Shown: positions 1-64,000 of the stretch, piece by piece
Layout: the number at the start of each line of letters is the position of its first letter
Position numbering within the stretch: position 1 is the stretch's first letter
IMG/VR virus record: IMGVR_UViG_3300010346_001238
Source of the DNA: an uncultured virus (IMG/VR IMGVR_UViG_3300010346_001238)
Lineage: Duplodnaviria; Heunggongvirae; Uroviricota; Caudoviricetes
Reading direction: 5' to 3' (one strand)
Length of the DNA stretch: 64,000 bases
Translations under genes and position numbers: made by a program
The notes under the pieces: model-generated
Told to the model about the DNA's origin: nothing
Seen by the model: only the letters and a program-made list of their open reading frames with translations
Database searches by the model: none

Positions 1-345
1 ATCCCCCAATATCTCATTCCAAATACTCGCAGGCGGAAATAACGGCGGTATATCCTTACCATAATATTTATTTACCCTCTCCCTTATCTCATTATACCTA
101 GAATCTATCTTCTTCATCTCCCCTACACTTATCCTTAACCTAGAATATAATGCCATTCCCCTCTCCCGCTCCCGCTTCAATTCTTCTATCCCCATCTTAT
201 CTACTTCCTCATCCTCATGCCTATCCGCCCATTCACATATCAATCCATGCGTAAATTCAGCATCCGCACAACATAACTTTAATGCCTCATTTAATTCTTC
301 CAATTCTTCCAATATATCCCGCTCGGTATTATCTTCCTCTTTCAT
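1..345 (-). CDS. hypothetical protein, runs off the window edge
   Basis: Manual translation MKEEDNTERDILEELEEL... stays open to position 1; strongly purine-rich coding strand. Confidence 0.7.
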   Translation of the reverse strand, partial: MKEEDNTERDILEELEELNEALKLCCADAEFTHGLICEWADRHEDEEVDKMGIEELKRERERGMALYSRLRISVGEMKKIDSRYNEIRERVNKYYGKDIPPLFPPASIWNEILGD

Positions 346-1673
346 ATTACATCCATTTTATATCTATTCGCTATACCCATTATTCTTATTACTACATATA
401 TTCAAATTCTATTTAAACTATACTCCCATCTGTTTTATTTTATCTATATCCCATCCCCACTCTTAATCTAAAATATATTCCCACCCCCAAATAATCCTAT
501 GCCAATTTATATATCCTTATTCACCGATTAAAATGTATAACTAAATAATAACGTTCATACTTATATTCCCTTTCATTCTTCCATCTTTATATCTCCATAT
601 CTCCATATTCATATATTCCCATATTCCTATATTTCTATATTCACTTATATACTTCATTACGTATTTATATTTTTAATTATTTATATTCATGTATTCTTTC
701 TATTTTTATATCCCCTCTATACCCATATAGTCCCCCCACCCCTCCCCCCCACCACGAGGGACGAGTACTAGGGAATTAACCTCCCACTGGGGAGGGTACT
801 ACCCCCATTTTTAAGACCCCCCTACTCCCTTTATCCATTTTCCCCTATTTATATAAACTTTTATAAAAATACCCGAATTTTATAAAAAATATATACGTAT
901 ATACATATATAGCTATAGCTATATGAATAAGTAAATTAAATACTCGTGTGCGTGATACACATACATTTCCCTTTTTAATGGGAAAAAATACGTATAAATA
1001 TAAACATTTATGTACGTATTTATATACATAATTTATTAAGAAAATTATAGATATACATTTATAAATTTATAAAATTTTCCGAATAAATTGGGGAAATTGG
1101 GGAATTAGGAAATTTATGAATAATATAATTATGAATTGATAAATTTACATTAATCATGTATTGCCGAGGCCGGAGGCCGAGGCATCATAGATATTTGTAT
1201 AAGTATCTATTCATATATTTATATAAATACATAAATACATATTTATATATTTATAGTTCACCGAGAATAGTATTTATTCACCGAAAAGAAAGTATAAGTA
1301 AATACTAAAAATTTCACATATTTCACCGAATATAAGTATATCTAAATACTAATTCTGAGTAAGTAATATATGTTATTTACTAATATATGAGAATTGAAGG
1401 GAGTAAATAATATATGTTATTTACTTTAAAATGCGTATTTGAATAAAGCAAATAATATACATTATTTACATATTTTAATAGTTAAATAAAGATATAATAA
1501 TGATATTGTGTGGTGGTATATGGGAGATAATAGGATTCGAAAATTTGGGCAGGGGCGGTGTACTTTTATTATACTGAAATTTTGAAAAAAGTCAAGTCTA
1601 AAAGATAAAAAAAATAAAATAAAAAGTGAATAAAAGAGTTGATATATTTTAGAATATAGGTATAATAGGAGAT

Positions 1674-1880
1674 ATGAATATAGACAAATTGAATAAGAAG
1701 TTTCGAGCAAGTACTAGACCTTCGGGGAAGAAAATTAGTCCATTATCACTTTTATTGACAATGGGATCGATGATAATGATTGATTCAAAAGTTAAGGGAT
1801 ATGAAGATATAGAGATTTTAGAGAAATTGGAAAAAGAGGGGATTGATTTGGGTGAATGTGATAAAGAAAAGGGTAAATAA
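1674..1880 (+). CDS. hypothetical protein
   Basis: ORF with TTGATA..TATAAT promoter and AGGAG just upstream. Confidence 0.65.
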   Translation: MNIDKLNKKFRASTRPSGKKISPLSLLLTMGSMIMIDSKVKGYEDIEILEKLEKEGIDLGECDKEKGK

Positions 1881-1885
1881 AGCAG

Positions 1886-1913
1886 TTGACTTTTTTTAGA
1901 ATGTGGGTATAAT
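1886..1913 (+). promoter_or_regulatory. sigma70-type promoter, leaderless; one example of dozens
   Basis: TTGACT-N16-TATAAT, 6 nt before the ATG at 1920. Confidence 0.8.
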
Positions 1914-1919
1914 TGGGGT

Positions 1920-2198
1920 ATGATAACGGTATATTTAGTACCAGTAAAAAATGCGAGAATTAAGAAGATTGATTTCTCGCAATTAAAAAAAGATTTGGTG
2001 GTACAATTTGATTATCCTGAGAGCAAGGCACCTTGGGAAGTATCTTTAAGAGTAGTCAAGGTACTTTCTACCACAAGGGAACATCTTGTGGGATTAGAAA
2101 TGGGTTATTCACCATCTGGAAATCGTACATTCAAATATAAGAAGTATTTGAAAGAGAAGATGGAAGAGTTACATTTAATAGAATCTATACGGTTATGA
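1920..2198 (+). CDS. WYL-like small protein, paralog 1
   Basis: V-F-YP...R-V...L-G-E...K-Y...K pattern shared with the next four ORFs. Confidence 0.6.
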   Translation: MITVYLVPVKNARIKKIDFSQLKKDLVVQFDYPESKAPWEVSLRVVKVLSTTREHLVGLEMGYSPSGNRTFKYKKYLKEKMEELHLIESIRL

Positions 2199-2437
2199 GC
2201 AATATCCATGTAAATCCAGTAGTTAAGTTTGACTATCCTGATGAAGTTACGGGAAAGTATCGGCGGCGTTTTGTGCTTTTAATAGCAGCTAATAAGCATG
2301 AGATGGAAGGAATAGAAACTTTATTTGATAAAGGGAAAGAATATGCGATGATGAATCGAAAATATCGTCAGGATAAAATAAAGAATCTAAGCATTTTGTC
2401 CCATAATCCAACCTATTTAGAGGAAAATAAAGAATGA
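2195..2437 (+). CDS. WYL-like small protein, paralog 2
   Basis: VKFDYP..RRFV..EGIE..RKYRQDKI; ATGA overlap. Confidence 0.6.
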   Translation: MSNIHVNPVVKFDYPDEVTGKYRRRFVLLIAANKHEMEGIETLFDKGKEYAMMNRKYRQDKIKNLSILSHNPTYLEENKE

Positions 2438-2943
2438 ATAACATCTTAAAGGGACCATTAGTAAAATTTGAATACCGCAATGAAAATTCGGGGGAATATG
2501 AAATACAGAATATCATTGTAACGGAAGCCAATTCTAATTCTATTAAAGGAATAGTTGAATTAGAAAGAGATGGGCGGATGACGATACAGGAATTTAATCG
2601 GGATAGGATTGGAAGGTTAATGGTATTTACATTTAATCCTGTGGCATTAGGTAAGAAGAAGAAAGCCAGATTTGAATTTACAAAACCTATTGAATGGATT
2701 AAATCTATTAGTGGGGAAGGAAAAGAAAAGAAGGATTCTAATACATTTCCACCTTTAGAAGTATCGTTTGAATATCCTGATGATATGGGCATTTATACAA
2801 AAAGAACAGTAAATGTATTTAGAATGGGGCCTAAACAAATAAGGGGGTATGAATTTGTATTTGTACAGGGAGAAAAGAAAGATTTACCTGTACAAATTTA
2901 TCGGCGGGATAAGATTAAGAATTTTGAATTAGTATCGTATTAA
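2434..2943 (+). CDS. WYL-like protein with two repeats, paralog 3
   Basis: VKFEY..FNRDRI and VSFEYP..YRRDKI. Confidence 0.6.
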   Translation: MNNILKGPLVKFEYRNENSGEYEIQNIIVTEANSNSIKGIVELERDGRMTIQEFNRDRIGRLMVFTFNPVALGKKKKARFEFTKPIEWIKSISGEGKEKKDSNTFPPLEVSFEYPDDMGIYTKRTVNVFRMGPKQIRGYEFVFVQGEKKDLPVQIYRRDKIKNFELVSY

Positions 2944-2947
2944 AAAA

Positions 2948-3199
2948 ATGAATAACATACATAAGAATCCAATAGTAGTATTTGAATATCTTGATGAAAG
3001 TACGGGGAAGTATATTGTACAAGAGCTTAGTTTATATGCCGCTAATGCTAAGGTAATAAAGGGGATAGAAGTACTTGATGATGGGAAAGTAGTGGATCGT
3101 ACATTTAATCGGGATAAAGTTAGAAGTCTTAAACTATTAACCTACAATACGAAGTATTTGGAAAGTGATACAGAGTATTGGCAAAAGAAGAAAACATGA
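2948..3199 (+). CDS. WYL-like small protein, paralog 4
   Basis: VVFEYLD..KGIE..RTFNRDKV. Confidence 0.6.
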   Translation: MNNIHKNPIVVFEYLDESTGKYIVQELSLYAANAKVIKGIEVLDDGKVVDRTFNRDKVRSLKLLTYNTKYLESDTEYWQKKKT

Positions 3200-3462
3200 A
3201 AAACATAGACATAAAAGCATTAATAGATGGAACAGGACATTTTGAAGGTCCTTTAATTAAGTTTTTGTATCCGACTGCGGGGAGATATAATCCCTTAAAA
3301 GAGAGATTGGTACAATTAGTAACAGCTAATTCAGAATATCTTGAAGGGATTGAATTGATTCGTAAGAAGAAATTACCTGTGGAACGTAAATATAAAAGGT
3401 TTCTGCAGGAAAAAATTGTAGGAATGCAAATTGTCGGGTATAATACTGACATTACTGACTGA
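3196..3462 (+). CDS. WYL-like small protein, paralog 5
   Basis: IKFLYP..ERLV..EGIE..KRFLQEKI; ATGA overlap. Confidence 0.6.
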   Translation: MKNIDIKALIDGTGHFEGPLIKFLYPTAGRYNPLKERLVQLVTANSEYLEGIELIRKKKLPVERKYKRFLQEKIVGMQIVGYNTDITD

Positions 3463-3514
3463 AAATTTTCGAAAAATTGCTTGACTTACTGGAAAGAAAG
3501 GATAAACTGGGGGT

Positions 3515-3706
3515 ATGAAAAATGAAATTATGTATCCGTGTCCATTATGTGAGAATGAAATGACTGTTAAGCCAGATACGACTGGGGTAATGGTTATTTG
3601 TGAGAATGAATGTTTACCTACCTGTCATGAGAATGTATTTGGTCATGGGAAGACAGCAAAGGAAGCGTGGACAGTGAGTAAAGAAAAATTTCGGGTAAGT
3701 AAGTAA
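3515..3706 (+). CDS. small Zn-finger protein
   Basis: CPLC...CENEC; own promoter. Confidence 0.65.
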   Translation: MKNEIMYPCPLCENEMTVKPDTTGVMVICENECLPTCHENVFGHGKTAKEAWTVSKEKFRVSK

Positions 3707-3787
3707 AATTACTGACTGGAAAAAAACGGTAGTGGAACAAAAAAAGTAGTTGACAAAAAACAAAAAAACGGTAAGATGGAGAGCAAT

Positions 3788-4597
3788 ATGAAATTAAACT
3801 TCAAAACTTATGTCGGGGGCAAGGGCGTTGTCGTTGACCGCACTGGCCTAGAACAAGTCGCAACTCCGGAGCCTTTGGGGCGGTGGTTCCCAATTCCGCA
3901 TATTACACTGGTGAATGAGCTTGAAAAGGCTCTTGCGCCGCACAATCTGCGGATTACTGAGGAAACGTATAAATTGGACAAGGCGGGAAATCGGATGTTT
4001 GGGATGTTACAGGTGGCTAATGGTAGTATTGGCCATGAGGATTACTCGTTTATGGTAGGGTTGAAAAACGCTCACGATAAGATGATGCGAGCTGGGTTGG
4101 CGGTTGGAATGGGGGTGTTTGTTTGTTCCAATCTGTCATTCCGGGGTGAAATTGTCATTGGGCGGAAGCATACGACTGCAATCCTAGAGGATTTGCCTAT
4201 GCTGATGACTGGTGCCATTACTAAATTGGCACAGCGATGGAATGAACAGGATAAAATCGTTGAAGCCTATAAAAATACGGAGGTAGGGAAATTGCAGGCT
4301 CGTGACCTATTGATTCAAATGGCTCAAAGGAACGTATTTCCTCGGACCCAATTTATGGATGTAATGGAAGAATGGGAAGCGCCTCGTCATCCTGAATTCA
4401 AAGGCCGCAATCTGTGGAATTTGTTTTCTTCGGTGACTGAGAATTTGAAGCCTCGTGAGAATTCGTCAGGGTCAACTCTGTGGCTTCTTCAAGGCCGGAC
4501 GGAACGACTCCATTCCATTCTGGACCCGGTGGCGGGAATTCAATCTGAGGCTCCGGAAGTTTCAAATGAAGTGGACGTAGAAACTGAGGTAGCATAG
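3788..4597 (+). CDS. DUF932/DUF945-family phage protein
   Basis: PIPH, GLKNAHD, VFVCSNL, RKHT, NLWNLFSSVTE motifs. Confidence 0.75.
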   Translation: MKLNFKTYVGGKGVVVDRTGLEQVATPEPLGRWFPIPHITLVNELEKALAPHNLRITEETYKLDKAGNRMFGMLQVANGSIGHEDYSFMVGLKNAHDKMMRAGLAVGMGVFVCSNLSFRGEIVIGRKHTTAILEDLPMLMTGAITKLAQRWNEQDKIVEAYKNTEVGKLQARDLLIQMAQRNVFPRTQFMDVMEEWEAPRHPEFKGRNLWNLFSSVTENLKPRENSSGSTLWLLQGRTERLHSILDPVAGIQSEAPEVSNEVDVETEVA

Positions 4598-4618
4598 TTA
4601 TTCATACTTACGAACTGC

Positions 4619-4654
4619 ATTCCTCCGGGAAAATAACCCCGGAGGAATTTTTTT
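4619..4654 (+). terminator. intrinsic terminator
   Basis: attcctccggg/ccggaggaat stem followed by a T-run. Confidence 0.85.
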
Positions 4655-5248
4655 ATTTGGGAATTATGAAAATGGCGGTGGAAGATTTGTTTTAACCTGT
4701 TATTATACGGATTCATATAGAGAAGTCAAGAGTTATGTCAAAAAGAAATCCGGTAGCATTTTTATTTGTGCATTATTTTCTCTTAATAAACAAATAATAT
4801 ACTGAATCTTCCCAGAAGAAGAATTGAAGAAGAGAATAATGTATATTATTTAGAAAAGAGAATAATGAATGTTATTTAGTATTCGGTTTATTTCGCCTCG
4901 CCATTTTCCGAAGGAAGGGCTTCGGTCGAGCAAGTGCTCGATAATTAGTTTCATGAAAGTCGAAAATCGCATAAAAAGTGATGTTGGCGCTTTTTATATT
5001 TCTAGGTAGAAAAATAAATAGAAATAGAAGGGTTTAATAATTGGGGTAGGGTTAGGTATGGTTTAGGGTATAAAATGGATATATGAATAATTCAGGAATT
5101 ATATCAGGGCGAAAATAAAAATGACCCCAGGATTGCTCCTGGGGTCCGGTTGGGGGAGGGGACTGGTAGATCCCCTTAGAATTGACCATCATCTATCAAT
5201 TCTACATACCATTATACCGTAAATTTGTAAAAAGTCAAGACTTAATTT

Positions 5249-5533
5249 TTACGAGTCTGATTTTATATTTACGGGGAATTCAATCATTTCAAAGGCAATA
5301 GGGATACCTGGGGTAGGTAGGAGGGGGGTATAGTATCGTATATGTTCCCATGCTTCATTTACTTCTATAATCCCCCCCACGGAGGGGGGGATAAAAGTAT
5401 TATCGGTTAAGATAGATTTATTATATTTAGTAGCTTTTTCTATGGAAAAAAACCATCCGTTGGATTTATTCCAGTAAAGGGTATCTCCATTTACATTAGT
5501 AGAACAGAGAATGAAATAAGTTTTACTTGGCAT
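5249..5533 (-). CDS. hypothetical protein
   Basis: ORF coupled to the upstream gene. Confidence 0.6.
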   Translation of the reverse strand: MPSKTYFILCSTNVNGDTLYWNKSNGWFFSIEKATKYNKSILTDNTFIPPSVGGIIEVNEAWEHIRYYTPLLPTPGIPIAFEMIEFPVNIKSDS

Positions 5534-6374
5534 AAATGGATTTACCTTTGGAATTAAACCGTTTAATACGGGCCTTTGCGGGGGCTACATGAATTTTTTT
5601 ACCGTTCACGATTTTAGATGAAGTTTTACCTTTTCTAATGTAATGGGAAAAGTAAGCGGCTTTATATCCGCCTTTACCATTTTTCCGGTTACGATACATA
5701 GTTTTACTTAATTGAGTACCTGCCGGTTGTGTTCCGTGAATTAGAATAGCAAAGTCACCATCATAATTCCAAACGTGAGAATCATCATGGTCGATAGGCA
5801 ATTTGAATTTCCGTTTGGCGGCCCATTCGGAGTTTACAACTCTAGCAGAGCGGAGATTAAAAGTTTTAATTAAATGGTCATGCGTTCCTCCTAGCGAGGC
5901 TACTAATCGAAAATTGCTAGGCATTTCATTTAATCGTTTAATCCAGAAGGGGAGCGCTTTCGTATATCCGTAGAAAATAATATGTGGATTAGATTTAGCT
6001 ACTAGAAGCCAAGCGTCAAAATAAGTTTGATTGAAGAAGTCGCCGGACTGGTGCACTCGCACGAATTTAGTTTTCCCGTCACGAATGGGAATTGAGGCTT
6101 CAATTTTAGCGGCCATTTGAAGGGTAGTTTTAGAAGCCTTTAATTCTTCAAAATTATCCCATCGGGATTTTCTTACATTGGAGAACAGGGCCTCGATGCT
6201 CGCAGCATAGCATCGGAATTGCGTATCTGGCCCATCGGTTATTTTACCCGTTTCCCGGTTTGCCTTTGATAGACAGATTTTAGCGAAGGGACAGGAGAAG
6301 CCAGCGGGAAGGGAAAATATGGCGGTGTCCTTTTTTATCTTGGCGTTTTCAATAGAAAAATTTAGCGTTTTCAT
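5523..6374 (-). CDS. GP88-like protein
   Basis: FSLPAGFSCP..C..CYA, RVHQSGDF, FYGYTK motifs. Confidence 0.75.
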   Translation of the reverse strand: MKTLNFSIENAKIKKDTAIFSLPAGFSCPFAKICLSKANRETGKITDGPDTQFRCYAASIEALFSNVRKSRWDNFEELKASKTTLQMAAKIEASIPIRDGKTKFVRVHQSGDFFNQTYFDAWLLVAKSNPHIIFYGYTKALPFWIKRLNEMPSNFRLVASLGGTHDHLIKTFNLRSARVVNSEWAAKRKFKLPIDHDDSHVWNYDGDFAILIHGTQPAGTQLSKTMYRNRKNGKGGYKAAYFSHYIRKGKTSSKIVNGKKIHVAPAKARIKRFNSKGKSIYAK

Positions 6375-6507
6375 TATAGAACCATTATACGGATTCAGTT
6401 TACTTTGTCAAATAAAAAAGTAAATACTGGAGAGATTATTTAGGTAAGGGTATTAATATAAAAAAACCGGATGCACTACCTAGTGTGCATCCGGTCTTGT
6501 GAGTATG

Positions 6508-6981
6508 TTATGCCGCCACGGGTTCGGCGGGAGTTTCCACCGCCGCCGGAGCAACGTCAACGGAGACGGCGGTTTCAGCAAGCAGCGCCTTTTTAGTGGC
6601 TTCATAGTCCGCAGTCGTTTGGGCGGGAGCCTTTTCCGTGCTCGGTTTGACCGCTTTGGGAGTATTTTCTGCCGGTCGCCGGATAAAGACGTATTGCTTC
6701 CGGCCCAACCCGCTTTCGCTGTTCGGTTCGGCCAGAATGTTCTTTACCCGAATAATGGCGCCCTTGCGGGAACCCACTTCCCGTTTCACCCACTTGCGGA
6801 GGGTAAGAGTCGTGCACCGTTCTCCCTTCCCGGTTTCCAAATTTACACCGTTTGCGGTTTCCAGGTCCGAAAAGGTGAATTTACCACGAGGGATAATCGG
6901 AACGTACTTCGGGCGGCCCGGACCCCGCTTGGCGGTTGCATTCTTTCTCGCTTTCGCTTTGGCTTTTACGTTTTTGCTCAT
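6508..6981 (-). CDS. basic protein with AT-hook-like GRP motif
   Basis: KRGPGRPK; promoter upstream, hairpin terminator downstream. Confidence 0.7.
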   Translation of the reverse strand: MSKNVKAKAKARKNATAKRGPGRPKYVPIIPRGKFTFSDLETANGVNLETGKGERCTTLTLRKWVKREVGSRKGAIIRVKNILAEPNSESGLGRKQYVFIRRPAENTPKAVKPSTEKAPAQTTADYEATKKALLAETAVSVDVAPAAVETPAEPVAA

Positions 6982-7503
6982 GTGTTTTTTTGTTTTGCGT
7001 TTTTGTTTTTTTGATGGAACATACCATCATTTTGATTCTACATTATATCTATATTCGGTCAATTGTCAAGCGGACTTTTCAATTTTTTCATTTTTTGTTG
7101 TAAGTTCTTATCCATCAGCAATATATTATTTTCACTTGACTTTAATTCAATGAATAACATATTTTTAACGGACATTTACATTTGACAATTTATTTGAATT
7201 TCTTACCATTATATTGAATTTGGGGAGGAAGTCAACTGTAAAAACAAATTTCTTTTGACGGGAATTTGGTATAGAAATTGCTGGTGAATAAATATACAAA
7301 TGAAGAAGATATAATAAATAATATATGTTATTTACTCTGAAGAAGACAAAATGAATAATATATGTTATTTAGTGGATTGGATAAAAAGGGCCCGACAGAA
7401 ATCCATCGGGGGCTTGTGGCTAAGACAAAGAAACTAACTACCTGTCTACTGGTGTTAGGTTACGTTTTATTATATTGATTGGAGGGAGGAAGTCAAGTGT
7501 TAT

Positions 7504-7887
7504 TTATTTTACTCGGACAAAATCAATTGGAAAATTTTCGGCATATTCTTGGCATACCATTGTTTTTCCGTTTCGGGTGAAAGAAAGTTCATTTTCGGTG
7601 ATATGAACAGAATTTAGGGGGCAAACTATATCTCCGATCCAAGTAATAATACCCCGATGGGAATTGTAATAGAGGCGAACTGATTCTCCGATTTGGCATT
7701 TATTATCCAATTCCTGAATTTGTTTTTGAGACAATCGGGAATTGTGCAATTTAGCTTCTTTACGGGATACATTTATTTTCCCGTGTTCAAAGTTAATTAT
7801 ACCATAACTGGGGACATAGGTTAAATAGTCCAGGCATGTCATGGTAGTTTCTTCCATTAACAACCCATCTTTATTTATGATTTTCAT
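7504..7887 (-). CDS. hypothetical protein
   Basis: ORF with adjacent promoter. Confidence 0.65.
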   Translation of the reverse strand: MKIINKDGLLMEETTMTCLDYLTYVPSYGIINFEHGKINVSRKEAKLHNSRLSQKQIQELDNKCQIGESVRLYYNSHRGIITWIGDIVCPLNSVHITENELSFTRNGKTMVCQEYAENFPIDFVRVK

Positions 7888-7983
7888 ATTATCACTATAC
7901 TGATTTTTATAGAATTGTCAAGAAATAAAAAAAGCCCCCGACGATTTTTGTCGGGGGCGTGCACGAGGCGGGTGAGATAGAAA

Positions 7984-8331
7984 TTACATATAGACATTCC
8001 AACGGGAGAATGTCGGTTCAATCTTCAACTTGCGGAGCGTCTTCATGGATTCGGTTGGCACCTTTACAAATAGGGTATCTTCGTCAAATTCAACGAAAAA
8101 GTCCCCTTCTTCCCAATCGGCAACATCGGGAGTATAGGCGTCGCTCGCATAGTGAACTTGTACGATAGGAGGCAAATCTTTGATGTTTTCAATTAGGAAA
8201 TTTTCAACATCCTCCGCATCCCCATCTTTCAGGATTTTTCGGAATTCTTTTTGTTTTGCCTTAGACAGCAATTTCAAAAACTTTGCTGCGTTGACAGTGT
8301 AATTTGAACTTGGATAATCTTGCATACTCAT
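7984..8331 (-). CDS. hypothetical protein, family with 8495 and 9009 ORFs
   Basis: VNAAKFLKLL..KEF similar to INAREFSFFL / INAKELTFLL. Confidence 0.7.
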   Translation of the reverse strand: MSMQDYPSSNYTVNAAKFLKLLSKAKQKEFRKILKDGDAEDVENFLIENIKDLPPIVQVHYASDAYTPDVADWEEGDFFVEFDEDTLFVKVPTESMKTLRKLKIEPTFSRWNVYM

Positions 8332-8494
8332 TTTATTTCCCTTTTATTAAGTTTAATCCTAGTATATCGATTTGAAGGGAAATGTCAAGCGTAATAAAAT
8401 TGAAAATTCTGTCGATAAAGTTTGGCGTTTTTATTTTTCAAAATCAAAAGTATTTTGTTTTTTTAATATAATCCCGATTTCTTTTTCCCCAAGT

Positions 8495-8911
8495 TTAATT
8501 GTATTTAATTAAAATTTGAGTTTGATTATCTTTTATAGCATTAATTCTAGTTAATTGGGACAGGTGTTTTAGAAGCGGATGGATAGTTATAGTTGGATTT
8601 ATACAATGGGTACTAATTTCTACTTCAACAATGATTTCTCCTAGAGGCCATTGGCAATTGGGATTAGATCCTAAATAAAGATTGTCTATAAGAATAGTAT
8701 CTTTAATTATGTCCCATTTTTTACTCAAGTGCATTTCAAGAAGTTTCATTACTTCTTTTTCATTTTGTTGATTAATAGCGGTTATGTATTGTTCCTTAAT
8801 ATCTACGGGTAAAAAGAAACTGAATTCTCTGGCATTTATCCAGTATGTGTTTGAGACAATGACGGCACTAATTCTTTTAGGTGTATATTTAGTATTCATA
8901 TTAGTATTCAT
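8495..8911 (-). CDS. hypothetical protein, paralog
   Basis: INAREFSFFLP..WP shared with the 9009 ORF. Confidence 0.65.
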   Translation of the reverse strand: MNTNMNTKYTPKRISAVIVSNTYWINAREFSFFLPVDIKEQYITAINQQNEKEVMKLLEMHLSKKWDIIKDTILIDNLYLGSNPNCQWPLGEIIVEVEISTHCINPTITIHPLLKHLSQLTRINAIKDNQTQILIKYN

Positions 8912-9008
8912 ATTAGTTTTTATTTACTTGTACACTGACATTATTATATGCGGTATATTCTATGTTGTCAAATGGATATTTTGATGCCGCAGTGCGTTTG
9001 AATATGCT

Positions 9009-9278
9009 TTACGGGTTGAATATCACGACGACCGTTTTCGGGGGCCATTTACCAGCCGAGGCTTCTTTATAGGCAATATCATTTTTTCCGACAATAAATG
9101 CCCCAGCAATTTTTCCCCATTCTTTAGGGAGCCATTTATGGAGTAACTCCAGAACCATGTTGTCTGATTGGTCTTTAATGGCCTTTAGATATTTCTTCCG
9201 GATGGTAGAAGGAAGGAGGAAAGTCAATTCTTTGGCATTAATCAACGCAGTTTTAGTAGCAGTAATTTTATCTGTCAT
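9009..9278 (-). CDS. hypothetical protein, paralog
   Basis: INAKELTFLLP..WP. Confidence 0.65.
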   Translation of the reverse strand: MTDKITATKTALINAKELTFLLPSTIRKKYLKAIKDQSDNMVLELLHKWLPKEWGKIAGAFIVGKNDIAYKEASAGKWPPKTVVVIFNP

Positions 9279-9336
9279 GGAGGATTTTATGTTTGTGTTA
9301 AGAGAAATTATAGCTAGTTTAGAGTATTATGAATTT

Positions 9337-9699
9337 TTATAGTTCATCGGAGTATTTGTCCCCCAACTTAATCACTTGTTTCACGAAGTCATCGTACCAG
9401 TGATTCGGTTCCCGGACGCCACTTTCCATTTCTAGGATGCGTTTTCGTTTGATGTCGTCCCATTGGTCCAGGATTTCATTCCTAGCCCGGAGGTAGGGGT
9501 TACTGGGGTCCACCTTTGGCTTGGCCTTTCCTCTAGGTTTAATTTTGGCGTTCTGCTTTTCCTCTTCGGCCAGCAGCCTAAACCCTTCGGCGGTAGCTTC
9601 TGCTAGTGTCTCTGGATGTTCAGGCATGGGCAGGGAAGTGCGTCCATAGCGAATTTCTAAGGATGCACTACTATTTGGTTCATTCTTATTTTTCTTCAT
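9337..9699 (-). CDS. hypothetical protein
   Basis: ORF with promoter. Confidence 0.65.
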   Translation of the reverse strand: MKKNKNEPNSSASLEIRYGRTSLPMPEHPETLAEATAEGFRLLAEEEKQNAKIKPRGKAKPKVDPSNPYLRARNEILDQWDDIKRKRILEMESGVREPNHWYDDFVKQVIKLGDKYSDEL

Positions 9700-9732
9700 T
9701 TTACATAAATATACCAGTTAATTCACCGAATG

Positions 9733-10350
9733 TCAAGACTTTACATAGATTTTTGTTGGCTTGCCCCGGCCACCTTTTTGGTCCCGCACGAACTTAACCC
9801 TTGCGGTTTGCAATGCCGCCTGAACAAATAGATAGGCGGTAGGGTAGGATACGGAATTGAATTCGGCCAGTCCTTTGACGGTGAATTCCCCATCCGGGAG
9901 GTTTAATTCCTTCACTTTGGACAGGCCCACGGGAGCCTTTTGGGGGGCAACAGTAGCCTTTGGTGCCTCTCCGGGGGCGGTATCCGTATTCACCGAACGG
10001 GTTCGGGTGGACATAATAACAGGCAATGGGTCCGGAGTTTCTCCCTTTGCAATTTGGGTGAGACGCTTAAAGCGGTCCATAGCGGCCCCGACATTACCAA
10101 AAGACCATGCGGTTTGCCCAAATTGACTTGAACCGGGATATACTTCCCGGTCTTCTTCCAAGACTTGATTGAATATCATCTTCCCCTTTTGATGTACCTG
10201 TATGTTAAAAACTTCATAGTCTTTAATTCGGCCATCGGGGTTATACCGTTCATACACTGCCACAGACTCATTTCGACAAAGTTGCTTGTAAGTAAGCGGG
10301 GGATTAAACCCGCCCGCCCCTGATGTAAATGTTTCTTCAAGTCTAATCAT
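9733..10350 (-). CDS. hypothetical protein, possible C-terminal winged helix
   Basis: FTVKGLAEFNSVSYPTAY...GRGKPTKIY. Confidence 0.7.
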   Translation of the reverse strand: MIRLEETFTSGAGGFNPPLTYKQLCRNESVAVYERYNPDGRIKDYEVFNIQVHQKGKMIFNQVLEEDREVYPGSSQFGQTAWSFGNVGAAMDRFKRLTQIAKGETPDPLPVIMSTRTRSVNTDTAPGEAPKATVAPQKAPVGLSKVKELNLPDGEFTVKGLAEFNSVSYPTAYLFVQAALQTARVKFVRDQKGGRGKPTKIYVKS

Positions 10351-10445
10351 ACTCCCATTATATGGACCCGTGGTGTTTTGTCAACTCAAAAAAAAAGTTT
10401 TTTTGGGATTGACTTTTTTTAGAATACCCGTATAATGGCAGCAAT

Positions 10446-10622
10446 ATGAATGATAAAGAATTCGCTGAAATTACGGAAGCTCTGTTAAAGACCATTGCTC
10501 GCAATGACGAATTGACAGAACAGCTTGCTAGTGCCTTGGGCCTTGAACTAGACGAGTTTGAGGATTATTTGGACCGGGTTGAATTTCCCGTGGTCGGAGC
10601 AAAAAATAAACATGACGTATGA
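10446..10622 (+). CDS. small acidic hypothetical protein
   Basis: Manual translation MNDKEFAEITE.. (58 aa) after TTGACT..TATAAT. Confidence 0.6.
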   Translation: MNDKEFAEITEALLKTIARNDELTEQLASALGLELDEFEDYLDRVEFPVVGAKNKHDV

Positions 10623-10657
10623 CAAAATCCTAAGTTCACACTGTTAATGTCATAGAT

Positions 10658-10912
10658 ATGAAAATAATTGCGCATAATGTCATTGAATGGGTTGACGGAG
10701 AAATTGTAGCAGCACATTCATTTTCTGACACTAGGGAGGGAGAGCTAGCCGCAATCAAGCTATTTGAAGAATTGATTAGGGAGGTTGAACCCCCTACTGG
10801 TGAAGGAAAAAAAATGTCATTGGATAAATTTATCAAACAGTGTATTAAGCAAAAGTGTTTCATAAGTAGGGACCAAAATCACGTCATAACTTTAATTAAA
10901 AGTTTACCATAA
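10658..10912 (+). CDS. hypothetical protein, tandem paralog A
   Basis: HSF..TREGEL..LFE..SLP shared with the next ORF. Confidence 0.75.
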   Translation: MKIIAHNVIEWVDGEIVAAHSFSDTREGELAAIKLFEELIREVEPPTGEGKKMSLDKFIKQCIKQKCFISRDQNHVITLIKSLP

Positions 10913-10931
10913 GAATTTAATACTTATATTT

Positions 10932-11186
10932 ATGAAAATACAGACTTTTAATGTAGTTGAGTTGTACGATGGAGAAATCTCTGGGTTGCACTCATTTCCT
11001 AATACAAGAGAGGGCGAATTAGAGGCGATGACTCTATTTGAAAAAATGATATGGGAAGCGGATTCTGCGTTATCATCTGTAAACAAGGATTCATTCAAAG
11101 ATTTTGTAGCTCGATGTCTTAAACGAAAGACATATAGTAGTAGCGATCAAAAATTGGTTATTTGTTTAGTGAATAGCTTACCATAG
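10932..11186 (+). CDS. hypothetical protein, tandem paralog B
   Basis: Same motifs as 10658 ORF. Confidence 0.75.
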   Translation: MKIQTFNVVELYDGEISGLHSFPNTREGELEAMTLFEKMIWEADSALSSVNKDSFKDFVARCLKRKTYSSSDQKLVICLVNSLP

Positions 11187-11297
11187 GAATTCTAATGCCC
11201 CCGCCGAAGGTCGGGGGAATTTTTTAATGAAGTAAATAATATATATTAATTAGTAGAAGACAATTTTACTAAATAATGTATAGTATTTACTTTTGGT

Positions 11298-11498
11298 ATG
11301 CGCATACGAATTTTGAAGTCAATGTTAGTTGAAGTTGAGAAGCCCAGACTGGGGGAAGTTTGGGATCGACAACTTAATCGATGGGATGAATTTCGGATTG
11401 AAGAAGTCTATCAAGAGGGAAAGACTTGTAACATTAAAACAGATGAAGGGGACATTTTTTTATCTGTCCCCCCCGATTGCTTTGAGGTTCTAGCATAA
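11298..11498 (+). CDS. hypothetical protein
   Basis: ORF with plausible composition. Confidence 0.6.
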   Translation: MRIRILKSMLVEVEKPRLGEVWDRQLNRWDEFRIEEVYQEGKTCNIKTDEGDIFLSVPPDCFEVLA

Positions 11499-11672
11499 TT
11501 CTTCCGGCCAGCACTCCAAGTAGGAGCCATCTTTATCCCATATTTGGACCATTCCATTTTCAACTTTAATGGAAGAGATGACGTAAATTCGGGAACAGTT
11601 GGCGCTAGTATCGGGGTCATTCCAAAATACTTCATCGCCAGAACGCAGTTTTTTTATTTGTCTAATAGTCAT
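11490..11672 (-). CDS. hypothetical protein
   Basis: ORF with promoter upstream. Confidence 0.6.
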   Translation of the reverse strand: MTIRQIKKLRSGDEVFWNDPDTSANCSRIYVISSIKVENGMVQIWDKDGSYLECWPEELC

Positions 11673-11869
11673 TTTAATAAATTAGTATTAATGTTTTTAT
11701 ATTGCAGTCATTGTATCGTTTTTTTTGTTCAAGTCAAGTATTTTTTTTTACAACTCCGCCTGAGTTTTCATCGTTCTCTTTTTTTCTTTAGGCTAGCCGC
11801 TATTGTTTCCAAGCTGGCTTCAAATGCAGAAAGCTAATATAAATATGTCAATAATTTCAGTAGTTATAA

Positions 11870-12574
11870 TCATTCTTTAATGTTATCTAGTTTTATATTA
11901 ATCCACACATAACAGGTACAACTAATAATTAGGAAAGGATATATTCCTATTTTCCATCCTTCATTCCATGTTTTGGTGCTAAATAGGATAAAATAACTTC
12001 CTATTAATAAAATAAAAGGAATGATAAGATAACGCATAAACGTCAAAAAATTTAATGTAGAACGGGACGTGTATAATGCGTAAATTACATCTCCGACCAT
12101 TATGCTAATGCAGCAGGCTAATATGCTTATATCCAGTACACTAAGATTCAAAAACTCATTCATAATCATTTTTTGGTTCTTCTAGGAATTTTTCAACTTT
12201 ATTTTTTAATTCGATATCCATTACATACCATATTAAACCCCAAATGATGAAGATTAATACCGCAGTAATAAAGACTTTGGCTATTCCCGGCAAGGGGGAA
12301 AGATGGAGGTAGGTTAGAATAATTCCTAGTAATACACTGATTACAGGAATTAAAAGTCTCATTTTGTTACTCATAAAAGTTTCCATTTCTTTCTTAATTC
12401 AACATTAGCATCAATCCAAGAGAAGCAACTAGAAATAAATGATACAAAAGTAAATGCGATAAAAAGTATCCATACATTTTTGGTAAGAAAATAGGTAATA
12501 GTGGCAATAACAGTAGCATTTACACTCATTATCAATCCTGTTTTAATCATTATGGAAGTAGGAAAGAGAGCCAT
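11870..12574 (-). CDS. three coupled small membrane proteins (11870-12169, 12156-12386, 12371-12574)
   Basis: Overlapping ORFs with hydrophobic segments. Confidence 0.6.
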
Positions 12575-12578
12575 TTAT

Positions 12579-12626
12579 CTTTAAGTCGCCAGAAAACCCC
12601 TACGTCTTTAGCGTAGGGGTAGTTCA
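12579..12626 (+). mobile_element. PATE-like IS200/IS605 end remnant
   Basis: Follows TTTAT; acccctacgtctttagcgtaggggt-agttca hairpin like the right end of the 41772/58221 elements. Confidence 0.65.
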
Positions 12627-12628
12627 TA

Positions 12629-15600
12629 TCAGGCTTTCAGTGACCGCCCCCGTTTATCTAGCCGAAAGAATCTGGGTTCTCCGCCAAATTCCTCTGACAA
12701 TTTGGCCATTTCTTTTCCTGAAATTTGAGTTTCTTCCTCGGAATAATTCCCCTTCATATAGTCCCCTTCCGTGCATTCGTGCACGATGGCCATAAGATTC
12801 ATGCAGGGGCCGATGGGGTCCTCGGATAGGACGTCAAAACAAATTCGGGTTTTGTAAAATTTTCGTTTTTTCATATTGCCGATTATACTCAAAAAGGGAT
12901 TAAAGTCAAGCCTTAAATGTTATATTCGGGTTCTGGGGCGGGTTTTTCCGGGGCAAGTTTTAGCTCAAATTCGGCTCTGGCTTTTCGATAGAAACCATCA
13001 CTGCTGCCAACAATGTAATATCCCGCCTCGGTGAGATAGAGGGTTCCACCCGTTTTGTCAACCCATTCAAAATCCCCTTTGGGTCGGGATTTGCCTTTGA
13101 AGCATTTTCCCCAAGCCCGTCCCCTTGAACATCCTCCGAATCGGGTTGAGAGGGTAATGGTTTGTCCAGGTTTGATATATTCTTCGTCCGGTGTATTTTC
13201 AGTTTTGAATTTTGTCATAACTCAATTTTAGTTGCATTATACCAAAAAGTATAAAAGTGTCAAGCCTTAAATTTCATCGCTGTTAATATGTTCTCTCCTG
13301 TCTCGTTTATATTCTCGATACCCTTCGAGTAAAGATAATTCATCTTTAACATCTTCATCAGTAAAGGGCAACACTGCGTCAACTGCTTCGCTTTCCAATT
13401 GCGGGAAACGCTTTTTCATGTATTCTAGCCTATCTTTTTTATTCATATATCCAACTATACCTATTATTTGGAAATTGTCAAGGAAATTTTCGGGAAAAAT
13501 TATAGGTCATGTTTCCTTTCTTTGGGACGTACATCCATTAGCACATTCCATTTATCGGTGGCATCGGATAAAAATCCCTCGTCAACCATATATTTTATAA
13601 TGTGGGGAACTCTCTTATTTATCGCATCCCGTACATTAAGAGATTGTAATTCGGACATAGAATGCTGGGTAAATAAAATAATGCTAATTGTGTGCATTTT
13701 TTCATCTATATGCATAACCCGTACATCTTGGCCTAACCATAGTCCATAAAAACTCATACGATTATTTATTTTTTGGTTCGTGAAAAACTATTCCGGATAG
13801 ACATTGCCACTCATCATAGTTTTCAGGCAAAAATCCTTCATTTATTAGGTACATCAAACCACATTGTTTAAGATTATCTGATTGTTCTTTGGTCGGACGT
13901 TTCTTCAAATGAAGTAATAGTTGTACTGTTTTTGTCTCATGATTAATTTCAGGTATTTCAATATATTTTCCAATCCAAATCATAATTTCCCTTACCAATT
14001 GAATTTTAATACTTTTCCTGATTCTAATTTTTTTCGGTGAAGTGTAGCTAAACGTAAAGATTTAAGATTTCTTTTCTTACTTTTCCGAGCATTAAGTTTG
14101 GAATATCCAGTACATTTCCAAGTTTCAATCCATTCGGAATCACATTCAAAACATAAAATTTTCACCGAATGAGTATTTCCTTTATATTCGGAAGGTCCCG
14201 CATTAAGATTTTTAGATAAACATAGGGGGCATTGTAAAGTTTCCAGTTGAATGTACCGGCGACTAGAAATAGGTCTAACTTTACTCATACGGGCATTATA
14301 CCGCTTTTAAGGGAAATGTCAATCTTAAATGAAGGCAATTTTATCGAATGGATTATTTGTCGTCTTCTCGTTCTTCCCAAAAGATATGTCCACAATTTAG
14401 GCACTCGTCTCCGTCTTTAACGTTGTCGGGAATTTCATCCCCACAATCGGGGCATTTTCCATCTGGATAAGATTCTTTGATTTTATTCATATATTTTTTT
14501 ACACCGAAATTCAAAGGTGACAGAAACAAAGGAATAAATGGAGAAAAAACACCTTGTTCCTTTACAATGTCATTTAGGATAATATACCCCGTCAACATTG
14601 TACATTTCTGTTGGCCTTAATGTATTCATATTTTACAGTTTATTATACATATTTCCGCATAAAAGTCAAGGGGAATTTTTTTAGAAATATAAATAATATA
14701 TGTTATTTTCTAATTGGAGCAAAAATAAGCTCCCCGGAAAATTGAGCGTCCGGGGAGAATCTCTGGGTTCCTTCGCTCTAAAGGTTTGCCTTTGGGCGTC
14801 CGTTTATCCATTCTTTGGCAGCCTTGAGTCCCCGGATTTAGATTCCGGGAGGCCACCAAAGTAACTCAGCTAGTCACGGCGTCTAGCCTAAAACCGACGA
14901 AATTCACGACGATTGATTTCACCCTCTGAATTGAGGAGGCCCATCGACCGGGCCATTTCCATTGCTTCGGCGTAGGAGTATTTTTGAATCTCTCCCCGCT
15001 GTCCTCTATGCGGGCTAACAATGGACATTTTGCTTTCCATGTCATTCATTGACCGCCCGGCCTTCAATCCCTTTTGAATGGTATGGTACATTGTACGAAA
15101 AGCAAAGGGGAATGAGGTACATTCTATTGTCCCTGGTCCATCTCGAAATTTCCATATTGCTTTCATACATATTTATTACAAATGTACTAGCGGAGCCTTC
15201 CGTTGTTAAAATGACATTTCTATTATCTTGCTTCTATTATATCGCACCAAAGATAAAAGTCAAGTATCAAAATTCAGTTATATCTTTTCCATCAATTTTT
15301 ATTTGAAAGGATTTTATGTTAGTTGAATATATCCTATCAAATTGTGACAGTTCAATTAAATCCTTAATTCGGGCTCCCAAAAGAAAACATGGAGCCTGTT
15401 GATTTCCTTTACTATTATCTAAAGTAATTGATACTGTAAGTTCTTTAGTTTTCATTGCATTGAAATCGGTTTGCTGTCATCATTTTCAGTTATTTCATGA
15501 CAATACGCCTTGACAACTGCTCGTGTTTCCCCTGTAAGCAACCCATTATTAATAGCGTGATGAATCACATTTTCCAATCGCCGAATCAATTCCTTTCGGG

Positions 15601-16475
15601 GAGTACCGTTTGGCGAATAGACAACTTCAAGTGTTAATTTCAATCCAATTGTTTTCATACTTCCACTTTACTGAAAAGTTGAAAAAAGTCAAGTGAATTT
15701 TTATTCAAATTTCAAAGTTTTCAAAGAGTCAGTGTACACCGAGAACCGTTGTCGTACAAGGTCTTGCTGATATTCGGGAAGGTGTTTCCATAACTCCCAA
15801 ATGAGTTGCGGCAAATCTTGCACTGGCACTTCCAAACTACATCTTCCCGTCGTTTCCTTTGACGTAATAGGCTCCATAACTAGCACTTGTGTCTTGGTGC
15901 CATCTTTATGGGCATTGTACATTTTCGACATCCGCAATCCAATGCTATTGAACACTCCGTTGCGGCCCAAAAAAGTTGTCATTTTGCTGAATCTCATGAT
16001 GCTATTATATCGTTTGAATGGTTTTTGTCAAATCCCTTCTTCATACGTTGACCCAAGTTGAACCACAAGTTATACACTCCGCCCCTTCTAGTACATGTGT
16101 ACCTTCATTGTTGGCGGAATACTCAAAAATGGGCAATAGTGTAATCATACTGGCATTATACGGTTTTAATGGTCCAAGTCAACTCTTTTTTTATGTTATT
16201 TAGTTATAGAGTTTTCTTAATTCAAATACCGTTTGAGTCCGTTCATAAATTGACATTGCATTAATCAAATTTACAATTATTTTTGGCAAATCTGAAAGAG
16301 GTAATACAATAGAACAATTCCCCTCTCCCCAATGTTCCCCCAACAAAGTTAATTGTAAGCATTTGGAACCCTCATTAGTAAGCATGACTTCGGAAATGCC
16401 CACTTCCGTGGCCTTAAATCCTTTTCCATTGCTAAATCCTGTTATTGGATTGTTAAGTTTGAAAATCTTATTCAT
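12629..16475 (-). CDS. run of small hypothetical genes (12629-12874, 12913-13218, 13500-13757, 13762-13998, 13992-14288, 14353-14490, 14888-15166, 15267-15455, 15452-15658, 15701-15997, 16200-16475)
   Basis: Co-oriented ORFs mostly behind TTGAC promoters; 13992 and 14353 have CxxC pairs; 15701/16200 share G.CS..P..DLP.I; 13500/13762 share Y...EGFL. Confidence 0.65.
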
Positions 16476-17000
16476 ACCGCCATTATACTGATTTAATAAA
16501 AAAGTCAAGTGCATTTTTTATTATTAGTTCACCGAATGAAAATAATATAAATATAGGTAAATAACATATATTATTTACTTATTTGATCCCAAAGATCTGA
16601 GGTAAATAATATATATTATTTTCTCGGTCTTTAGAAAAGGGGTATTAACTTTTTGTAAAAGAGAAGACATTTACGATGAAAAAGACCGATTGGTATGGGT
16701 AAAAATTACTGATGCCAACCCCCCGAAACTGGAGTAATTACAGAAGAACTAGGATTTTAAGATTGACATTTTGAAAAAAATCAGTAGGATGGAGGTAATA
16801 TAAGTACTAAGAAAACAGAAAAAACGGAAGGAACATTTGAAGAAAAGTTTGAAACGACGAGAGTTTAATGATGATGATGATTTGTGTGAATGGATTAAGA
16901 TTGTTCCGGAAGAAAATCCTGAGATAAATCTATTCTCCCGAAAAGAACTTGAAATTTAGAGGTTGACATTTTAGAAAAAATCGATAGAATAGAGGCTAGT

Positions 17001-17246
17001 ATGAATAAAGAGACTGATAAAGTAAATTCTAATGATGCCCGATATTATTACAACATTTGGGAAGATTCATTAGAACCGTTGGGAACCATAGGACCATTTA
17101 CCTCGTGGGAAGCAATGGTGGAACGTTTGAGAAATGACATTGAAACTTACAAACGTAATGATTTTGATTTGTATGAATGGATTAAAATAGTGCCCGGCGA
17201 AAAACCGAAAATAGGCACATTTTCTAGGAAAGATTTAGGATTTTAG
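17001..17246 (+). CDS. hypothetical protein with decayed upstream copies
   Basis: DLYEWIKIVP also encoded at ~16878-16910. Confidence 0.7.
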   Translation: MNKETDKVNSNDARYYYNIWEDSLEPLGTIGPFTSWEAMVERLRNDIETYKRNDFDLYEWIKIVPGEKPKIGTFSRKDLGF

Positions 17247-17254
17247 GCTGTAAC

Positions 17255-17331
17255 GGGCCCATAGCTCAGTTGGTCAGAGCACTCGACTCATAATCGATAG
17301 GTCGCAGGTTCAAGTCCTGTTGGGCCCACCA
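17255..17331 (+). tRNA. tRNA-CAT, probably Ile2
   Basis: GGGCCCA acceptor, CTCATAA loop, TTCAAGT T-loop, CCA; Ile2-like sequence. Confidence 0.9.
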
Positions 17332-17441
17332 TTTTTAAGTTGACTTTTACTCCGAATTGGATATAATATAGCCATGAATAAAATTGATGATGAAAGATTA
17401 GAAAAATTTGATGTCCCCTATTTGAAATTTGTGGTATAATT

Positions 17442-17768
17442 ATGAAAGTAAATCTTACACCACATGTAATTAAAACGACAGATGGGAAGGAATATCCTCC
17501 GTCTGGAGCAGTTGCCCGTGTCGAATCTCGTCATGCTCTCTATAACATAGATGGAGATGGAGATGAAATTTTTCGGGTGAAATATGGAACGGTGACTAAT
17601 CTTCCGCCTCGGAAAGAAGGCACTACCTATATCGTAAGCGCAATGGTATTGTCCGCTCTAAAAGGAATGAGGGAGGATGTCGTAGCGCCTGCAACATCCC
17701 ATCCCGATGTAAAAAGAGATTCTAAGGGTCAAATTGAAACTGTACCGGGATTTGTCATTTATGATTGA
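17442..17768 (+). CDS. conserved phage hypothetical protein
   Basis: NLTPH..PPSG.VARV..LP..YIVS pattern. Confidence 0.75.
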   Translation: MKVNLTPHVIKTTDGKEYPPSGAVARVESRHALYNIDGDGDEIFRVKYGTVTNLPPRKEGTTYIVSAMVLSALKGMREDVVAPATSHPDVKRDSKGQIETVPGFVIYD

Positions 17769-17801
17769 CATTTCTCAAAAAATAGGTATAGTGGTATCAA
17801 G

Positions 17802-18340
17802 ATGACACGATATTTTGAAATTTATGTTCCCGGTAAAAACGGGTATAGTCTGTATGTTAAATCAGATAATGTTCCGTTTCCACAGGATGATTTGAGTGAG
17901 GGTTCACGGGAACTTGATTGCATTTCCGATGAGCAAACGATTATCGAGATGGCGGTGAAGGCAAAGGTATTGGACCCGAACGATGCCGACATTGTGCGAT
18001 ATGTCTGCGAGATGGATTTGAACACCGTACAGAATGAACGAGGCATTGCCTCCGATAAGTTGGAAAAGATATAATGAGATACTTTGCAATTTATTGGTCC
18101 GAAGATAAAGAGGCGGATGTAATGTACGTTAAATCTAAAAACGTACCTCATTTTTCAAAGGAAATGTATTTTTCAAAGTGGCCATATCAATTGCCTCCGG
18201 CGGAAATGGAAATTGTCAACATGGCATTAAAAGCGAGGGTAATAGATTCTAATGAAGCGAATAATGTAATTCGAGTTGACGAATTGATACCTGGATTATT
18301 TGGATTTAATCCATTAAGTTCAGAAATTAAGGAAATTTAA
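17802..18340 (+). CDS. two tandem paralogs (17802-18074, 18074-18340)
   Basis: RYF.IY..YVKS.NVP..I.MA.KA.V.D shared. Confidence 0.7.
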
Positions 18341-18586
18341 GTCGGGAAAGATGCGGTCAATTGGAGGAGCCTTAATTGGCTCCTCCGTTTATGCACCGAA
18401 ATAAGTATTTAATATATGTTATTTACTCACCCAAAATTTTTAGATGAGGTAAAATTATTTCTGCAATTTATTTCTGCAATTTATTCGGGAAGTTCCATCC
18501 AATATACCGGGTCATAAAGGTAAAGTTCTCCATTAATAATCCCTAAATAGGTAGGTTCATATTCGTCACATAAATTTTTTATAATT

Positions 18587-18970
18587 TTAATGATAAGGTG
18601 GACGTTTTCCACTTTTTAGTTTTTTGGGCAATACTTTTTTCAAAAATGTTTCGGGTTCATTGCTTACATAAATCCACTCGTTATCCCACAATTCAAATAA
18701 TCTATCTTTATCGTAATTGTAAAGTCGGTTGATTAAAATAAAAATGCGGTCTTCGGCAGTGAACATTTGATACTCCGAACCAATTGTATCAAGATTTCCT
18801 ACTCCTATCCATTTTCCATCTTTATATTTTCCTACTTGTGATTCAAAATCGCCATTTCCGAAGTTGCTAAGTTCCCCAATGGCGTATAGTTCTCCATTAA
18901 TTATACCTAGAAACTTTATATACCCAACAATATCTACTAGATTTTCTATTTCAATTACAAGCGATGCCAT
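18587..18970 (-). CDS. hypothetical protein, beta-repeat-like
   Basis: LGIINGELY, also in the downstream fragment ~18525-18555. Confidence 0.55.
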   Translation of the reverse strand: MASLVIEIENLVDIVGYIKFLGIINGELYAIGELSNFGNGDFESQVGKYKDGKWIGVGNLDTIGSEYQMFTAEDRIFILINRLYNYDKDRLFELWDNEWIYVSNEPETFLKKVLPKKLKSGKRPPYH

Positions 18971-19492
18971 AAATTAACCTTTTGAATTAATGTTTTTCAT
19001 AGACTTTGAAAGAATGCCTGACATAGAAGTTCTGTAATTTTGCAAATTGTCATTCAACAGATTTTCCAAAATGGATTGATAGCCATTTTCCAAGTTTGCT
19101 AATTATATTTTGATTCATCTAAAAGGGAGTATATCAGGTTTCGCCGAAAAGTCAAGTACGAAATAAAGAAAGATGCTGTTCCATGAATTGCATTATTTGT
19201 TCTGCTGAAAGAGGGTAAATTTGACCGGAATCCCTCGTTTATGCAATACCGTGGCTAGAGCAATGGTGAATGAGCCACAATCTCCATTCATAAATTCATT
19301 TTCAAAATGATTTACGGTGGTCTTGATTAAATTCAAAATCAAATTTTCATTCATTTTTTCTATTACACCGATTTCCATTAGAATGCCACATGTTTAATTT
19401 AATTTCCATTGGACACAAAGTAACAATTGGCCTTTCAATTGATATAAAAAAATAGTTGACTAAAGTGACAAAATAGGTATAATGCATCTAAA

Positions 19493-21088
19493 ATGAAAAC
19501 TAAAAATTTGCAAAAGAAATTGGATGCTCTTTATTTGGGATATTCATTCCCCAAATGGATTCGGGTTCATTTTAAGAATAGCATTGTTATGAAGTCTTCT
19601 TTTCATAAGAAGGGAAAAGAAATTCATTACAATGTTTCTGTAAATGGTAAACCCTTTGGTCATGGAACATTGTCCAATGTTAAAGAGTATTTTTCACCGT
19701 GGAAAGAACGAGCCGAAAAATTGATTGAGAAGGGAGATACTGTTACTATTGGTCCTTTGGTTCCTCTAAATTAAACTTGACTTTTATCGGGGAATAGGTA
19801 TAATAAACGCATAATGAAAATTGAACCGAGAGAAATTAAACGAGGGACCATTGCGGACGTTATACCGGGGGAAACGTACCCGAGGCAAGTGGTCATTCGG
19901 CGGAAAATGATTGAAGACATGGTGTTTATGTTTGATAAATCCATGTATTCATTTGATGTCTATACCCTTCTTACGGGGAGAATGACTCGTATATGCACAA
20001 TTAAAAATGCCAAAGTCTATTTTGAAAAGGCTATTGAAATCTGGAAGAAATTTGAAAAACTTGGAGATACCGTTGAAATTTACGATGTCACTCCCATTGA
20101 AAAAGAGTTGACATTGTAAATCCAAATGGTATAATGGATGTTGGTAAATGAAGTAATATAATTATGGATACCAAAAGAAAAACACGAATTGTAATTCCAC
20201 ATATCACCGCTGCTGCACGTAAAGAAAAGCGGCGACAGGAAGCAGAGGCTAGACAGGCTAAATACGATTCACTGACAATTAATCAGAGAATCAAATTGGT
20301 CAAAACCCGACGAGGGGAATCCAAGCGGGAATTGGCACGACTTGCCCAAAAATTGGAATGGGAAAAGGCCCAAAAGGCGGCGGCGAAATCTGCTGAGTCC
20401 GAGGCCAAATCTAAAACCACAGAAAAGCCTGCCGAGGAGACGAAGAAACCGAAGAAAGTTAAGAAAACCAAAAAGTCATGAAAAAATATCGAATCGTTAG
20501 ACAGGGAGCTAAAAAATCAAATCCCCTCCGAGGGGGGGCTAAAAAATCAAATCCCCTCCGAGGGGGGGCTAAAAAATCAAATCCCCTCCGACAGGGGGAC
20601 TTAAATGAAAAACCCCTCCGACAGGGGGGCTTAAATGAAAAAACCCTCCGATACGGGGCTACCCTCCAAGTAGAAGTGGTGTTTGAGGCTCCCGTGGGGG
20701 CGGACCCCCAAGAGATTATCAATGAAGTGGATTACAATTTTGTACCAGAACCGTGGTCTAACGTAAAAATTACTGATACTGAAATTAAGGATTTCTCCAT
20801 TCGTGACCTTACTCCAGAAAAATAAATAACCTTATGTTATCGAAATTGAACATAACTTATCGAGGAAAAAGAATTACTAACAACTGGGAGTTCCTTAAAA
20901 TCATATTGGTTAAAATTATTGAATTAGTTGTAAATTCTTTGATTGTATTAGGACTTTGGTACATTGTTATGCACCAAGCACTCGGACTTCCTACATTGGA
21001 TTTTTTCCAAGCAGTAGCTTTGTTTATTTTGAGCCGGGTCCTGTTTTTGGAAGATTATATTACGTTTTTTGTAAAGAATCATAAGTGA
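19493..21088 (+). CDS. five small genes (19493-19774, 19814-20119, 20164-20481, 20478-20825, 20834-21088)
   Basis: Promoter-led ORFs; 19493/19814/23303 share a C-terminal E(K/R)xG(D/A)TVxI. Confidence 0.65.
20501..20660. repeat. 30-bp tandem repeat, about 5 units, inside a CDS
   Basis: aaaaaatcaaatcccctccgagggggggct x3 plus 2 variants; encodes GGAKKSNPLR. Confidence 0.9.
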
Positions 21089-21749
21089 CGACGATTGTGA
21101 TTCTTTTTCCCCCCAAATCCCCCGGCAACTAGCCGCCGGGGGATTTTTTTCGCTTTCACCGAATGAAAATAACATAATTCACCGAATAAATAATGTATGT
21201 TATTTACTTCGATTAAAAAACATGGTAAATGAATAATGTATGTTATTTACTTCGATCAAAAAACATGGTAAATGAATAATATACATTATTTACATGATTA
21301 TTTATACTAAATAATACGCATTATTTACTTCGGTCTTCTTGGTAATTAATGAAAAATTTTAGTTGACATTTTAATGTAAATCGATACAATGGGAGCTATA
21401 AAGATAAATAAGAAATTTGTCATTATGACGTTGCTTGTGGCAGTATTTGTCTATCTATGGTGCAAAAGCTATAAAGTGAGAAAGTACTTTTTTTATGTAT
21501 GGGAAATCTCCGATAAAGTCCATAGTCAAGTACAACATCAGCAACCTAAAATTGCAAATGAAGATTTATCTGAATCGATAACTGTAACCGCAGAATAAAA
21601 AATAAAACAAATCATTATGAAATTGAAGAAAACTATTAAAATCGCTGTAACGTCCATTGTCACCGCCGCAATTGTCGACATGTGGCGAAACTGGCCTTGG
21701 GCCAAGGCTGTGTTCAATCGTGCTAAAGCCATTGTAAAGGATTAATGTT

Positions 21750-22616
21750 ATGAGCGATTCTGTTTGGGGAAAATTGCTAAAGATGTGCGGCATCGCAGTC
21801 GGGGGTGCCGTCGCCTGGCGATTTGTTAAATACTTCTTTTCATCCGCCGTCATTTTCTGGGTTGTTGCTATTATCCTAGTAGTTCAAATTATATGTACTA
21901 CTTATGTAAAAATTGCTACAATGGAAAATGAAAGTGCATTAGAAAGTCTAAAGGCGAAATTTATCATTGAATCTAAAACACTTGAACTGACTAAAAAGTA
22001 TGAGAGTGAACAGGCGAAACGAAACTTAGAAATGCAACGTATTAAGACGGAGCAGGAATTAGAAATGCGCCGTCTTAGTAAGGAGCAGGAATTAGAAATG
22101 CGTCGTCTGGAAAGTAAACAAAAAGAATTAGACCGAAAGCACAGATTAAAGGCTTATGCAGAAATGGAAAGAAAAATCAGCGAATTTAATGCTGAGTTTT
22201 ATCAAAACATCCAAGAGGAAAAGGAATTGCCAAATGAAGACACGGTCAAACAGAAACGGAATGAAATTAGACGCAATGTTTTAGTTGCCTATGGTTTATC
22301 CGAAGACCCTTTATCCAATTTGGTAAAGACTAATACTCCCGTTGTGGAATATAAAATCGTTGTGGCCCCCTCTACGGGATGGTCAATTCCCATAGGAGGA
22401 ACGCAAATTGTGCCTACTAATTTAACTTTAGAAGACATATTCAAATGCAAAGTGTCTAAAGAGTATAAAAATGGGGGGATGGAATACAAGACTGTGGAAG
22501 AAGTCTCTTATCAACCGCCCTCGCCCCCTCCGCCTGCCCCTAAAGTGATAAAACTTAGGACTGGTAACATAGACCCGTATGCGCCAAGGGGATGGAGAGG
22601 ATTATCTAAAAATTAG
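21750..22616 (+). CDS. membrane-anchored coiled-coil protein
   Basis: Two N-terminal hydrophobic segments, EQELEMRRL repeats. Confidence 0.75.
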   Translation: MSDSVWGKLLKMCGIAVGGAVAWRFVKYFFSSAVIFWVVAIILVVQIICTTYVKIATMENESALESLKAKFIIESKTLELTKKYESEQAKRNLEMQRIKTEQELEMRRLSKEQELEMRRLESKQKELDRKHRLKAYAEMERKISEFNAEFYQNIQEEKELPNEDTVKQKRNEIRRNVLVAYGLSEDPLSNLVKTNTPVVEYKIVVAPSTGWSIPIGGTQIVPTNLTLEDIFKCKVSKEYKNGGMEYKTVEEVSYQPPSPPPPAPKVIKLRTGNIDPYAPRGWRGLSKN

Positions 22617-22847
22617 GGCTTGACAACTGTCATAATTTAGGTACAATGTAAGCTATGATTATTTCTCTTTTCATAAAATTAGGAAGGAGGGTACTGCCAT
22701 GCACTTCTAATGTAGTTCATTACTGATTTAGCTTTTGTTTCATTTTTTATTGTAGTGGAAGCCCCGGTCCGGTTTGCCGGGGCTTCCCGTTTTTTTTTTA
22801 TTTTTATTCTTGACATTTTGATATATTTCTGTATAGTGGTAGTCAAG

Positions 22848-25175
22848 ATGGAACAAGTACTAGAAGATTATATCAATGGCAATCTGTCCGATGCAAAGCG
22901 GCGAGTCCGCAAAAAGAAATACACATTTAGGCAAGTGTATATGGCGGCTCGCAACATGTTTTCGGAAAAGAAAGCAATGGCGGTAACATTTTACCTGACT
23001 GAACCCTCTCAGGAAACCTTCCAAGCTGCCTGTGATTCCGAATGATACTTTATTAACTTCTCGCCAGAAACCCCGCTTGCTTTAGCGGGCGGGTAGTTCA
23101 TGGGATATTATTACTAATCCAGAAGACTTTAAGAAAAACGTAATCGATGAAATTGTCCAATACGTTTAACTAATAAAATTCATCATTTCACCGAATGTAA
23201 ATACTGAACCCTTCAGTAATTAACATATATTATTTAGTAATGGTGGGAAAACTTTTCAAAAATAAAGATTGACATTTCTATACTTTTTGGTATGATAGCG
23301 ATATGACAATAGAAAAACAATTAAAACAAATCGTGCCGGGAAAAACATATCCCGCTTATGTCAAAGTCGCTGAGCCGGAGGGAATGGTAGTAGAATTCCA
23401 TCTCAATTCTTACTTTGTTGGAATGTATTGTGCTATCCATGTTAATGGCGAACTAGCACAACAAACGGGTGATTATGACAATAAAAAATTCTGTAAAAAT
23501 TTGAAACGAGACATTAAAAAAGCATTGGAACGGGGAGCTACAGTCACTATTGGTTCCATCCGACAATGCAAAACGGAACTTTCCGATTAAATTACTCTTG
23601 ACATTTTGATATATTTCTGTATAGTAAGGATATGATTACAATCCAAATTCTCCCTAACGGGAACTTGAAAATGAAGCTGGCGGACTTGCCTAACCGTGAT
23701 TCTATCGAACAGATACGGGAAATTACCCGTGGCGAGGAGGAAGCGGAGCATCTCTTCCTCTCGGAATACCTCGTGGCAAGCAACACAAGCAATGGGGTGG
23801 AATACAAGGTTACTTCCCCGGAAGAATGGGGGGCCTTGACCTCCGCCCCTATGATTGCTGGCGGAGGAGAAGTCTATGGATACATGGACTATCAAATTAA
23901 GAACTTCCTCGATGAATTGGCCGAAGGCAATGAAATTGAATGGCAGAGGGGATAATGAACATTGCCCAAGTTTTAACCGGAAAGAATACCATGAAGTAAC
24001 CTACCTACTATAAGTTGATTGAAGTTCCTGAAGCAGAAATTATTAAGGGCCCTAATCGGCCCTTTGTTATCGTTTGGGATAACCAAACTTCACTTTGTAA
24101 CCCCGCCGAATCCTTTGCTCGTCCAAATTGGATTCGTCTCCTTACCGCAGGCAGTGCGGCCATCCATAATACGGATACACTCATTAAGAATTGGCATAAG
24201 CAAAATGAATAGATAGATCAAAAAGACCTAACTTCACCGAATGTAAATAATATGCCTAAATCTCTATCAATTTACTCGACTTTCACCGAATGAAAATAAT
24301 ATACTTAAATCTCTATCAATTTACTCGACGTTCACCGAATGAAAATAACATGTTTCACGGTAAATAATATACATTATTTGCTTTTCATGATTTGTTCAAT
24401 TTAAGTGAATAATATACATTATTTGCTTTTCATGATTTATTCGATTCAAGTGAATAATATACATTATTTACTACATTCCCTCCTTCAAATTTTTCAATTT
24501 TTCCCTTGGCTTTTTTATGTAAATCAGTATAGTGACGAGGAATAATAACTGCACTCGAAAAGAGGCCCTTGCTCAATCAAAACTTTCTTCAAATAAAGGT
24601 TGACATTTCGCATGAAATAGGTATAATTAAATCAAAATGAAGATAACATTGATACTTGGATTTATTAATGCCGTTTTGATATTTGTCTGTTACTATAATA
24701 AGATTCGGGCGGCGGCGATTTACTTGTATCACAAACATAATAGAAAATAATGAACGCACCACAAAAAGTCTATCGGGAAGTAGTTACCACAAAGGAAGGA
24801 AATTCCCTTTACGTTTATTTTAATCCCGTAAACAATGTCCTGATGGTTGACATTGTAAATAAGTCAAAAAGCAAGGGCAAGGAACTGGTCCGAATGACCG
24901 TAGATGAAAATAATATGCTAATCCTCCCTTAAATAAGAGTTGACATTCTCCATAAAATAAGTATAAAGAAGACACAATAGAAAACAATGAATACACCACA
25001 AAAAATCTATCGGGAAGCTACTACCACGAAGGATGGGAATATCCTAACCTTCTTCTTCAACCCCCAAAGCAATCTGCTGGTCGTTGACCTAGTACATAAG
25101 GATGAACAGGCGGGAAATGAACTGGTCCGAATGACACTGGATGAAGAAAAGTTGTTGGCTCACTCACAAACTTGA
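22848..25175 (+). CDS. small promoter-led genes (22848-23045, 23303-23590, 23632-23955, 24015-24212, 24750-24932, 24987-25175)
   Basis: 24750/24987 are tandem paralogs (MNxPQK.YRE..TTK.GN..ELVRMT). Confidence 0.65.
23054..23100 (+). mobile_element. PATE-like IS200/IS605 end remnant
   Basis: Follows TTTAT; ccccgcttgctttagcgggcgggtagttca. Confidence 0.65.
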
Positions 25176-25576
25176 TTCTTTTCATTTAATCAATAGTGCA
25201 TTCAAACAAACCCCGCCGGTTCCGACTGGCGGGGCCTTTTTTTCTTCATTTTCACCGAATGTAAATAATAGGTTTATGTGGTAAATAATACACATTATTT
25301 ACTTTTTCGAATTAATCTTTCGATCAAAGTAAATAATATACATTATCCACTTTACATGATCTCTTATTAAATAACATACATTATTTACTCCGTCTTCTTC
25401 ATTCGTCGAGGATAATACATATAGCAATATCCATGCCAAATTGTATATCTATATCAATTTTGTCCCTTGAAAAAAGTTTCAAAAAATTGAAATTGAGGGT
25501 TGACTTTTTTATCAAAATCTGTATAGTGGCAGCAGAAACTAGGAGATGGTTCTTAGTTAAAGTAGAAAGGCACAAA

Positions 25577-26155
25577 ATGGCAAAGGCAAAGACAATAGTC
25601 CAAATTACGGACCCCGCTGAGATGGCGGGTTTCATCAAATCCAACGGCACTCAATGCCGTTTCGTGTCAATCGTGACGGATACTCCCGTTGTGAAGATTC
25701 GCAAGGGCAATCCGTTTCCGGGTCTCCGCAAGGTTTCCCGCAAGAATGGCATTGTCAATGCCAACTATTGCAATTCCGTCCGCAACCGCATCGCCGAAAA
25801 GCTCGGTGTCAAGCTGTCGGAAGTGGAATACGAAGCGGGGGAAGTGTGGTATCAGCATTTGACAACCGCTGATGGAAAGCCGCTCCCGCTTGTCCAACAC
25901 AAAGACGAATCCAAGCGGCAAGGCAAGCTGTATCTGCAATACTTCCCGCACAAGGCGAAATCGGTTTACGTCGCCGCCAACGGTGACACTGTGGCCGATG
26001 AGTTGGTCAAGCCGTGGCTTTACAAGGAAAGCGAACGGCCCGACTACAAGCCAACCGTCATTGCCGTTGAGCTTGGCAACATCAAGGAAATCCGTGCAAG
26101 CGGCGTCATCATGCAAGCGGAAGAAATTGACGAAGCGGAAGCTGCTCTCGCCTAA
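25577..26155 (+). CDS. hypothetical protein with GC-rich codons
   Basis: AGAAAGG RBS, MAKAKT start, hairpin terminator ~26167-26200. Confidence 0.75.
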   Translation: MAKAKTIVQITDPAEMAGFIKSNGTQCRFVSIVTDTPVVKIRKGNPFPGLRKVSRKNGIVNANYCNSVRNRIAEKLGVKLSEVEYEAGEVWYQHLTTADGKPLPLVQHKDESKRQGKLYLQYFPHKAKSVYVAANGDTVADELVKPWLYKESERPDYKPTVIAVELGNIKEIRASGVIMQAEEIDEAEAALA

Positions 26156-26527
26156 GCCAAGCCAAAGGCCCCCGTGCCAAATTGGCACGGGGGCAATTTT
26201 TGTATATTTATATTTTAATTGGCACAATAATAGCTATACAAAAGTGGTATAAAAAATGCTGATTTTCACCGAATGAAAATAACATGTTTCACGGTAAATA
26301 ACATATATTATTTACTTTCCAAAGACTTTTTCTTATTTGTATTTAATATACATTATTTACTTACTCTTATTTTATTTCGTCCACAATTAATATAGCAATA
26401 TCCATGCCAATTCATATAGAAATGTCTATTTTCCTATTGATCTTTTTGATCAAATAAATAATATACATTATTTTCTCTTACCAATAAAATAAAACCCCGC
26501 ACCAAAATCGATGCGGGGAAACTGTTT

Positions 26528-26806
26528 TTATTTCTTCTTCTTCTTTTTCTTCTTCCCCTGTTCCTTCTTCATTTGTGCCAATTCCCATTCGTATTCCTCC
26601 CAATCCAATTTAGTCCAGTTCTTTATTTCATGGGTCTTAGGTCTATACTTCCTAGCTATCCTCTTTGCTACTTGAATACGTTTATTGTCCGAAGCGTATT
26701 CAACTCTTTCCCAATCCTTCTCAGTCCAATGGGTTGTATCTATACATTCTAATCCTTTGGCACTGCCAAAACTACCATCTTTTGCGAAATATGTTATCTT
26801 ACTCAT
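26528..26806 (-). CDS. hypothetical protein with poly-Lys tail
   Basis: Promoter upstream and terminator downstream. Confidence 0.65.
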   Translation of the reverse strand: MSKITYFAKDGSFGSAKGLECIDTTHWTEKDWERVEYASDNKRIQVAKRIARKYRPKTHEIKNWTKLDWEEYEWELAQMKKEQGKKKKKKKK

Positions 26807-27599
26807 ACTTCTATATTATACTATTCTTTCCCTATATGTCAAGTGTAAAATTATTAAACCCTCCCCGTGAGGGGCCTTATTCCTTCATTTCTTTTTTCGA
26901 CTCTCGGAGTGGGGGGCTATACCCCCAATAATTTTTTTAGACTGCGATAGGGGGGTTGCACTAAATATACCCCTCCTACTACCCCATTTTTAACTGGTGG
27001 TAGCCCTACTGATTACCCGTCAAGGTATTACTCGTGGCCTCGTCCCATTGAACCATTTAATCATTCATCCTGTCATGCCTCTGTCTTTTCATCCATTCAG
27101 ACCAACATTCATTCATCCTTTTACATATCTCTATTCAAAGCTGGTAGCTCTTTTATTTATTCCTATTAACCCCATATATCCATTTATCAATATATTCCTA
27201 GTCAAATTACCCTTTAATCCCTCATAATTAAACTCTTTTATTCCTATTCGCATAATTTATATCTCTCAATTCAATCCATATTCTCTTTCCCATTTACAAT
27301 CTATCCCTATAATAATATCCCCGCCTTTCAGTATATGTTTCATCTATCCTTATTTCATTCATATTCAAATTTCCATTATCCCTTTCCAAATATCACCACA
27401 TTTCACCGAATGTAAATAATATACCCAAATATCTATCAATTTACTTGACTTTCACCGAAAAGTAAATAATGTCCAGTATTTACTCTATCGAAATACTCGA
27501 GTTTCACCGAAAAGTAAATAATGTCCAGTATTTACTCTTTTTGTCCACTTTTGTCCAAACGTCGAGAATCTTGAACTTTTTGTACTTTTATTTGAAGAT

Positions 27600-27615
27600 T
27601 GGCACAAAACTTGCG
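27600..27615 (+). promoter_or_regulatory. sigma54-like -24/-12 site, one of about 7
   Basis: TGGCACAAAACTTGCG matches TGGCAC-N5-TTGC. Confidence 0.6.
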
Positions 27616-27741
27616 GCATAAATCTTGGCACAATTCTAGCTTTCCATTAGATTTCCTCAAAAAAGTAGGCGCAAAAAAAAGTATAAAAAAATGCTTTTTT
27701 CAGTTGACATTTTCGACTCAATATGGTAGCCTTTTTTCACA

Positions 27742-28185
27742 ATGAAAAAAACAAAAGCATTGGCCCACTGGGCCGAAGACATTAAACAAAACAGTCAGGA
27801 TATAAACAATATCCTGACGGAGGGTGCGGTTAAACCGCACGTCCAGACCCACTGGACCGACGTTGAATCCGGAAGGCACGGGCTAGCCGGATTGATTGTC
27901 CAGATTTTGGGCGCCAGCGGGGCTGTGTTCCCCGCCGGAATTGAAAGCACCGGGTTGCGGTCCGTTGCAATCGGCGGTGCGATGTTCACCGCCGAAATTG
28001 AAGGCGCCGTATGGCGCCATTTTTCCATCGGTTCGACCCGGTACCCCCGGCAGTCGATCCGGAACTATTTGTCGACATATATGGCTCAGGCCGGCATCGT
28101 CGGAAAAATCCAACTGACAAATAGTGAGGATAGAGGTCGCCCGTGTTGTAAACCACGGGCCAAATGGTATTTAATCGTCAAGTAA
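27742..28185 (+). CDS. hypothetical protein, GC-rich
   Basis: TTGACA promoter upstream, GC hairpin downstream. Confidence 0.7.
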   Translation: MKKTKALAHWAEDIKQNSQDINNILTEGAVKPHVQTHWTDVESGRHGLAGLIVQILGASGAVFPAGIESTGLRSVAIGGAMFTAEIEGAVWRHFSIGSTRYPRQSIRNYLSTYMAQAGIVGKIQLTNSEDRGRPCCKPRAKWYLIVK

Positions 28186-28472
28186 ACAATGCGACGGGGG
28201 GGGGCCTTGTGGCCCCCCGCTTTTCCCATCAAATCATAAGTCGTGCCAACCGGGGGGACAGCATATCCCGTGCCAACCCCCCTACCCCCCCCATACTATA
28301 AGTGCTTCTGATTCAACGATTTGCGACCACCCTCGACCGCCCCCTAAGCCGTTTAACATGCGGGGTCAACCTGGTAATAGGAAATTTATACGTATTCCTG
28401 TATATACGTTTTTCTGTACCGGGAATTTACTTAAAAAGGTGGGGATTTGAAAAAAAATCCGGGAAAAATTTT

Positions 28473-28811
28473 TTATGGGGAAGTTTTTATAAAATAGGAA
28501 TTATCATGTGGGGATTTATTGGGTAATTGGTAATTGGGGTCAAATTGGATATTAGCTAATTGTTCTTCATTAAAGATATATTTAAGGACGCTTACGGGGA
28601 ATGGTTTATTTAAGTAAGAATTTACATTTCTGGGCCATGAGATGGGGAAATTGGTGGAGGGGTTTACTTTATTATAATTGGAGACAAATACTTTAGAATC
28701 CTGCATTTGGAGCAATGTAATTTTACCATTTAAGTAATCGTTGACTGGTGGGCAATTAGAATTTTTTAGGATTTGTTCGGTATGATTTAAGTTAAGCGGT
28801 TGATTATTCAT
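28473..28811 (-). CDS. hypothetical protein
   Basis: ORF only. Confidence 0.55.
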   Translation of the reverse strand: MNNQPLNLNHTEQILKNSNCPPVNDYLNGKITLLQMQDSKVFVSNYNKVNPSTNFPISWPRNVNSYLNKPFPVSVLKYIFNEEQLANIQFDPNYQLPNKSPHDNSYFIKTSP

Positions 28812-28921
28812 AATATAAATTTTTAGTATATAAGTATTTAGGTATAAATATGGTAAGATTGGGGTAAAAAGAAGTAAATATGTAGATATTTATTGGTATA
28901 GATATATGAATATGTATATGA

Positions 28922-29440
28922 ATGGGTATGCGACTATTTACTACATCTACTAAGGATACATGTTGGCGGGATGCGTTAGCATGTTTATTGGAACTTGAGC
29001 CGGTGCGGGTACCTGATTTTGTTAAGCGGTATGGGAATCGGTATATGGATAAGACGAGGGAATGGTTAAAGAAGAAGCATAACAAGGGGATAGTTTACAT
29101 ACCGGCGAGTGCATTTATGGAGACTGGGGAATTGCGGCAGAATGGGCCAGTGGGGCCGGAGGGATATTCGATAGCGTATATGAATATGGTTAATGATGAA
29201 TCGGCGCATGCGGTAGTATGTTTTAATGGTGGGGTATTTTGGGATAATGGGGAGGATCGGAGTGCTGAATATACGCATATATCTGGATATTATGTGATAT
29301 ATGATTTGGGGGGATCTCCTGTAAAGAAGCATGAGCGACTGATGAAGCGGAGGGGTAAGAATGGGAATAGGCGAAGGAGGAAGAAGGGGTCCTACTCAGT
29401 TAAACAGAACCGCCATTTATTGTCGGGTTGGACGAGTTAA
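28922..29440 (+). CDS. possible papain/C39-like fold protein
   Basis: TCWRDALACLL...HAVV...WD gives C-H-D order. Confidence 0.55.
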   Translation: MGMRLFTTSTKDTCWRDALACLLELEPVRVPDFVKRYGNRYMDKTREWLKKKHNKGIVYIPASAFMETGELRQNGPVGPEGYSIAYMNMVNDESAHAVVCFNGGVFWDNGEDRSAEYTHISGYYVIYDLGGSPVKKHERLMKRRGKNGNRRRRKKGSYSVKQNRHLLSGWTS

Positions 29441-29453
29441 TTGACACACGACC

Positions 29454-31040
29454 CTAAAGGGTATTATTTTCATGGGTGATGAACTGTATTTTATCGATTA
29501 AGAAATATACTTTATTTTCGAAATTGGAGATACAAATAGTAGCTGCATTTAGGTATAGGAGTTTAATCCAGAGATAGTAGATACCGATAATTTGGTCATT
29601 AAGTTTAAGTTTTTTGGCATATTTTTCCCAGTTATTTTCGGCTTCTTGTCGGGCATTAAGGATAAGTTTAACGAAGGCGATTAGCAATTGGTCTAATTGG
29701 TCTTCGGTTGGATATTTAGAAGAATTAAACTTAATATTACTATTAGCGAATATTTCATTTACATTATTTTTGAAATATTCATTACAGGCTTGGTATCCTT
29801 CGGCAAAGGTCCATTGGACACCGGCGAGGAAAGTACTATCTAGTGGGATAGATTTATTTTTGACATAATCTTTCCAGCTTTGGACATATGTATTTTCGTT
29901 GATATATTTAATGAATTCTTCATATACTTGTGGTATGGAATAGTAAGTTGTCATAAAATTATTAATAACAATATAGGGCTGACAATTCGACTTTAGATAT
30001 TTCGGCAGGGATTACATCTAAATCATCATAAAGGATGACTTGCATGGTGCATTTATTTAATGTTTTAAACTCTGTAAAATAATAATCATTATGTTTTACT
30101 AAATACCTGAAGGCTTTAAGTTTACGTCTATTTTCTTGCACTTTGGGGTGTTGATTTGCCTTAATGATTTGGTCACGAATTTTCATTTTGAATTTTGGAT
30201 TTGAGTTGATTTAATTCTATTTTAATTTTGCTAACATTTTCTAAAATTAATTCCATGTCATATTTTTGACTTTCCAATGATTTTAGGATATGATTAAGTT
30301 TTGTTTCGGCGTCATGTAATTCATAGGATGGATTTTTCGTTGAATTTGGTAGTGGGGGATTTGCCTCTTGGTTTTTAGGGGGTTCTGATAAATTGTTATA
30401 ATGGGGTTGGAATTGTTTAGTTATTTCTTCGGAAAAAAGTTTTGTAAGTTCAATAATTTGTTGAAGTAAATTATCTTTATTTTTTAGAAAAATTTGGGTT
30501 TTAAGATGCAACAAATTATATTGATCGAATAGGTAGTTTATTTGGCCATTAATTTCTTTTAAATTTTTCATCCATTTTTTCATAAAGAAATTATTTTAGG
30601 GTAATATTTTGGAAATTGATTTTGTCCATGTATTTTTTGATAAATTTTTTATTGTATAGATTTTCTTTATATTCTTTGATGAATTTGGTAATTTTTTTAT
30701 TATCTTGATATAATTTAAGCAATTGTGTTAAGCGTGATTTCCATTCGGTTATTGTTTCGGGTGTCGTGATAACGATATGGAATTGGTTTGGGTCTTGGTC
30801 ATGTTGGATGGTAGTAGTAATTGATTTTTCATCAATATTTTTTATATTTTTCAAATGTTTAAAGAATTGGGTTAAGTCTTCATCTAATTGATAAAGATCT
30901 TTTATAGGGATTTCCGCTTTTGATTTGGGGTTAGGATGATATAAGTAATAGAGAGGGGATTGGGTATTAAAAGTACCTAAAAGGGTACAAGTGATACCTC
31001 GGTATAATTTGCGTTTTAGTTTATTTTTTGTAAATTTCAT
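29454..31040 (-). CDS. four hypothetical genes (29454-29954, 29962-30186, 30173-30583, 30591-31040)
   Basis: Closely packed co-oriented ORFs. Confidence 0.65.
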
Positions 31041-31447
31041 TTTTTATCTAACAATTTTTGTAGTTCGAGAATTTTTCGTTCTAATTCTTCGATACGTTCT
31101 GTTGGTGACTTGGTTTCGGGGGTTGGGGTTTGGGCAATTTTGTCAATTTTTTCTAATTGTTCTCGGGTTTTGGCTTTGATGTCGGGGAGTATGGCTGGGG
31201 GCGGGGCTTGCGGATTAATTTTGGAAATTTCATTTTTAATTTGCCCATTAAGGTCTTCGGAAATAATGATTTCGAAGTGGCAACCTTCTTCATTTATTTT
31301 GGCGTCGAGGAGCACTTGGGTTATGGCGTCGGTATCGACGATATTGCCGGTGGCGGCATCTTTTAAAGTTACGTAGGAAGGTTCCGGTGGTGTACCTAGC
31401 CGGTTAACTTTTCCATAATAATGTGCTAATTTTTTCATCTTTCTCAT
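31037..31447 (-). CDS. hypothetical protein starting at the end of the terminal CRISPR repeat
   Basis: ATG 31447-31445 abuts the degenerate repeat. Confidence 0.7.
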   Translation of the reverse strand: MRKMKKLAHYYGKVNRLGTPPEPSYVTLKDAATGNIVDTDAITQVLLDAKINEEGCHFEIIISEDLNGQIKNEISKINPQAPPPAILPDIKAKTREQLEKIDKIAQTPTPETKSPTERIEELERKILELQKLLDKK

Positions 31448-31847
31448 ACACTTCACTTTTTAGTTCGTTTGGGCGTTGCAAGATGCAGTTTTTAACACCA
31501 CACGAGTACGTCCTGTTGGACTCACATCACCTTTTAGTTCGTTTGGGCGTTGCGAGCAGCGTATGTTAGTCATGGCGGCACGCCATATAGCGGCTCACAT
31601 CACCTTTTAGTTCGTTTGGGCGTTGCGAGGGGTTGTAACTGATACACCACCATTGGCAATGCTGTCACTCACATCACCTTTTAGTTCGTTTGGGCGTTGC
31701 GAGACCGGCGACCAGGTGCAACTGCGCAAGACGGCCAGCCTCACATCACCTTTTAGTTCGTTTGGGCGTTGCGAGCGTCTGGCGCCCCCATGAGGCGCAA
31801 GGCGGCACCACCTCACATCACCTTTTAGTTCGTTTGGGCGTTGCGAG
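31447..31847 (-). CRISPR. CRISPR array, 6 repeats (36 bp) and 5 spacers (36-38 bp)
   Basis: Repeat (-) CTCGCAACGCCCAAACGAACTAAAAGGTGATGTGAG at 31521, 31594, 31668, 31740, 31812; degenerate copy (5 mismatches) at 31447 marks the distal end. Confidence 0.97.
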
Positions 31848-32091
31848 AGCTTCTCTGTAACGTCCTGTATTGCAATGCCGTCGTCCTGTCTTTGCGAGGG
31901 GCCACCGGATTGGTGGCGGTGAATGTGTCCACTGTGATAAGATGTTTGCACATCCTGTTCAGTAACAAACCCTTTCAGACTGCGAGAGCCTATCGGGTTT
32001 GGTTCACCACGTACCCGCTCGCAAACGGTATCGACATCGGCCCAACATCTTACGATTGTTGGTTTCCGCATCACGCTGGACAATTCCATCG
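31848..32091 (-). ncRNA. putative tracrRNA/leader
   Basis: GC-rich, hairpin-rich; CACATTCACC (31927-31918) can pair with repeat GGTGA-TGTG. Confidence 0.55.
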
Positions 32092-33574
32092 TTATGATGC
32101 GGACTTTTGGGGAATTTTTTCCCCGCTAACGGCATGTGATGCCGCCGCCATCCTTTCGGAAATTGTTTTATTTTTAATATTTATGGCTGCATTTACATCT
32201 CGATCATGTTTAGCGCCACAATTAGAACACTTCCAAATTCTGGTATTAAGATCAATATCCGTATTCATATGTTTACATGAATTACACATTATGGTAGTGT
32301 ATGATTCAATTATATCATAGACTTCTTTGGGCGTCAAGGACAAATTTGCTTTATCTTTAGTTTTGGCCTTGAATTCGGATATGGCGTGTTCTCGGGATAT
32401 TGTATTGAAAGACTTTTTTTGTTTTCCTTGTCCTTTAGCTAAAGTATGTAATTTTACATCACCGATGCCAATGACATCATAATTGCGAAGAAAATGAATA
32501 GCTAATTTGTGATAATAATCTGATTTGGCGTTTTTAAAATGTAATTTAATTTTTGCTATTTGTTTAGTAGTTTCCAGCAATCGTTTACTACGGAATTTTG
32601 CTTTAGTTCCCCGTTTCCAAGTACCATCTGGATTATAGCAATGGGGATTTCCTTTACGAAATTGTCGATCTACTTTTCTTTGCAATTTTCGCAATTTTTT
32701 CTCTAGGCGATTATCTTTAGAAAGACTTTTAGGAGTAAATTTTTCTCCATCGCTGGTTGTAATGGCGGATTTCATGCCGGGGTCAATACCTACAATTTTT
32801 TCTGTAGGGGGGGCCAAAATCTCGGGTAAAAACTGATTTATCGGCTTCAATGGTGCATGTAATATACCATCGCCCAATTGGATTTTTCTTTAAAGAAATT
32901 TGTTTAATTGTACTTTCTTGTGGCAGTGGGCGATCTTCGGTAATTTCTACTTGAGATAGACAGGGGGAACCGCACCATGATAAATCTACATATTTTCCAA
33001 ATGTGAAAGCCGAGGTTGATATAATTTGTTTTTGGATGGCCGAGGTTTGTCCTTTCTTTTTAAATCGGGGGGCTTGATGTACTCTTTTTTCCCATGAATT
33101 ACAGAAATCATCCCAGTGACGAAGAATACTGAACCCAATAGCAGAAGATCCATCTTTAAGAATATGATTTTTTAGGGTATTTACTTTTTCTCCGGCATAA
33201 AGTCGGGCGAGATGGATATTTGAAAATCTTCGGTATCGGGATCCATCTTTTCTACGTTTGATTGCGGTATCTTTTTCGATGCGTTTTGAAATAAATAATT
33301 CCAGTGCTTTTTCTATGGAAATATTTTCTTGTTCGGCCAATTTTTTTACTTCACCGGCTCGTCTGCCGGTTAGTTTTTTTCCGGCAAACATTTTTGCATA
33401 TTCATTAATAATGGATGCTCTGCGTCCATTTTTACATTCGTGAAGGGCATGTCGGGTATGTCTGACAAGTTCATTCCATAGGATTCTGCTTTTTGTTCCG
33501 GCGTTTTCCAGTGCTTGAAGCTGCACGGGGGTTGGCAGAAGAGCGTACGTATAATTTCTCGTCATTTTTTCCAT
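32092..33574 (-). CDS. compact type V (TnpB/Cas12f-like) RNA-guided nuclease, split by a frameshift at C7 (32807-32813); 493 aa if C6
   Basis: N-terminal YTYALLPT..Q..L, PRFKKK, GRWYI; RuvC-I GIDPG; CNSC..CSNC; RuvC-III DRDVNAAINI; adjacent to the array. Confidence 0.9.
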
Positions 33575-33613
33575 TGTCGTCAATATACTTTAATGGGGAA
33601 TGAAAGTCAAGGA

Positions 33614-33811
33614 TTATTTCAGAGTTTTTCCAATTGAAGGGTGGGATTTTACTCGGTTATGGATGAAATTTTTCAAATTGGCTTCGCAGGCCGTGAGGAA
33701 ATCTTCACTGACACGAGAGAACATTTTGGCTCGGGTTGGGGAGGGATTGGCTCGGGCAACTTCAAGGGCGAAGGCTTTTACTTTTGATGCACAAATGAGA
33801 TTATATTTCAT
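33614..33811 (-). CDS. putative histone-fold protein
   Basis: LICASKVK...RVSEDFL...GKTLK. Confidence 0.55.
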   Translation of the reverse strand: MKYNLICASKVKAFALEVARANPSPTRAKMFSRVSEDFLTACEANLKNFIHNRVKSHPSIGKTLK

Positions 33812-33926
33812 CCGGGTCTTTTTAGTTGGCAAATTACAAGATTCAATCATGTGGGAATTATACGTCATTTTATAAAATTGTCAACATAAATCTTATTTTT
33901 GTTGGATTTGGATATTATGTATTGAC

Positions 33927-34157
33927 ATGAAATCATTTCAAAAGAGCCGAGTAAAATTATTGGAAGAATTGATGGTTATTCTGGAAAATTCGAGCCTTCA
34001 ATTATTAGAAGACAAGTCGTTTGCGGGTAAGAAACAGCAAAGAAAATTGGAATTAATTCGTCGGGAGTTAGTAGAATTTATTGAAGAAATGGAACAGAAA
34101 GAGTGGGAAGAAAGAAAGCGGCGGAGGAGAAGAAATGAAAGAATTAATATTACTTGA
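33927..34157 (+). CDS. hypothetical helical protein
   Basis: ORF only. Confidence 0.6.
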   Translation: MKSFQKSRVKLLEELMVILENSSLQLLEDKSFAGKKQQRKLELIRRELVEFIEEMEQKEWEERKRRRRRNERINIT

Positions 34158-34277
34158 TTGGTGGTGTGTATATTATCCTTATTATTTGGCTTGGATATTA
34201 TATTGGATATTAGAATATCAATTTATCGCAAATATTATATACTCTTAATATATTTATATAAAATTGAGGAATTATAT

Positions 34278-35033
34278 ATGAAATTAAAAGATATTTTATT
34301 TGAAGCCATTGAAAGCCGAAATAGATATTTAGAAGCGGCTAAGAAAAAAAGTTCTTCGAAAAAAGAAGATAATAAAAAAGAATTGGAATTAGATGATACT
34401 TGGTCTTTTGAGGTGCCTCTTACGGCGAGGGATGTATATAATTTTTATTTTTTGCATGGAATTAAGACATATTTTTCTGAATTATTAAGGACGGATTTTG
34501 GCGAATTTTTATTTAAAGAATATTTAAATTATTTTAAGAAAAAATATGTAAAAACATTTAAAGAATTGATTGCTCGCCAAATTGCCAAGTATATGTATCG
34601 GGGAAGAATTGATCCGGATTTTCCTACTTTTGATGGTATAGATGTAAAAGACACTGAAAAAAATGTTGAAAAGTTGAGGCAAGTTTCTCCCTCGGAACTT
34701 TATCGATTGATGAGAAAAACTTTTCGTAGTGATATGATAAGGAGGAATGAACGGTGGGAAGAAATAGCTACGCATTATGAAATGTTAAACCGTTCCAGTT
34801 CGCCCAATGATATTTTATTGGCGATTAATATGTTAAATAATGCGGTGCATAATACACGGACTACAGTTATTGATAAGTTTCCAAATTATTATGGTGAATT
34901 AGATGCTGCGTTTAAAGAGGCGGCTACGTTTAAGGATTTAAATCAGTATATTGGGAAGGTAGATCGTGATCTTTGGAAATTATTTAGAAGTAGTGATTAC
35001 TTAGAGGAAAATTTATATAAAAATAATATTTGA
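34278..35033 (+). CDS. hypothetical protein, possibly virion-internal
   Basis: GAGGA RBS, MKLKDILFE start, HNTRTTVIDK motif. Confidence 0.75.
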   Translation: MKLKDILFEAIESRNRYLEAAKKKSSSKKEDNKKELELDDTWSFEVPLTARDVYNFYFLHGIKTYFSELLRTDFGEFLFKEYLNYFKKKYVKTFKELIARQIAKYMYRGRIDPDFPTFDGIDVKDTEKNVEKLRQVSPSELYRLMRKTFRSDMIRRNERWEEIATHYEMLNRSSSPNDILLAINMLNNAVHNTRTTVIDKFPNYYGELDAAFKEAATFKDLNQYIGKVDRDLWKLFRSSDYLEENLYKNNI

Positions 35034-35065
35034 TATACTGGCGGGAATTTTGGTATATTATAGTT

Positions 35066-35476
35066 ATGATATTTACTTTTAATAGTGTTATTTTTTCTGG
35101 AGCAATTGAATTAGAAATGTTGCTTGAGAATCCGGTTGCATTGGAAAAATATATAATTTCTGAATTGGTTTGGAAAAATGCAATAGAAGGATTTAATGCG
35201 GAATTAGAAAAACGGGGTAGGGTACTTGAAAGAATTGAAGATAAACATGTAGATATATTAAAACTAAAATATAGTAATAATCAATTATATTTGTGGATGT
35301 TGGTTTTGGAAAAAGACATTGAAGATATTAAAAACAATTTTTCATTTACTTACACGGGTGAAATAGTTTTAGAGAAAAATTCCGAATTAAAGGTTGAACG
35401 ATTAATTATTGGAGATATATTATATCAGAATGGTGGGGAGTGGAAAAATCTTTTGAAAAAGAGGTTGACTTTTTGA
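35066..35476 (+). CDS. hypothetical protein
   Basis: ORF with promoter. Confidence 0.6.
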   Translation: MIFTFNSVIFSGAIELEMLLENPVALEKYIISELVWKNAIEGFNAELEKRGRVLERIEDKHVDILKLKYSNNQLYLWMLVLEKDIEDIKNNFSFTYTGEIVLEKNSELKVERLIIGDILYQNGGEWKNLLKKRLTF

Positions 35477-35515
35477 GGGAGATGTAGTATATTTATAAAC
35501 AGTTCTTTGAAAAAT

Positions 35516-35922
35516 GGGCCTGACATGGATTCGATCTAAGGGAGGAGATATTTGATGCATGTAGAGGAAGATTGCTTGGCCTCTTAAAAAATGTAATCAA
35601 AAAAACAACTGCCAACCGATTAAACGAATTGGCCTCGGTGGATTTCTCTATGCCGCTTGTCGGCGTGGAGGAAACTGCTGGTGTTGAGCTAGCTTTAGCA
35701 TAACACCAAACACCCAAAGATTCTCGCTATGAGGGTGTTGAGCTAGCAGCGAGAAAACTGCTGGTGGTTAAAATTATCAGCGTGAAGGAATGGTCACTAT
35801 ATCATTCTATATCGTTTAGTTTGCTTATTATCGAACACGATGAAATCAAAAATAAGATAAACATGTAGATTCAGATTTTGATTCTTTTAGAGACCCGGGT
35901 TCGATTCCCGGCAGGTCCACCA
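35516..35922 (+). ncRNA. ssrA: tmRNA
   Basis: GGGCCTG/CAGGTCC-A-CCA acceptor with G3:U; GGATTCGA; T-arm; tag ORF 35611-35703 ending ELALA*. Confidence 0.95.
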
Positions 35923-36014
35923 ATTTTGGATGACGCCAAGCGTTATGCTTGGCGTTTTTTATGTATTTATTTGTATATAATATAATTATTGAATATATTT
36001 ATACAAAGAAAATT

Positions 36015-39000
36015 ATGGCAATTTTATTAAAAGATCAACTAAATAGGCGGCATTTTTTAAAAGAAATTTCATATTCGGGTCCTGTATTCGATGATGAATA
36101 TTATAGTAAAATAAGTCGGAATGAAATAATTCCTCGTAAGGGGGGAGTACAATTATTTTATGATTTATATGCTATATATAGTCTTTGGCGAGAATATGGA
36201 TTTGGGTTAATGTCCAAGGAATATAGACAAAAGGTTAGATCCAAAGATGCCACTGGAGAAGAATGGACTTCAACAGAACCTTTTGGTAGTATATTTACTC
36301 CATCGATACATCCCGACTCTCAGAGGATTATTACTAATTGTGCATTATATGCGATTGATGAATTTTTTAGTTCAGCAGTATATACTACGGGTAAAAACTT
36401 AGAAACTTATTTGCGACATGCTTTAAGGCAAGAATTTCGTTATATTGCTCAAGGTAAGTGTCCGTCATTACAAAATTTTGCCGGTGAAATTATTAGTATT
36501 CATGAAAGTAATGAATTACAATATTTTAAAGGGGGAAATGTGGTGGAAGAACGACCGTTTATAGATATACAGGAATTTGAAAAAGTATTAAATAAACATT
36601 GTTATGGGTTTTCGGCAGAAGAAATTTATAAATTATTAAATTTTTGGAAATTAGAAAATGGAGAATATACTGTTACAAAAGCAATTCATATCATTGATTT
36701 ATTATTGAAGGAATTAAAGAAAAAAAATCAAGATAGAGAAGAGGACGGGGAAGAGGAGGCACCGGATTTGCCAGATTTAGATGCGGGGATACATAATCCT
36801 TCTAGTAAATATTTTCAGAAAGACACGGATTTGGATCCTGAATATCAAGAATTTGATAAAAAATCTAAAGTGGCCCAGAAAAAAATTGAATTAAGTACAA
36901 AATTAAGAGATCTTTTAAGAGCGGGTAAAATAAGTAAATCCACGTATAAAAAATACATGGATCAATTATCTAAAACAAGGTTGACCGAAGGAAATATAAG
37001 TCTTTCTATAGTAAATAGAGTAGAAAATAATTTGGAACAGAGTGGAATTGGTTGGAAATTAATAGAAGATGCGTTTAATAAGTTACGATGGAGTTCAAAT
37101 TATGGGGGAATTGCGTGGGGCGTCGCAACGGCGGCATATTTAAGATTAAAAAAATCGATTGATAGTGGCGAAATAGTTACGACTCCTGAAGAAACAATGG
37201 AAATAATTGATTACATATATAGTTTGGAGCATAATACTGGAGCGTTACTTGATAAGGGGCCGATGTTTGTTACTCGTGTGCATTTGGATCGAAGGTTTCG
37301 AATGCAACATTGGGTCAATTTTATACCTTATGTATCCTTAAAAGTTAAGAAATTGTTATCATTTTATTCTCGTATTAATCCTCAAGCTAGAAAAGAATAT
37401 GCTATATATCAATTAAGAAATACTCCGGCAGAAGAATTTACTCCATTAGAAGTTGATCAATTAATTGAATTGGGATTCCAAGAAGTTCCGGAAAAAAGCA
37501 CGGATGTTACAAACCCAGAATATACATATAAAGAACCACGAAATGTAAAAAATAGATTTAGAATTCAAGTTAATTATAAAACGGATAAAAAACCGTTGGA
37601 AGAACCAGTATATTTAGAAATTAGTAAACATCGCAAAAAATATATTATCTCTCTGGAATTAGAACATAAATTCATTTATTTTAATACATTTGAAAAAGCC
37701 ATTGATTATTTATCTAACCGGACGGATTTAATAAGAGCAAATAAGAAGCTTCATAATGTAGATGAAGCACAAAAAAATAAGTTTATTAATAGTTATACCG
37801 TAATCAAATTGTCAAGGGAAAAAGAAGCCATTCTTTTAGATGAATGTAACATGGGATGGAAAGATCAAATGTATGAGGCGTATTTTAAAGGATATGTAAG
37901 ATTTAGAATGTATGCTTTTAGTAATGGATTATACATGTGTACTTTTAATAATTCGCCAACATTTAATGTTCTTTATTCATGGGAAGAAACTTTAAATTAT
38001 TGTAAAAAACAAACGATTCATGCAAAACCTCATCCGAACCCAGAAAAAATTAAGTCACAAATGACATTGCCGATGACGGATCGGCCTTATGCATTAGAAG
38101 AGGAACAAAAGGCTTCCATACAAAATTTAATTGCACAAACATTTGTACAAACATCTCAATTTCAATATAGATTTGTTCAAAATCAGGCTGGAGAATACAC
38201 TGTGTTTAGAAAAACAGATGTAAATGTTAAGCCAATGTTTTCAATTAAAAAACTTAATGTAGAAGGAAAGGATGATTATACAATATTCCACTGGTTATCT
38301 ACAAATTCTAAAGAATCTTATTCTTTTAATACTTGGGATGATGCATTTAATTTCTTATCCCGAAATATACACAAATTATCTTTAGCTAAAAGTTTATCAG
38401 ATCAGACTTCTCAAACTGCTCAAATTTCTTCTCCAATGGATTCTATATTTAATGAGACATTGCCGCCAAATGCAACAAGTCAGGCGTTATATACGGCTCA
38501 TGTGGGAATTGATGGTGGGGTTAAAAAGAGTATTCGTTTAACAGAGGAAGATGAATCAAAATTAGTTTCTGTTGGATTTGTTCCTAAAATGGTTGGGAAT
38601 GAAGTGTGGTATATACATAAATACAATAGTGATACTATAAAGTTTTATGCGGATGATAGTGCATTTATAATAAAAACTACGTATTCTGTTGGAAAATCTA
38701 AGATGAAAATTTTAGAAGCAATTAATTGGGCACTTACACATTACGCTAAAAACAGCGGAGCAACTTCTCCCGATTCATTAAGGCATACAACAATAGATGG
38801 AAGTCAAAATGTTAAAATGGGATCAATGTTTGAGAAACATATTACTAATGCAGGGTTCCGTTGGGATGAAAGTTCCAAATCATATATTGATGGAAATAAT
38901 AAGATTATAATCAATCCATTTCCAAAATCAACACTTTATATCGGTGATAAAATAATGACATTTAATGGATTGTTAGATTTAATTGAATTTGTAAAGAACG

Positions 39001-39023
39001 AATATCCCACACTTAAAAAATAA
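36015..39023 (+). CDS. large hypothetical protein (~1000 aa)
   Basis: Long ORF; HNTGALLDK motif. Confidence 0.85.
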   Translation: MAILLKDQLNRRHFLKEISYSGPVFDDEYYSKISRNEIIPRKGGVQLFYDLYAIYSLWREYGFGLMSKEYRQKVRSKDATGEEWTSTEPFGSIFTPSIHPDSQRIITNCALYAIDEFFSSAVYTTGKNLETYLRHALRQEFRYIAQGKCPSLQNFAGEIISIHESNELQYFKGGNVVEERPFIDIQEFEKVLNKHCYGFSAEEIYKLLNFWKLENGEYTVTKAIHIIDLLLKELKKKNQDREEDGEEEAPDLPDLDAGIHNPSSKYFQKDTDLDPEYQEFDKKSKVAQKKIELSTKLRDLLRAGKISKSTYKKYMDQLSKTRLTEGNISLSIVNRVENNLEQSGIGWKLIEDAFNKLRWSSNYGGIAWGVATAAYLRLKKSIDSGEIVTTPEETMEIIDYIYSLEHNTGALLDKGPMFVTRVHLDRRFRMQHWVNFIPYVSLKVKKLLSFYSRINPQARKEYAIYQLRNTPAEEFTPLEVDQLIELGFQEVPEKSTDVTNPEYTYKEPRNVKNRFRIQVNYKTDKKPLEEPVYLEISKHRKKYIISLELEHKFIYFNTFEKAIDYLSNRTDLIRANKKLHNVDEAQKNKFINSYTVIKLSREKEAILLDECNMGWKDQMYEAYFKGYVRFRMYAFSNGLYMCTFNNSPTFNVLYSWEETLNYCKKQTIHAKPHPNPEKIKSQMTLPMTDRPYALEEEQKASIQNLIAQTFVQTSQFQYRFVQNQAGEYTVFRKTDVNVKPMFSIKKLNVEGKDDYTIFHWLSTNSKESYSFNTWDDAFNFLSRNIHKLSLAKSLSDQTSQTAQISSPMDSIFNETLPPNATSQALYTAHVGIDGGVKKSIRLTEEDESKLVSVGFVPKMVGNEVWYIHKYNSDTIKFYADDSAFIIKTTYSVGKSKMKILEAINWALTHYAKNSGATSPDSLRHTTIDGSQNVKMGSMFEKHITNAGFRWDESSKSYIDGNNKIIINPFPKSTLYIGDKIMTFNGLLDLIEFVKNEYPTLKK

Positions 39024-39112
39024 TAATTTAACTGTTTTTTAAAATATAAACGATATATATAGGAAAACACACACATTGCATATAATTGCAATTTTAACAC
39101 ACAGGAAAAATT

Positions 39113-39895
39113 ATGAATGAGATTATAAAAGCAACGGGGTCGTTGGATTCAAATGTTATTGTAGAAGGACCTTCCTTAAATTCTTCTTCTTTAAATTTCA
39201 GTGGTTCAGTTCAAACATATGAAATAGATGATGTAACTAAATGGAAAGAACAAAATAAAAAAGAAATATCAGAATGTATTTTAAAGTTTAAAGAATATTT
39301 ATCAACTTATCCCAAATGGTTATCGGATGAGGGTTCATCAACTATTTGTATATTGTTATCTTTAAAAAATAATGTTAAATTAATATTGAATCGTTTGCCG
39401 GAAGAAGATCAACGAACTATCAATGGAATATTAAAGAAACGGGGGTTAGATAATATTAAATTTCTTGAAGTGAGATTTGATGAAAATAAAGATTTTATAT
39501 TTAAAACTACAGATTCATTAAATAATTCTGTTGAATTTACTATGGTTAATTCAATATTATATTCCAATCCTGCGGATTTAAATGAAAAACCACCCAAAAC
39601 GGTTTCAGTAGAAACAAAAGGTGATAAGGTTTTTATTGGTGGACGAATTTCTATTGATAAAAAAGAAATAAAAAAGACAATTGAAAATGGACTTGTAAAA
39701 AAACATACAATTGCAATTAAAGAAAGATCGCCGGGAAATAGTCGAGGAAATAGTTCTGGAAGAAATGCATATGAAATTCGTGCGGATATATTACAAATGG
39801 CCATTGATTGGTATTATAATAAGGAAAATGTATCCGATGACGATCTTATGTCGTTAGCTGATAGATTTTATCGTTTTGTAGAAAATAAAATATAG
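39113..39895 (+). CDS. hypothetical protein
   Basis: C-terminal NAYEIRADILQMA..A.RFY.FV. Confidence 0.75.
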   Translation: MNEIIKATGSLDSNVIVEGPSLNSSSLNFSGSVQTYEIDDVTKWKEQNKKEISECILKFKEYLSTYPKWLSDEGSSTICILLSLKNNVKLILNRLPEEDQRTINGILKKRGLDNIKFLEVRFDENKDFIFKTTDSLNNSVEFTMVNSILYSNPADLNEKPPKTVSVETKGDKVFIGGRISIDKKEIKKTIENGLVKKHTIAIKERSPGNSRGNSSGRNAYEIRADILQMAIDWYYNKENVSDDDLMSLADRFYRFVENKI

Positions 39896-39903
39896 GAATA
39901 TAT

Positions 39904-40629
39904 ATGAGTTTATCTTTAGTAACATTAATGAGAGATGACCCCGATTTTGGTCGTCGTTTTACAAAAAAAGTTGAAGAAGTAAAACAGGATAAAAAAGGAT
40001 TACTTAGTGCGGCAGAAGAATATTTGGAACGATATAAGGATGAAGTTATTGAAGGTACTAAAAAAAGACAGTTGTTGATTTCCGAAGGTGCTTCACGGGG
40101 ATTATCGGAAGAGGAATCTTTAAGAGCAAATAATAGATTTATTCCTACTATATATACTCCAATTATGAATTTATTATATTTCATGTTGCGAGAAACAGAG
40201 AAAGAAGATGCGGAAAGATATAGACAGCGAGATTTAATAGATGAGGCATTAGTAAAAGCGGGGCAATTAAGCCATGATGAAATTGAAAGAGAATTATCAG
40301 ATAATGAATTGGAATCATTAATTACAGAACAATTGAAAAAATTGCAAGCCGAGCAACAACAAGATTCTCGAAGAAAAGAATTCAATAAAAGGATTTTGGA
40401 AGAGGAACGAGAAAAGAATGAAATGAAAGAACCACCCGAAGTGGTTAATTATTTATACGGAAATGTTACAATGGAAATTTTTAATAAAATAAAGAAATTA
40501 AAAGCATTATCTCGAAGTTCCAATGAATCGGAAGCATTTCAAGCGTATAGAAAAGCATTAGAATTGTGTAAAGAATATAATCTTGAATTTGATCGAATTC
40601 CCTGTTATGTTGAACAAAAAGAAGATTAA
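39904..40629 (+). CDS. protein with C-terminal DUF2786-like segment
   Basis: KIKKLKALSRSSNESEAFQAYRKALELCKEYNL. Confidence 0.7.
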   Translation: MSLSLVTLMRDDPDFGRRFTKKVEEVKQDKKGLLSAAEEYLERYKDEVIEGTKKRQLLISEGASRGLSEEESLRANNRFIPTIYTPIMNLLYFMLRETEKEDAERYRQRDLIDEALVKAGQLSHDEIERELSDNELESLITEQLKKLQAEQQQDSRRKEFNKRILEEEREKNEMKEPPEVVNYLYGNVTMEIFNKIKKLKALSRSSNESEAFQAYRKALELCKEYNLEFDRIPCYVEQKED

Positions 40630-40663
40630 ATTTCTTGACTTTTGATTTGTTTTAAGTTATATT

Positions 40664-40915
40664 GTGTGGCATATGCTGTACGATTATATAGATATAGCGA
40701 GGCAAATATCTGCTTCAAAAAGCATAATTGCACATACCGGAATGGGAATTTCAGAAGGAAGTGGAATTCCCAATTTCTTTTCGGAAGTTACCGATTATAA
40801 TGATCCTGACTATTATTATGAATCATGTTGGAAAGTTTTAGCAGATGCATTTAGATATTCAGTATTTTCAAATATTCCAGAAAACTTTTTTCATTTTTGG
40901 GAGAATAAATGTTAA
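40664..40915 (+). pseudogene. truncated Sir2 N-terminal duplicate
   Basis: IIAHTGMGISEGSGIPNF only. Confidence 0.55.
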
Positions 40916-40928
40916 GAGTTGAAAAAAT

Positions 40929-41678
40929 ATGTATAAAAAATTAGGTGAAATAATTAATAAATCTAAATCTATAATTGCATTAACGGGGAATGGTATTTCT
41001 GTAAAAAGTGGAGTACCTGATCTTTATTCTTCTGATGCGTTATATTTTATTGAAAAATATAAAAATTATAAAATTGAAGAACTTTTATCTCTTCAAATGT
41101 TAGAAAAAAATCCCGAATTAGTTTTAACTTTTTATAAAGATTGGGCCAAAAAGGTTAATGAAAAAGAACCCAATGAGTCACACAAAATGTTGCGTCAATT
41201 AGAAGAAATGGGGAAATTGACATGGATTATAACACAAAATGTGGATAATTTGCATAAAAAAGCTGGTTCTAAACATGTAATAGAATTATTTGGGAATGTG
41301 ACACAATGGCGGTGTAGTGAACAATGTGGTGAAATATATACTTTTGACACCGCATACAAAATGTTAAATATAGATTCTAAACCCGAATGTACTCGATGTA
41401 AGAATGGTTATATTAGACCTGATATAGTATTATATGGAGAAGATATAGAAGAATGTACTGATTATATAGTAAGAAAAGAGATTCAAGAATGCGATTTAAC
41501 GATAACGATGGGAAATTCATTAGAAAATAGTATTATTTCTGAATTAATTCATGCAATTCCTAGTACTAATTCATTAGTTATAATAAATGAAAATAATACG
41601 CTTTTAGACCATCGGGCGGATTTGGTATTTAATGAATCTTGTGAAGAAGCGTTGAAAAATATTATAGAACTTTTTTAA
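40929..41678 (+). CDS. Sir2/CobB-family protein with catalytic His replaced by Phe
   Basis: TGNGISVKSGVPD, TQNVDNLH, ELFGN, Zn Cys pairs, RPDIVLYGE. Confidence 0.9.
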   Translation: MYKKLGEIINKSKSIIALTGNGISVKSGVPDLYSSDALYFIEKYKNYKIEELLSLQMLEKNPELVLTFYKDWAKKVNEKEPNESHKMLRQLEEMGKLTWIITQNVDNLHKKAGSKHVIELFGNVTQWRCSEQCGEIYTFDTAYKMLNIDSKPECTRCKNGYIRPDIVLYGEDIEECTDYIVRKEIQECDLTITMGNSLENSIISELIHAIPSTNSLVIINENNTLLDHRADLVFNESCEEALKNIIELF

Positions 41679-41771
41679 AAAGTTGGACATAAAAAAGTTG
41701 ACATTTAAGAAATTTTGGGGTATAATTATACCCAAGAATGAAAATACTATCTTGGAAGGTAGTATATTTAT

Positions 41772-42005
41772 CTTTGGTGCGGGAAGAAAACCCGCCTGCT
41801 TTAGCGGGTGGGATGAATGCCCGTTAATATAATAATGATTTTGGAATGATTCCAAAATATATATATTGACTTTCCAGTTCAATAAGAACTGGGGAACGGC
41901 GGGAACCGCCGTCTAAGCCAACTGCCTTGACGTAAGACAAATTCTTAGCGGAATTTGCAGTTGATTGGGTTGGAAATCCATTCGCTTTAGCGGATGGGTA
42001 GTTCA
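41772..42005 (+). mobile_element. non-autonomous IS200/IS605-derived element, copy 1
   Basis: Follows TTTAT; left-end hairpin cccgcctgctttagcgggtggg, right end ccattcgctttagcggatgggtagttca; near-identical to 58221-58456. Confidence 0.85.
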
Positions 42006-42055
42006 TAACTTTTGGGTATAACGCCCAATTTTAAAACCTAACAAAAGGAAAATAA

Positions 42056-42655
42056 ATGAAGAAATTCACTAAAATGATGATTGGAGTGTCTGCGGCAGTA
42101 TTGGTTGCTATGACGACTTTGGCTGCTGACACCACCGTTAAGGCCGCAGGTAATCCTGTAGCTGTCGAAACTGCAAAGGTAAAATCTGATTCTCTATTTA
42201 ATGAAGGAGAATGGGGATTGACTCTTTCAACTGGATACGATCTAGGAGAATCCAAAGCTGTTAATGGAAAACATCTATTTGGACATCCCTATACGTATAA
42301 TCTCACCGTTGGAGCATTCTACTTCCCGTGGAAGTATGTCGGCGCTGAGGTCAACGTTCCATTTTATCAAACCAAGGGTGTATGTGTGGACGAAGTACAA
42401 GCCGGAATTTTGTTGAGAGTGCCTTTGGCCAAAGAAGCCCCGGTGTTTAGAAATATAGCTCCATATGTTGGAATAGGTGGGGTATATAATTGGCAAGACA
42501 ATAAAGATTGGGCGTATATTGGGAAAGCAGGAATTGAAGCCCGCTATAATAAGAAATGGGGAATTTACGCCGAGTGCCAATATCGTAATTATGAGTTGAA
42601 GAATTGGGATCAAGGTGCAGTTTCGCTTCAAGGCGGTCTGCGACTGGTATTCTAA
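42056..42655 (+). CDS. outer-membrane beta-barrel protein
   Basis: Signal peptide, APYVGIGG, amphipathic strands, terminal GLRLVF. Confidence 0.8.
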   Translation: MKKFTKMMIGVSAAVLVAMTTLAADTTVKAAGNPVAVETAKVKSDSLFNEGEWGLTLSTGYDLGESKAVNGKHLFGHPYTYNLTVGAFYFPWKYVGAEVNVPFYQTKGVCVDEVQAGILLRVPLAKEAPVFRNIAPYVGIGGVYNWQDNKDWAYIGKAGIEARYNKKWGIYAECQYRNYELKNWDQGAVSLQGGLRLVF

Positions 42656-42765
42656 TTTTGCGGAGAAATACCGTAAATGGTGGAGGGTAATCTAACGCCC
42701 CCAGACGGGTGGAAGCCGGAACAAAGTTTCCACCCGTTCTTATTAATAAATCTATAATAAGTGTT

Positions 42766-43332
42766 ATGAAAAAATTAAGTGTTATTTTATTTTCGTTGGC
42801 AGTATTAAATTGTATTGCTCAAAACAATTCTGAAAAAGTCAAATTAGAATGGGCCATGCCCAATGATAATACGGTTACAGGATACGTATTATATTATAAG
42901 AATATTACTAATGTTAATTATCTTTCTACAAATATTGCAGGCAAATTTACTACTAATGCGGTCCTTTATATTGCGCCTACCGAATTATTTGAAGCGTATG
43001 TTACGGCAAAAAATTCCGAAGGATTAGAAAGTGACCCTTCCAATAAAATCCGGATGCAAAATATTTGGGTTAATGGTGCAGAAATGAGTACTCCTATTGT
43101 GCTGAAGGATAAGGGAAGTACAAATTTTCCTGGATTTTTATTTACGGGAGGAATAACCAATGGTAATATAACTGGTGTGCCTCCAAATTTAAATTACATG
43201 GCTACAAATACAATTGGAAAGGATACTATTATTTATCGGTCGCCCGAAAAATATGCGAATCAATTTATTACGAATTATTATACTTTAATTCGTGCAATGA
43301 ATTATCCGCCAATTCTTTCTTTATCTGAATGA
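42766..43332 (+). CDS. secreted fibronectin type III protein
   Basis: VKLEW..VTGYVLYY..YVTAKN..GLESDPSN. Confidence 0.75.
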   Translation: MKKLSVILFSLAVLNCIAQNNSEKVKLEWAMPNDNTVTGYVLYYKNITNVNYLSTNIAGKFTTNAVLYIAPTELFEAYVTAKNSEGLESDPSNKIRMQNIWVNGAEMSTPIVLKDKGSTNFPGFLFTGGITNGNITGVPPNLNYMATNTIGKDTIIYRSPEKYANQFITNYYTLIRAMNYPPILSLSE

Positions 43333-43625
43333 AATCGGAACATATTTTTTGTGAATTATGTAAAATGCACACCCGTACCCGGGGACATCATCTGATTCCC
43401 CGGTGTAAGGGTGGAAAAGATATAGCATATATTTGCGAGACGTGTGAATCTTATATTCATAAAACTTGGTCGCATAATGAACTGCGGGATACTTACAATA
43501 ATTTAGAAACTATTTTACAGAATGCCGGATTTCAAAAATTCTTAAAGTGGAGAGTTAAACAATCTGCAACGACATTATTTAAATCTCGAACTGGAAAATA
43601 TAGAAATAAAAATAAATATTCATAA
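43329..43625 (+). CDS. HNH-like small nuclease
   Basis: CELC..HHLIPR..CETC..H. Confidence 0.7.
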   Translation: MKSEHIFCELCKMHTRTRGHHLIPRCKGGKDIAYICETCESYIHKTWSHNELRDTYNNLETILQNAGFQKFLKWRVKQSATTLFKSRTGKYRNKNKYS

Positions 43626-43627
43626 TT

Positions 43628-43990
43628 ATGAGAGTTATTCGAGTTATTGATAGAGAAATTAATAAGTGTTATCACCAGTGTCCATATTTTGGTGGAGATG
43701 TAGAAGTAATGATATGCGATCATCCTGACGCTGAGGATAAAGGATATATCATAACATATCCAGATTGTATGAATGGATTTCCGGCCAAATGTCCCTTAAT
43801 AGAAATAGAAAATATGAAAACAAAGAAAAATGCTCAAGTAAGATTAAAATTTGAAAGTTTATGGCGAGATCATTTTCGTCATTTGCCACCTTTAGATTCT
43901 ATGAATATTCTTAAAATTGAAAAACTTAAAGAATTTACATGGGAAATATATAAACAGGGATATAATTTTGGTTTGGATAAAGACTCTTAA
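43628..43990 (+). CDS. Cys-rich hypothetical protein
   Basis: CYHQCPY..C..CPL. Confidence 0.65.
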   Translation: MRVIRVIDREINKCYHQCPYFGGDVEVMICDHPDAEDKGYIITYPDCMNGFPAKCPLIEIENMKTKKNAQVRLKFESLWRDHFRHLPPLDSMNILKIEKLKEFTWEIYKQGYNFGLDKDS

Positions 43991-44096
43991 ATAACTGATG
44001 ATGATTTTTGGACTTGACAATTTATCCTGACGTGATATAATGTCTTCCATAAAATTTGAGATGTTTTCTTAAATTCGTTCTATTTATAGATTGAAG

Positions 44097-44170
44097 GGCT
44101 GTTTAGTATAATAGTAGTACGTTGGTTTCATAAGCCGAAAGCACTGGGGCGGAACCAGTAACAGCTACCA
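44097..44170 (+). tRNA. tRNA-Met(CAT), atypical T-loop
   Basis: Cloverleaf, TTCATAA loop, CCA. Confidence 0.8.
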
Positions 44171-44175
44171 ATTTT

Positions 44176-44249
44176 GCGGGTGTGGTGTAATGGTAGCCCA
44201 CCACCTTGCCAAGGTGAAAGTGAGGGTTCGATTCCCTTCACCCGCTCCA
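44176..44249 (+). tRNA. tRNA-Gly(GCC)
   Basis: Cloverleaf, CCA. Confidence 0.92.
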
Positions 44250-44261
44250 TTTAATAGGTAA

Positions 44262-44336
44262 GCACATGTAGCCTAGAGGTCAGGCAGAACCCTTCCAAGG
44301 TTCCTTACGCTGGTTCGAATCCAGTCATGTGCTCCA
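44262..44336 (+). tRNA. tRNA-Gly(TCC)
   Basis: Cloverleaf, CCA. Confidence 0.92.
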
Positions 44337-44555
44337 AATCAAACAAAAGATTCCACTTCAAAATATAGAATATGCCGAAGAAAAATATGGAAAGGGATTA
44401 GAAAAATTATACGAAAAAAAGTCTTGACCTTTTATGTGTGAAATGATAGAATGTTAGCAAGAATGAAATATTGGCATAATATGATAACAGTATAATAATT
44501 TTTAAAAATAGTTTTATCTGTTATTTTTATAAATTCGCATATATTTATTTTTGAT

Positions 44556-44629
44556 GCCGGATTGATGTAATGGCAGCCTGCTACTTTGGTACAGTAGAAG
44601 TTCGAGTTCGATTCTCGGATCCGGCTCCA
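44556..44629 (+). tRNA. tRNA-Thr(GGT)
   Basis: Cloverleaf, CCA. Confidence 0.9.
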
Positions 44630-44630
44630 T

Positions 44631-44722
44631 CGCACTGTAATGTAAAGAGCATCGTCGGTCTTATAAGCCGAAGCGCACCAGATAAGTGCCGAGTCTCGGG
44701 GCAGTACCGGGCAGTGCGACCA
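44631..44722 (+). tRNA. tRNA-Ile(TAT) with long variable arm
   Basis: cgcactg/cagtgcg, CTTATAA loop, CCA. Confidence 0.8.
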
Positions 44723-44727
44723 ATTTT

Positions 44728-45021
44728 ATGAGAAAAATATTAGTTATATCTGTATTGCTATTGACCATTATTGGTTGTAAACCTTCGGGTTGTAAACCAA
44801 AAGAGGTATATACAGAAAATAAATCTGATATAATTGTAACAAATGTTTTGGGACATAAATTTAGATTTATTTCACCAGAAATACCAAATGCAGATGGTAC
44901 AGCAAGAGCAGAATTATGGGAACGAATTGATCCGTTGGATACAAATCGTTGGTACACTCGGTCATTAAGTTCGCAAATTAGAACAAATGATGTTCCCATT
45001 TTTCATTCATTTCCGAGATGA
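44728..45021 (+). CDS. lipoprotein
   Basis: Signal peptide with IIGC lipobox. Confidence 0.7.
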   Translation: MRKILVISVLLLTIIGCKPSGCKPKEVYTENKSDIIVTNVLGHKFRFISPEIPNADGTARAELWERIDPLDTNRWYTRSLSSQIRTNDVPIFHSFPR

Positions 45022-45030
45022 ATGAATAAT

Positions 45031-45115
45031 GCCACTGTGGATAAGGGAAATTGGAACAACCGACTGACTCAAGATCAGTTATCCTTTGCACGTTCGAATC
45101 GGGTCAGTGGCACCA
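45031..45115 (+). tRNA. tRNA-Leu(CAA)
   Basis: gccactg/cagtggc, CTCAAGA loop, CCA. Confidence 0.8.
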
Positions 45116-45121
45116 ATTTAT

Positions 45122-45197
45122 TGCAGGATAGAGTTCTGGTGAACTCAGATGTTTCATAAGCATCTCTAGCTTGGTTCGATTCCAAGTCCTGCAACCA
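45122..45197 (+). tRNA. tRNA-Met(CAT)
   Basis: Cloverleaf, CCA. Confidence 0.88.
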
Positions 45198-45201
45198 ATT
45201 T

Positions 45202-45276
45202 GCCGGTGAAGCATAAATGGTGATGCGCAGGTCTTGTAAACCTGAGAATCCGGTTCGATTCCGGGCACCGGCTCCA
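45202..45276 (+). tRNA. tRNA-Thr(TGT)
   Basis: Cloverleaf, CCA. Confidence 0.92.
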
Positions 45277-45291
45277 TAATTAACGAAAATT

Positions 45292-45365
45292 GCCACATTC
45301 GTATAACGGAATTATGCATCTTTCGTAAAGATGAGACGGGGGTTCGACTCCCTCATGTGGCTCCA
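45292..45365 (+). tRNA. tRNA-Thr(CGT)
   Basis: Cloverleaf, CCA. Confidence 0.92.
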
Positions 45366-45369
45366 ATTT

Positions 45370-45436
45370 TACTCGTTAGCTTAATGGCAAAGCATCGGAA
45401 TTTTCCGAGATATTGGCTCTAATCCAATACGAGTAA
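45370..45436 (+). pseudogene. tRNA-like element with collapsed anticodon loop
   Basis: All four stems intact; anticodon loop 4 nt or less; no CCA. Confidence 0.7.
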
Positions 45437-45439
45437 ATT

Positions 45440-45515
45440 GTCCCGGTGGCCGACTGGGGAAGGCGGCTCTCTGCAAAAGAGCATTAGGTGGGTTCGATTC
45501 CCACCCGGGACTCCA
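45440..45515 (+). tRNA. tRNA-Cys(GCA)
   Basis: Cloverleaf, CCA. Confidence 0.92.
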
Positions 45516-45576
45516 TTATTCTTCTAAATATTTTTTCTATTTTTTTAATATTTCAATATTATACTTATTAGTATAT

Positions 45577-46857
45577 ATGAATAATGACATAGCAGTTATA
45601 TCGACATTTTTCAATCCTCTAAAATATAAAAATCGTTATGAAAATTACTTAAAATTTCAGGATTTTATATATGAATGTGGATTAAAAGATCATTTTTATG
45701 TATCGGAAGTATTATATAAAAATGATGAACCATTTATCAATCATAAAAATATATTAAGATTTAAAACTGAAGATATTTTATGGCATAAAGAACGAGCGTT
45801 AAATTTAACTGTAAAAACTCTTCCAAAACAATATACTAAAGTTGTCTGGGTTGACACTGATATAATTTGGTCCAATATAAATTGGTGGAAAGAAGTTAGT
45901 AAATTATTAGAAGAATATAATATAATTCAACCATTTGCTTATTGTAAATTTTTAAATTCCCATTTTAATTTGGATCACACTCAAATGTCCATATTTCATA
46001 GATTATTCCGAATAAATAATGGATTGCCAACGTTTCATGCTATTCATTATGGTGGAACAATGGCTTATAATAGAAAATATTTTGAATGCGTTGAACTTTA
46101 TGATAAAGATATAATTGGAGGAGGGGATTTTATATCAAATATATCGATATTAAAAATGCCTATAGATGAAAATGTTCAAGCGTTTGATCCTGAATTAGAT
46201 TCATATATTGAAAAATCGGGTAAATATTTAGAAAACAAATATCATTATTTAGATGATTCAGTTTATCATCTTTATCATGGTCAGCTTCATGATCGTCAAT
46301 ATATAAAGAGATATTCTATTCTTAAAAATTATATTTTTAATGATATGTGTGAAAAGGATGATAATGGGTTATATAAGTTTAAGTCAACTGTTTCACAAAA
46401 AATAAAATCACAATTTTTAGATTATTTTAAAACTAAAAATGAGGATTTAATACAATTTATTGTTTCTTTAAGTAAGTCATATAATATTGAAAGAAGTTCA
46501 AATGGAAATTTCAAATGGATTTCGGCTGAAAATATATATGAATTATATAATTTAAAAAGTATTAAATTAAAAGTTAGTCGAATGGGGAATTCTAATACCT
46601 CTCCATATTTAAATGTTATATGTAATGGAAACTTTAAACATTATTCGCTAGATTTAAATAAAGATACTGAAATCATTATTCCTGTTTCTGATAAAAAAGA
46701 AGTATCTAAACTTATTCTTTTAGGAAAAGGATTTGTACCTGCCGAAATAGATTTAAACAGTCGGGATTTTCGCCAATTATCTTATGCAATTAAAAAAGTA
46801 GAAATTTTACAACAAAATAAAACAGAATATGAAAATTATTTATTAGAAAATTTTTAA
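45577..46857 (+). CDS. GT-A-fold glycosyltransferase-like, paralog 1
   Basis: WHKERALN, WVDTD, GGGD, HLYHG. Confidence 0.8.
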   Translation: MNNDIAVISTFFNPLKYKNRYENYLKFQDFIYECGLKDHFYVSEVLYKNDEPFINHKNILRFKTEDILWHKERALNLTVKTLPKQYTKVVWVDTDIIWSNINWWKEVSKLLEEYNIIQPFAYCKFLNSHFNLDHTQMSIFHRLFRINNGLPTFHAIHYGGTMAYNRKYFECVELYDKDIIGGGDFISNISILKMPIDENVQAFDPELDSYIEKSGKYLENKYHYLDDSVYHLYHGQLHDRQYIKRYSILKNYIFNDMCEKDDNGLYKFKSTVSQKIKSQFLDYFKTKNEDLIQFIVSLSKSYNIERSSNGNFKWISAENIYELYNLKSIKLKVSRMGNSNTSPYLNVICNGNFKHYSLDLNKDTEIIIPVSDKKEVSKLILLGKGFVPAEIDLNSRDFRQLSYAIKKVEILQQNKTEYENYLLENF

Positions 46858-46861
46858 TATT

Positions 46862-48133
46862 ATGAATAATGACATAGCAGTTATATCGACATTTTTCAAT
46901 CCTTTAAAATATAAAAATCGTTATGAAAATTACTTAAAATTTCAGAATTTTATATATGACTGCGGATTAAAAGATCATTTTTATGTATCGGAATTATTGT
47001 ATAATAATGAAGAACCGTTTATTAATCATGAAAATGTAATCAGATTTAAAATGGAAGATATATTTTGGCATAAAGAACGAGCTTTAAATTTAACTGCAAA
47101 AATACTTCCAAAACAATATTCCAAAGTTATCTGGGTTGATGCCGATATGATTTGGTTCAATAAGAATTGGTGGAAAGAAGTAAGTAAATTATTGGATGAA
47201 TATAATGTAGTTCAACCATATTCAAGCTGTCAATATTTACGATCTAATTTTAGTACTGAAAGAAAAACTAATTCGGTATTATTTTATATATGTCAAAATA
47301 ATTTTAATGAAAAGGGATTGGTAGGTGGAGCGATGGCCTATAAACGGGAATTTTTTGACACGATTGGATTATATGATCGGGCAATAATGGGTGGCGGAGA
47401 TATAGTATCTATTATGCCCATATTAAAAACTACTATTCCAACAAAATATGCATATTTTGATTTAAAATTGAATGAATATTTAGAAAAAGCAACTCAGTAT
47501 ATAAATAACCGATATTATTACTTAGATGAATTAATTTGTCATTTATATCATGGACGAATATTTGATCGGGGGTATAAAGATCGATATAAAATGAATGAAA
47601 ATTTAACATTTGATGATTTATGTGAAGTTGGAGAAAGCGGATTGTATAAATTTAAATCAAATGTTACAAAGATTGTAAAATTTAATTATATTAAATATTT
47701 TGAAGATAGGAATGAAGATTGGGAGCAACTAATTTATCCATTAAATAAAAGATATATGATTGAAAAAAATATAGATGGATCATTATATAAATGGTATGCC
47801 CCAACAAGTGTATTTGAATTGAAGAATATAAAAAGTATTAAACTACAAATTGATAGACGAGGAAATCCATATACTTCTCCATATTTAAATGTCATAGTTA
47901 ATGAAAAATTTAAGCAATTTGCATTAAATTTAGAAAATATTACCGAAATCATTATTCCTATATCTGAAGTGGAGCAAACATCTAAACTTGTTTTATTAGG
48001 AAGAGAATTTATACCTTCACGTACCTCTTTAAATAGTAATGATAATCGTTATTTATCTTATATAATTAATAAATGTTGGATATTGCCAAATGGAAAAATA
48101 AATTATGAAGAATACCCAATAGAAAATTTTTAA
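46862..48133 (+). CDS. GT-A-fold glycosyltransferase-like, paralog 2
   Basis: WVDAD, GGGD, HLYHG. Confidence 0.8.
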   Translation: MNNDIAVISTFFNPLKYKNRYENYLKFQNFIYDCGLKDHFYVSELLYNNEEPFINHENVIRFKMEDIFWHKERALNLTAKILPKQYSKVIWVDADMIWFNKNWWKEVSKLLDEYNVVQPYSSCQYLRSNFSTERKTNSVLFYICQNNFNEKGLVGGAMAYKREFFDTIGLYDRAIMGGGDIVSIMPILKTTIPTKYAYFDLKLNEYLEKATQYINNRYYYLDELICHLYHGRIFDRGYKDRYKMNENLTFDDLCEVGESGLYKFKSNVTKIVKFNYIKYFEDRNEDWEQLIYPLNKRYMIEKNIDGSLYKWYAPTSVFELKNIKSIKLQIDRRGNPYTSPYLNVIVNEKFKQFALNLENITEIIIPISEVEQTSKLVLLGREFIPSRTSLNSNDNRYLSYIINKCWILPNGKINYEEYPIENF

Positions 48134-48135
48134 AT

Positions 48136-49419
48136 ATGAATAATGACATAGCAGTTATATCAACATTTTTTAATCCTCTAAAATATAAAAATCGATATGA
48201 AACTTATTTAAGATTTCAAGACTTTATATATGACTGCGGATTAAAAGATCATTTCTATATTTCTGAATTGTTATATGATGAAGAAGAGCCATTTATTAAA
48301 CATGAAAATGTAATTAGATTTAAAGTTAAAGATATATTTTGGCATAAAGAACGGGCTTTAAATTTAACTGCAAAAATACTTCCAAAACAATATTCTAAAA
48401 TTATCTGGGTTGATGCAGACGTAATTTGGTTCAGTAAGAATTGGTGGAAAAAAGTAAGTAAATTGTTGGATGAATATAATATAATTCAACCATATTCTCA
48501 TTGTCAAAATTTAAATAAAAATTTTAGTTTAGATAGAAAATATAAATCACAAATTTATAGTGTAATATTTTATAATAAAAATACATCAAAACAAATGGAA
48601 TATGGTGCCCCGGGTGGTTCTATGGCTTATAAGCGGGAGTTTTTTGAAAATATAGGTCTTTATGATAGATGTATAGTTGGCGGGGGAGATTATAAATCAA
48701 TTTATTCTATATTTGGTTTGGAATTACCAATGCGAGATAAATCATTTGATTTTAAAATAAATGAATATGCGAATATTATCAAAAAATATATTGGAAATAA
48801 ATATTATTATTTAGATGAAATAATGTATCATTTATATCATGGAAGAAAATTTGAACGACAATATTCAAAAAGGTATCAATTAATTAAAAATTTTAATTTT
48901 TATGATTTATGTGAAGAAGATGAAAATGGGTTATATAAATTTAAATCTACAGTTACAAATGAATTGAAATTGAAATTTATTAATTATTTTAAAAATCGCA
49001 ACGAAGACTGGGAACCATTAATAATTCCATTGTATAAACCGTACTTGGTAGAGCACAGTAAAAATAATATATTTAAATGGATGCCTCCCGAATGTGAATA
49101 TGAATTACATAATATAAAAAGTATTAAATTACAAATTTGTCGAATGGGAAATGCTCTCACTACTCCATATTTGAATGTTATATCTAATGGAAAGTTTAAA
49201 CAATATTTATTGAATTTAGATAAAGATACAGAAATTGTTATTCCTATTTCTGAAAAAAAAGGAATATTCAAACTTATTCTTATAGGAAAGGGATTTATAC
49301 CAGAAAAAGTTTTTATTAATAATTCGGATGTAAGAAAATTATCTTATGTAATTAACAATGTTAAAATTTTACAACATGATAAAGAAGAATTTGAAGATTA
49401 TCCGGTAGATGCAATGTAA
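48136..49419 (+). CDS. GT-A-fold glycosyltransferase-like, paralog 3
   Basis: WVDAD, GGGD, HLYHG. Confidence 0.8.
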   Translation: MNNDIAVISTFFNPLKYKNRYETYLRFQDFIYDCGLKDHFYISELLYDEEEPFIKHENVIRFKVKDIFWHKERALNLTAKILPKQYSKIIWVDADVIWFSKNWWKKVSKLLDEYNIIQPYSHCQNLNKNFSLDRKYKSQIYSVIFYNKNTSKQMEYGAPGGSMAYKREFFENIGLYDRCIVGGGDYKSIYSIFGLELPMRDKSFDFKINEYANIIKKYIGNKYYYLDEIMYHLYHGRKFERQYSKRYQLIKNFNFYDLCEEDENGLYKFKSTVTNELKLKFINYFKNRNEDWEPLIIPLYKPYLVEHSKNNIFKWMPPECEYELHNIKSIKLQICRMGNALTTPYLNVISNGKFKQYLLNLDKDTEIVIPISEKKGIFKLILIGKGFIPEKVFINNSDVRKLSYVINNVKILQHDKEEFEDYPVDAM

Positions 49420-49439
49420 GAGTTGAAATATTAAAATGG

Positions 49440-49607
49440 GAGTTGACATTTGTGAAAAGTCTGATATAATGAGAGGCGAAAATTGAAATGCCAAAGAAAA
49501 ATTGAAAAAAAAAAATCGAAAAAGAGTTGACATTGATTAAAAGTCTGGTATAATGGTTGGCGAAAATTGAAATACCAAAGAAAATTGGTAAAAAACAAAA
49601 ATTGAAC
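49440..49607 (+). promoter_or_regulatory. two tandem ~85-bp promoter units
   Basis: gagttgacatt..aaaagtctg.tataatg..gcgaaaattgaaat.ccaaagaaa twice. Confidence 0.8.
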
Positions 49608-49624
49608 ACTATTTATCTGGTAGT

Positions 49625-49729
49625 ATGAGAAATCGATTACAAAAACGGAATAGAGCCGAGGGCGATTGGACGCTCAATAGTAAGAGTGTCTCCATTTATA
49701 ATCGTCCAGAAGGGAGGCTCTCGACGTGA
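49625..49729 (+). CDS. putative 34-aa attenuator leader peptide
   Basis: MRNRLQKRNRAEGDWTLNSKSVSIYNRPEGRLST*; last codons overlap the antiterminator arm. Confidence 0.6.
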   Translation: MRNRLQKRNRAEGDWTLNSKSVSIYNRPEGRLST

Positions 49730-49753
49730 TGTAATACGATACATGCCGTCAAT

Positions 49754-49785
49754 GAGAGCCGAACCAAAAAAGGTTCGGTTTTTTT
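49754..49785 (+). terminator. intrinsic terminator with competing antiterminator
   Basis: gagagccgaacc-aaaaaa-ggttcgg-T7; the 5' arm also pairs with ggctctc 49716-49722. Confidence 0.85.
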
Positions 49786-49847
49786 GTTGACAAAAAACTG
49801 GATTTGTGGCAAAATGGATTTGTGGCAAAATTTGGATGGGTTTTAAT

Positions 49848-49979
49848 GGTGCTGAGTTTTCCCGGAAAAAGCACCCGTAGAAGAGTTCCGTGAGATCGGA
49901 TATAGCGGAGCGGCAAATATAGCTCCAACTCTGGTCAGTGCAGGGATGTGCTGGCTACCAACGAAGGTGAAAAAACTCA
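49848..49979 (+). ncRNA. unidentified structured RNA
   Basis: ggtgct/agcacc, tgagtttt/aaaactca pseudoknot, agagtt/aactct, ggagc/gctcc. Confidence 0.5.
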
Positions 49980-49991
49980 ATGGGATGTAAT

Positions 49992-50069
49992 GGAAGCGAA
50001 GCTCATAAGGATGAGCACCCGGCTTTTAACCGGGTGGCAGGTTGGGTTCGAATCCCCCCGCTTCCACCA
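49992..50069 (+). tRNA. tRNA-Lys(TTT)
   Basis: Cloverleaf, CCA. Confidence 0.88.
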
Positions 50070-50071
50070 AC

Positions 50072-50142
50072 AGGAGGTCCGCTGGGCGGTACGAGGTCTC
50101 CAAAACCTTGTTTGACAGGTTCGATTCCTGTACCTTCTGCCA
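50072..50142 (+). tRNA. tRNA-Trp(CCA), short D-arm
   Basis: CTCCAAA loop, G73-CCA. Confidence 0.85.
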
Positions 50143-50319
50143 ATTTAGATAGAAAAAATGAATTTATTTATACTATTTATTTATAAAGATTAGAATTTAA
50201 AGATTATAGTACTGCATTAAGTTTCGCTAAAAAAACAGCAGAAGAAATGTTAAAGGATGCGGATCTTGATATGTAATAAATACAACAATTTCTATTAAAT
50301 TTTAATATATTTATATGAC

Positions 50320-51627
50320 ATGAATATATACCAATTATTAAAAGAATCAAAGCAGTTGTTGAATCAATCGGTTCAATTAAATCTTGACACTACTCAATTA
50401 ATTTCGGAGGCTCTTGAATTAGAATTGCACGAGGATTTATTAGTTGTTGTTTCTAATGAAGAAGATCGAAGAAAAGCTTCTCAAGAAACTTTTCGAAATA
50501 AAAGTGCGTTATATGCGGCTGGATTCAGATGGAATTCTGGAATAAATGCTTGGGTAATTGATAAATCCGAATTTAATCGTGTAAAGCCGATTATAATGAA
50601 AATAAATCAATCGGCAAAAAATCAGCTTGCAGATAGAGCAAATGAACTTTTAGATAAAATACAAAATACATCTGATTTGCGATCACATTCTCCTGGACTT
50701 TCTCGTAAAGAAGAGTTGAGTGTAATGATTGAAAAGTTCGTTGAAGATTTAACTACTGCTATAGATGACGTTAAGGCGTCTGAAACTTTTAGAAAATATT
50801 TGGAATTTGGTCTGCGATTTCGTTCTTATAGTTGGTATAATACGATGCTTATTTGGATGCAAAGACCTAGTGCAACAAAAGTGGCTGGATTTAAACAGTG
50901 GCAAGATAAGTTTTACAGACGAGTTAAAAAAGGAGCTAAAGGAATTACTATTTTAGCACCAATGATTTCAAAGAAAAAAGAAGAACCCGACGAAGATGGA
51001 ATAGATTCGACCGATTTAGATCCCGTTAAAAAAGAAAAAGAATATAAGCAAATACGATTTATGGCGGTAACTGTATTTGACATTTCTGATACTGAACCCA
51101 TAGACGAGCGGGGAGAAGTTCCCGAAGAACCTAATTGGAAAGGAAGCAATGATCCCAATGAAAAGGCGGATGAAGTATATGAATGTGCTGCTGAATTGGC
51201 CGATAATATGGGAATTAAACTTGAAACGGGTGATGCAAAGGGTTCTGAAATGGGGTGGGCTAAAGGAGATCATATAAATATTACTAGCAATATTGCCGGA
51301 GTAAATCGTGCAGCAACACTCATTCATGAAATTGCTCATGAATTATTACATTTTAAGAAATCCTCCCCGTTTTATGTTGGTGATGTAGATGATGTACGAT
51401 TGACCAGAGAAGTTGCTGAATTACAAGCAGAAACGGTTTCTTATATTGTAATTCGATATTATGAATTGCCCGCAGAGCATCATGCGACATATTTAGCTTT
51501 TTGGAAAGGTAATAAAGATGCTATTTCTAAAAACATAACACATATTCGTAAAGCTGCGGATTTTATTATTAAAGAAATAGATAAAATTCAAGAATATCGT
51601 AAAAAGGAAGCCGGGCCAGATTTATAA
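50320..51627 (+). CDS. ArdC-like N-terminal domain plus HExxH metallopeptidase-like domain
   Basis: YSWYNTMLIWMQRP.AT.VAGFKQW..RRVKKG.KGI.ILAP, VFDISDT, HEIAHELLH, ELQAE. Confidence 0.85.
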   Translation: MNIYQLLKESKQLLNQSVQLNLDTTQLISEALELELHEDLLVVVSNEEDRRKASQETFRNKSALYAAGFRWNSGINAWVIDKSEFNRVKPIIMKINQSAKNQLADRANELLDKIQNTSDLRSHSPGLSRKEELSVMIEKFVEDLTTAIDDVKASETFRKYLEFGLRFRSYSWYNTMLIWMQRPSATKVAGFKQWQDKFYRRVKKGAKGITILAPMISKKKEEPDEDGIDSTDLDPVKKEKEYKQIRFMAVTVFDISDTEPIDERGEVPEEPNWKGSNDPNEKADEVYECAAELADNMGIKLETGDAKGSEMGWAKGDHINITSNIAGVNRAATLIHEIAHELLHFKKSSPFYVGDVDDVRLTREVAELQAETVSYIVIRYYELPAEHHATYLAFWKGNKDAISKNITHIRKAADFIIKEIDKIQEYRKKEAGPDL

Positions 51628-51628
51628 T

Positions 51629-51703
51629 GGTGGGTATATCATAATGGTAATGTCTCCGACTGTGACTCGGATTATACGGGTTCGATTCCCGTTACTCACC
51701 CCA
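51629..51703 (+). tRNA. tRNA-His(GTG)
   Basis: G-1, cloverleaf, CCA. Confidence 0.92.
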
Positions 51704-51711
51704 ATTTCAAT

Positions 51712-51788
51712 GCGCCGAAAGCTACAGTGGACCGGCACCCGGCTCTTACCCGGATATGGTTGGGTTTCAACTACCCATCGGCGCACCA
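51712..51788 (+). tRNA. tRNA-Lys(CTT)
   Basis: Cloverleaf, CCA. Confidence 0.85.
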
Positions 51789-51813
51789 TTTTTATTAATA
51801 GATAAGGTGAAGA

Positions 51814-51884
51814 CGTTCAATTAGTGTAATGGATAGCACCCCGGCCCTAATATGCCGGTAGAGCGGTTCGATTCCGCAGGACGA
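51814..51884 (+). pseudogene. pseudo-tRNA with 8-nt anticodon loop
   Basis: D and T arms present, ccggc-CCTAATAT-gccgg, broken acceptor, no CCA. Confidence 0.6.
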
Positions 51885-52022
51885 AGTAGTAAGTTATTTA
51901 TTAAGACCCTGATAGACGGTGTGTACAGCCGGAACGACGTGAAATCCAGTAATAACAATTTTAGATGCTAACAGCAATATTCTAATCTATATTATGATAG
52001 ACTCAAAAATGCATCTAGTTTC

Positions 52023-52101
52023 CAGCGTGTCGCCTAGCCTGGCAATGGCACTTGTTTCGGGGACAAGCATAACGTGGGTTCGAATCCCACCACGCTGACC
52101 A
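52023..52101 (+). tRNA. tRNA-Pro(CGG)
   Basis: Cloverleaf, CCA. Confidence 0.9.
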
Positions 52102-52106
52102 CTTTT

Positions 52107-52187
52107 GGAGGCGAGGGCAAAGTAGTCGAGCCGCAACCCTGTCACGGTTGAGAATTTTAGCGGGTGCGAGTCCCGTCGTCTCCGCCA
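52107..52187 (+). tRNA. tRNA-Asp(GTC)
   Basis: Cloverleaf, G73-CCA. Confidence 0.88.
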
Positions 52188-52189
52188 AT

Positions 52190-52263
52190 GGCCCATTAAG
52201 TAAATGGCATACTATCCTCCTGATAAGGGGAAATCCCTGGTTCGATTCCAGGATGGGCTACCA
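52190..52263 (+). tRNA. tRNA-Ile(GAT)
   Basis: Cloverleaf, CCA. Confidence 0.9.
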
Positions 52264-52270
52264 ATTTTAC

Positions 52271-52345
52271 GCTGCGCTGGTGAAATGAATATCACACAAC
52301 CCTGCGAAGGTTGAGTTCCGGGTTTGATTCCCGGGTGCAGTACCA
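52271..52345 (+). tRNA. tRNA-Arg(GCG)
   Basis: caacc-CTGCGAA-ggttg, CCA. Confidence 0.88.
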
Positions 52346-52350
52346 TATTC

Positions 52351-52427
52351 GCTCCCATAGACCAATTGGAAGAGTCAACAGACTTAAAATCTGTGTGTTG
52401 CGGGTTCGAATCCCGCTGGGAGTACCA
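52351..52427 (+). tRNA. tRNA-Leu(TAA), short variable loop
   Basis: Cloverleaf, CCA. Confidence 0.9.
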
Positions 52428-52431
52428 ATTT

Positions 52432-52518
52432 GGGCGTGTCGCATAGTGGCAATTGCAGGAGACTGTAAATCTCCCGGCCTAACGGCCTTCGTAGGTTCGA
52501 GTCCTACCATGCCCACCA
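52432..52518 (+). tRNA. tRNA-Tyr(GTA)
   Basis: Cloverleaf with V-arm, CCA. Confidence 0.93.
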
Positions 52519-52561
52519 CTTTAATATATATTTTTATGTAAACGTTGAATATTTATATTAT

Positions 52562-52894
52562 ATGTTAATGAATGAGATTAAAGATTTAATTAAAGAAGAA
52601 TTGATACAATATATCATTAAAGAATCAAAGATGGAATTGAATCATCTTAAAAATAACATTTCGAATTCGACTATAACTGGAAAATCGTGGAATAAGTTAA
52701 TTGATCAATTGGGAGATGTTATTAATGAAATTAAAGATTTTAATTCTCAATATTCCAGTCCCATACATGGGCCCTTGCCCAATACTTCTACGGCTCTATT
52801 AAAAGCAAAAGAAATAATTTCTATTTTACAAGAAATAAAACCAGTTATAATTGGAATGGATTCTATTGAACGAAAAGAAAATTCAATATATTAA
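52562..52894 (+). CDS. hypothetical protein
   Basis: IKDLIKEEL..IIKE N-terminus after TATTTAT. Confidence 0.7.
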   Translation: MLMNEIKDLIKEELIQYIIKESKMELNHLKNNISNSTITGKSWNKLIDQLGDVINEIKDFNSQYSSPIHGPLPNTSTALLKAKEIISILQEIKPVIIGMDSIERKENSIY

Positions 52895-52905
52895 AATAAT
52901 TTTAT

Positions 52906-52980
52906 TCCGGGGTAGATCAATGGTGGATCGTCTGACTGTTAATCAGAAGGTTGCAGGTTCAAGTCCTGCCCTCGGAGCCA
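52906..52980 (+). tRNA. tRNA-Asn(GTT)
   Basis: Cloverleaf, CCA. Confidence 0.93.
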
Positions 52981-53227
52981 ATTTTAAAACGTTATAAAAA
53001 GTTATGAAAAGTAAACTTAAAATGTTGCGATGGGTAAATTTTGTCAGTAAAGTTCTATCATTATCTTTTAAAAATAAGGAAATAATGGATTTAGATTCAA
53101 GATTGGATTCAATTGAGAATCGAGGAAAAGTCCCTTATTATGATTATTAGCATCCGTGAGGGATTTAATTCCCTCACGAGTTTTTATTAAAACCTATATA
53201 TTTATTATATAAAATGATTGATTTTAT

Positions 53228-53875
53228 ATGATAAAGTTAAAACAATTACTTAGGGAATTCCAAGAAAGGAAGGAATTATACCATGCAACTACTCGGAAAG
53301 CAGCAAATGGCATTATAAATAGAGGGACTGATATAAGTTTAGCAGGAAAACATTATGGTGGTGCGGGAAGAGATCAGGGATCGGGATTTTATTTTTTTAC
53401 AAATAAAGGCGATGCTATAAAACAAGCAGAAGATTTTGATGGAGAAGTTATTTTAGTATTTAATCAAAAAATTTCAGTTGAAGATTTTGATGTTGATTAT
53501 GAAGTTGAGGAGAAATCTTGTAAAAAGTTTTTATTAAAACATTTGGAATTTGTTAAAAAACATGCTGAAGCATTGGGGATAAAAGAAGTTCGTCCAAAAA
53601 ATCATTTTGCAGGACCAGTGCTTATATTAAGAGTACCCGATAATCCTCGGGCTATGAGGGCTATGAATTTGAGTGTAACGGGATCCATGAGTTCATATTA
53701 TGCAACCATCATATCAATTATGTTTCGAACTTTGGAAAGAATAAATAAAGGATTATTTTTAAAATTTAAAAAAGAATTTTTATTTGATGCTGTGGCTATT
53801 AAATACATTGGAGAAAAACCTTTATTTCCTATTAGAGTTGAAGATCTTAAAGGTAATATTATTTTAAGACTTTAA
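53228..53875 (+). CDS. putative ADP-ribosyltransferase-fold protein
   Basis: LYHATT...GSGFYFFT..DA pattern; MIKLKQLLRE start. Confidence 0.55.
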   Translation: MIKLKQLLREFQERKELYHATTRKAANGIINRGTDISLAGKHYGGAGRDQGSGFYFFTNKGDAIKQAEDFDGEVILVFNQKISVEDFDVDYEVEEKSCKKFLLKHLEFVKKHAEALGIKEVRPKNHFAGPVLILRVPDNPRAMRAMNLSVTGSMSSYYATIISIMFRTLERINKGLFLKFKKEFLFDAVAIKYIGEKPLFPIRVEDLKGNIILRL

Positions 53876-53882
53876 ATTTTTA

Positions 53883-53969
53883 GCATCCGTGGTGTAAATG
53901 GATAACACACTTGGCTTCGAACCAAGAGACGACTCGCTTGTGGGGGTTCAAATCCTCCCGGATGCACCA
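53883..53969 (+). tRNA. tRNA-Arg(TCG) with extended variable region
   Basis: cttgg-CTTCGAA-ccaag, CCA. Confidence 0.88.
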
Positions 53970-53971
53970 TT

Positions 53972-54049
53972 CCCGTCTGGGCAGGTGGGGTCATATTGCG
54001 CTAGTCTGAAGAACTAGAGAACTCCGTTCGACTCGGAGAGACGGGACCA
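53972..54049 (+). tRNA. tRNA-Phe(GAA)
   Basis: Cloverleaf, CCA. Confidence 0.85.
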
Positions 54050-54113
54050 ATTTCAAAATGTTACTTGACATTTATTTAAATCTTGGTATAATGTCTAGTA
54101 AAATTAAAGTAAT

Positions 54114-54338
54114 ATGAAGTTGACGTTGAAATTTCAAGACCAAGATTTTGAAACCTTGCGTAAATTTGATTCGGCGGTGAAACGCCAATTGGGACCCAAT
54201 GTTTATGTGGGGACAGATTATTTGTGTTTTTACTTTGATTTCCCCAAGAAACTTTCGGAGAGGCTTCGGCCTCATGCGCCAAAAGGCGAATTGGAAGTAA
54301 CTTTGGAATCTTCGGTTCCAGATGCAAGAAAGAATTAG
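54114..54338 (+). CDS. hypothetical protein
   Basis: ORF after TTGACA..TATAAT. Confidence 0.65.
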   Translation: MKLTLKFQDQDFETLRKFDSAVKRQLGPNVYVGTDYLCFYFDFPKKLSERLRPHAPKGELEVTLESSVPDARKN

Positions 54339-54344
54339 ATTTTG

Positions 54345-54710
54345 TGAGGGGTAAGTTGTCTAACCCCGAACGGTGACAACAAAGCATGTGAGACATGCTG
54401 CTATGGTGGATAAAGAAATGGACATCCTAGAGGCACCACCCCGTATAGGATATGATGGGTAGTTTTGTTCCGGAAAGGGACATATTGCGCAAACCGCATT
54501 TTCTTTCCCCATCCAGAGAAATGCGGGTATTAATTTATCTCAATGAATTGTATAAGTAATAATATTGCTTTACGGGTTGAGAAGGTTATATAAACAACAC
54601 ACCACAATAACGGGTTCGAAACCGGACGATAATGTGTTGGGTGAGAGCATGGAATCTTACTTATAATCCCAATTTCCATGAATTGAGAAGCAATTGCTTA
54701 TCTCAACCCT
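54345..54710 (+). ncRNA. large multi-pseudoknot RNA, unidentified
   Basis: More than 12 complementary segment pairs; no credible + strand ORF. Confidence 0.65.
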
Positions 54711-54712
54711 TT

Positions 54713-54790
54713 CAGCGTGTCGCCTAGCCCGGCATGGCACTTGCATGGGGTGCAAGAATAACGTGGGTTCGAATCCCACCACGCTGACCA
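54713..54790 (+). tRNA. tRNA-Pro(GGG)
   Basis: Cloverleaf, CCA; near-copy of Pro(CGG). Confidence 0.9.
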
Positions 54791-54913
54791 ATCTCAACAA
54801 CTATTAAATAGTGCCAATTGAAGCGACACGAAGTAGAAAGGAAAAGTTGATAGTTGGAAGTTATATTGGCAAAGCCTGAAAGGTGTCATTCTACGTTCTT
54901 TGTCAATATAATT

Positions 54914-54990
54914 GGCACCGTGGCCCAACAGGAAGAGGCGGCTGACTTAGGATCAGTAGGTTGGGGGTTCGAATCCCTCCGGTGCTACCA
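54914..54990 (+). tRNA. tRNA-Leu(TAG), short variable loop
   Basis: Cloverleaf, CCA. Confidence 0.88.
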
Positions 54991-55020
54991 CTTTATAAAT
55001 ACTCAAATGAAAGATTAAAA

Positions 55021-55515
55021 ATGATAACTAAAGTTATAGCTGATGTATTAAAATACCCATGTAATGCAATATGCCATCAGGCAAATTGTTTTCATACAAT
55101 GGGTTCGGGGGTAGCCCTTCAAATTAAGAAAAAATATCCCGAGGCTTATGAAGCCGATATTAAACATGGAAAAAAGGGAGATCGATTAAGATTAGGAAGT
55201 ATGTCGGTAGCCCAAGCTAAAGATGGAAAATATATTTATAATGTATATGGCCAATATGAATATGGAACCCATAAAAGACAAACTAATTATGAAGCTTTAT
55301 ATACTGGATTAGAATTAGTTAAATCTCATGCTTTGGATCACGATATAAAAGATTTAGCCGTACCTTATTATATGAGCAGTGCTTTGGCCGGAGGAAATTG
55401 GATAATAGTAGAATCAATGTTTCGTGCTTTATTTGAATATTCTACTATTAACATAATAGTTTGTGAATATAGACCTATGCATTATTGGTCTGCTGATGAA
55501 ATGAAGAAAAATTAA
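55021..55515 (+). CDS. macrodomain (ADP-ribose hydrolase-like) protein
   Basis: HQANCFHTMGSGVA..IK.KYP, NVYGQ, P..SSALAGGNW. Confidence 0.85.
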   Translation: MITKVIADVLKYPCNAICHQANCFHTMGSGVALQIKKKYPEAYEADIKHGKKGDRLRLGSMSVAQAKDGKYIYNVYGQYEYGTHKRQTNYEALYTGLELVKSHALDHDIKDLAVPYYMSSALAGGNWIIVESMFRALFEYSTINIIVCEYRPMHYWSADEMKKN

Positions 55516-55520
55516 ATAAC

Positions 55521-55595
55521 GGCCCTATCGTCTAATAGAAGGATATATGCCTTTCAAGCATAAGATCGTGAGTGCGATACTCCGTAGGGCTGCCA
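55521..55595 (+). tRNA. tRNA-Glu(TTC)
   Basis: CTTTCAA loop, atypical T-arm, CCA. Confidence 0.8.
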
Positions 55596-55599
55596 CTTT

Positions 55600-55965
55600 A
55601 TGCGAAAATGGATTAAACAAAAACAAGGTACAAAAAATTGTGGGGCGATAGCTATTGCCGTTATTGCGAAGGTTTCCTTGAAAAAAGCCATTGAAGCGTG
55701 CGGTACAGAAGGGCCAATGAATACTAAAGATTTAGTTAGAGGTATTCGTAAATTGGGTTATACTTGTCCGGATCATTGTAAAAGAAAACGTCCAGAATTA
55801 GGAATTGGTCATCTTACATATACTGCTAATAAGAAAAATCGAAGACATTGGGTAGCTATTGATGGAAACAAAATATATGATGGGTTTCATGGAAAACCTG
55901 ATGGTACTGTAGATTGGAATAAAGAATGGAAATTAACTTCGTATTTACCTGTGAAAAAAATTTAA
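55600..55965 (+). CDS. peptidase C39-like protein
   Basis: Q....NCG.....HWV.....IYD. Confidence 0.7.
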   Translation: MRKWIKQKQGTKNCGAIAIAVIAKVSLKKAIEACGTEGPMNTKDLVRGIRKLGYTCPDHCKRKRPELGIGHLTYTANKKNRRHWVAIDGNKIYDGFHGKPDGTVDWNKEWKLTSYLPVKKI

Positions 55966-56041
55966 GGGCGGCTGGTGAAATCGAAAATCATGCAAGTCTT
56001 CTAAACTTGAGTTCCCGGTTTGAATCCGGGGCTGCCTGCCA
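55966..56041 (+). tRNA. tRNA-Arg(TCT)
   Basis: Cloverleaf, CCA. Confidence 0.88.
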
Positions 56042-56064
56042 TATATAATAAAATTAATTTTAAT

Positions 56065-56588
56065 ATGAACAAATTTCCATTATTAGATTTAGAAATAAGA
56101 AAATTTTTAGAAAATGTCATTGAAAAAGGACCCAGGCCCTTTAATATATTTGAATATGGTTCGGGAGGTTCTACGATTTGGTATGGTAAAAAAATATAGG
56201 CAAAATTATATCGTTGGAACATGATATAGAATGGTATAATGAAGTAAAAAAAGAAATTATAAATCTTCCAGTAGAATTATATTATCGTCCACCAATTAAA
56301 TCTAAAATTATAACTCATAGTTCTGTACTTCCAAATAATGATTTTAGTTCATATATTAATTTTATATCGGAACTTGATAAAAAATATAATTTGATAATTG
56401 TAGATGGTCGGGCGAGGGTTTTATGTTTTCAAAAGTCATTAAAATATGTAAATTTGGGAGGACATATTATATTGCATGATTCTGAACGAGAAGAATATAG
56501 TATATGTTGGAAAATGGCTACAAGAAATAGATTTAAAATTTGGGAAATTTTAGAAAAAAGAAATACGTTGATTTGTCAAAAGTATTAA
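56065..56588 (+). CDS. class I SAM methyltransferase, frameshifted at A7 (56188-56194)
   Basis: FEYGSGGST in one frame; ISLEHD..IIVDGRAR..ILHDS in another; A8 restores the frame. Confidence 0.75.
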
Positions 56589-56591
56589 TAT

Positions 56592-56667
56592 GCTCTCATA
56601 GCTTAAATGGAAAAGTGCCACGGTCCTAACGTGGAAGATATAGGTTCAAGTCCTATTGAGAGTACCA
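56592..56667 (+). tRNA. tRNA-Arg(CCT)
   Basis: Cloverleaf, CCA. Confidence 0.88.
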
Positions 56668-56668
56668 T

Positions 56669-56742
56669 TCCCGTTTAGTGTAACGGTAGCATAACAGGCT
56701 TTGAACCTGTCGGTCCACGTTCGAATCGTGGAGCGGGAGCCA
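56669..56742 (+). tRNA. tRNA-Gln(TTG)
   Basis: Cloverleaf, CCA. Confidence 0.9.
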
Positions 56743-56874
56743 TTTTAAAATAAATAATATTTTATATATGACATAATATATATAAAAGAAGACCAAGTGG
56801 TTTTCGATATTTACGCCTTGAGTGAGGGTAAATATTTTAATTGACTAAATGTAATTAAAAAAGAAAGGAAATAT

Positions 56875-57345
56875 ATGTTACCAGTAAAATTTAGATTATT
56901 TGACTCTCCATTTGTTGATCGAGATGAATTTCTCACTCCATTTTCAACTATGTTTGATACCTTATATAATGACATGTTTAAAGACTTTAATAAGGATTTT
57001 TTTGAAAAGGGTACTTATCCAAAAGTTGATGTGCGGGATGAATCGGATTGTATAATTATAGAAGCCGAGGTTCCTGGATTAACAAAAGATCAAATTAAAG
57101 TGGAAATAGATGGAACATCTCTACGTATTAAAGGTGAAAAAAAGAAAGTTGATGAAACAAAATCCAAAACGTATTTACATAAAGAATTAAAACATTCTGC
57201 GTTTTGTCGTTCTTTTACAATTGGAAAGAATATCAAAATGGAAGATATTTCTTCCAAATTTGAAAATGGAGTTCTCGAAATTGTTTTGCCAAAAATTAAA
57301 CCGGAAGGAAAGCCGAAAACGGTAAGACAAATTGAAATTAAGTAA
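56875..57345 (+). CDS. Hsp20 small heat-shock protein
   Basis: YPKVDV..EAEVPG..F.RSF..FENGVLEI.LPK. Confidence 0.92.
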   Translation: MLPVKFRLFDSPFVDRDEFLTPFSTMFDTLYNDMFKDFNKDFFEKGTYPKVDVRDESDCIIIEAEVPGLTKDQIKVEIDGTSLRIKGEKKKVDETKSKTYLHKELKHSAFCRSFTIGKNIKMEDISSKFENGVLEIVLPKIKPEGKPKTVRQIEIK

Positions 57346-57394
57346 TACTTGACAAATCTTCAAGTATCTGCTACACTGTGGCCGATACTTGATT

Positions 57395-57482
57395 GGTGGG
57401 TTGGCAGAGCGGACGAATGCATCCGACTTGAAATCGGAAGTGGGCAACACCACCGGAGGTTCGAATCCTTCACCCACCGCCA
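57395..57482 (+). tRNA. tRNA-Ser(TGA)
   Basis: Cloverleaf with V-arm, CCA. Confidence 0.93.
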
Positions 57483-57484
57483 AT

Positions 57485-57559
57485 GCAAGATTAGCTCAGT
57501 GGAAGAGCACCTCGCTTACACCGAGGGGGTCGAAGGTTCAAATCCTTCATCTTGCACCA
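57485..57559 (+). tRNA. tRNA-Val(TAC)
   Basis: Cloverleaf, CCA. Confidence 0.93.
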
Positions 57560-57564
57560 TTTTT

Positions 57565-57652
57565 GGAGGGGTGCTAGAGTGGTAATAGGCCGGACTGCTA
57601 ATCCGGTGCCCCGGTTAAACGGGCGGGAGTTCGATCCTCCCCCCCTCCGCCA
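57565..57652 (+). tRNA. tRNA-Ser(GCT)
   Basis: Cloverleaf with V-arm, CCA. Confidence 0.9.
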
Positions 57653-57668
57653 TATGTAACATATAACT

Positions 57669-57947
57669 ATGATAAACTGCCCAAGATGTGGTAAGAAGAA
57701 ATATGGGTATCATACCTTAGATTATTCTATGCGCCGGGCAGGTTGTTATGCGTGTGGATATGGATTTGAACATGACAAATCTCAACATTTTGAGTGCCAA
57801 GGGAAAACTCAATATGCATCAAAAAATAAAGCGATGACCGAAATTCATCGCATAATTGAAGATTCATGTGGGGGAGAAGGAAAAGAACTACGGCCATATA
57901 AATGTAAATATTGTAATTATTGGCACTTAACTTCTAAAAAAATATGA
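57669..57947 (+). CDS. Zn-finger protein
   Basis: CPRC, CYAC, LRPYKCKYCNYWHLT. Confidence 0.7.
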   Translation: MINCPRCGKKKYGYHTLDYSMRRAGCYACGYGFEHDKSQHFECQGKTQYASKNKAMTEIHRIIEDSCGGEGKELRPYKCKYCNYWHLTSKKI

Positions 57948-58129
57948 TTATAAAAATACTTGTTTATATATTGCTCGGATTAATTTGGTCTTTACTTTTT
58001 TCAGTAATAGATCCCAAAAGATATATGCATATAATGGAATCAAGATTATATTTAATTTTAAATATTTTAATATGGCCATTAAGTATAATACTTCTTTTAA
58101 TTATTTATTTTAATGAAATGGGAAATTAG
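57944..58129 (+). CDS. small membrane protein
   Basis: Two hydrophobic segments; 3' end overlaps tRNA-Val. Confidence 0.6.
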   Translation: MIIKILVYILLGLIWSLLFSVIDPKRYMHIMESRLYLILNILIWPLSIILLLIIYFNEMGN

Positions 58130-58193
58130 GCTAGTGGTAAACTGCAAGAATGACACTCTTGATTCAATGGTTCGATTCCATTATTTCCCACCA
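58120..58193 (+). tRNA. tRNA-Val(GAC)
   Basis: Cloverleaf, CCA. Confidence 0.87.
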
Positions 58194-58220
58194 AGTTTGG
58201 AAAAATTAAATACTATTTAT

Positions 58221-58456
58221 CTTTGGTGCGGGAAGAAAACCCGCCTGCTTTAGCGGGTGGGATGAATGCCCGTTAATATAATAATGATTTTGGAATGATT
58301 CCAAAATATGTATATTTTGACTTTCCAGTTCAATAAGAACTGGGGAACGGCGGGAACCGCCGTCTAAGCCAACTGCCTTGACGTAAGACAAATTCCTAGC
58401 GGAATTTGCAGTTGATTGGGTTGGAAACCCATTCGCTTTAGCGGATGGGTAGTTCA
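58221..58456 (+). mobile_element. non-autonomous IS200/IS605-derived element, copy 2
   Basis: Near-identical to 41772-42005; also follows TTTAT. Confidence 0.85.
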
Positions 58457-58465
58457 TGAAATGTT

Positions 58466-58720
58466 ATGAGCAAATTAAATGGATTTCGAAAAAAATTAAA
58501 ATTAGATCGGGTATTGATTGCCGAGCAGGTTGCGCATGAAAAAACAATTAAAGAGGGAAAAAGTATAATAAAGGAATGTTGTGAAAAAGACGCCGAATTC
58601 GCTCGAAAAATTTCTGAAATTACTGGAGAAAATTGCACGGAAGAAACCAAAAACCCGAATCTCCAAGCCTCGTTCACGGAACAAAATGAAGAATCTCAGT
58701 CCAAAGAAAAAGAAACCTAA
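58466..58720 (+). CDS. hypothetical protein
   Basis: ORF only. Confidence 0.6.
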   Translation: MSKLNGFRKKLKLDRVLIAEQVAHEKTIKEGKSIIKECCEKDAEFARKISEITGENCTEETKNPNLQASFTEQNEESQSKEKET

Positions 58721-58728
58721 TAAGAAGT

Positions 58729-58805
58729 CAGGGTGTAGCACAGCCCGGTAGTGCGCTTGCCTTGGGCGCAAGAGGTCGGGAGTTCGAATCTCCCCACCCT
58801 GACCA
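58729..58805 (+). tRNA. tRNA-Pro(TGG)
   Basis: Cloverleaf, CCA. Confidence 0.93.
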
Positions 58806-58812
58806 TTAAATT

Positions 58813-59286
58813 ATGAATAGAGAAGAAAAATTAAAAAAAATTATTGATCAATTAAAAGAAGATGGAATAAATATTGAACCTTCTTTAAAAATTGAAGAAG
58901 TGAATATTGAAAAACCAATAAAAATAGACGTAAATATTAATGCGTTATGTATTTCTTTTGTAGTTATTAGTGGTTATATGGAAGAATTAAAAAAATCTGG
59001 AATTATAGATGAACAATTTACTACAATTCATGATTCTGGCAAAAAAATTATTTCGGTGAGTGAAAAATTTAATTGGACTCCTACCGATGAAGAAATTAAA
59101 GCTTTTATTTTAGGAGTTTTGGAAGAAAGTGTACCCGAAAAACAAATTTTTTATTTATGTACTCTTAAACAATATAGAGATGATAAAGAAGGATTATTAA
59201 AAAAGTTTAAAAAAGAAGAGATTCGAGAAATAGAAAATACTGATAAACAATGCTGCTGTGGTGGAATGGCAGACACGCAAGTTTGA
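58813..59286 (+). CDS. hypothetical protein reading into tRNA-Leu
   Basis: ORF; last 35 nt lie inside the tRNA. Confidence 0.65.
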   Translation: MNREEKLKKIIDQLKEDGINIEPSLKIEEVNIEKPIKIDVNINALCISFVVISGYMEELKKSGIIDEQFTTIHDSGKKIISVSEKFNWTPTDEEIKAFILGVLEESVPEKQIFYLCTLKQYRDDKEGLLKKFKKEEIREIENTDKQCCCGGMADTQV

Positions 59287-59337
59287 GGTACTTGTGCTTT
59301 TAAGAGCTTGGAGGTTCGAGTCCTCTCAGCAGCACCA
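59252..59337 (+). tRNA. tRNA-Leu(GAG)
   Basis: Cloverleaf with V-arm, CCA. Confidence 0.92.
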
Positions 59338-59351
59338 ATAAAAAGGATATT

Positions 59352-59798
59352 ATGATAAAAATAATTACTTCAATGTTAGAAGATAATAGTGGAGGTATTT
59401 CTACTATTAGAGTATGTTTATTGTTGTGGTTAATAATTCTGGGGTTTAATATGACTTATGGAACTATTACCGAAAAACCATTCCCTATTACAGGAGAATT
59501 AGTTGCTTTAACATCATGTGTATTTGGAGCAAAAGCAATTCAAAGATTTGGTGAGAAAGGTGAAGAAGAAGCGGCGATTGCGTCAAATAATTTAAATACG
59601 GGGGACGTTAGAATATCGCAACTTCCTCTAACTGTGAGTGTGCAAGGATCGGTTCCAGTGAGTGGAATGGTGCCAATTTCGGCCAATCCTTCGGTGCCAA
59701 CTGTAATTCCAATGACTCCAGTTGTACCTGAGCCGCAACCAGTTCCAAATCCTCGGGAACCCGAGCCGTGGGGTCCCGGACAAGTAGCTGCGCCTTAA
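59352..59798 (+). CDS. two-TM membrane protein with Pro-rich tail, possibly holin-like
   Basis: S..R TM1, TM2 ..GAK..QRFGE. Confidence 0.6.
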   Translation: MIKIITSMLEDNSGGISTIRVCLLLWLIILGFNMTYGTITEKPFPITGELVALTSCVFGAKAIQRFGEKGEEEAAIASNNLNTGDVRISQLPLTVSVQGSVPVSGMVPISANPSVPTVIPMTPVVPEPQPVPNPREPEPWGPGQVAAP

Positions 59799-59850
59799 AC
59801 TTGACATTTAAAACTAATGTGATATAATTTTACATGATCTTTGAAAATTA

Positions 59851-60086
59851 TTTAGGCGACTTAGACGCTGAATATGGTTAAGCCCATATTTAGAGGAAGT
59901 TCGATACTACCAAACCTAATGTGGGAGAAAATATTTCATTGACCACAGAAGTAGCAATCCTAAATGTCCGAGGGTGTCGGTTTCCCATTGACGACTGGTT
60001 GGAGCAGCAACTATTAGCACGTTGCCACAATTTTTATTGTGAGATAAATGTCTAAGATAATACAGAATATCGGCTATTTGCCTAAA
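59851..60086 (+). ncRNA. rnpB: RNase P RNA, very compact (~236 nt)
   Basis: P1 tttaggcga/ttgcctaaa; P2 cttagac/gtctaag; P3 hairpin; GAGGAAGTTCGATAC and ACAGAATATCGGCTA form P4; AGATAAATG; CCACAGAA. Confidence 0.8.
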
Positions 60087-60092
60087 GAATTT

Positions 60093-60180
60093 CGGATAGA
60101 CGCCCATAAGGTAGGTGCCGAAAGGGCTGCGTAGGTGACGCTAAAACAACAATGTCGTTTCGTTGTTCACCGTCTATCCG
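60093..60180 (+). ncRNA. unidentified small structured RNA
   Basis: 10-bp closing stem cggatagacg/cgtctatccg, GAAA tetraloop. Confidence 0.5.
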
Positions 60181-60194
60181 TCAATTTAATAGAT

Positions 60195-60270
60195 GGGGTT
60201 ATCGTTCAATTTAGTAGGATAGGAAATTCGCAATTTTCAGATCTGTGTGCAATTCACAGTAACTCCACCA
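60195..60270 (+). tRNA. tRNA-Ala(CGC)
   Basis: G3:U70, TTCGCAA loop, CCA. Confidence 0.85.
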
Positions 60271-60321
60271 TTTTCAAAATAACTGCACTCTTTTTCGTTC
60301 GTCTCCACTATTTATTGTTGT

Positions 60322-61155
60322 ATGAAAATGACAACAATAGTTTGTGCTAATTGTAAAAAAAAGTGTGAAAAACCAACAAAGGAAATAACTCGTCAACGTA
60401 AACAAGGACGATTAAAATTTTATTGTTCATTATCATGTTCGTCGTCGAATACACAAATTACAACACACAAAATAATATCAAAATGTTTATGGTGTAAAAA
60501 TGATTTTTATACTACAACGCATAAAAATCATCGAAAATGCTGTAGTAAACTTTGTGCTTATAAATATTCAAGATCATTTGTTAATCCGCAAAAAATTTCA
60601 ACGTCATTAAAAGAATACAATAAACTTCATCCCCGCCATAAAATATATCCTATAGAAAAAACTTTTATATGTACAATATGTAAATTATCATTTATAAAAA
60701 CTATAAGATCACAATTTGAAACATATAAAACATGTGGAGATACATGTTATAGAAAACTTGTAAGTCAATGGACTCGTAATAATCCTAATTGTGGGGGGAA
60801 ACTTGGATATAGAAGATTTTTATATAAAGGATATAAAATGGATTCCCGGTGGGAAGTTGAACTGGCAAAATGGATGGACAATCGGAAAATAAAATGGAAT
60901 AGAAATAAAAAGCGATATATGTTTTGGTGGATTGATGAAAATGGAAATAGACGAAAATATTTTCCCGATTTTTATCTTCCTGATTATAAAGTGTATCTTG
61001 ATCCAAAAAATGCATATTATTTAAAACGAGATCTTCCAAAATTACAATATGTAATAAACACGTACAATATTATATTATTTTATGGAAATGTTGAAGATAT
61101 AAAAAATTCTATTGACAAACTATGGAAAAATGTTATAATTAAGGATGTAAATTAA
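60322..61155 (+). CDS. Zn-finger + PD-(D/E)XK nuclease, homing-endonuclease-like, paralog 1
   Basis: CxxC/CSxxC repeats; DSRWE..YFPDFYL..YLDPK. Confidence 0.75.
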   Translation: MKMTTIVCANCKKKCEKPTKEITRQRKQGRLKFYCSLSCSSSNTQITTHKIISKCLWCKNDFYTTTHKNHRKCCSKLCAYKYSRSFVNPQKISTSLKEYNKLHPRHKIYPIEKTFICTICKLSFIKTIRSQFETYKTCGDTCYRKLVSQWTRNNPNCGGKLGYRRFLYKGYKMDSRWEVELAKWMDNRKIKWNRNKKRYMFWWIDENGNRRKYFPDFYLPDYKVYLDPKNAYYLKRDLPKLQYVINTYNIILFYGNVEDIKNSIDKLWKNVIIKDVN

Positions 61156-61168
61156 ATAAAATTAAATT

Positions 61169-61768
61169 ATGGAAAATATAGGACTTTCAGAAAAAATAAT
61201 ATCATTATTAAATAAAACATTGGGAATGCAAAGTTTGGCCCAAATAATACATATCTGTCATTATGTGCTTGAAACAGAACCTCTCGGAGGAGTTATAGTT
61301 GAATTTGGATGTTATGCCGGAGACACCGCAAAAGTCATTACAGAATTAACAAATCGACCTGTACATGTATATGATAGTTTTCAAGGACTTCCCGATCACA
61401 ATGGATATATGCAAATGCCAAAGAAAATTTTAATAGAAAATTTTAAATATGATCGGGTAAAATTGCCACATATACATGAAGGATGGTTTAATGAATTAAA
61501 ACCCGAAGAAGTACCGGATCAAATATCATTTGCTCATTTGGATGGAGATTTATATGAAAGTATAAAAGATTCTCTTTTTCTTGTATATGACAAAATGATT
61601 AAAGATGGAATTATTTTAATAGACGATTATGACCATCCTAGATTTCCAGGCGTACGTAAAGCAGTTAATGAATTCATGATAAATAAACCTGAAGAAATTA
61701 GATTTCTCAATGAAATTCCACATGAAGTAATAGCAATTGGATCTAAAGCTTATATTAAAAAATTATAG
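61169..61768 (+). CDS. TylF/MycF-family O-methyltransferase
   Basis: VEFGCYAG, DSFQGLP, GWF, HLDGDLYES, IDDY. Confidence 0.88.
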   Translation: MENIGLSEKIISLLNKTLGMQSLAQIIHICHYVLETEPLGGVIVEFGCYAGDTAKVITELTNRPVHVYDSFQGLPDHNGYMQMPKKILIENFKYDRVKLPHIHEGWFNELKPEEVPDQISFAHLDGDLYESIKDSLFLVYDKMIKDGIILIDDYDHPRFPGVRKAVNEFMINKPEEIRFLNEIPHEVIAIGSKAYIKKL

Positions 61769-61790
61769 TTAATATATTTTACGGTTATAT

Positions 61791-62435
61791 ATGAAAATTA
61801 GGATTTATTCCTTATTGATTTTTTTGGTTTCATTTAATATTCTGTCGCAAACTCGGACAGTTACTACTACAAATTTATATTCCATACGATTTATTAATAA
61901 TGAACAATATACAAATATAATGTGCATTTGTAATTTCGGAGAAGTAATTAAAATCAATGAGTTTTTTCAGGGCGGAGATATTGGGGCACATCAAACCACT
62001 AAACATTGGATGGAAAATCGAACAATTATTACATTTGATTTAGATAATATACCGCTTGCAATTTCAAATAAAATGATTTCTAAAGCAACTTTAATTTTGG
62101 CATTGCAAAATCAACAAAACGGATTGCCAGGATCAAAAATAGATATACATATTTTTCATGATAAAAATTTAATAACTACAAATTATTGGGCCGAGGGAAT
62201 ATATTATTCAAGTTTTTTTGATGTGCCTAATGTACAGGAAATTGATATAACGGGAGCAGTAAAGTCGGCAAAACAAAACAATAATTCAATTTTAGGATTG
62301 CGAATGTCAACCGAATTGTATAATTTTAGTTGTATATTTATTAATCCATATTGGAAGACTAATAAAATTTCAATGGTATTAGATTATTCTCCTGCTAATA
62401 TTCCTCAAAAACCTAAATATTTAAAATCAATTTAA
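61791..62435 (+). CDS. secreted beta-rich protein
   Basis: Signal peptide; FDL..I.KATL.L..DIT.AV. Confidence 0.65.
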   Translation: MKIRIYSLLIFLVSFNILSQTRTVTTTNLYSIRFINNEQYTNIMCICNFGEVIKINEFFQGGDIGAHQTTKHWMENRTIITFDLDNIPLAISNKMISKATLILALQNQQNGLPGSKIDIHIFHDKNLITTNYWAEGIYYSSFFDVPNVQEIDITGAVKSAKQNNNSILGLRMSTELYNFSCIFINPYWKTNKISMVLDYSPANIPQKPKYLKSI

Positions 62436-62498
62436 GAATTTGCTTGACATTTTTTGAATTTCCATTATACTTATAGTCGTATAATAAATGATCTTTAT

Positions 62499-62570
62499 TG
62501 CGGGGGAGTGTGATGGTGCACGACAGTTTCATAAGCTGTAGGACCAGTTCGATTCTGGCGACCGCAACCA
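62499..62570 (+). tRNA. tRNA-Met(CAT), acceptor mismatches
   Basis: acagt-TTCATAA-gctgt, T-arm, CCA. Confidence 0.75.
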
Positions 62571-62634
62571 ATTTCATCTGGAAGTGATGGCAGAAAAATG
62601 TCTGACTCAATGTAGGCATCTCGTCATTTTTAAT

Positions 62635-62708
62635 GGGGCCGTAGTATAACGGTAGTACGGGACATTTGCAATGTTCAGGTAGGTGTTCGACTCACCCCGG
62701 CTCCACCA
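62635..62708 (+). tRNA. tRNA-Ala(TGC)
   Basis: G3:U70, cloverleaf, CCA. Confidence 0.9.
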
Positions 62709-62757
62709 TTCTTCAAGTATTCCAATTCATTTCTGTTTCTCTCCACTATTTATTGGT

Positions 62758-63549
62758 GTGAAAACCATACCAATAACTTGTCGGAAATGCAATGCTTCAT
62801 TCAAGATTAAATCTTCGGAATATAATCGGCAACTTCGAAACGGAAGAGATTATTTTTTCTGTTCTTTATCTTGTGCCCAATCTTATAATAAAACCACTAC
62901 GTTTAGGATAGTATCTACATGTGTATGGTGTAAACGAGATTTTGAAACATCTACTCATAAAAAAGCAAGACGATGTTGCTCGTTAGATTGTGCTCATAAA
63001 TATTCTCAATCGAAAGTTGATCCTGAAACTCATAGACTTTCTTTACAACGAAAAAAACATTTTCCAAAAGAAAAACAATTTATTTGTGTAATTTGTCACA
63101 GAGCGTTTATAAAAACTGTACTTTCCGATTCTAAACATTTTCAAGTATGTTCTCCGATATGCTGCAATGAACTACTTCGACAAAAAGCCATATCCAACCC
63201 AAATTGCGGCGGCGAAACCGGATATCGACACTACAAGTATCGGGACGTGTGGATGGATTCGGCATGGGAAGTAAATTTGGCAAAATGGATGGATGATAAT
63301 GGAATTTATTGGGAGCGCAGTAGAAAGCGTCATATGTTTTGGTGGACGGATGATGACGGTCAAAAACGACGATATTATCCAGATTTCTATCTACCGGATT
63401 ATGATGTCTATCTTGACCCCAAAAACAAATACCGAATGAAAATGGACGAATACAAATTGACAAAAGTTGTAAATGAAAATGGAATTCATCTCATTTGGGG
63501 AGAAATAGAGAATGTGAAAAAAGAAATTGACACTTTGCGTAGAATGTGA
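62758..63549 (+). CDS. Zn-finger + PD-(D/E)XK nuclease, paralog 2 (GTG start)
   Basis: Colinear with the 60322 ORF; DSAWE..YYPDFYL..YLDPK. Confidence 0.75.
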   Translation: MKTIPITCRKCNASFKIKSSEYNRQLRNGRDYFFCSLSCAQSYNKTTTFRIVSTCVWCKRDFETSTHKKARRCCSLDCAHKYSQSKVDPETHRLSLQRKKHFPKEKQFICVICHRAFIKTVLSDSKHFQVCSPICCNELLRQKAISNPNCGGETGYRHYKYRDVWMDSAWEVNLAKWMDDNGIYWERSRKRHMFWWTDDDGQKRRYYPDFYLPDYDVYLDPKNKYRMKMDEYKLTKVVNENGIHLIWGEIENVKKEIDTLRRM

Positions 63550-63599
63550 TATATGTATGGGAGTAATGACACTCCGAGGGCACTTCCCTTGAGTTCATT

Positions 63600-63673
63600 G
63601 GGGTTATCGTATAATGGTAGTACATGTGAATGGCATTCACAAAGTTGGGGTTCGACTCCCCATAACTCCACCA
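63600..63673 (+). tRNA. tRNA-Ala(GGC)
   Basis: G3:U70, cloverleaf, CCA. Confidence 0.9.
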
Positions 63674-63679
63674 GTTAAT

Positions 63680-64000
63680 ATGAAAATTAAAATTGTAACT
63701 TTAAGTGATAAAAATCGTAAAGAAATAAGTGATGTTACATTTCCAACGTTAGAAAAATTTTCTATTAATACTGGGATTGAATTAACACGACATACATCTC
63801 TTATAGATCCATCAATACATGCAAAATGGAATAAATTTTTATCTTTGAAATTGGAAATAGAAAAATATGACTGGATAATATGGATGGATTCAGATATATC
63901 AATTATAAATAAAAATTTTGATTTAAAAAATTATTTATCTACATTTGATAAAAGGACAAACTTTTTAATTTCAATGGATTGTAATGGGCCATGTACAGGG
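63680..64000 (+). CDS. GT34/Mnn10-like glycosyltransferase, partial
   Basis: Manual translation: KWNK..YDWIIWMDSD..D.NG.CTG. Confidence 0.75.
   Translation, partial: MKIKIVTLSDKNRKEISDVTFPTLEKFSINTGIELTRHTSLIDPSIHAKWNKFLSLKLEIEKYDWIIWMDSDISIINKNFDLKNYLSTFDKRTNFLISMDCNGPCTG

Follow-up and report, generated by a model that had tools for sequence, protein, structure and literature searches.

The 64-kb window, by which we mean the whole stretch of 64,000 nucleotides analysed, carries on its minus strand a gene for an RNA-guided nuclease of the TnpB/Cas12 family (P0001, 33583-32092), followed downstream by a G+C-rich stretch of structured RNA character and by a CRISPR array (Table 1). The gene is broken by a +1 frameshift between its N-terminal half and RuvC-I, and the residue numbers used here (Asp267, Gly374, Glu426, Asp462) count through that shift; the real start may be the ATG at codon 4 or 7. 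The window also contains 33 tRNA genes and a tmRNA. A large tRNA complement is a habit of huge phages, and the element hosting the locus is a huge phage. The CRISPR association proposed in an earlier sequence-only reading of this DNA is borne out, in that the array truly adjoins the gene: the two share a strand, and 245 nt separate the stop codon from the array downstream.

Table 1. Features of the effector locus, in window coordinates.
Feature	Position	Strand	Basis or remark
TnpB/Cas12-family nuclease gene P0001	32092..33583	-	496 aa when the +1 shift is read through
ORF 1, 266 aa, N-terminal WED/REC half, ending out of frame in PPYRKNCRY and a stop	32783..33583	-	ORF list, Pfam
ORF 2, nuclease half	32092..32877	-	ORF list, Pfam
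Run of 7 C (GGCCCCCCCTAC), source of the frameshift	32807..32813	-	same run in loci L001 and L002; DNA-run contigs
Asp267, RuvC-I, in DPG motif (VGIDPGMK)	32784-32782	-	homologue alignments and signature match
Gly374, canonical place of the RuvC-II Glu (YDVIGIGDVKL)	32463-32461	-	alignments; end of strand beta4 (370-375) in the AF2 model
Glu426, shifted, putatively catalytic Glu (IIESYTT)	32307-32305	-	alignments; directly after strand beta5 (420-425) in the AF2 model; signature match
Asp462, RuvC-III (HDRDVNAAINI)	32199-32197	-	alignments; start of helix 461-484 in the AF2 model
C4 zinc finger, Cys433, Cys436, Cys452, Cys455	32218..32286	-	homologue alignments
G+C-rich structured non-coding RNA, putative scaffold	31853..32110	-	fold statistics, variant allele, RNA-run contigs
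Scaffold stretch UUUGCGAG	32018..32025	-	pairs with repeat-like CUCGCAAA at 31898-31891 in the predicted fold
Degenerate repeat-like stretch in the leader	31863..31898	-	76% over 21 nt; by eye, 13 of the first 18 nt as in the repeat
CRISPR array, 6 repeats of 36 nt	31447..31847	-	repeat finding

Three Pfam models match the protein above their cut-offs (OrfB_IS605, 39.4 bits for a cut-off of 30.5; Cas12f1-like_TNB, 53 for 26.3; HTH_OrfB_IS605, 23.2 for 21), as does the NCBIfam model guided_TnpB (132.3 bits, cut-off 100). The NCBIfam models IS607_TnpB and C2c8 give 70 and 74 bits, far too low for cut-offs of 350 in each case. Pfam, NCBIfam and PHROG label the gene 'transposase' or TnpB, and the best PADLOC model for the effector is Cas12u4 (105 bits). 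An AF2 model of the read-through protein (pLDDT 91.3, pTM 0.83) finds as its top Foldseek matches 8iaz, 8h1j, Cas12p, LaTranC, Cas12f and Fanzor2, each with a probability of 1.00, the Fanzor2 structure 9b0l standing at rank 9. By its sequence matches and this modelled fold, the effector is a member of the TnpB/Cas12 superfamily, with a WED/REC part predicted to precede an RNase-H-like RuvC domain into which a zinc finger is inserted.

The sequence-only reading had pointed to an unusual RuvC-II motif, VIGIGDV, with Gly for the catalytic Glu, and to a Glu about 52 residues further on, in IIESYTT, at the usual place of a Pro. Both observations hold: Gly374 and Glu426 are exactly 52 residues apart and, in profile alignments to the solved ISDra2 TnpB, Gly374 faces the Glu of IGTEHL and Glu426 the Pro of VSPYFPSSQ. 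The aspartates of RuvC-I and of RuvC-III, held to be intact, are indeed present as Asp267 and Asp462. The codon of Asp267 falls outside 32180..32480, the interval to which the active site had been assigned in that reading. Glu426 precedes the first CxxC by six residues.

Gly374 and Glu426 are invariant in all 22 close homologues and in 52/52 sequences of a wider alignment, in which Asp267 and Asp462 are each at least 90% conserved. Among the relatives with all four columns filled (n = 138), 66 have Gly with the shifted Glu and 72 the canonical Glu; in the latter, the shifted-Glu column shows R, P, K, A, Q, T, C or G. Such invariance, taken with the 66/72 split, means that the pattern is not a matter of chance. 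That it is known from Fanzors and related TnpBs, as that reading states, agrees with PMC10530073, PMC10711439, PMC11832414, PMC10691335 and a 2026 bioRxiv preprint, and with the Fanzor/pro-Fanzor signature of Yoon et al., DPG-x(120,160)-E-x6-CxxC-x(12,18)-CxxC-x(4,8)-D, which P0001 matches at residues 267-462; the signature is found in 19 of 22 family members and in none of 99 ordinary TnpB hits. Moreover, in the profile searches Fanzor2 9b0l ranks 7th or 8th, the family profile range 251-478 matching its chain positions 312-513, and it is from these matched ranges, together with the E-x6-CxxC motif, that Glu426 is equated with the Fanzor2 Glu. In a FastTree tree of 132 rows, made of the hits most similar to P0001 with reference Fanzor and Cas12 left out, a single branch with SH-like support of 99 parts 60 shifted-Glu rows from 72 canonical ones. 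The nearest relatives all have the shifted Glu and part from canonical TnpBs on this tree, which supports the suggestion of a separate TnpB branch. Eight further loci collected in the scans match a loosened shifted-Glu pattern with DxG and lie outside the P0001 clade.

From the alignments and the model, the RuvC site is of the 'D-altE-D' kind, with a predicted topology that fits the published rearranged clades. Asp267 would lie on beta1, Glu426 would offer its carboxylate from the end of beta5 and Asp462 would sit on the following helix, with Gly374 closing beta4 in place of the usual Glu. According to the description in PMC10691335, RIIr-5 likewise has Gly for Glu, and its alternative Glu is carried by beta5, like that of RuvX. 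In ApmFz2, the triad is D324/E467/D501, with E467 50-51 residues past the canonical place (as given in PMC11832414); this place is occupied by G416, and Pro is usual in TnpB at the shifted-Glu place (as given in a 2026 bioRxiv preprint). The E467A change abolishes cleavage by ApmFz2 and TvTnpB is active, collateral activity being seen in neither in the assays that PMC10530073 describes. Given the invariance of the residues and these published Fanzor2 and TvTnpB experiments, the shifted-Glu family is very probably catalytically competent. Hence the view that the enzyme is 'active rather than dead' is favoured for the family, but this copy has a fixed +1 frameshift in a run of seven C, which had been overlooked.

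With six C in this run the frame would continue ...FGPPTEKIVGIDPG, and the peptide across the read-through junction would be FGPPTEK (...RDFGPPTEKIVGIDPGMK). The seven-C run is common to the window, to the metagenomic loci L001 and L002, and to contigs from two DNA runs, each of a different study, which span it without gap or indel. The frameshift is genuine, and it is fixed in all assemblies and contigs examined. Twenty-one homologues, of 39-75% identity and in several cases encoded on contigs of 98-364 kb, read without a break across the site; no intact near-identical protein occurs among the homologue hits, the best full-length one being 75% identical. Over 31853-33583 there is no difference between the window, L001 and L002, which shows that no damage has accumulated but likewise carries no information on selection. 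Two properties asked of a type V system are an effector linked to an array and an intact effector ORF; here the six 36-nt repeats lie at 245 nt from the gene, and the ORF is interrupted by the +1 shift.

A full-length protein would need a +1 slip on CCC-C, or reversion. No stimulator is obvious at the slip site, where the next zero-frame codon is UAC, and the contigs from RNA runs do not reach the C run and hence are silent on slippage. A suppressor-type tRNA was considered and discarded, the three phage tRNA-Pro (CGG, GGG, UGG) having ordinary 7-nt anticodon loops with G37. Alternative genetic codes were also ruled out as an explanation of the short ORFs of the window. One homologue, P0142 (GPPLQKKL, as from an eight-C run), was set aside; it has further frame changes and is probably the product of a noisy assembly. 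All in all, we find it somewhat doubtful that this copy gives an active enzyme.

Downstream of the nuclease half, G+C content is 52%, vs. 37% in the gene. The predicted fold of this stretch has a z-score of -4.95, with none of 200 shuffles as stable. A natural variant allele carries a compensatory change from C-G to A-U (31996/31971), as well as U-G to C-G (31992) and A-U to G-U (31963); these changes make sense only on the minus strand. Contigs from RNA runs, in whose libraries DNA carry-over is possible, cover 31527-31629 and 31818-32218 (run X15) and 31746-31847 (run X16). By homology, the region corresponds to the C-terminal extension that the homologues have, here with three stops and a frame change. 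We read it as a putative scaffold akin to an omegaRNA or a tracrRNA. The pairing that the RNA fold predicts between UUUGCGAG and the leader copy of the repeat could form likewise, in trans, with each CRISPR repeat through its first 7 nt. Nothing in Rfam matched over 31300-34000, and a search for an anti-repeat duplex gave no signal (best value on the minus strand -22.5 kcal/mol, vs. a mean of -23.9 for shuffled repeats).

Five of the array's repeats share one sequence, from which the distal repeat differs by 5 mismatches. The repeat alone folds into a 6+4 bp stem (z = -3.85). The five spacers measure 36-38 nt and have a GC content of 45-75%; spacer content differs between samples, with five in the window, four in L001 and three in L002. 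The repeat has no match in IMG/VR, nor have spacer 1 (searched whole) and spacers 3 and 4 (24 nt of each). The whole array matched none of 50,697 phage records and 72,556 plasmids, and no protospacer for any of the five spacers was found, at up to 6 mismatches, in the window and 161 loci. Neither cas1, cas2 nor cas4 occurs in the 64-kb window.

A scan of IMG/VR with the family alignment gave 37 pattern matches, of which 0 were confirmed, and a scan of metagenomes retained 79 loci, with L001 and L002 as the only family members; the CRISPR linkage is known from one lineage, that of the window, L001 and L002. In 185,579 species genomes, no tight-family member is found among the best 80 loci listed, all of which are ordinary TnpBs of 24-35% identity. 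None of the TnpA, serine recombinase and Y1 transposase families scored among the 95 ORFs of the window. The nearest virus record (G001) is a prokaryote-type virus of 101.8 kb, 29% complete in the estimate of CheckV. Its one TnpB is weak and ordinary, and it has no Cas1. It also has nothing of the window between 27000 and 39000, and is thus uninformative on insertion.

We consider it likely that a huge phage here carries a type-V-like CRISPR module of miniature size, with a TnpB-superfamily RNA-guided DNA endonuclease of D-altE-D RuvC site as its effector. Downstream of the gene, minus-strand transcription would yield the guide RNAs, as a structured scaffold of ~250 nt followed by repeat-spacer units. 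Each 36-nt repeat would form a small hairpin, the first 7 nt of which can pair with UUGCGAG of the scaffold, and scaffold and repeats would behave like an omegaRNA divided into a tracrRNA and a crRNA. By analogy only, the enzyme would be expected to make guide-directed double-strand cuts in DNA next to a short flanking motif and to show hardly any collateral cutting of ssDNA, or none. In this lineage, a fixed extra C parts the N-terminal half from the nuclease half.

The main competitor to such a module is a relic, for which we see a little less than an even chance. The one-base insertion would have killed the effector, and the scaffold and array would persist without function in a successful phage lineage. 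This would account for the fixation of the seven-C run in every sequence examined, for the lack of an intact near-identical protein among the hits and for the spacers that found no target in the phage, plasmid, IMG/VR (spacers 1, 3 and 4), window and locus searches; adaptation genes are also absent from the 64-kb window. The stops and frame change in the region homologous to the C-terminal extension could be taken as further decay. However, the nearest intact relative, P0002 (478 aa), has the same end point, so that the short C-terminus of P0001 is not decay. Apart from one extra C, moreover, both halves are clean as ORFs and keep all their catalytic and zinc residues, and the identity of the three copies, although no test of selection, shows no accumulated damage. 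The compensatory change between co-existing scaffold alleles, the array content that varies between samples and the RNA-library contigs over scaffold and array also speak against a functionless remnant.

Two other readings are much less probable. If the replacement of Glu by Gly had truly inactivated the site, the protein would bind or silence DNA under RNA guidance without cutting it, comparable to Cas12m, Cas12k or TnpB-derived regulators; in favour of this, the RuvC-II Glu is missing from its canonical place, and inactivated TnpB derivatives are common, as stated in PMC10691335. Yet Glu426 is invariant and placed in the model at the end of beta5, like in the published rearranged models, the two aspartates are conserved, and the equivalent triad is active in the Fanzor2 cryo-EM structure and required for cleavage according to the published account, which leaves this reading very unlikely. 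It is equally improbable that the gene is an ordinary transposon-borne TnpB with an unrelated array nearby by chance, even if the family labels say 'transposase' or TnpB and the linkage is seen in a single lineage. Gene, scaffold and array are contiguous on one strand with the array downstream as in type V, and the repeat-like copy in the leader pairs with the scaffold by its 5' end, the first 7 nt of which are shared by the real repeats. No TnpA, serine recombinase or Y1 transposase family accompanies the gene in the window, and the failure to find a tight-family member among the best 80 loci of the genome scan makes the family unlike a spreading IS.

The shifted-Glu active site is already known, has been shown active in Fanzor2 and TvTnpB, and is not itself new; less ordinary here are the CRISPR link and the frameshift in this copy. 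In open-access papers and bioRxiv, this RuvC has so far been tied to transposon TnpBs and eukaryotic Fanzors, and the passage of PMC11832414 on the shifted-Glu branch states it to be separate from the Cas12 CRISPR nucleases. Altered RuvC-II motifs are reported in 'TnpB (or Cas12)' in PMC10691335, where 40 new V-U groups are listed, and the CRISPR-linked shifted-Glu group may already be catalogued among these. Two other sources, the Cas-delta paper and a structure-led preprint, do not deal with the shifted-Glu arrangement. If the CRISPR link holds, the shifted-Glu branch too was recruited for CRISPR, and a compact effector of ~500 aa with a possibly different cleavage profile is added; scaffold, leader pseudo-repeat and array would then offer a concrete case of the passage from omegaRNA to tracrRNA plus crRNA. 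Any such significance has to be weighed against the frameshift in the window copy.

A wider proposal, which we make only tentatively and think rather unlikely as a whole, is that the effector is an independently born type V effector from the shifted-Glu, Fanzor-ancestral TnpB branch, that the locus may preserve the step from omegaRNA to scaffold and repeat array, and that the CCC-C frameshift might throttle or switch expression. The shifted-Glu site goes with target cleavage without collateral ssDNA cutting in the account of PMC10530073, and with such an independent origin a CRISPR nuclease of ~500 aa without collateral cleavage would be expected.

Among known systems, Fanzor2 ApmFz2 of Acanthamoeba polyphaga mimivirus (9b0l) has the same D-altE-D site, with Gly374 corresponding to G416 and Glu426 to E467, the same DPG at RuvC-I and the same Glu six residues ahead of the first CxxC. 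It is also a protein of ~500 aa with a TnpB-like fold (Foldseek E = 4.7e-13, TMq 0.54), but sequence identity is ~15%. ApmFz2, which belongs to a giant virus with a eukaryotic host, has an NLS-bearing N-terminal extension, a single omegaRNA and a transposon context, whereas P0001 belongs to a phage that carries bacterial-type tRNAs along with a tmRNA, and would take its guides from a CRISPR array. With this bacterial-type tRNA set, tmRNA and array, and with a prokaryote-type virus as nearest record, it is not a Fanzor by host. The rearranged prokaryotic TnpBs (TnpB2/TvTnpB in PMC10530073, RIIr in PMC10691335 and the pro-Fanzors in PMC10711439, as these sources present them) share the rearrangement and the signature of Yoon et al., and the relatives of P0001 form one clade. 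However, they are transposon genes with one omegaRNA, in IS605/IS607 elements next to TnpA, whereas P0001 has no TnpA, a 6-repeat array and a huge phage as its host element. Nor is it a pro-Fanzor in the strict sense of PMC10711439, whose passages on pro-Fanzors describe IS607 elements with a serine-recombinase TnpA and report them from cyanobacteria only: there is no recombinase, the context is a phage and the IS607_TnpB score is far below the cut-off.

Like Cas12f, V-U4 and TranC, the locus combines a small TnpB-like effector with a putative scaffold or tracr RNA between the gene and a downstream array, and lacks cas1 and cas2; Cas12f and LaTranC are among the best fold matches of P0001, and its best PADLOC model is a Cas12u4 one. 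In contrast to P0001, the RuvC-II Glu is at the beta4 place in every canonical sequence that was aligned. ISDra2 TnpB (8h1j, 8exa), finally, has the same order and fold of WED/REC, RuvC and zinc finger (Foldseek TMt 0.71; profile E = 7e-33). It differs by its canonical Glu (IGTEHL) and its Pro where P0001 has Gly and Glu426, and, as described in the published accounts, by its single omegaRNA and its strong collateral activity.

The two overlapping ORFs of the nuclease gene encode two halves of one TnpB-family protein. When GGCC is taken as one step, translation gives 496 residues with no further break (P0001). Its 21 homologues (450-612 aa, 39-75% identity, E 3e-245 to 5e-90) are uninterrupted across the frameshift point, and beyond them the next matches are ordinary TnpBs (E ~1e-23). 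An exhaustive search of 1.84 billion representatives returned 44 proteins at E <=1e-30.

Features of the nuclease locus and of its surroundings
Feature	Position	Strand	Remark
TnpB-family nuclease gene	33583-32092	minus	two overlapping table-11 ORFs
N-terminal ORF, 266 aa	33583-32783	minus	HTH_OrfB_IS605 above Pfam cut-off
C-terminal ORF, 261 aa	32877-32092	minus	OrfB_IS605 and Cas12f1-like_TNB above Pfam cut-offs
7-C run GGCCCCCCCTAC	32813-32807	minus	+1 frameshift between gene halves
Asp267	32784-32782	minus	in VGIDPG
Gly374	32463-32461	minus	in RuvC-II YDVIGIGDVKL
Glu426	32307-32305	minus	in IIESYTT, 52 residues past Gly374
C4 zinc finger			Cys433, 436, 452, 455, between Glu426 and Asp462
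Asp462	32199-32197	minus	in HDRDVNAAINI
Allele change	31996/31971		compensatory C-G to A-U, predicted fold
Allele change	31992		U-G to C-G, predicted fold
Allele change	31975		new A-U pair, predicted fold
Allele change	31963		A-U to G-U, predicted fold
Allele change	31947		in loop, predicted fold
CRISPR array	31847-31447	minus	six 36-nt repeats, downstream of gene
tmRNA gene	35516-35922	+	tag peptide ANRLNELASVDFSMPLVGVEETAGVELALA, ARAGORN prediction
Sir2-family protein ORF	40929-41675	+	
ArdC-N-like anti-restriction protein ORF	50320-51627	+	
Macro-domain protein ORF	54961-55515	+	

Profile alignments with the solved ISDra2 TnpB place Gly374 on the Glu of IGTEHL and Glu426 on the Pro of VSPYFPSSQ. 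Motifs and alignments thus agree with the sequence-only reading, which had put Gly at the RuvC-II Glu place and Glu at the usual Pro place with the Asp of RuvC-I as well as that of RuvC-III intact. No variation is seen at Gly374 or Glu426, either in the family alignment (22 sequences) or in a wider one (52 sequences, down to 25% identity); the wider one has only six invariant columns, and conservation of Asp267, Asp462 and the four Cys there reaches 90% or more. Among the listed matches of at least 330 aa, 138 rows have all four columns filled; 66 carry Gly and the shifted Glu; the remaining 72 keep a Glu in the canonical column, and their residue in the shifted column is R, P, K, A, Q, T, C or G. 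In a FastTree tree of 132 rows, comprising the matches most similar to the query without reference Cas12 or Fanzor and with both trait columns kept in, one branch (SH-like support 99) splits 60 shifted-Glu from 72 canonical rows; the family rows P0004, P0006, P0007, P0010, P0012 and P0015 are absent from it.

In the AlphaFold2 model of P0001 (52-row alignment, mean pLDDT 91.3, pTM 0.83), beta1 (263-268) contains Asp267, beta4 (370-375) has Gly374 at its end, beta5 (420-425) is immediately followed by Glu426, and a helix begins at 461 with Asp462 at its start, which is the topology described for rearranged RuvC-II clades. Foldseek matches to the model are ISFba1 TnpB (TMt 0.78), ISDra2 TnpB, Cas12p, LaTranC, Cas12f and, at rank 9, Fanzor2. 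This topology, the invariance and the Fanzor2 precedent suggest that Glu426 would join the two Asp in the active site.

The frameshift is real and fixed. The identical 7-C run occurs in two other assemblies of the locus (L001 and L002), both identical to the window over 31853-33583; in two DNA runs of separate studies, contigs run through 32041-33700 with no indel, and at least 88% of the locus's sampled words are present in 14 DNA runs of 10 studies (sludge and digester metagenomes). The slip site CCC-CCC-U would let tRNA-Pro re-pair in the +1 frame. That the locus is instead a relic is a strong rival, to which we give slightly less than an even chance, since the frameshift is fixed, a search of 5.8 billion clusters found no intact near-identical protein, no slippage stimulator is evident at CCC-CCC-U and the phage's three tRNA-Pro genes have an ordinary appearance.

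From the stop codon to the first repeat there are 245 nt with 52% GC, vs. 37% for the gene, and the RNA 32110-31817 (minus) folds with z = -4.95. In two DNA runs and one RNA run, contigs carry a second allele of this region that has six changes. The two single-sided ones preserve pairing solely in the minus-strand reading of the RNA; given the predicted fold, this is sound evidence that the strand of the gene encodes a structured RNA. The underlying DNA is homologous to a C-terminal extension of ~100 aa in most homologues and here has three stops and a frame change, so that the conserved entity is probably the RNA, overlapped by an ORF in relatives as in TnpB elements. In two DNA runs, there are contigs that match solely at 31880-32107 and have unlike sequence on both flanks; hence, the same communities contain a related scaffold in a different genomic setting. 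The predicted fold also base-pairs UUUGCGAG (32025-32018) with CUCGCAAA, a stretch of the leader that resembles the repeat (31898-31891), and because the true repeats open with the same 7 nt, an omegaRNA-like scaffold pairing in trans with the repeats is plausible. A blind search for an anti-repeat duplex gave nothing above shuffled repeats, nor did Rfam match anything in 31300-34000. In the RNA libraries, run X15 has contigs over 31527-31629 and 31818-32218, and run X16 over 31746-31847 and 33339-33553; these may reflect DNA carry-over.

The nuclease was also called CRISPR-associated from sequence alone, and a CRISPR array does adjoin its gene on the same strand. Five of the six repeats are identical, the distal one having 5 mismatches, and the fold of a lone repeat is a stem of 6+4 bp (z = -3.85). 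The five spacers are unique and 36-38 nt long; the window has S1-S5, L001 S1 and S3-S5, and L002 S3-S5, differences that may reflect spacer gain or loss, or assembly collapse. No spacer targets were found in phages, plasmids, the window, 161 loci or, for spacers 1, 3 and 4, IMG/VR. Spacers 1 and 2 have 75% and 69% GC (window ~35%), which would place either their targets or the array's origin in far more GC-rich DNA.

Many tRNA genes are typical of huge phages, and the window fits such a phage. It has 33 (17255-63673, densest at 44176-63673) covering most amino acids, including three tRNA-Pro (CGG, GGG, UGG), two tRNA-Met and four tRNA-Arg; the tmRNA gene, on the opposite strand from the nuclease gene, lies ~1.9 kb upstream of it. 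The nearest virus record (G001; 101.8 kb, rated 29% complete) is without the nuclease/array locus; it carries an ordinary TnpB-like ORF of ~400 aa (L080/L081, C1:83416-84096, minus; E = 1.5e-13 to the family profile). The 64-kb window holds no cas1, cas2, cas4 or transposase. Most of its genes are small and hypothetical, besides Hsp20, a methyltransferase and the Sir2, ArdC-N-like and macro-domain ORFs, the last three looking like host-takeover or counter-defence genes. A 1024-aa ORF (35949-39023, +) and three ORFs in tandem (426, 423 and 427 aa; 45577-49419, +), which may be paralogues, have no Pfam or PHROGs match. tRNA-Ala genes are flanked by two related, perhaps homing-endonuclease-like ORFs (60322-61152 and 62683-63546, +), for which PHROGs gives weak hits among Holliday-junction-resolvase or HNH-endonuclease families.

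The active-site type of P0001 is already known in print, and its earlier assignment to the Fanzor and related TnpB arrangement was right. According to PMC10530073, Fanzors and a "TnpB2" group have Pro or Gly for the RuvC-II Glu and a conserved Glu ~45 residues further along; activity is lost in ApmFNuc E467A and present in TvTnpB, and collateral cleavage is reported for none. In the Fanzor2 cryo-EM triad of D324, E467 and D501, the Glu lies 50 residues downstream from the canonical position, and the paper sets this branch apart from Cas12 (PMC11832414); a 2026 preprint gives G416 at the canonical position and notes that TnpBs usually have Pro at the shifted one. Among RuvC-II-rearranged clades, RIIr-5 is the largest, with Glu replaced by Gly and a new Glu on beta5 like RuvX, and the altered motif is ascribed to "TnpB (or Cas12)" (PMC10691335). 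An explicit signature, DPG and then Glu six residues ahead of CxxC...CxxC...D (PMC10711439), fits P0001 (residues 267-462), 19 of the 22 family members (exceptions P0005, P0008 and P0022) and 0 of 99 ordinary TnpB matches. Among representatives 330 aa or longer (121 in all), the signature fits 14 in its DPG form and 3 in a DxG form, and the strict spacings thus exclude many shifted-Glu relatives. Open-access papers and bioRxiv yielded no description of a CRISPR-linked shifted-Glu effector; compared with the published systems, the new elements are the fixed frameshift and the link of this site, in a huge phage, to a CRISPR array and a scaffold.

Follow-up and report, generated by a model that had tools for sequence, protein, structure and literature searches.

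Whether a phage can place its own tRNA genes behind a leader-peptide attenuator is the question raised by a short structured element in the DNA of an AT-rich, uncultured jumbo phage. The purpose and timing of phage tRNA gene use have been debated for decades. Ribosome-mediated leader-peptide attenuators control amino-acid biosynthesis operons, namely trp, his, thr, phe, leu and ilv, and the tRNA gene cluster of phage T4 embeds small stable RNAs that are co-transcribed and processed with the tRNAs. Phage tRNA genes are currently explained by codon compensation and by an escape from host defences that cleave tRNA (PMC10264068, PMC11464382). The word stem 'attenuat' is absent from the available parts of these two texts, and the available part of PMC10264068 mentions no promoter, terminator or leader. 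Moreover, literature on attenuation of tRNA genes was not found among the matches listed.

An earlier note on this DNA had proposed that a 34-codon ORF and a terminator ahead of the tRNA genes form an attenuator, which senses the loss of almost any tRNA (for example to host anticodon nucleases) and switches on about 29 tRNAs. Here, we analyzed the element within the 64,000-nt stretch of DNA in which it lies (the window) and compared it with related loci.

Results

The element lies between consensus promoters and tRNA genes

ARAGORN identifies 33 tRNA genes and a tmRNA in the window, and two more tRNAs are recognized by Rfam only. Record G001, rated 29% complete at 102 kb, is 99.98% identical to the window across 22,183 shared nt. 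The full 801-nt stretch is present in 14 DNA runs from sludge, wastewater, digester, biogas fermenter and bioreactor sludge. An alternative genetic code (TGA as Trp) was considered and rejected; it brings no meaningful lengthening of genes, and table 11 fits them.

The features of the element are collected in Table 1. P1 and P2 are copies of an 84-bp tandem duplication, in which 49440-49500 and 49524-49584 are 87% identical. Judging from the hexamer spacing, transcription from P2 probably starts near 49561, and the predicted terminated leader would measure ~225 nt from P2 and ~310 nt from P1. The A-rich leader is followed by a GC-rich island of ~45% GC, compared with 20-35% in the flanking DNA.

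Table 1. Predicted features of the element and of the adjoining tRNA unit (coordinates in the window)
Feature	Position	Strand	Description
Promoter P1	49443..49470	+	12/12 sigma-70-type consensus, TG extension
Promoter P2	49527..49554	+	12/12 sigma-70-type consensus, TG extension
5' leader	49561..49624	+	A-rich, weak structure
Candidate leader ORF	49625..49729	+	ATG to TGA, 34 sense codons
Long irregular hairpin	49632..49740	+	Default co-transcriptional fold; contains the region 1:region 2 pairing
Region 1	49645-49657	+	Pairs with region 2 inside the long hairpin
Region 2	49716..49726	+	Final ORF codons, abutting the stop; alternative partners region 1 or region 3
Region 3	49747..49760	+	3' strand of the antiterminator; overlaps the first two terminator-stem bases
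Weak intrinsic terminator	49759..49785	+	7-bp stem, -10.6 kcal/mol, seven T
Promoter P3	49787..49831	+	10/12, TG-extended, duplicated -10 block
Unannotated GC-rich RNA segment	49822..49991	+	First product of read-through or of P3; fold z = -0.9
tRNA-Lys(UUU) and atypical tRNA-Trp(CCA)	49992..50142	+	ARAGORN, Rfam
Next + strand terminator	53155..53178	+	Far limit of the read-through unit

Three exclusive helices compete on a nearly balanced energy scale

Based on folding, the helices 1:2, 2:3 and 3:4 of the element are mutually exclusive, and helix 3:4 is the intrinsic terminator. The pairing of region 2 with the segment downstream of the ORF, which the earlier note had pointed out, is present; it joins 49716-49726 to 49747-49750 and 49754-49760 with a 3-nt bulge between them. 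Region 3 (49747-49762) is approximately a direct repeat of region 1 (49645-49659), and the two are rivals for region 2. The terminator that the same note had placed ahead of the tRNAs is also there and comprises the stem 49759-49765/49772-49778, a loop of six A and a T run at 49779-49785. This hairpin rests on the folds and on our own hairpin scan; a consensus terminator scan omitted it, we think because the hairpin stem was probably extended into the T run.

Between 49620-49746 and 49747-49765, the predicted duplex has -20.4 kcal/mol, a value attained by 2 of 2000 dinucleotide shuffles (1 of 2000 on repeat) and by 1 of 373 GC-matched windows. Among the 26 terminator-like hairpins of the phage, the antiterminator complementarity ranks first. 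Furthermore, the 236 nt from 49560 fold with -72 kcal/mol (z = -6.4). In the growing transcript, the antiterminator fold and its alternative successively measure -50.2 versus -45.1, -53.5 versus -45.1, -57.8 versus -55.9 and -59.3 versus -61.1 kcal/mol, whereas both competing folds of the full transcript have -67.0. In other words, the antiterminator is ahead by 5-8 kcal/mol until the 3' arm of the terminator is transcribed, and the folds are less than 2 kcal/mol apart once it is complete.

The leader ORF ends at region 2 and has codon statistics near chance

A recount of the ORF gives the 27 distinct codons, 17 amino acids and five of the six Arg codons reported before. The earlier note had treated this variety as a design feature, a view that does not hold, for a shuffled ORF contains 25.9 +/- 1.8 distinct codons and 38% of the shuffles contain at least 27. 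Real 34-codon gene windows of the phage have a mean of 21.7 distinct codons, and 27 is reached by 3% of 231 such windows; since real genes use fewer distinct codons, the ORF looks non-coding by this measure. A similarly placed ATG ORF occurs in 391 of 5000 shuffles (7.8%). The GC3 of the ORF is 0.46 versus 0.27 in genes, and its CAI lies within the lowest 13% of 225 gene windows. No Shine-Dalgarno sequence precedes it, as in most genes of the phage, and its start codon is base-paired in the final predicted fold. A collection of 15 billion proteins holds no ORF from the element region, while it has the neighboring protein from 21 contigs.

The position of the stop codon is that of an attenuator. 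Region 2 runs directly into the stop at 49727, 20 nt ahead of the start of region 3, so that a terminating ribosome of the assumed footprint size would cover region 2 and not region 3. We set up a simple equilibrium stall model with a 29-nt ribosome footprint. In this model, stalls at codons 1-8, 22, 24 and 25 give the antiterminator, and the terminator is obtained from codon 27 up to the stop.

These observations bear on a switch that works without a ribosome, in which the hairpin binds a protein, a small RNA, a tRNA or a ligand and the ORF is incidental. Such a conditional terminator builds on the best-supported facts, the structure and the fold balance; the long hairpin has large purine-rich internal loops, and the ORF statistics are at or near chance. 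We nevertheless consider it improbable. Rfam has no match within the element, either at gathering scores over the window or at E up to 10 over 49300-50400, and neither the T-box nor any other Rfam family rises above noise in 49560-49790 at E up to 10. A ribosome-free switch also has to face the comparative evidence given below.

A promoter behind the terminator would limit the proposed gate

The TTGACA at 49787, noted before as part of an internal promoter, is confirmed. It begins P3, one base past the T run, and is followed by a 17-nt spacer and a TG-extended CAAAAT; the -10 block is repeated 16 nt downstream. Because P3 directly follows the terminator, the tRNAs are independent of read-through, and P3 is in a position to bypass the terminator. 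The order of a terminator and then a promoter is also the appearance of two separate transcription units.

The first product behind the terminator, the segment 49822-49991, has no Rfam match. A relaxed ARAGORN run proposed a tRNA-Pro-like fold at 49800-50000, which was poor and was not accepted. In RNA libraries, four of four runs contain one contig each here (49791-49974, 49829-50063, 49841-50121 and 49890-50128), and in these contigs the segment is contiguous with the tRNAs. All begin at or past 49791, which fits an active P3. No RNA-library contig falls on 49350-49790; as only assembled contigs were available, this is not evidence of absence.

The same observations are what one would expect if the element were a stand-alone gene for a small RNA or small protein, with promoters of its own, a constitutive terminator, a separate P3-driven tRNA unit behind it and a non-regulatory alternative pairing. 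Such a gene fits the series of two consensus promoters, a terminator and, immediately afterwards, another promoter, and it also fits the GC-rich island in AT-rich DNA with its fold z of -6.4 and the starts of the RNA contigs. Moreover, it has a precedent in locus L025, where an ordinary 73-codon gene and a terminator precede tRNA-His, an arrangement that we rejected as a member of the layout described below. A stand-alone gene leaves unexplained, however, a complementarity found by chance about once in 1000 and the near-equal energies of the competing folds, and we regard it as unlikely, although it is the likeliest of the alternatives.

Read-through of the terminator would reach tRNA-Lys and tRNA-Trp, the downstream ArdC-like gene (Pfam PF08401; the closest protein found is P0002, at 76% identity), the His, Pro, Ile, Arg, Leu and Tyr tRNAs, a 110-codon ORF and tRNA-Asn, in front of the terminator at 53155. 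Promoters of 12/12 consensus at 54065, 59801 and 61112 restart transcription further on. Together, this terminator and the restart promoters would limit the effect of the gate to the unannotated RNA, the ArdC-like gene, the 110-codon ORF and nine tRNAs at most. The proposed control of the whole array is thus too broad, and the number of about 29 tRNAs is also too high: 3' of the terminator, the window holds 25 by ARAGORN and one by Rfam only, and one further tRNA, beyond the window end, is visible in record G001.

These limits bear on the full form of the earlier proposal, the sensing of almost any tRNA loss. It shares its general logic with the explanation that we prefer, its leader samples 27 codons, and the first downstream tRNA is Lys(UUU); in E. 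coli, the PARIS defence system cuts the tRNA-Lys of the host, and phage T5 is rescued by its own copy (PMC11464382). Yet the codon variety is at chance, the stall model yields the antiterminator for only about a third of the codons, the array is split by the terminator and the three downstream promoters, and P3 bypasses the gate. In this full form, we judge the proposal very improbable.

The same layout recurs in distant relatives without sequence homology

Sequence homologues of the element were not found outside copies of the same phage, which in IMG/VR and metagenomes are identical or 99.98% identical. A search of a phage collection returned tRNA matches only, and blastn-short detected no paralogue within the window. 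Similarly, nhmmer gave no match in 89 and later 156 loci, and the leader peptide had matches in 0 of 5 records. We also ran a single-sequence covariance model over the window and the remainder of G001, over 30 related loci and over 5 related jumbo records. It revealed no further element, and the one hit, in locus L030, was a match to the terminator alone and was rejected.

Because no sequence homologue was found, we moved the search to loci that carry a relative of the ArdC-like gene and gathered 80 of them in metagenomes and another 55 in IMG/VR. We added the tRNA regions of three related jumbo records and scanned terminator-like hairpins near tRNAs. The check for the same arrangement before the tRNAs of related phages was positive: five more jumbo-phage elements, picked by layout and not by homology, share it (G003, L097, G002, L110 and G004), and their sequences cannot be aligned with the window. 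In the shared order, a promoter is followed by a short ORF whose end is complementary to a terminator 5' arm, then by the terminator and by tRNA genes; the short ORFs have 29-44 codons and occupy the equivalent position. Common descent of the elements may be supposed from the synteny with the ArdC-like gene.

Element G003 (locus L015) repeats the order of the window exactly, with an 11/12 promoter, a 44-codon ORF, a terminator, an adjoining TTGACA promoter, ~190 nt of RNA and tRNA-Lys(UUU). The end of its ORF pairs with the terminator-overlapping segment at -18.3 kcal/mol, which is attained by 3 of 2000 shuffles. L097 and G002 are alignable to each other alone and have 43-44-codon ORFs whose last codons match the terminator 5' arm; exact-pattern scans for further members of their lineage recovered those two alone. 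The complementarity is attained by 5 of 2000 shuffles in L097 and is weak alone in G002 (489 of 2000, or 74 of 2000 with a longer arm). L110 (record G006) has a 29-codon ORF, the start of which resembles G002 and L097, and a terminator; 9 of 300 shuffles do as well. In G004 (locus L152), a 33-codon ORF and a terminator precede an eleven-tRNA cluster, the terminator by 22 nt, and the complementarity is modest (49 of 2000).

The stop-codon geometry of the window is also seen in G003, G002 and L097. Relative to the stop codon, the partner segment spans -11..+1 in G003, -11..-1 in L097, -10..-1 in G002 and -16..+5 in the window. As controls, we examined 55 hairpins of the phage and three relatives, among which significant complementarity together with a partner at a short-ORF stop occurs in these elements only, and 200 hairpins of other loci, among which the three that pass are all members (L015, L097 and L110). 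Among the 255 terminator-like hairpins, the layout is thus almost restricted to these sites. This near-confinement speaks against a stand-alone gene. A ribosome-free switch, for its part, gives no reason for the end of a short ORF to fall precisely on region 2 in three lineages that cannot be aligned.

An attenuator would have no promoter between its terminator and the genes. Such a promoter is present in the window (P3, 49787-49815) and in G003; in contrast, L097 and G004 have no promoter-like site in the interval from the terminator to the tRNAs, which in L097 form a cluster of eight. In L097 and G004, the unit must therefore be a leader, which is a further point against a stand-alone gene.

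In the stall model, G003 is bistable up to codon 38 and then terminates; L097, G002 and G004, whose terminators are stronger, terminate at every codon, and L110 switches at three codons only. For L097, G002, G004 and L110, the antiterminator comes out as the best fold only as long as the terminator 3' arm has yet to emerge. Because the equilibrium favors termination in L097, G002, G004 and at nearly all L110 codons, switching there would be kinetic.

The comparison of G002 with L097 shows what has been kept. Invariance extends to the promoter, to the first three codons, to four internal blocks and to the 22 nt over region 2, the stop codon and the following bases, and the terminator stem carries compensatory changes. 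The middle of the ORF has diverged, and its frame stays open across a single 3-nt indel. Identical residues are encoded by different codons at 3 of 21 positions of the leader; in the ArdC-like gene the count is 134 of 285, and in an adjacent small ORF it is 12 of 29. This low level of synonymous change indicates that the peptide is not the conserved thing. Conservation at the nucleotide level and an open frame without a conserved protein are what is expected of a leader ORF embedded in RNA structure. The conserved nucleotide blocks would also suit a ribosome-free switch, but the survival of the frame despite heavy divergence would not be explained by it; the substitution pattern, in turn, speaks against a stand-alone gene for a conserved peptide.

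Two leaders are written largely in the codons of the downstream tRNAs

We compared the leader codons with the downstream tRNAs by a single rule for all elements, taking same-strand tRNAs up to 3,300 nt from the stop codon; this reach was chosen because it ends at the next terminator of the window. The tRNA set downstream of L110 (Ser, Arg, Trp) accounts for 14 of 28 leader residues, where the background is 0.11 (binomial P = 1.9e-7). The cognate codons form a 13-codon run of Ser, Arg and Trp, the downstream tRNAs are three Ser, Arg(UCU) and two Trp, and 0 of 42 equal-length gene windows match this value. In G004, whose downstream cluster includes Pro, Gln, Lys, Gly, Tyr and Thr tRNAs, 24 of 32 residues are cognate against a background of 0.31 (P = 4.7e-7), as are 20 of 32 codons; this is equalled by 1 of 210 gene windows by residue and by none of 210 by codon. 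Both composition tests were run after the pattern had already been noticed. Furthermore, the actual pairing of leaders with clusters is the best among 120 permutations. The match between leader codons and tRNAs in L110 and G004 finds no explanation in a ribosome-free switch.

The other leaders are different. In the leader of the window, cognate residues number 19 of 33 (P = 0.23) and cognate codons 11 of 33, and 196 of 289 gene windows are equal or better; enrichment for downstream tRNA codons is likewise absent in G003, L097 and G002. The regulatory-codon enrichment that marks an attenuator leader is thus found in L110 and G004 and is missing from the window.

Discussion

In this study, we favor the reading that the element is a ribosome-coupled transcription attenuator between P1/P2 and the tRNA-Lys/tRNA-Trp unit, and we give it an even chance of being right. 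Behind it stand four observations, namely that the helices are exclusive, that they are balanced, that the stop codon is suitably placed and that the layout recurs, and from them we infer the part of the ribosome. The attenuator reading of the earlier note thereby survives in a reduced form: the helices are balanced and exclusive, the layout recurs, and the codons of L110 and G004 mirror their tRNAs, whereas the leader of the window is unenriched and P3 bypasses its gate.

In the proposed mechanism, a ribosome that arrives at the stop codon would mask region 2, region 3 would then close the terminator, and transcription would end near 49785. A late or early-stalled ribosome would free region 2 and disturb the hairpin, so that the antiterminator could form. 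The strong transcription from P1 and P2 would then extend through the unannotated RNA segment, both tRNA-Lys and tRNA-Trp, the ArdC-like gene and at most seven more tRNAs, while P3 would supply a basal level independent of the gate. Because termination needs the timely arrival of a ribosome at the stop, any slowing of translation would open the gate. With no codon bias in its leader, the element of the window would report the overall speed of translation and not the supply of one tRNA.

For the wider group, we tentatively propose, at somewhat less than an even chance, that a clade of jumbo phages gates its tRNA genes by leader-ORF attenuators that measure translation capacity, with the leaders of G004 and G006 written in cognate codons and the others unbiased. 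In G004 and G006, each cluster would be switched on when exactly its own tRNAs run short, which would amount to a direct feedback loop; the window, G003, G002 and L097 would represent the unbiased version of the leader gate. Collectively, the layout shared by these distant relatives suggests that the phages make more tRNA when translation falters.

As a kind of element, this would be leader-peptide attenuation applied to phage tRNA genes. Like the T4 small stable RNAs, the element is a non-tRNA structured RNA within a phage tRNA region; unlike it, those RNAs are not known to be promoter-proximal and terminator-bounded with a competing helix. The segments 49822-49991, 54339-54712 and 59835-60194 also resemble non-tRNA structured RNAs in a phage tRNA region.

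The element shares with known leader-peptide attenuators, of which pheL is an example (PMC3082878), the short leader ORF, the helices 1:2, 2:3 and 3:4, the intrinsic terminator and a ribosome that would cover region 2 when at the stop codon; runs of regulatory codons are shared by the relatives L110 and G004. In contrast to these attenuators, phage tRNA genes and not biosynthetic enzymes lie behind the terminator, the leader of the window has no regulatory-codon run, the stop codon directly abuts region 2, and a promoter follows the terminator. Moreover, the regulatory codons of L110 and G004 are read by the regulated tRNAs themselves, which would close the feedback loop. T-box riboswitches are similar in that a leader RNA reports tRNA supply through a choice between terminator and antiterminator. 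In the available accounts, however, a T-box senses uncharged tRNA by direct binding, and its targets are aminoacyl-tRNA synthetase and amino-acid genes, whereas the candidate sensor here is an ORF. Finally, as described for attenuator-derived small RNAs such as rnTrpL of Sinorhizobium (PMC7968998), the terminated leader would be a discrete structured RNA and could act in trans.

If the attenuator reading is true, the output of phage tRNAs would be regulated by need, and the element would be a compact natural sensor of tRNA sufficiency. The debated role of phage tRNA genes would then become testable by simple reporter and cell-free assays. In the phages whose leaders are written in cognate codons, the feedback would be a natural answer to the depletion or cleavage of host tRNAs.

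A shared TATAAT within the leader ORFs

In each of the four elements with an antiterminator directly adjoining the stop codon, the leader ORF contains TATAAT, read in frame as Tyr-Asn; the elements are otherwise unalignable, apart from those of the relatives G002 and L097 with each other. The motif could act as a sigma factor-dependent pause signal, as an internal -10 element or as a regulatory codon pair, or it could be a chance occurrence in AT-rich DNA.

Structured and unannotated segments of the tRNA region

Between P3, the promoter directly after the terminator, and tRNA-Lys lies a GC-rich segment that contigs from four RNA libraries join contiguously to the tRNAs. It showed no significant folding (z = -0.9), Rfam gave no match for it, and a relaxed ARAGORN search returned a poor tRNA-like fold and nothing better. 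A segment of similar length occupies the equivalent position in three relatives with the same layout (G003, G002 and L097), with good conservation between the copies of G002 and L097 (E = 6e-21 by nhmmer). Additionally, two GC-rich structured stretches farther downstream, likewise without an Rfam match, may be additional leader or small RNAs of the tRNA region.

Positions of the features discussed (window coordinates unless a locus is named)
Feature	Location	Remarks
TATAAT, window leader ORF	49697-49702	
TATAAT, L015 leader ORF	about 6450-6455	
TATAAT, L097 leader ORF	1678-1683	
TATAAT, L149 leader ORF	2568-2573	(-) strand
GC-rich unannotated segment	49822-49991	between P3 and tRNA-Lys
GC-rich structured stretch	54339-54712	between consensus promoter and tRNA genes; z = -3.9
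GC-rich structured stretch	59835-60194	between consensus promoter and tRNA genes; z = -2.9
tRNA-Trp(CCA)	50072-50142	D arm shortened
tRNA gene	44097-44167	Rfam 48.6 bits; no ARAGORN call
tRNA gene	55521-55592	Rfam 41.4 bits; no ARAGORN call
tmRNA, phage-encoded	35516-35922	Rfam 125 bits
CUA-anticodon tRNA, G002	L149 rc 4387	ARAGORN
CUA-anticodon tRNA, G004	L154 rc 1578	ARAGORN
CUA-anticodon tRNA, G006	L110 244-316	ARAGORN
Three tandem paralogous genes	45577-49419	423-427 codons each
ArdC-like gene	50320-51627	N-terminal ArdC domain and metalloprotease-like motif

Unusual tRNAs and tmRNA

ARAGORN places the anticodon of tRNA-Trp(CCA) at position 29, and the top Rfam model for this gene is tRNA-Sec, at 31 bits, below the gathering score. 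By eye, a comparable odd Trp-like sequence can be read in G002 just before tRNA-Asn. The predicted tag of the tmRNA is unusually long, at 30 residues. The CUA-anticodon tRNAs of three related records, labeled Pyl by ARAGORN, could be amber suppressors and a sign of TAG recoding there; a TAG stop is absent from all leader ORFs of the window element and the relatives discussed.

Other parts of the window

The tandem paralogues are 56-63% identical and are flanked on both sides by tRNA clusters; they had no match in Pfam, and IMG/VR gave no relatives of them outside this phage. Positions 1-34000 contain only 8 ORFs of at least 200 codons in 34 kb, together with abundant GC-rich islands and numerous strong terminator-like hairpins on both strands. 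Finally, many jumbo-phage contigs, 150-380 kb in length (loci L011-L147), have the ArdC-like gene embedded in a tRNA cluster or next to one, and the gene is a useful synteny marker for this jumbo-phage clade.

Follow-up and report, generated by a model that had tools for sequence, protein, structure and literature searches.

Two conserved, uncatalogued RNAs upstream of tRNA-Pro in a jumbo-phage tRNA array

The locus between the 74-aa ORF and tRNA-Pro

The DNA analysed here, a stretch of 64 kb (hereafter the window), comes from the genome of a large uncultured phage and harbours 33 tRNA genes and one tmRNA according to ARAGORN. The virus record nearest to it spans 101.8 kb and is rated 29% complete, and three copies in IMG/VR are identical to the window letter for letter. 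The region of interest is situated between an ORF of 74 aa (54114–54338) and tRNA-Pro(GGG); the latter begins at 54713, in agreement with an earlier note on this DNA which had described an RNA directly abutting this tRNA. The features of the locus, including the two RNAs that were identified (RNA A and RNA B), are collected in Table 1. Cleavage by RNase P at the 5' end of tRNAs is part of general tRNA processing, and by this route the 5' processing of tRNA-Pro would also define the 3' end of RNA B.

When analysing the promoter sites of the surrounding region (52500–56500) 17 were detected, and the one upstream of the 74-aa ORF is the only one matching the σ70 consensus in 12 out of 12 positions. 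It could drive the ORF together with both RNAs and tRNA-Pro, giving a single precursor. An extension of the RNA upstream to this promoter (54095–54345) was considered and rejected, since this stretch is a real ORF and the stems found there are not above those of shuffled sequences.

Relatives of the 74-aa ORF were found in 36 clusters at E≤0.01, with 62–78% identity when self matches were excluded, and the changes are biased to third codon positions in all 11 relatives compared, indicating that the ORF is a genuine protein gene. Searches for PHROG and Pfam families gave no family for the protein, and comparison of its predicted structure (pLDDT 83.5) with known folds gave no match, including for an S10/RRM-like RNA binder, which had been considered. 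Its look-alikes in the Atlas are ferredoxin-like folds, which fall below the bar for naming and derive from a low-confidence model, and the protein is tied to RNA A by position alone. Several relatives (P0037, P0039, P0041, P0044, P0048 and P0058) contain two matched stretches each or, in one protein of 3653 aa, three, suggesting that the 74-aa unit can occur as a repeat.

Table 1. Positions of genes, RNAs and structural elements at the locus (window coordinates).
Feature	Position	Strand	Basis or remark
Sigma-70-type consensus promoter	54065..54092	+	12/12 consensus match
74-aa ORF, conserved marker of the tRNA array in this phage group	54114..54338	+	relatives and codon-position bias
RNA A, three tandem H-type pseudoknots and two hairpins	54339..54530	+	6 distinct copies; ends putative
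RNA A, pseudoknot 1	54342..54380	+	54342-45/54370-73 and 54348-52/54363-67, crossed by 54355-60/54375-80
RNA A, hairpin H2	54383..54399	+	two-sided change in 2/6 pairs
RNA A, pseudoknot 2	54405..54451	+	54405-09/54436-40 crossed by 54424-29/54446-51
RNA A, pseudoknot 3	54454..54526	+	54454-59/54508-13 crossed by 54494-502/54518-26
RNA A, hairpin H4, inserted in pseudoknot 3	54466-82	+	GGNAA loop
Linker, window only	54533..54570	+	degenerate direct copy of B 3' segment
RNA B, closed branched RNA	54571..54712	+	covariance model, covariation, fold
RNA B, P1 closing stem	54574-82/54701-09	+
RNA B, P2	54584-90/54662-68	+
RNA B, P3	54595-601/54633-39	+
RNA B, 7x7 internal loop, loop-E-like	54603..54631	+	strands 54603-09 and 54625-31, flanking P4
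RNA B, P4	54611-24	+
RNA B, P5	54640-61	+
RNA B, P5-P7 loop-loop kiss, probable	54648..54680	+	P5 loop 54648-54 with P7 loop 54674-80, 7 bp
RNA B, P7	54670-85	+
RNA B, P8	54688-99	+
tRNA-Pro(GGG)	54713..54790	+	ARAGORN, Rfam

Gene order and folds of RNA A and RNA B

All 13 pairings named in the earlier note were located where it had placed them. The region contains nine Watson-Crick stems of at least 7 bp, a number reached by 3 of 200 dinucleotide shuffles (3.9 ± 1.9 stems). The excess is weaker at thresholds of at least 6 bp and at least 8 bp (17 of 200 shuffles as high for each), and the fold of the whole region has a z of -4.42 with none of 100 shuffles as low. These pairings had been taken as the stems of a single RNA of ~365 nt, possibly of a new large class and compared with the longer GOLLD and ROOL. 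Relatives gathered via the 74-aa ORF and via RNA patterns contradict this. In all three relatives that carry both parts (L034, L016 and L027) the order is RNA A, tRNA-Lys(CUU), a TTGACA-type promoter and then RNA B, and it is this tRNA and promoter placed between them that rule out the single 365-nt RNA in favour of two independent ones of ~190 nt and 140–175 nt, respectively. RNA B is present in L037 and L025, where the 74-aa ORF directly abuts a tRNA and RNA A is lacking, and L044 harbours RNA A and tRNA-Lys followed by protein genes, with no RNA B within its record. When the ORF loci were compared (22 listed, 21 distinct) full RNA A was found at five distinct ones, and in L024 and L023 only its start is visible. 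A possible one-knot RNA A, consisting of knot 3 and a GGCAA hairpin, lies between the ORF and tRNA-Lys in L026 (1425–1535) and scores 14.3 bits, which is below the 17.2 bits of an unrelated T5 gene and not significant. Upstream of RNA B, TTGACA is present in all six relatives at a spacing of 17 nt from a -10-like hexamer, which lies within 6–11 nt of the RNA; in the window RNA B is preceded by a -10-like hexamer only and no -35 box.

RNA A and RNA B are separate and presumably stable ncRNA genes, each with a conserved fold of its own and found independently of the other, that probably became neighbours in the window after loss of the tRNA-Lys and the promoter between them. In this anatomy of two RNAs we have high confidence. 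Nine of the 13 pairings are kept in the relatives. One, catggaa/ttccatg, is complementary as proposed but more probably represents a kiss between two loops of RNA B, and three (tctcaat/attgaga, tataagtaa/ttacttata and attgctt/aagcaat) need a linker absent from the relatives. The first reading had overlooked helix H4 and the outer stem of pseudoknot 1 in RNA A as well as P2, P4, P5, P7 and P8 in RNA B. Its central proposal, that this phage tRNA array contains a conserved stretch of uncatalogued ncRNA with pseudoknots, holds: the Rfam scan it had suggested gave no match to any known family for RNA A or RNA B, and the collection of homologues it had called for revealed covariation in both. Further homologues were searched for with relaxed and strict pattern scans, none of which gave a new one among the matches examined with full flanks (80 of 112 and 80 of at least 120), and none were found in species genomes, cultured phages or three further virus records.

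RNA A was identified in six distinct copies (the window, L034, L016, L017, L027 and L044), and every helix can be formed in each of them. It starts 0–9 nt past the stop codon of the ORF, and in the relatives its 3' end is situated 3–7 nt before tRNA-Lys. In the alignment of these copies 95.5% of 292 cells are paired and two-sided changes occur in 17 of the 49 pairs, with slid registers pairing at only 37–49%. None of 500 shuffles reached RNA A in four of five measures and six did so in the fifth; considering both RNAs, the folds lie far above slid registers and, in at least four of the five measures, above every one of the 500 shuffles, a comparison made with six (A) and seven (B) related copies in which the shuffles ignore relatedness and the structures are drawn from the same sequences. 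A profile built without the window finds 54351–54526 at E 9.5e-25, and the fold of RNA A has a z of -3.0. Among the single elements, stem 1 of pseudoknot 1 shows two-sided change in 4 of 10 pairs and the second stem of pseudoknot 2 in 3 of 5, and within the region of pseudoknot 3, including H4, the corresponding numbers are 2 of 6 (both from L017), 3 of 6 and 3 of 4. Stem 2 of pseudoknot 1 (invariant in 6 of 6 pairs) and the first stem of pseudoknot 2 (no two-sided change, 4 of 6 pairs invariant) are supported by conservation and not by covariation. When the three knots were tested as mutual repeats, 3 of 18 pairwise comparisons gave p≤0.02, none of them consistent across all copies.

RNA B is represented by seven copies, the one in the window and those of six relatives. 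A sequence-only nhmmer search built without the window did not find the window copy, and a covariance model was therefore built from the six relatives. This model places 54571–54712 at the top of the 64 kb with 30.4 bits against 12.8 for the next match, and 95 other loci, mostly chance matches to the RNA B pattern, reach at most 12.6 bits (the E-values of these models are rough). With the seven copies aligned to the model, a fit that leans toward structure, 92.1% of 191 cells are paired and two-sided changes are seen in 14 of 29 pairs. The minimum-energy fold of the window copy (z -4.36) has the common architecture consisting of P1, P2, P3-internal loop-P4, P5, P7 and P8, while a further hairpin in the relatives, P6, is missing from it. 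The window sequence UUAUAA was considered as a kissing loop and rejected, being in fact the 3' strand of P2.

Several loops of RNA B are self-complementary. In six of the seven copies the P4 loop contains, in the same register, a tetramer that is palindromic by Watson-Crick pairing, with four different tetramers, and in all seven if G-U pairs are included (background 35 of 501 loops), and the P6 loop hexamer is palindromic in all six relatives, with three different hexamers (background 6 of 304). Perfect palindromes of 10–14 nt are also found in the P7/P8 arm of four of the seven copies. This pattern was seen before it was tested, and the copies are related. As the total count of palindromes of 6 nt or more in RNA B is not above that of shuffles (19 against 18.2), the case for self-pairing is built on their position alone; the predicted gain on dimer formation, within shuffles or just 1–2 SD above them, is not decisive, and the P4 loop of the window can also be read as a plain T-loop. 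For OLE and GOLLD, switching loop palindromes are taken as support for intermolecular kisses, the rationale being that neighbouring loop bases are unable to pair inside one chain (PMC12286853). By analogy RNA B probably associates with copies of itself via its loops. Within one molecule, the cognate pairing of the P5 and P7 loops beats all but 0.16% (by score) and 0.7% (by energy) of 5040 permutations over the seven copies, a pairing picked for testing after inspection; it comprises 5–7 bp in five copies and is weak in L037 and L051.

The linker separating the two RNAs in the window occupies the place of the tRNA-Lys and the promoter of the relatives and carries a -10-like hexamer (54560–65) but no -35 box. 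Aligned to the 3' segment of RNA B it shows 27 identities in a gapped alignment of 34 columns (12 of 3000 shuffles as high), and with the 3' half of RNA B it can form a duplex of -18.1 kcal/mol, a strength reached by 3 of 2000 shuffles and 20 of 6362 genome windows. This complementarity would follow from the copying of hairpins, as a copy of a hairpin complements its source. We read the linker as a putative duplication scar, marking where tRNA-Lys and the -35 box were lost.

Comparison with known RNAs

At the gathering score of Rfam only tRNA and tmRNA were detected in the window, and no family was assigned to RNA A or RNA B there or in 14 related loci. Lowering the threshold to E≤10 gave nothing meaningful in 53900–54900 and six related loci, GOLLD, ROOL and OLE being absent. 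Neither RNA has an Rfam match to 6S, SRP, RNase P, Y RNA, known ribozymes or riboswitches, the sole YrlA match (15.3 bits) falls on tRNA-Pro, and a permuted-tmRNA match of 14.9 bits in L061 overlaps tRNA-Lys. No tmRNA, permuted forms included, was called at RNA A or RNA B by ARAGORN or Rfam. RNA A is similar to the pk2-pk4 chain of tmRNA in having tandem pseudoknots, placed directly after a stop codon, but has no tRNA-like domain and no match to permuted tmRNA. The phage has a separate full tmRNA (35516–35922), the predicted tag of which is unusually long, 30 residues.

Stable non-tRNA RNAs in the tRNA regions of phages have been known since the work on T4 and T5, and a function for them is lacking. 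The T4 RNAs of rnaC/rnaD (species 1, 139 nt, and species 2, 119 nt) are small stable RNAs amid the tRNA genes of a lytic phage, a location shared by RNA A and RNA B, and RNAI, RNAIII, RNAIV, RNA1, RNA2 and RNA2H of T5 occur in the same setting, often paired. T4 RNAC and RNAD are described as late RNAs of unknown function (PMC9697503). When the models of RNA A and RNA B were run on the RNAs of the T4 and T5 tRNA regions no homology was found, the best R1 score on the two regions being 9.9 bits and the best R2 score, 17.2 bits, falling inside a T5 coding gene and not on an RNA; the folds differ as well.

ROOL and GOLLD have recently been shown to form RNA-only cages. RNA A and RNA B share with them the location in phage tRNA arrays, with tRNA neighbours in the relatives too, and RNA B shares with OLE and GOLLD the switching loop palindromes (the window copy lacking P6). 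ROOL and GOLLD are described as rich in pseudoknots and as neighbours of phage tRNA islands, and OLE and GOLLD as having switching palindromes and intermolecular kisses (PMC12286853, PMC12990946). However, these RNAs are 550–830 nt long as compared to ~190 nt for RNA A and 140–175 nt for RNA B, with no Rfam match between them. RNA B may by analogy work like ROOL, GOLLD and OLE, yet is not a member of these families.

The best-conserved part of RNA B is the 7x7 internal loop, which resembles loop E of bacterial 5S rRNA in its size, in GA...UA on both strands and in a short adjacent helix containing G-U. The outer pairs (G.A, A.U / U.A, A.G) are those of E. coli 5S loop E, all four being present in five of the seven copies, while the window copy and that of L016 each deviate in one pair. 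The three inner pairs are not those of E. coli, C.A, A.G and A.C in RNA B against U.G, G.A and G.G in E. coli, and are presumably isosteric; one to two extra U are found beside the loop, and the rest of RNA B is unlike 5S rRNA (no Rfam 5S match). Loop E is the binding site of bL25. It is composed of two opposed submotifs and is present also in SRP domain IV, as stated in 10.1101/2020.02.28.970798. Genes for L25, RtcB and Ro60 (TROVE) were found in none of five virus records each, which at 15–30% completeness are too partial to show absence.

A literature search gave no description of RNA A or RNA B. The readable supplements of a study with 10,006 models of viral structured RNAs (PMC10690425) contain no matching motif or contig id, and its models may hold pieces of either RNA; a large-scale clustering of intergenic RNAs is described in 10.64898/2026.10.21.760802. 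RNA A and RNA B are two new, real, conserved and uncatalogued RNA families of a loosely known kind. Backed by covariation and small enough for transcription and imaging, they make the question of their function testable: RNA B predicts explicitly which loops pair between molecules, and RNA A offers an uncommon architecture with three knots in a row.

Transcripts, possible functions and neighbouring elements

Contigs were collected from four RNA runs of four studies (24 runs listed), chosen for holding the stretch, with strand unspecified and no silent control; their depth is low (2–5x), and they are poor guides to ends. Among the contigs listed, one of 172 nt from run X8 consists of 54569–54712 followed by 54683–54710, which equals a circle of 142 nt (54571–54712) with its first 30 letters repeated. 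The joined ends hint at either circularity of the RNA or switching of the template across P1, and in both cases would mark the two ends of RNA B, of which the 3' end coincides with the boundary of tRNA-Pro. In run X12 a contig (one, of low depth) begins at 54347, close to the 5' end of RNA A, and in run X1 two contigs cover 54094–54299 and 54288–54590, the latter spanning the ORF, RNA A, the linker and the start of RNA B, which may fit a long precursor or DNA.

The explanation that we consider rather probable as a whole is that of two separate ncRNA genes acting as follows. RNA B would be a gene of its own, transcribed from the promoter seen at its 5' end in the relatives and receiving its 3' end from the cutting at the next tRNA, and would fold into a closed stem bearing a multi-arm junction. 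It would assemble with itself, free of protein, into a dimer or small oligomer by symmetric kissing loops (the P4 tetramer, the P6 hexamer in the relatives and the palindromic P7/P8 arm), with the P5-P7 kiss locking the arms and the loop-E-like internal loop providing the surface to which a host protein or a further RNA helix would dock, thereby working like a miniature OLE/ROOL/GOLLD assembly. RNA A would be made from the promoter of the ORF, its 3' end being cut along with the next tRNA, and its knots might confer nuclease resistance, so that RNA A would persist into the late phase of infection, be it as a free molecule or attached to the 74-aa mRNA as its 3' tail. The role of RNA A is the weakest step of this explanation. 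A more far-reaching reading, offered tentatively and to be regarded as doubtful, makes RNA B a natural multivalent building block with two or three different self-complementary arms, each of which pairs exclusively with its counterpart in a second molecule. Copies of RNA B, possibly as covalent circles, would in this way form a cage, ring or network free of protein during infection and display loop-E-like docking sites. If true, no smaller natural higher-order assembly made of RNA alone would be known from a phage tRNA array, and such arrays would constitute a reservoir of many RNA families of this type.

For RNA A, a role in cis is conceivable, the knots in the 3' UTR blocking 3'-5' exonucleases or raising the output of the 74-aa mRNA after removal of the tRNA, and even if we lean against it this has some appeal: in all six copies, including all seven loci (five distinct) retrieved with an ORF-independent pattern, RNA A lies 0–9 nt from the stop of the ORF, and the contig 54288–54590 bridges the two. 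However, full RNA A is found at just 5 of 21 distinct ORF loci while many ORFs run directly into a tRNA, and since most ORF loci have no full RNA A the mRNA can do without it. The start of the X12 contig near the 5' end of RNA A, seen in a single low-depth contig, also speaks against a cis element, as do invariant single-stranded stretches that suggest a ligand beyond mere bulk. That RNA A is instead a counter-defence decoy, its knots mimicking a type III antitoxin RNA or baiting other host RNases, would agree with tandem H-type knots and A-rich linkers, and antitoxin mimicry has a precedent in pseudo-ToxI of phage PhiTE, as reported in PMC3475682. We hold this to be very unlikely, as type III antitoxins and pseudo-ToxI consist of near-identical short pseudoknot repeats, in contrast to the knots of 41–79 nt in RNA A, which are not consistent repeats, are conserved instead of fast-changing and match no Rfam antitoxin.

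RNA B could also act as a monomer that decoys host proteins, titrating bL25/CTC or an SRP-like loop binder with its loop-E-like motif or mimicking an open promoter in the manner of 6S RNA. The conservation of the internal loop with its four outer pairs as in E. coli loop E, the closed terminal stem, the 6S-like length and the own promoter would suit such a role, which is compatible with self-assembly, but the three inner pairs unlike those of E. coli, the lack of matches to 5S, 6S or SRP RNA at a threshold as loose as E≤10 and the switching palindromes that it leaves unexplained make it unlikely. Still less probable is that RNA A, linker and RNA B constitute one fused RNA or switch in the lineage of the window, with the linker pairing to the 3' half of RNA B. 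The linker pairs with RNA B more strongly than do 1997 of 2000 shuffled sequences, the window RNA B has no -35 box and the X1 contig extends from the ORF into RNA B, yet the complementarity comes free with a degenerate direct copy of the 3' end of RNA B. Moreover, the linker stems compete with the conserved P2, P5, P7 and P8, the free fold of 54533–54712 leaves RNA B intact, the X8 contig carries the ends of RNA B alone, and the window-type copies are all identical, allowing no covariation signal. The slimmest chance is given to RNA A or RNA B being a ribozyme that aids the processing of the adjacent tRNA, similar to the theta ribozymes. Each is placed directly before a tRNA, there are pseudoknots whose loops contain invariant residues and the ends of RNA B are joined in one run, but no ribozyme family matches, host RNase P is enough for the 5' ends and, to our knowledge, phage ribozymes linked to tRNAs lie 3' of these. 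Two separate RNA genes, with RNA B probably self-associating through its loops, remain our preferred reading.

At least four more conserved RNAs lacking annotation are present in the same tRNA arrays. An element of ~130 nt upstream of the 74-aa ORF in L034 (5867–5996), not present in the window and with no Rfam match, has matches in 19 of 23 sequences searched, some of which are from one contig. Conserved elements between tRNAs of ~174, 67 and 150 nt were found at L019 1063–1236, L019 1237–1303 and L047 2652–2800, each in 6–7 loci, and the one of 67 nt looks by eye like the 52000 region of the window. In the window itself, the gene-free 123 nt between tRNA-Pro and tRNA-Leu (54791–54913) contain crossing complementary segments by eye and are possibly a third RNA (z -2.5 against mononucleotide shuffles, no match in 22 related loci), and a gene-poor stretch of 396 nt (59799–60194), with a promoter-like site at its start, a z of -2.9 and no match in related loci, is a candidate for a larger ncRNA ahead of tRNA-Ala. 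Three tRNA-like sequences (45030–45120, 51709–51787 and 52102–52189) are called neither by ARAGORN nor by Rfam at gathering score, the first being conserved in nine related loci at E<1e-7. Within the tRNA array there are also three tandem paralogous ORFs of ~425 aa (45577–49419), for the first of which no Pfam or PHROG family was found. A hairpin-rich region at 58194–58465 (z -5.3), with matches in L037 and no transposase, presumably resembles ends of the IS200/IS605 type, and a TnpB-like gene is split over two ORFs at 32092–33583.

What the first reader, a model, noticed from the sequence alone, without database searches (positions are those of the whole stretch)
59851..60086. Miniature phage RNase P RNA inside the tRNA array
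Seen: P1-P4 and the conserved-region motifs of bacterial RNase P RNA are present, with P15- and P18-like hairpins (gcaac/gttgc, cacaat/attgtg). The RNA is only ~236 nt and the specificity domain is strongly reduced. It has its own promoter at 59801. Known: bacterial RNase P RNAs are usually 350-400 nt and the S-domain reads the T/D loops. Inference: it may suit this phage's many non-canonical T-loop tRNAs.
Basis: partly seen in the sequence, partly recalled or inferred. Interest (0 to 1): 0.75.

Follow-up and report, generated by a model that had tools for sequence, protein, structure and literature searches.

The report
Phage-encoded miniature RNase P RNA
A large uncultured phage carries, inside its block of 33 tRNA genes, an expressed cut-down copy of RNase P RNA (the ribozyme that trims the front end of new tRNAs) that keeps the catalytic half and has almost lost the half that reads tRNA shape.

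Summary
Window 59851-60086 (+) is a promoter-driven, roughly 236-250-nt RNA gene. Its fold matches the catalytic domain of bacterial type A RNase P RNA: P1, P2, P3, the P4 pseudoknot with a bulged U, P5, the P6 pseudoknot, P15-P17 and P18.

The single-stranded signatures are in their expected places: CR-I, CR-IV, CR-V, the J5/15 GCAA and the L15 GGU. It belongs to a family of 16 distinct sequences found in viral and metagenome contigs and in 0 of 19 bacterial candidate loci. On an alignment not fitted to the structure, 85% of cells pair, against 34-40% for slid controls, and 53 of 73 pairs show compensatory changes.

The specificity domain is a stub. The segment that holds it is 47 nt here, the smallest in the family, against a median of 171 nt in 18 bacterial rnpB genes. 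Metatranscriptome contigs from 4 studies cover the RNA but not the neighbouring ORFs.

Against: no Rfam RNase P model matches, even at E<=10. The family's own model finds only 1 of 17 bacterial rnpB genes, although that hit is the top hit and is colinear over its full length.

No rnpA gene was found, so a host protein is presumably used. Catalysis is untested.

This scan has noted the same kind of RNA before on other DNA (85 notes). Seven literature searches found no paper on it.

The parts
59801..59828 (+). Sigma-70-type promoter: TTGACA, 16-nt spacer, TG-extended TATAAT
   Evidence: 12 of 12 hexamer matches with TG. Similar TTGACA-17-TAtAaT promoters can be read upstream of relatives L099, L057, L126 and L076 in the printout (by eye).
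59838..59850 (+). Leader TCTTTGAAAATTA between the promoter and P1. The motif recurs in several relatives, and RNA contigs start within it (59840-59842).
   Evidence: sequence printouts, by eye; contig starts in 3 runs of 3 studies. Function unknown. Bases 59845-59849 could extend P1 by pairing with 60088-60092 (by eye).
59851..59858 (+). P1, 5' strand (TTTAGGCG)
   Evidence: Pairs with 60079-60086. In the family all 9 P1 pairs show changes on both sides, and 85.9% of cells pair on A3.
59860..59866 (+). P2, 5' strand (CTTAGAC)
   Evidence: Pairs with 60050-60056. The six inner pairs are standard in 16 of 16 sequences, and 5 of them change on both sides.
59868..59893 (+). P3 hairpin
   Evidence: 10 pairs, 88.6% of cells paired, 6 pairs with changes on both sides.
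59893..59906 (+). CR-I-like GAGGAAGTTCGATA: J3/4 plus the P4 5' strand, with the bulged U at 59900
   Evidence: 13 of the 14 positions are invariant in 16 of 16 family members; the third base is A in L126. 17 of the 19 bacterial rnpB genes have GAGGAAAGUCCG at the same place.
59907..59954 (+). P5 (CTAC/GTAG) enclosing the P6 5' strand AAACC (59912-59916), P7 (TGTGG 59920-59924 with CCACA 59943-59947) and an 18-nt stub (59925-59942). This is all that remains of the specificity domain.
   Evidence: P5 98.4% and P7 93.8-100% of cells paired on A3; the segment is 47 nt here, against a family median of 60.5 and a bacterial median of 171.
59955..60003 (+). J5/15 (C)AA, P15 (TCC/GGA), the L15 5' side TAAAT, P16 (GTC/GAC), P17 (GGG/CCC) whose loop carries the P6 3' strand GGTTT (59979-59983), and the L15 3' side with GGT (59997-59999)
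   Evidence: GCAA and GGT are invariant in 16 of 16 members. P15, P16 and P17 covary. P6 pairs in 91.3% of cells on the unfitted alignment and 3 of its 5 pairs change on both sides. The bacterial counterparts GAGCAAGRCCAAAUAGGG and CGGGUAGGYUGC were read.
60007..60025 (+). Family-specific hairpin (GCAAC/GTTGC) with a conserved 9-nt loop TATTAGCAC, between P15 and P18
   Evidence: 5 pairs, all with changes on both sides, 98.7% of cells paired on A3. There is no counterpart in E. coli rnpB. Its position recalls P15.1 of type B RNAs; that comparison is recalled, not tested.
60026..60041 (+). P18 hairpin (CACAAT/ATTGTG) with loop TTTT
   Evidence: 5 pairs, all with changes on both sides. 7 of 16 relatives have a GNRA tetraloop here (GAAA or GCAA, by eye). 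The window does not.
60042..60075 (+). CR-IV-like AGATAAATG, P2 3' strand GTCTAAG, J2/4 ATAATACAGAA, and the P4 3' strand TATCGGCT (CR-V-like)
   Evidence: bacterial AGAKRAAUG, then the P2 3' strand, then ACAGAA-NNC-GGCUUA. The string AGAUAAAUG is identical in bacterial locus L231.
60079..60086 (+). P1, 3' strand (TGCCTAAA)
60093..60181 (+). Cloverleaf-like structured RNA directly downstream. It is co-transcribed and may mark the processing site that makes the 3' end of the RNase P RNA.
   Evidence: -35.0 kcal/mol, z = -3.77, four-way junction; one RNA contig ends at 60181 and two end at 60090 and 60094. Relatives were found in L256 and L259. The link to processing is inference.
60195..60270 (+). 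tRNA-Ala(CGC), the next gene of the same transcription unit
   Evidence: The RNA contig 59960-60271 bridges the RNase P RNA, the cloverleaf and this tRNA. tRNA-Ala(CGC) lies downstream in 5 other family members.

Best explanation
This is a phage gene for a minimised RNase P RNA, a homologue of the catalytic (C) domain of bacterial type A RNase P RNA.

Shown:
- It is transcribed from its own strong sigma-70 promoter as part of a unit that continues into a cloverleaf-like RNA and tRNA-Ala(CGC).
- Its secondary structure is P1-P2-P3, the P4 pseudoknot with a bulged U, P5, the P6 pseudoknot, P15-P16-P17, an extra hairpin, and P18.
- The conserved joining regions that build the active site and bind substrate in bacterial RNase P are present in the right places.

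Inferred:
- The L15 GGU pairs with the 3' CCA that all 33 phage tRNA genes encode.
- The J5/15 adenosine and the P4 core position the scissile bond.
- The RNA, probably with the host's RnpA protein (no phage rnpA was found), removes 5' leaders from the phage's many pre-tRNAs and its tmRNA.
- With almost no S-domain, it would recognise substrates mainly through the acceptor stem and CCA rather than the T-loop/D-loop elbow.
- Cleavage at the 5' edge of the downstream cloverleaf and tRNA would also release the ribozyme's own 3' end.
For: 1. Structure with covariation. On the MAFFT alignment A1, which is not fitted to any structure, 85.3% of 1160 cells pair, against 34.3-40.4% when partners are slid by 1-3 columns. 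The covariation score is 0.528 against 0.086-0.147. 53 of 73 pairs change on both sides, and 0 of 500 shuffles reach any measure. On the model-registered alignment A3 the figures are 91.2%, 0.626 and 54 of 73.

2. Both pseudoknots, which were not part of the covariance model, hold. P4 has 7 of 8 pairs invariant and 99.2% of cells paired. P6 has 91.3% paired with AAACC/GGUUU, AAACA/UGUUU, AAGCA/UGCUU and CAGCA/UGCUG variants. L116 has GUGAC/GUCAC (by eye).

3. Signature motifs are invariant or nearly so in 16 of 16 members and match 19 bacterial rnpB genes at homologous positions: CR-I, the bulged U (E. coli U69), GCAA (A248), GGU (G292-U294), CR-IV (328-336) and CR-V (347-361).

4. One descriptor combining CR-I, CR-IV, CR-V and P4 complementarity hits 15 of 19 bacterial rnpB genes, exactly one site in the 64-kb window (59893-60075, +) and 7 of 16 family members. 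It hits nothing else in 330 kb of fetched loci and nothing in 200 shuffled windows. The descriptor was written post hoc.

5. With filters off, the family model R1 searched against 17 bacterial rnpB loci (51 kb) gives as its top hit L239 1497-1866. The rnpB gene there is 1501-1867. The hit scores 14.2 bits, E = 0.0066, and aligns P1, P2, P3, CR-I, P5, P7, GCAA, P15-P17, GGU, CR-IV and CR-V colinearly.

6. Expression. 16 runs on record as RNA hold part of the stretch. In the 4 runs laid (4 studies), contigs cover 59840/41/42 to 60090/60094/60181 and 59960-60271, and none covers the flanking ORFs.

7. Context. There are 33 tRNA genes and a tmRNA on the same strand. 33 of 33 tRNAs encode CCA. 9 of the 15 other family members have tRNA genes within the fetched flanks.

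8. Plausibility. [quoted passage not shown]
Against: No Rfam RNase P family (bacterial A or B, archaeal, nuclear, type T) matches. This holds at gathering score, at E<=10 on the locus, on 6 larger relatives and for RF00010 on the near-identical viral record.

The reverse searches are also mostly negative.
- R1 with default filters finds 0 of 18 rnpB genes in 19 bacterial genomes.
- R1 finds nothing in E. coli rnpB; the best hit is 4 bits and lies outside the gene.
- With filters off, 16 of 17 rnpB loci give no significant hit.
- A bacterial rnpB HMM finds nothing at the locus.

P4 does not vary, so covariation says nothing for or against it. Contigs cannot prove transcript ends, strand or abundance, and DNA carry-over in RNA libraries is possible (caveats). 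J3/4 is one A shorter than in bacteria, the base after GGCU is A rather than U, and P18 has lost its GNRA loop in this member. No cleavage activity has been measured.
Confidence: 0.77

Rival explanations
1. The RNA is a non-catalytic mimic. It keeps the RnpA-binding surface (P2-P4, CR-IV, CR-V) and the CCA-binding L15 in order to sequester host RnpA protein or pre-tRNAs. That would reprogram or starve host tRNA maturation rather than cleave anything itself.
For: The S-domain is almost gone. No phage rnpA was found, so any protein partner must be taken from the host. Rfam models and most reverse searches fail. P18 has lost its GNRA loop in this member.
Against: The nucleotides that matter for chemistry rather than protein binding are invariant in 16 of 16 members: the bulged U in P4 and the J5/15 GCAA. 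The J3/4 A-rich stretch is invariant apart from one G-to-A change in L126. The P6 pseudoknot is maintained by compensatory changes; the abstract of PMC5839562 links a P6-like interaction to efficient catalysis by an isolated C-domain. A phage with 33 tRNA genes needs more 5' processing, not less.
Confidence: 0.1
2. The RNA is an unrelated structured phage RNA, for example a processing scaffold or regulator of the tRNA operon, whose resemblance to RNase P RNA is convergent or coincidental.
For: No library covariance model or HMM links it to RNase P. The descriptor test was written after both sets had been seen.
Against: The resemblance is colinear over at least ten elements, including two pseudoknots and five conserved single-stranded motifs. 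The family model's best hit in 51 kb of bacterial DNA is a full-length rnpB aligned element by element. The descriptor gave no hits in 200 shuffles and no off-target hit in 330 kb.
Confidence: 0.05
3. The RNA is a decaying remnant of a captured host rnpB gene with no present function.
For: Loss of the S-domain looks like decay. The window's copy is the smallest and has lost the P18 GNRA loop.
Against: There are 16 distinct sequences with 53-54 of 73 pairs kept by compensatory change. Conserved promoters lie upstream. An identical 236-nt copy occurs on several contigs. RNA contigs cover it in 4 studies. No conserved reading frame exists.
Confidence: 0.03

Closest known systems
Bacterial type A RNase P RNA (rnpB / M1 RNA; Rfam RF00010)
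   Same: It has the same helices in the same order: P1, P2, P3, the P4 pseudoknot with bulged U, P5, the P6 pseudoknot, P7, P15-P17 and P18. It has the same conserved joining sequences at the same places: CR-I, J5/15 GCAA, L15 GGU, CR-IV and CR-V.
   Different: It is about 236-250 nt against 352-492 nt in the 19 bacterial genes fetched. The P5-to-J5/15 segment that holds the S-domain is 47 nt against a median of 171. P8-P14 and CR-II are absent. There is an extra hairpin between P15 and P18. J3/4 is one A shorter and P4 one pair longer. It does not reach any Rfam RNase P score. It is carried by phages, not cells: 0 of 19 bacterial candidate loci were real.
Type T RNase P RNA of Thermoproteaceae (Rfam RF02357; PMC3579882, search listing and abstract only)
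   Same: It is a natural RNase P RNA that has lost most of the specificity domain, is roughly 200 nt long, and needed its own model to be detected. The abstract seen says several Rfam models are needed for divergent homologues.
   Different: Type T is an archaeal, cellular RNA that works with archaeal proteins. The phage RNA has bacterial type A features (P6, the P15-P17 module with L15 GGU, P18), and the Rfam type T model does not match it. Details of type T anatomy are recalled, not tested here.
Engineered C-domain-only E. coli RNase P RNA (Eco CP RPR; PMC5839562, abstract read)
   Same: It is a catalytic domain without the S-domain, and it depends on a P6 or P6-mimic interaction. The engineered form is active with and without C5 protein, at reduced efficiency.
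   Different: That construct is a laboratory truncation. The phage RNA is a natural, conserved and expressed gene that keeps P7 and a small stub and adds its own hairpin.
Reduced organellar RNase P RNAs (for example yeast mitochondrial Rpm1); recalled, not examined here
   Same: They are extreme reductions that keep P1, P4 and little else, showing that the core tolerates loss of peripheral helices.
   Different: Organellar RNAs lose much of the C-domain periphery as well and depend on dedicated proteins. The phage RNA keeps the full type A C-domain.

Membership tests
Bacterial type A RNase P RNA (RF00010) | Scores at or above the Rfam RF00010 gathering threshold (100 bits) | tested here: not met
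   No RNase P hit at gathering score on the window, at E<=10 on 59600-60350, on 6 larger relatives, or for RF00010 on the near-identical viral record G001. The positive control worked: 18 of 19 bacterial genomes were hit.
Bacterial type A RNase P RNA (RF00010) | P4 pseudoknot formed by CR-I and CR-V, with a bulged U (E. coli U69) | tested here: met
   8 pairs, 99.2% of cells paired, 7 of them invariant. The bulged U is invariant in 16 of 16 members. The bacterial sequence is the same at most positions. There is no covariation because the helix does not vary.
Bacterial type A RNase P RNA (RF00010) | Nested P1, P2 and P3 helices closing the molecule around P4 | tested here: met
   9 of 9 P1 pairs, 6 of 7 P2 pairs and 6 of 10 P3 pairs change on both sides. 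The P2/P3 junction GACGCUG compares with bacterial GUCGCUG.
Bacterial type A RNase P RNA (RF00010) | Conserved J18/2 (CR-IV) and J2/4 ACAGAA before the P4 3' strand GGCU(U)A | tested here: met
   The window has AGAUAAAUG, then ACAGAA, then UAUCGGCUA. Bacteria have AGAKRAAUG, then ACAGAA, then NNCGGCUUA. The family variant ACAAAA also occurs in bacterial L223 and L236.
Bacterial type A RNase P RNA (RF00010) | P15 with an internal loop carrying GGU that pairs with the tRNA 3' RCCA; J5/15 adenosine (E. coli A248) | tested here: met
   GGU and GCAA are invariant in 16 of 16 members and lie at positions homologous to E. coli 292-294 and 246-249. P15 covaries. The pairing with CCA is inferred from recalled bacterial work and was not tested. 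33 of 33 phage tRNAs encode CCA.
Bacterial type A RNase P RNA (RF00010) | P6 pseudoknot between the P17 loop and J5/7 (type A specific) | tested here: met
   91.3% of cells pair on the unfitted alignment. 3 of 5 pairs change on both sides, with four sequence variants. P6 was not part of the covariance model.
Bacterial type A RNase P RNA (RF00010) | Specificity domain P7-P14 with CR-II/CR-III, which reads the T-loop/D-loop elbow | tested here: not met
   Only P7 and an 18-nt stub remain. The segment is 47 nt against a bacterial median of 171 (range 154-279, n = 18 of 19 measurable). A trace of the CR-III side, GUUAAUACCAC against bacterial GGUAAACCCCAC, is kept in relatives and is degenerate in the window.
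Bacterial type A RNase P RNA (RF00010) | P18 with a GNRA tetraloop docking into P8 | tested here: inconclusive
   The P18 helix is present and covaries. The loop is UUUU in the window and GNRA in 7 of 16 members (by eye). The P8 receptor is absent.
Bacterial type A RNase P RNA (RF00010) | Endonucleolytic removal of pre-tRNA 5' leaders, with the RnpA protein in vivo | not testable with these tools
No rnpA gene was found among 99 window ORFs or in 5 phage records, one of them rated 100% complete.
Type T RNase P RNA (RF02357) | Matches the Rfam type T model; archaeal C-domain without an S-domain | tested here: not met
   All 4227 Rfam families were scanned and none of the RNase P families matched. 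The RNA shares S-domain loss with type T but has bacterial type A modules.

The most novel reading that the evidence does not exclude
Large phages run their own tRNA-maturation ribozyme, a natural near-C-domain-only RNase P. It ignores the tRNA elbow and selects substrates through the acceptor stem and the encoded CCA alone. That would let it process the phage's whole RNA operon: 33 tRNAs, the tmRNA, the odd cloverleaf-like RNA next door, and its own 3' end. It would do so while borrowing, and thereby draining, the host's single RnpA protein. This would be the first virus-encoded RNase P and a natural experiment in how little RNA the enzyme needs.
Probability: 0.35. Interest if true: 0.9.

Novelty: new variant of a known kind. 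Interest (0 to 1): 0.8.

Why it matters
RNase P RNA is regarded as a universal cellular ribozyme. I found no paper describing a virus-encoded one in seven full-text searches.

A conserved, expressed phage family that keeps the complete type A catalytic domain on a stub of a specificity domain would matter in three ways.
1. It would add tRNA 5' maturation to the list of translation functions that large phages bring with them.
2. It would provide natural minimal RNase P RNAs, with a graded series of S-domain sizes (the segment ranges from 47 to 140 nt), for asking what the S-domain is really needed for.
3. It would show that standard annotation with the Rfam models misses them.

The practical point is that a dedicated covariance model is needed. 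The one built here scores family members at 150-254 bits.

Tried and rejected
- **Rfam models.** Gathering score on the window, E<=10 on the locus, on 6 relatives, and RF00010 on G001: no RNase P hit.
- **blastn against 50,697 phage records.** No match for the locus. For 56100-64000 only tRNA-sized matches, each covering 2% or less of the query.
- **Bacterial rnpB HMM (19 sequences) against the window.** Two junk hits elsewhere, at E = 20 and 110.
- **Family model R1 against E. coli rnpB with filters off.** Best hit 4.0 bits, outside the gene.
- **R1 over 19 bacterial genomes.** 11 weak hits at E = 0.115-6.84, none at an rnpB locus.
- **Pattern scans.**
  - The exact 15-mer gave 117 stretches, mostly chance.
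  - L142 and L145 are coding sequence.
  - 41 of the 58 metagenome loci and all 19 genome-contig loci are not family members.
- **S-domain supplied in trans.** I considered that the downstream cloverleaf-like RNA might be the missing S-domain. I rejected this as unsupported. It is present next to the member with the largest S-region (L034/L121) as well as next to the smallest ones, it is absent next to the small-S member L126, and it occurs without an RNase P RNA within 400 nt in L259.
- **Small protein gene.** Rejected, because the longest open frames differ in strand and frame among members.
- **Phage classification.** Pfam and PHROGs gave no hallmark that types the phage.
- **RNA-run rows I did not lay.** These rows are not used as evidence beyond the count of holders.
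Full report
**Setting.** The window carries 33 tRNA genes and one tmRNA (35516-35922), all on the + strand. They sit among small ORFs with phage-type accessory domains: Sir2, Macro, Hsp20, ArdC-like, a TnpB-like pair and HNH-like endonucleases. The window's own assembly is not held. The nearest record, a 101,814-bp viral contig (G001), is 100% identical over 59780-60200. The finding lies in a 396-nt gap between an ORF ending at 59798 and tRNA-Ala(CGC) at 60195.

**Observation.**
- P1 is 59851-59858 with 60079-60086.
- P2 is 59860-59866 with 60050-60056.
- P3 is 59868-59893.
- GAGGAAGTTCGATA is at 59893-59906, AGATAAATG at 60042-60050, and ACAGAA-TATCGGCT at 60062-60075.
- The two hairpins are at 60007-60025 and 60026-60041.
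- The promoter at 59801-59828 is a perfect 12/12 TTGACA-16-TATAAT with a TG extension.

The + strand folds better than its shuffles (z = -2.77, 0 of 200 as good) and better than the - strand (z = -1.90).

**The library test fails.** No Rfam RNase P model matches. This holds at gathering score on the window, at E<=10 on 59600-60350, on six larger relatives, and for RF00010 on G001.

**A family.** Pattern scans were run on viral contigs, metagenome contigs and bacterial or archaeal genomes. They were filtered by blastn, by regex and then by a family covariance model. This gave 16 distinct sequences: 27 full-length model hits at 149.9-254.5 bits among the 88 sources searched.
- 17 of the 58 metagenome loci were real.
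- 0 of the 19 bacterial-genome loci were real.
- Several members lie on contigs of 100-354 kb. One 353,772-bp record is rated 100% complete.
- An identical 236-nt copy occurs on several viral contigs and one metagenome contig.
- 9 of the 15 other members have tRNA genes inside the short flanks fetched. The order tRNA-Leu(GAG), then the RNA, then tRNA-Ala(CGC) recurs.
- TTGACA-17-TAtAaT promoters can be read upstream of L099, L057, L126 and L076 (by eye).

**Structure.** I wrote the helices from the window sequence and the relatives, and counted them first on the plain MAFFT alignment A1, which is not fitted to any structure.
- 85.3% of 1160 cells form standard pairs, against 34.3-40.4% with the 3' partner slid by 1-3 columns.
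- The covariation score is 0.528, against 0.086-0.147 for the slid controls.
- 53 of 73 pairs change on both sides.
- 0 of 500 shuffles reach any of the five measures.

On the model-registered alignment A3 the figures are 91.2%, 0.626 and 54 of 73. That alignment leans towards the nested helices, but not towards P4 and P6, which the model cannot contain.

Per helix:
- P2's six inner pairs are standard in 16 of 16 sequences, and five of them vary on both sides.
- P15, P16, P17, the extra hairpin and P18 all covary.
- P4 is essentially invariant (7 of 8 pairs never vary), so covariation is silent on it.
- P6, the loop-to-joining-region pseudoknot typical of type A RNAs, pairs in 91.3% of cells. 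It occurs as AAACC/GGUUU, AAACA/UGUUU, AAGCA/UGCUU and CAGCA/UGCUG. In L116 it is GUGAC/GUCAC (by eye).

**Comparison with real bacterial genes.** I fetched E. coli rnpB and 18 rnpB genes from diverse genomes using RF00010. Read side by side, the phage family and the bacteria share the following, in the same order:

| Element | Bacteria | Phage family |
|---|---|---|
| P2/P3 junction | GUCGCUG | GACGCUG |
| CR-I | GAGGAAAGUCCG | GAGGAAGUUCG |
| Bulged U | E. coli U69 | present |
| Trace of the CR-III side of the S-domain | GGUAAACCCCAC | GUUAAUACCAC |
| J5/15 and L15 5' side | GAGCAAGRCCAAAUAGGG | GUGCAAUCCUAAAU |
| L15 3' side and P15 | CGGGUAGGYUGC | AAGGUUGGAGCA |
| CR-IV | AGAKRAAUG | AGAUAAAUG (identical in bacterial L231) |
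| CR-V | ACAGAANNCGGCUUA | ACAGAAUAUCGGCUA |

The E. coli positions come. The functional roles of U69, A248 and G292-U294 are established knowledge that I recall. The A248 to N(-1) interaction is also stated in the abstract of PMC10465520, which I saw only in the listing.

A single descriptor made of CR-I, CR-IV, CR-V and P4 complementarity gave these results:
- 15 of 19 bacterial rnpB genes
- exactly one site in the window (59893-60075, +)
- 7 of 16 family members
- nothing else in 330 kb of fetched loci
- nothing in 200 shuffled windows

It was written after I had seen both sets, so it measures shared signature and is not a blind test.

**Model-level link.** The family model R1 gave mostly negative results against bacteria.
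- With default filters it finds no rnpB in 19 genomes.
- It finds nothing in E. coli rnpB, even with filters off.
- With filters off over 17 rnpB loci (51 kb, both strands), 16 loci give nothing significant.

The top hit of that last search, however, is L239 1497-1866, where the rnpB gene is 1501-1867. It scores 14.2 bits at E = 0.0066; E-values from this model are rough. The alignment is colinear from P1 to P1. It places the bacterial S-domain as one long insertion in the stub's loop, and matches CR-I, GCAA, GGU, CR-IV and CR-V to their counterparts. I read this as modest but real support for homology. The many misses show how far the family has diverged, being AT-rich with shortened helices.

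**What is missing.** The segment from the end of the P4 5' strand to the J5/15 GCAA, which contains P5, P7 and the whole S-domain, compares as follows:
- 47 nt in the window, the smallest of the family
- family median 60.5 nt, range 47-140
- bacterial median 171 nt, range 154-279, in 18 of 19 genes that could be measured

Only P7 and an 18-nt stub remain. P18 keeps a GNRA tetraloop in 7 of 16 members but has UUUU here (by eye). A family-specific hairpin with a conserved 9-nt loop sits between P15 and P18.

**Expression.**
- 20 public runs hold part of 59780-60280. 16 are on record as RNA, across 17 studies.
- I laid four runs from four studies. Their contigs cover 59841-60181, 59842-60090, 59840-60094 and 59960-60271 with no differing letters.
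- No contig covers the ORFs on either side.
- Three contigs start within 3 nt of each other, just downstream of the start predicted from the promoter. Two end at the 5' edge of the downstream cloverleaf (60093). One ends at that cloverleaf's 3' edge (60181). One bridges into tRNA-Ala and ends at its CCA.

Contigs cannot prove ends, strand or level, so this is a hint of a stable RNA of about 250 nt cut out of a longer precursor. It is not a measurement.

30 of 33 tRNAs have the canonical TTCRA T-loop. The exceptions are two TTTGA loops and the TGCAA loop of the neighbouring tRNA-Ala(CGC). The phage does not have 'many non-canonical T-loops'.

A different correlate stands out. All 33 tRNA genes encode the 3' CCA, the partner of the invariant L15 GGU. 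That fits an enzyme which, lacking an elbow reader, leans on the acceptor end.

**Protein partner.** No Ribonuclease_P (RnpA) domain was found among 99 window ORFs, or by six-frame search of five phage records that carry family members, one of them complete. The RNA would have to use the host's RnpA or act alone. The abstract of PMC5839562 reports that the E. coli C-domain without the S-domain cleaves substrates with and without C5, less efficiently, and that this depends on a P6-like interaction. That is the helix this family preserves by compensatory change.

**Verdict.**
- Homology to the type A RNase P RNA catalytic domain is well supported; I put it above 0.9.
- Activity as the phage's own RNase P ribozyme is the best explanation (0.77) but is untested.
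- The main rival is a non-catalytic mimic that captures host RnpA or pre-tRNAs (0.1).

It fails two membership tests for RF00010, the model score and the S-domain. I therefore file it as a new variant of a known kind rather than as an ordinary member.

Seven literature searches found no description of a phage- or virus-encoded RNase P RNA. Subscription-only papers are outside the library searched.

This scan's own notebook holds 85 earlier notes of the same kind on other DNA, one of them on the identical 236-nt sequence. They are unchecked AI notes and are not counted as evidence here.

Noticed in passing
window 60093-60181 (+): A roughly 89-nt cloverleaf-like RNA sits directly after the RNase P RNA. 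It has a 9-10-bp closing stem and three arms, one with a loop reading AGGUGA. It folds at -35.0 kcal/mol, z = -3.77. Neither Rfam nor ARAGORN recognises it. Relatives lie in L256 (the contig of L057) and L259, where the closing stem is followed by ACCA like a tRNA 3' end. A weaker look-alike follows L034/L121. Of the 12 pattern hits, 6 were real (3 distinct sequences) and 6 were chance.
   Followed up: partly
window 35516-35922 (+): A phage-borne tmRNA (125.1 bits to RF00023) with the predicted tag peptide ANRLNELASVDFSMPLVGVEETAGVELALA. It is another likely RNase P substrate.
   Followed up: no
window 60195-60270 (+); relatives L151, L162, L032, L034, L127: tRNA-Ala(CGC) has an unusual T-loop, TGCAATT. 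It lies just downstream of the RNase P RNA in the window and in 5 other members. tRNA-Leu(GAG) lies upstream in the window and in several members, so this looks like a conserved gene order.
   Followed up: partly
window 59838-59850 (+); the same place in L057, L099, L151, L162, L034, L032, L147: A conserved TCTTTGAAA(W)TTT motif lies between the promoter and P1. RNA contigs begin inside it, so it may belong to the mature RNA or be a processing or protein-binding site.
   Followed up: no
window 60322-61152 (+) and 62683-63546 (+): Two ORFs of 277 and 288 aa share PHROG hits (phrog_22215, a resolvase-like family, and an HNH endonuclease family). They sit between the three tRNA-Ala genes and are probably homing-endonuclease-type insertions in the tRNA array.
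   Followed up: no
window 32095-33583 (-): Two overlapping ORFs carry HTH_OrfB_IS605, and OrfB_IS605 plus a Cas12f1-like TNB domain. Together they look like a TnpB-type gene split into two frames.
   Followed up: no
L132 (contig of L029), about 25-110 nt downstream of its RNase P RNA: By eye this is a tRNA-Tyr(GUA)-like gene with a long variable arm, a non-canonical T-loop (GCAAATT) and an encoded ACCA end. ARAGORN did not call it.
   Followed up: no
window 40929-41675, 54961-55512, 50320-51624, 42056-42652 (+): Sir2-family, Macro-domain, ArdC-like anti-restriction and outer-membrane beta-barrel ORFs are interspersed with the tRNA genes.
   Followed up: no
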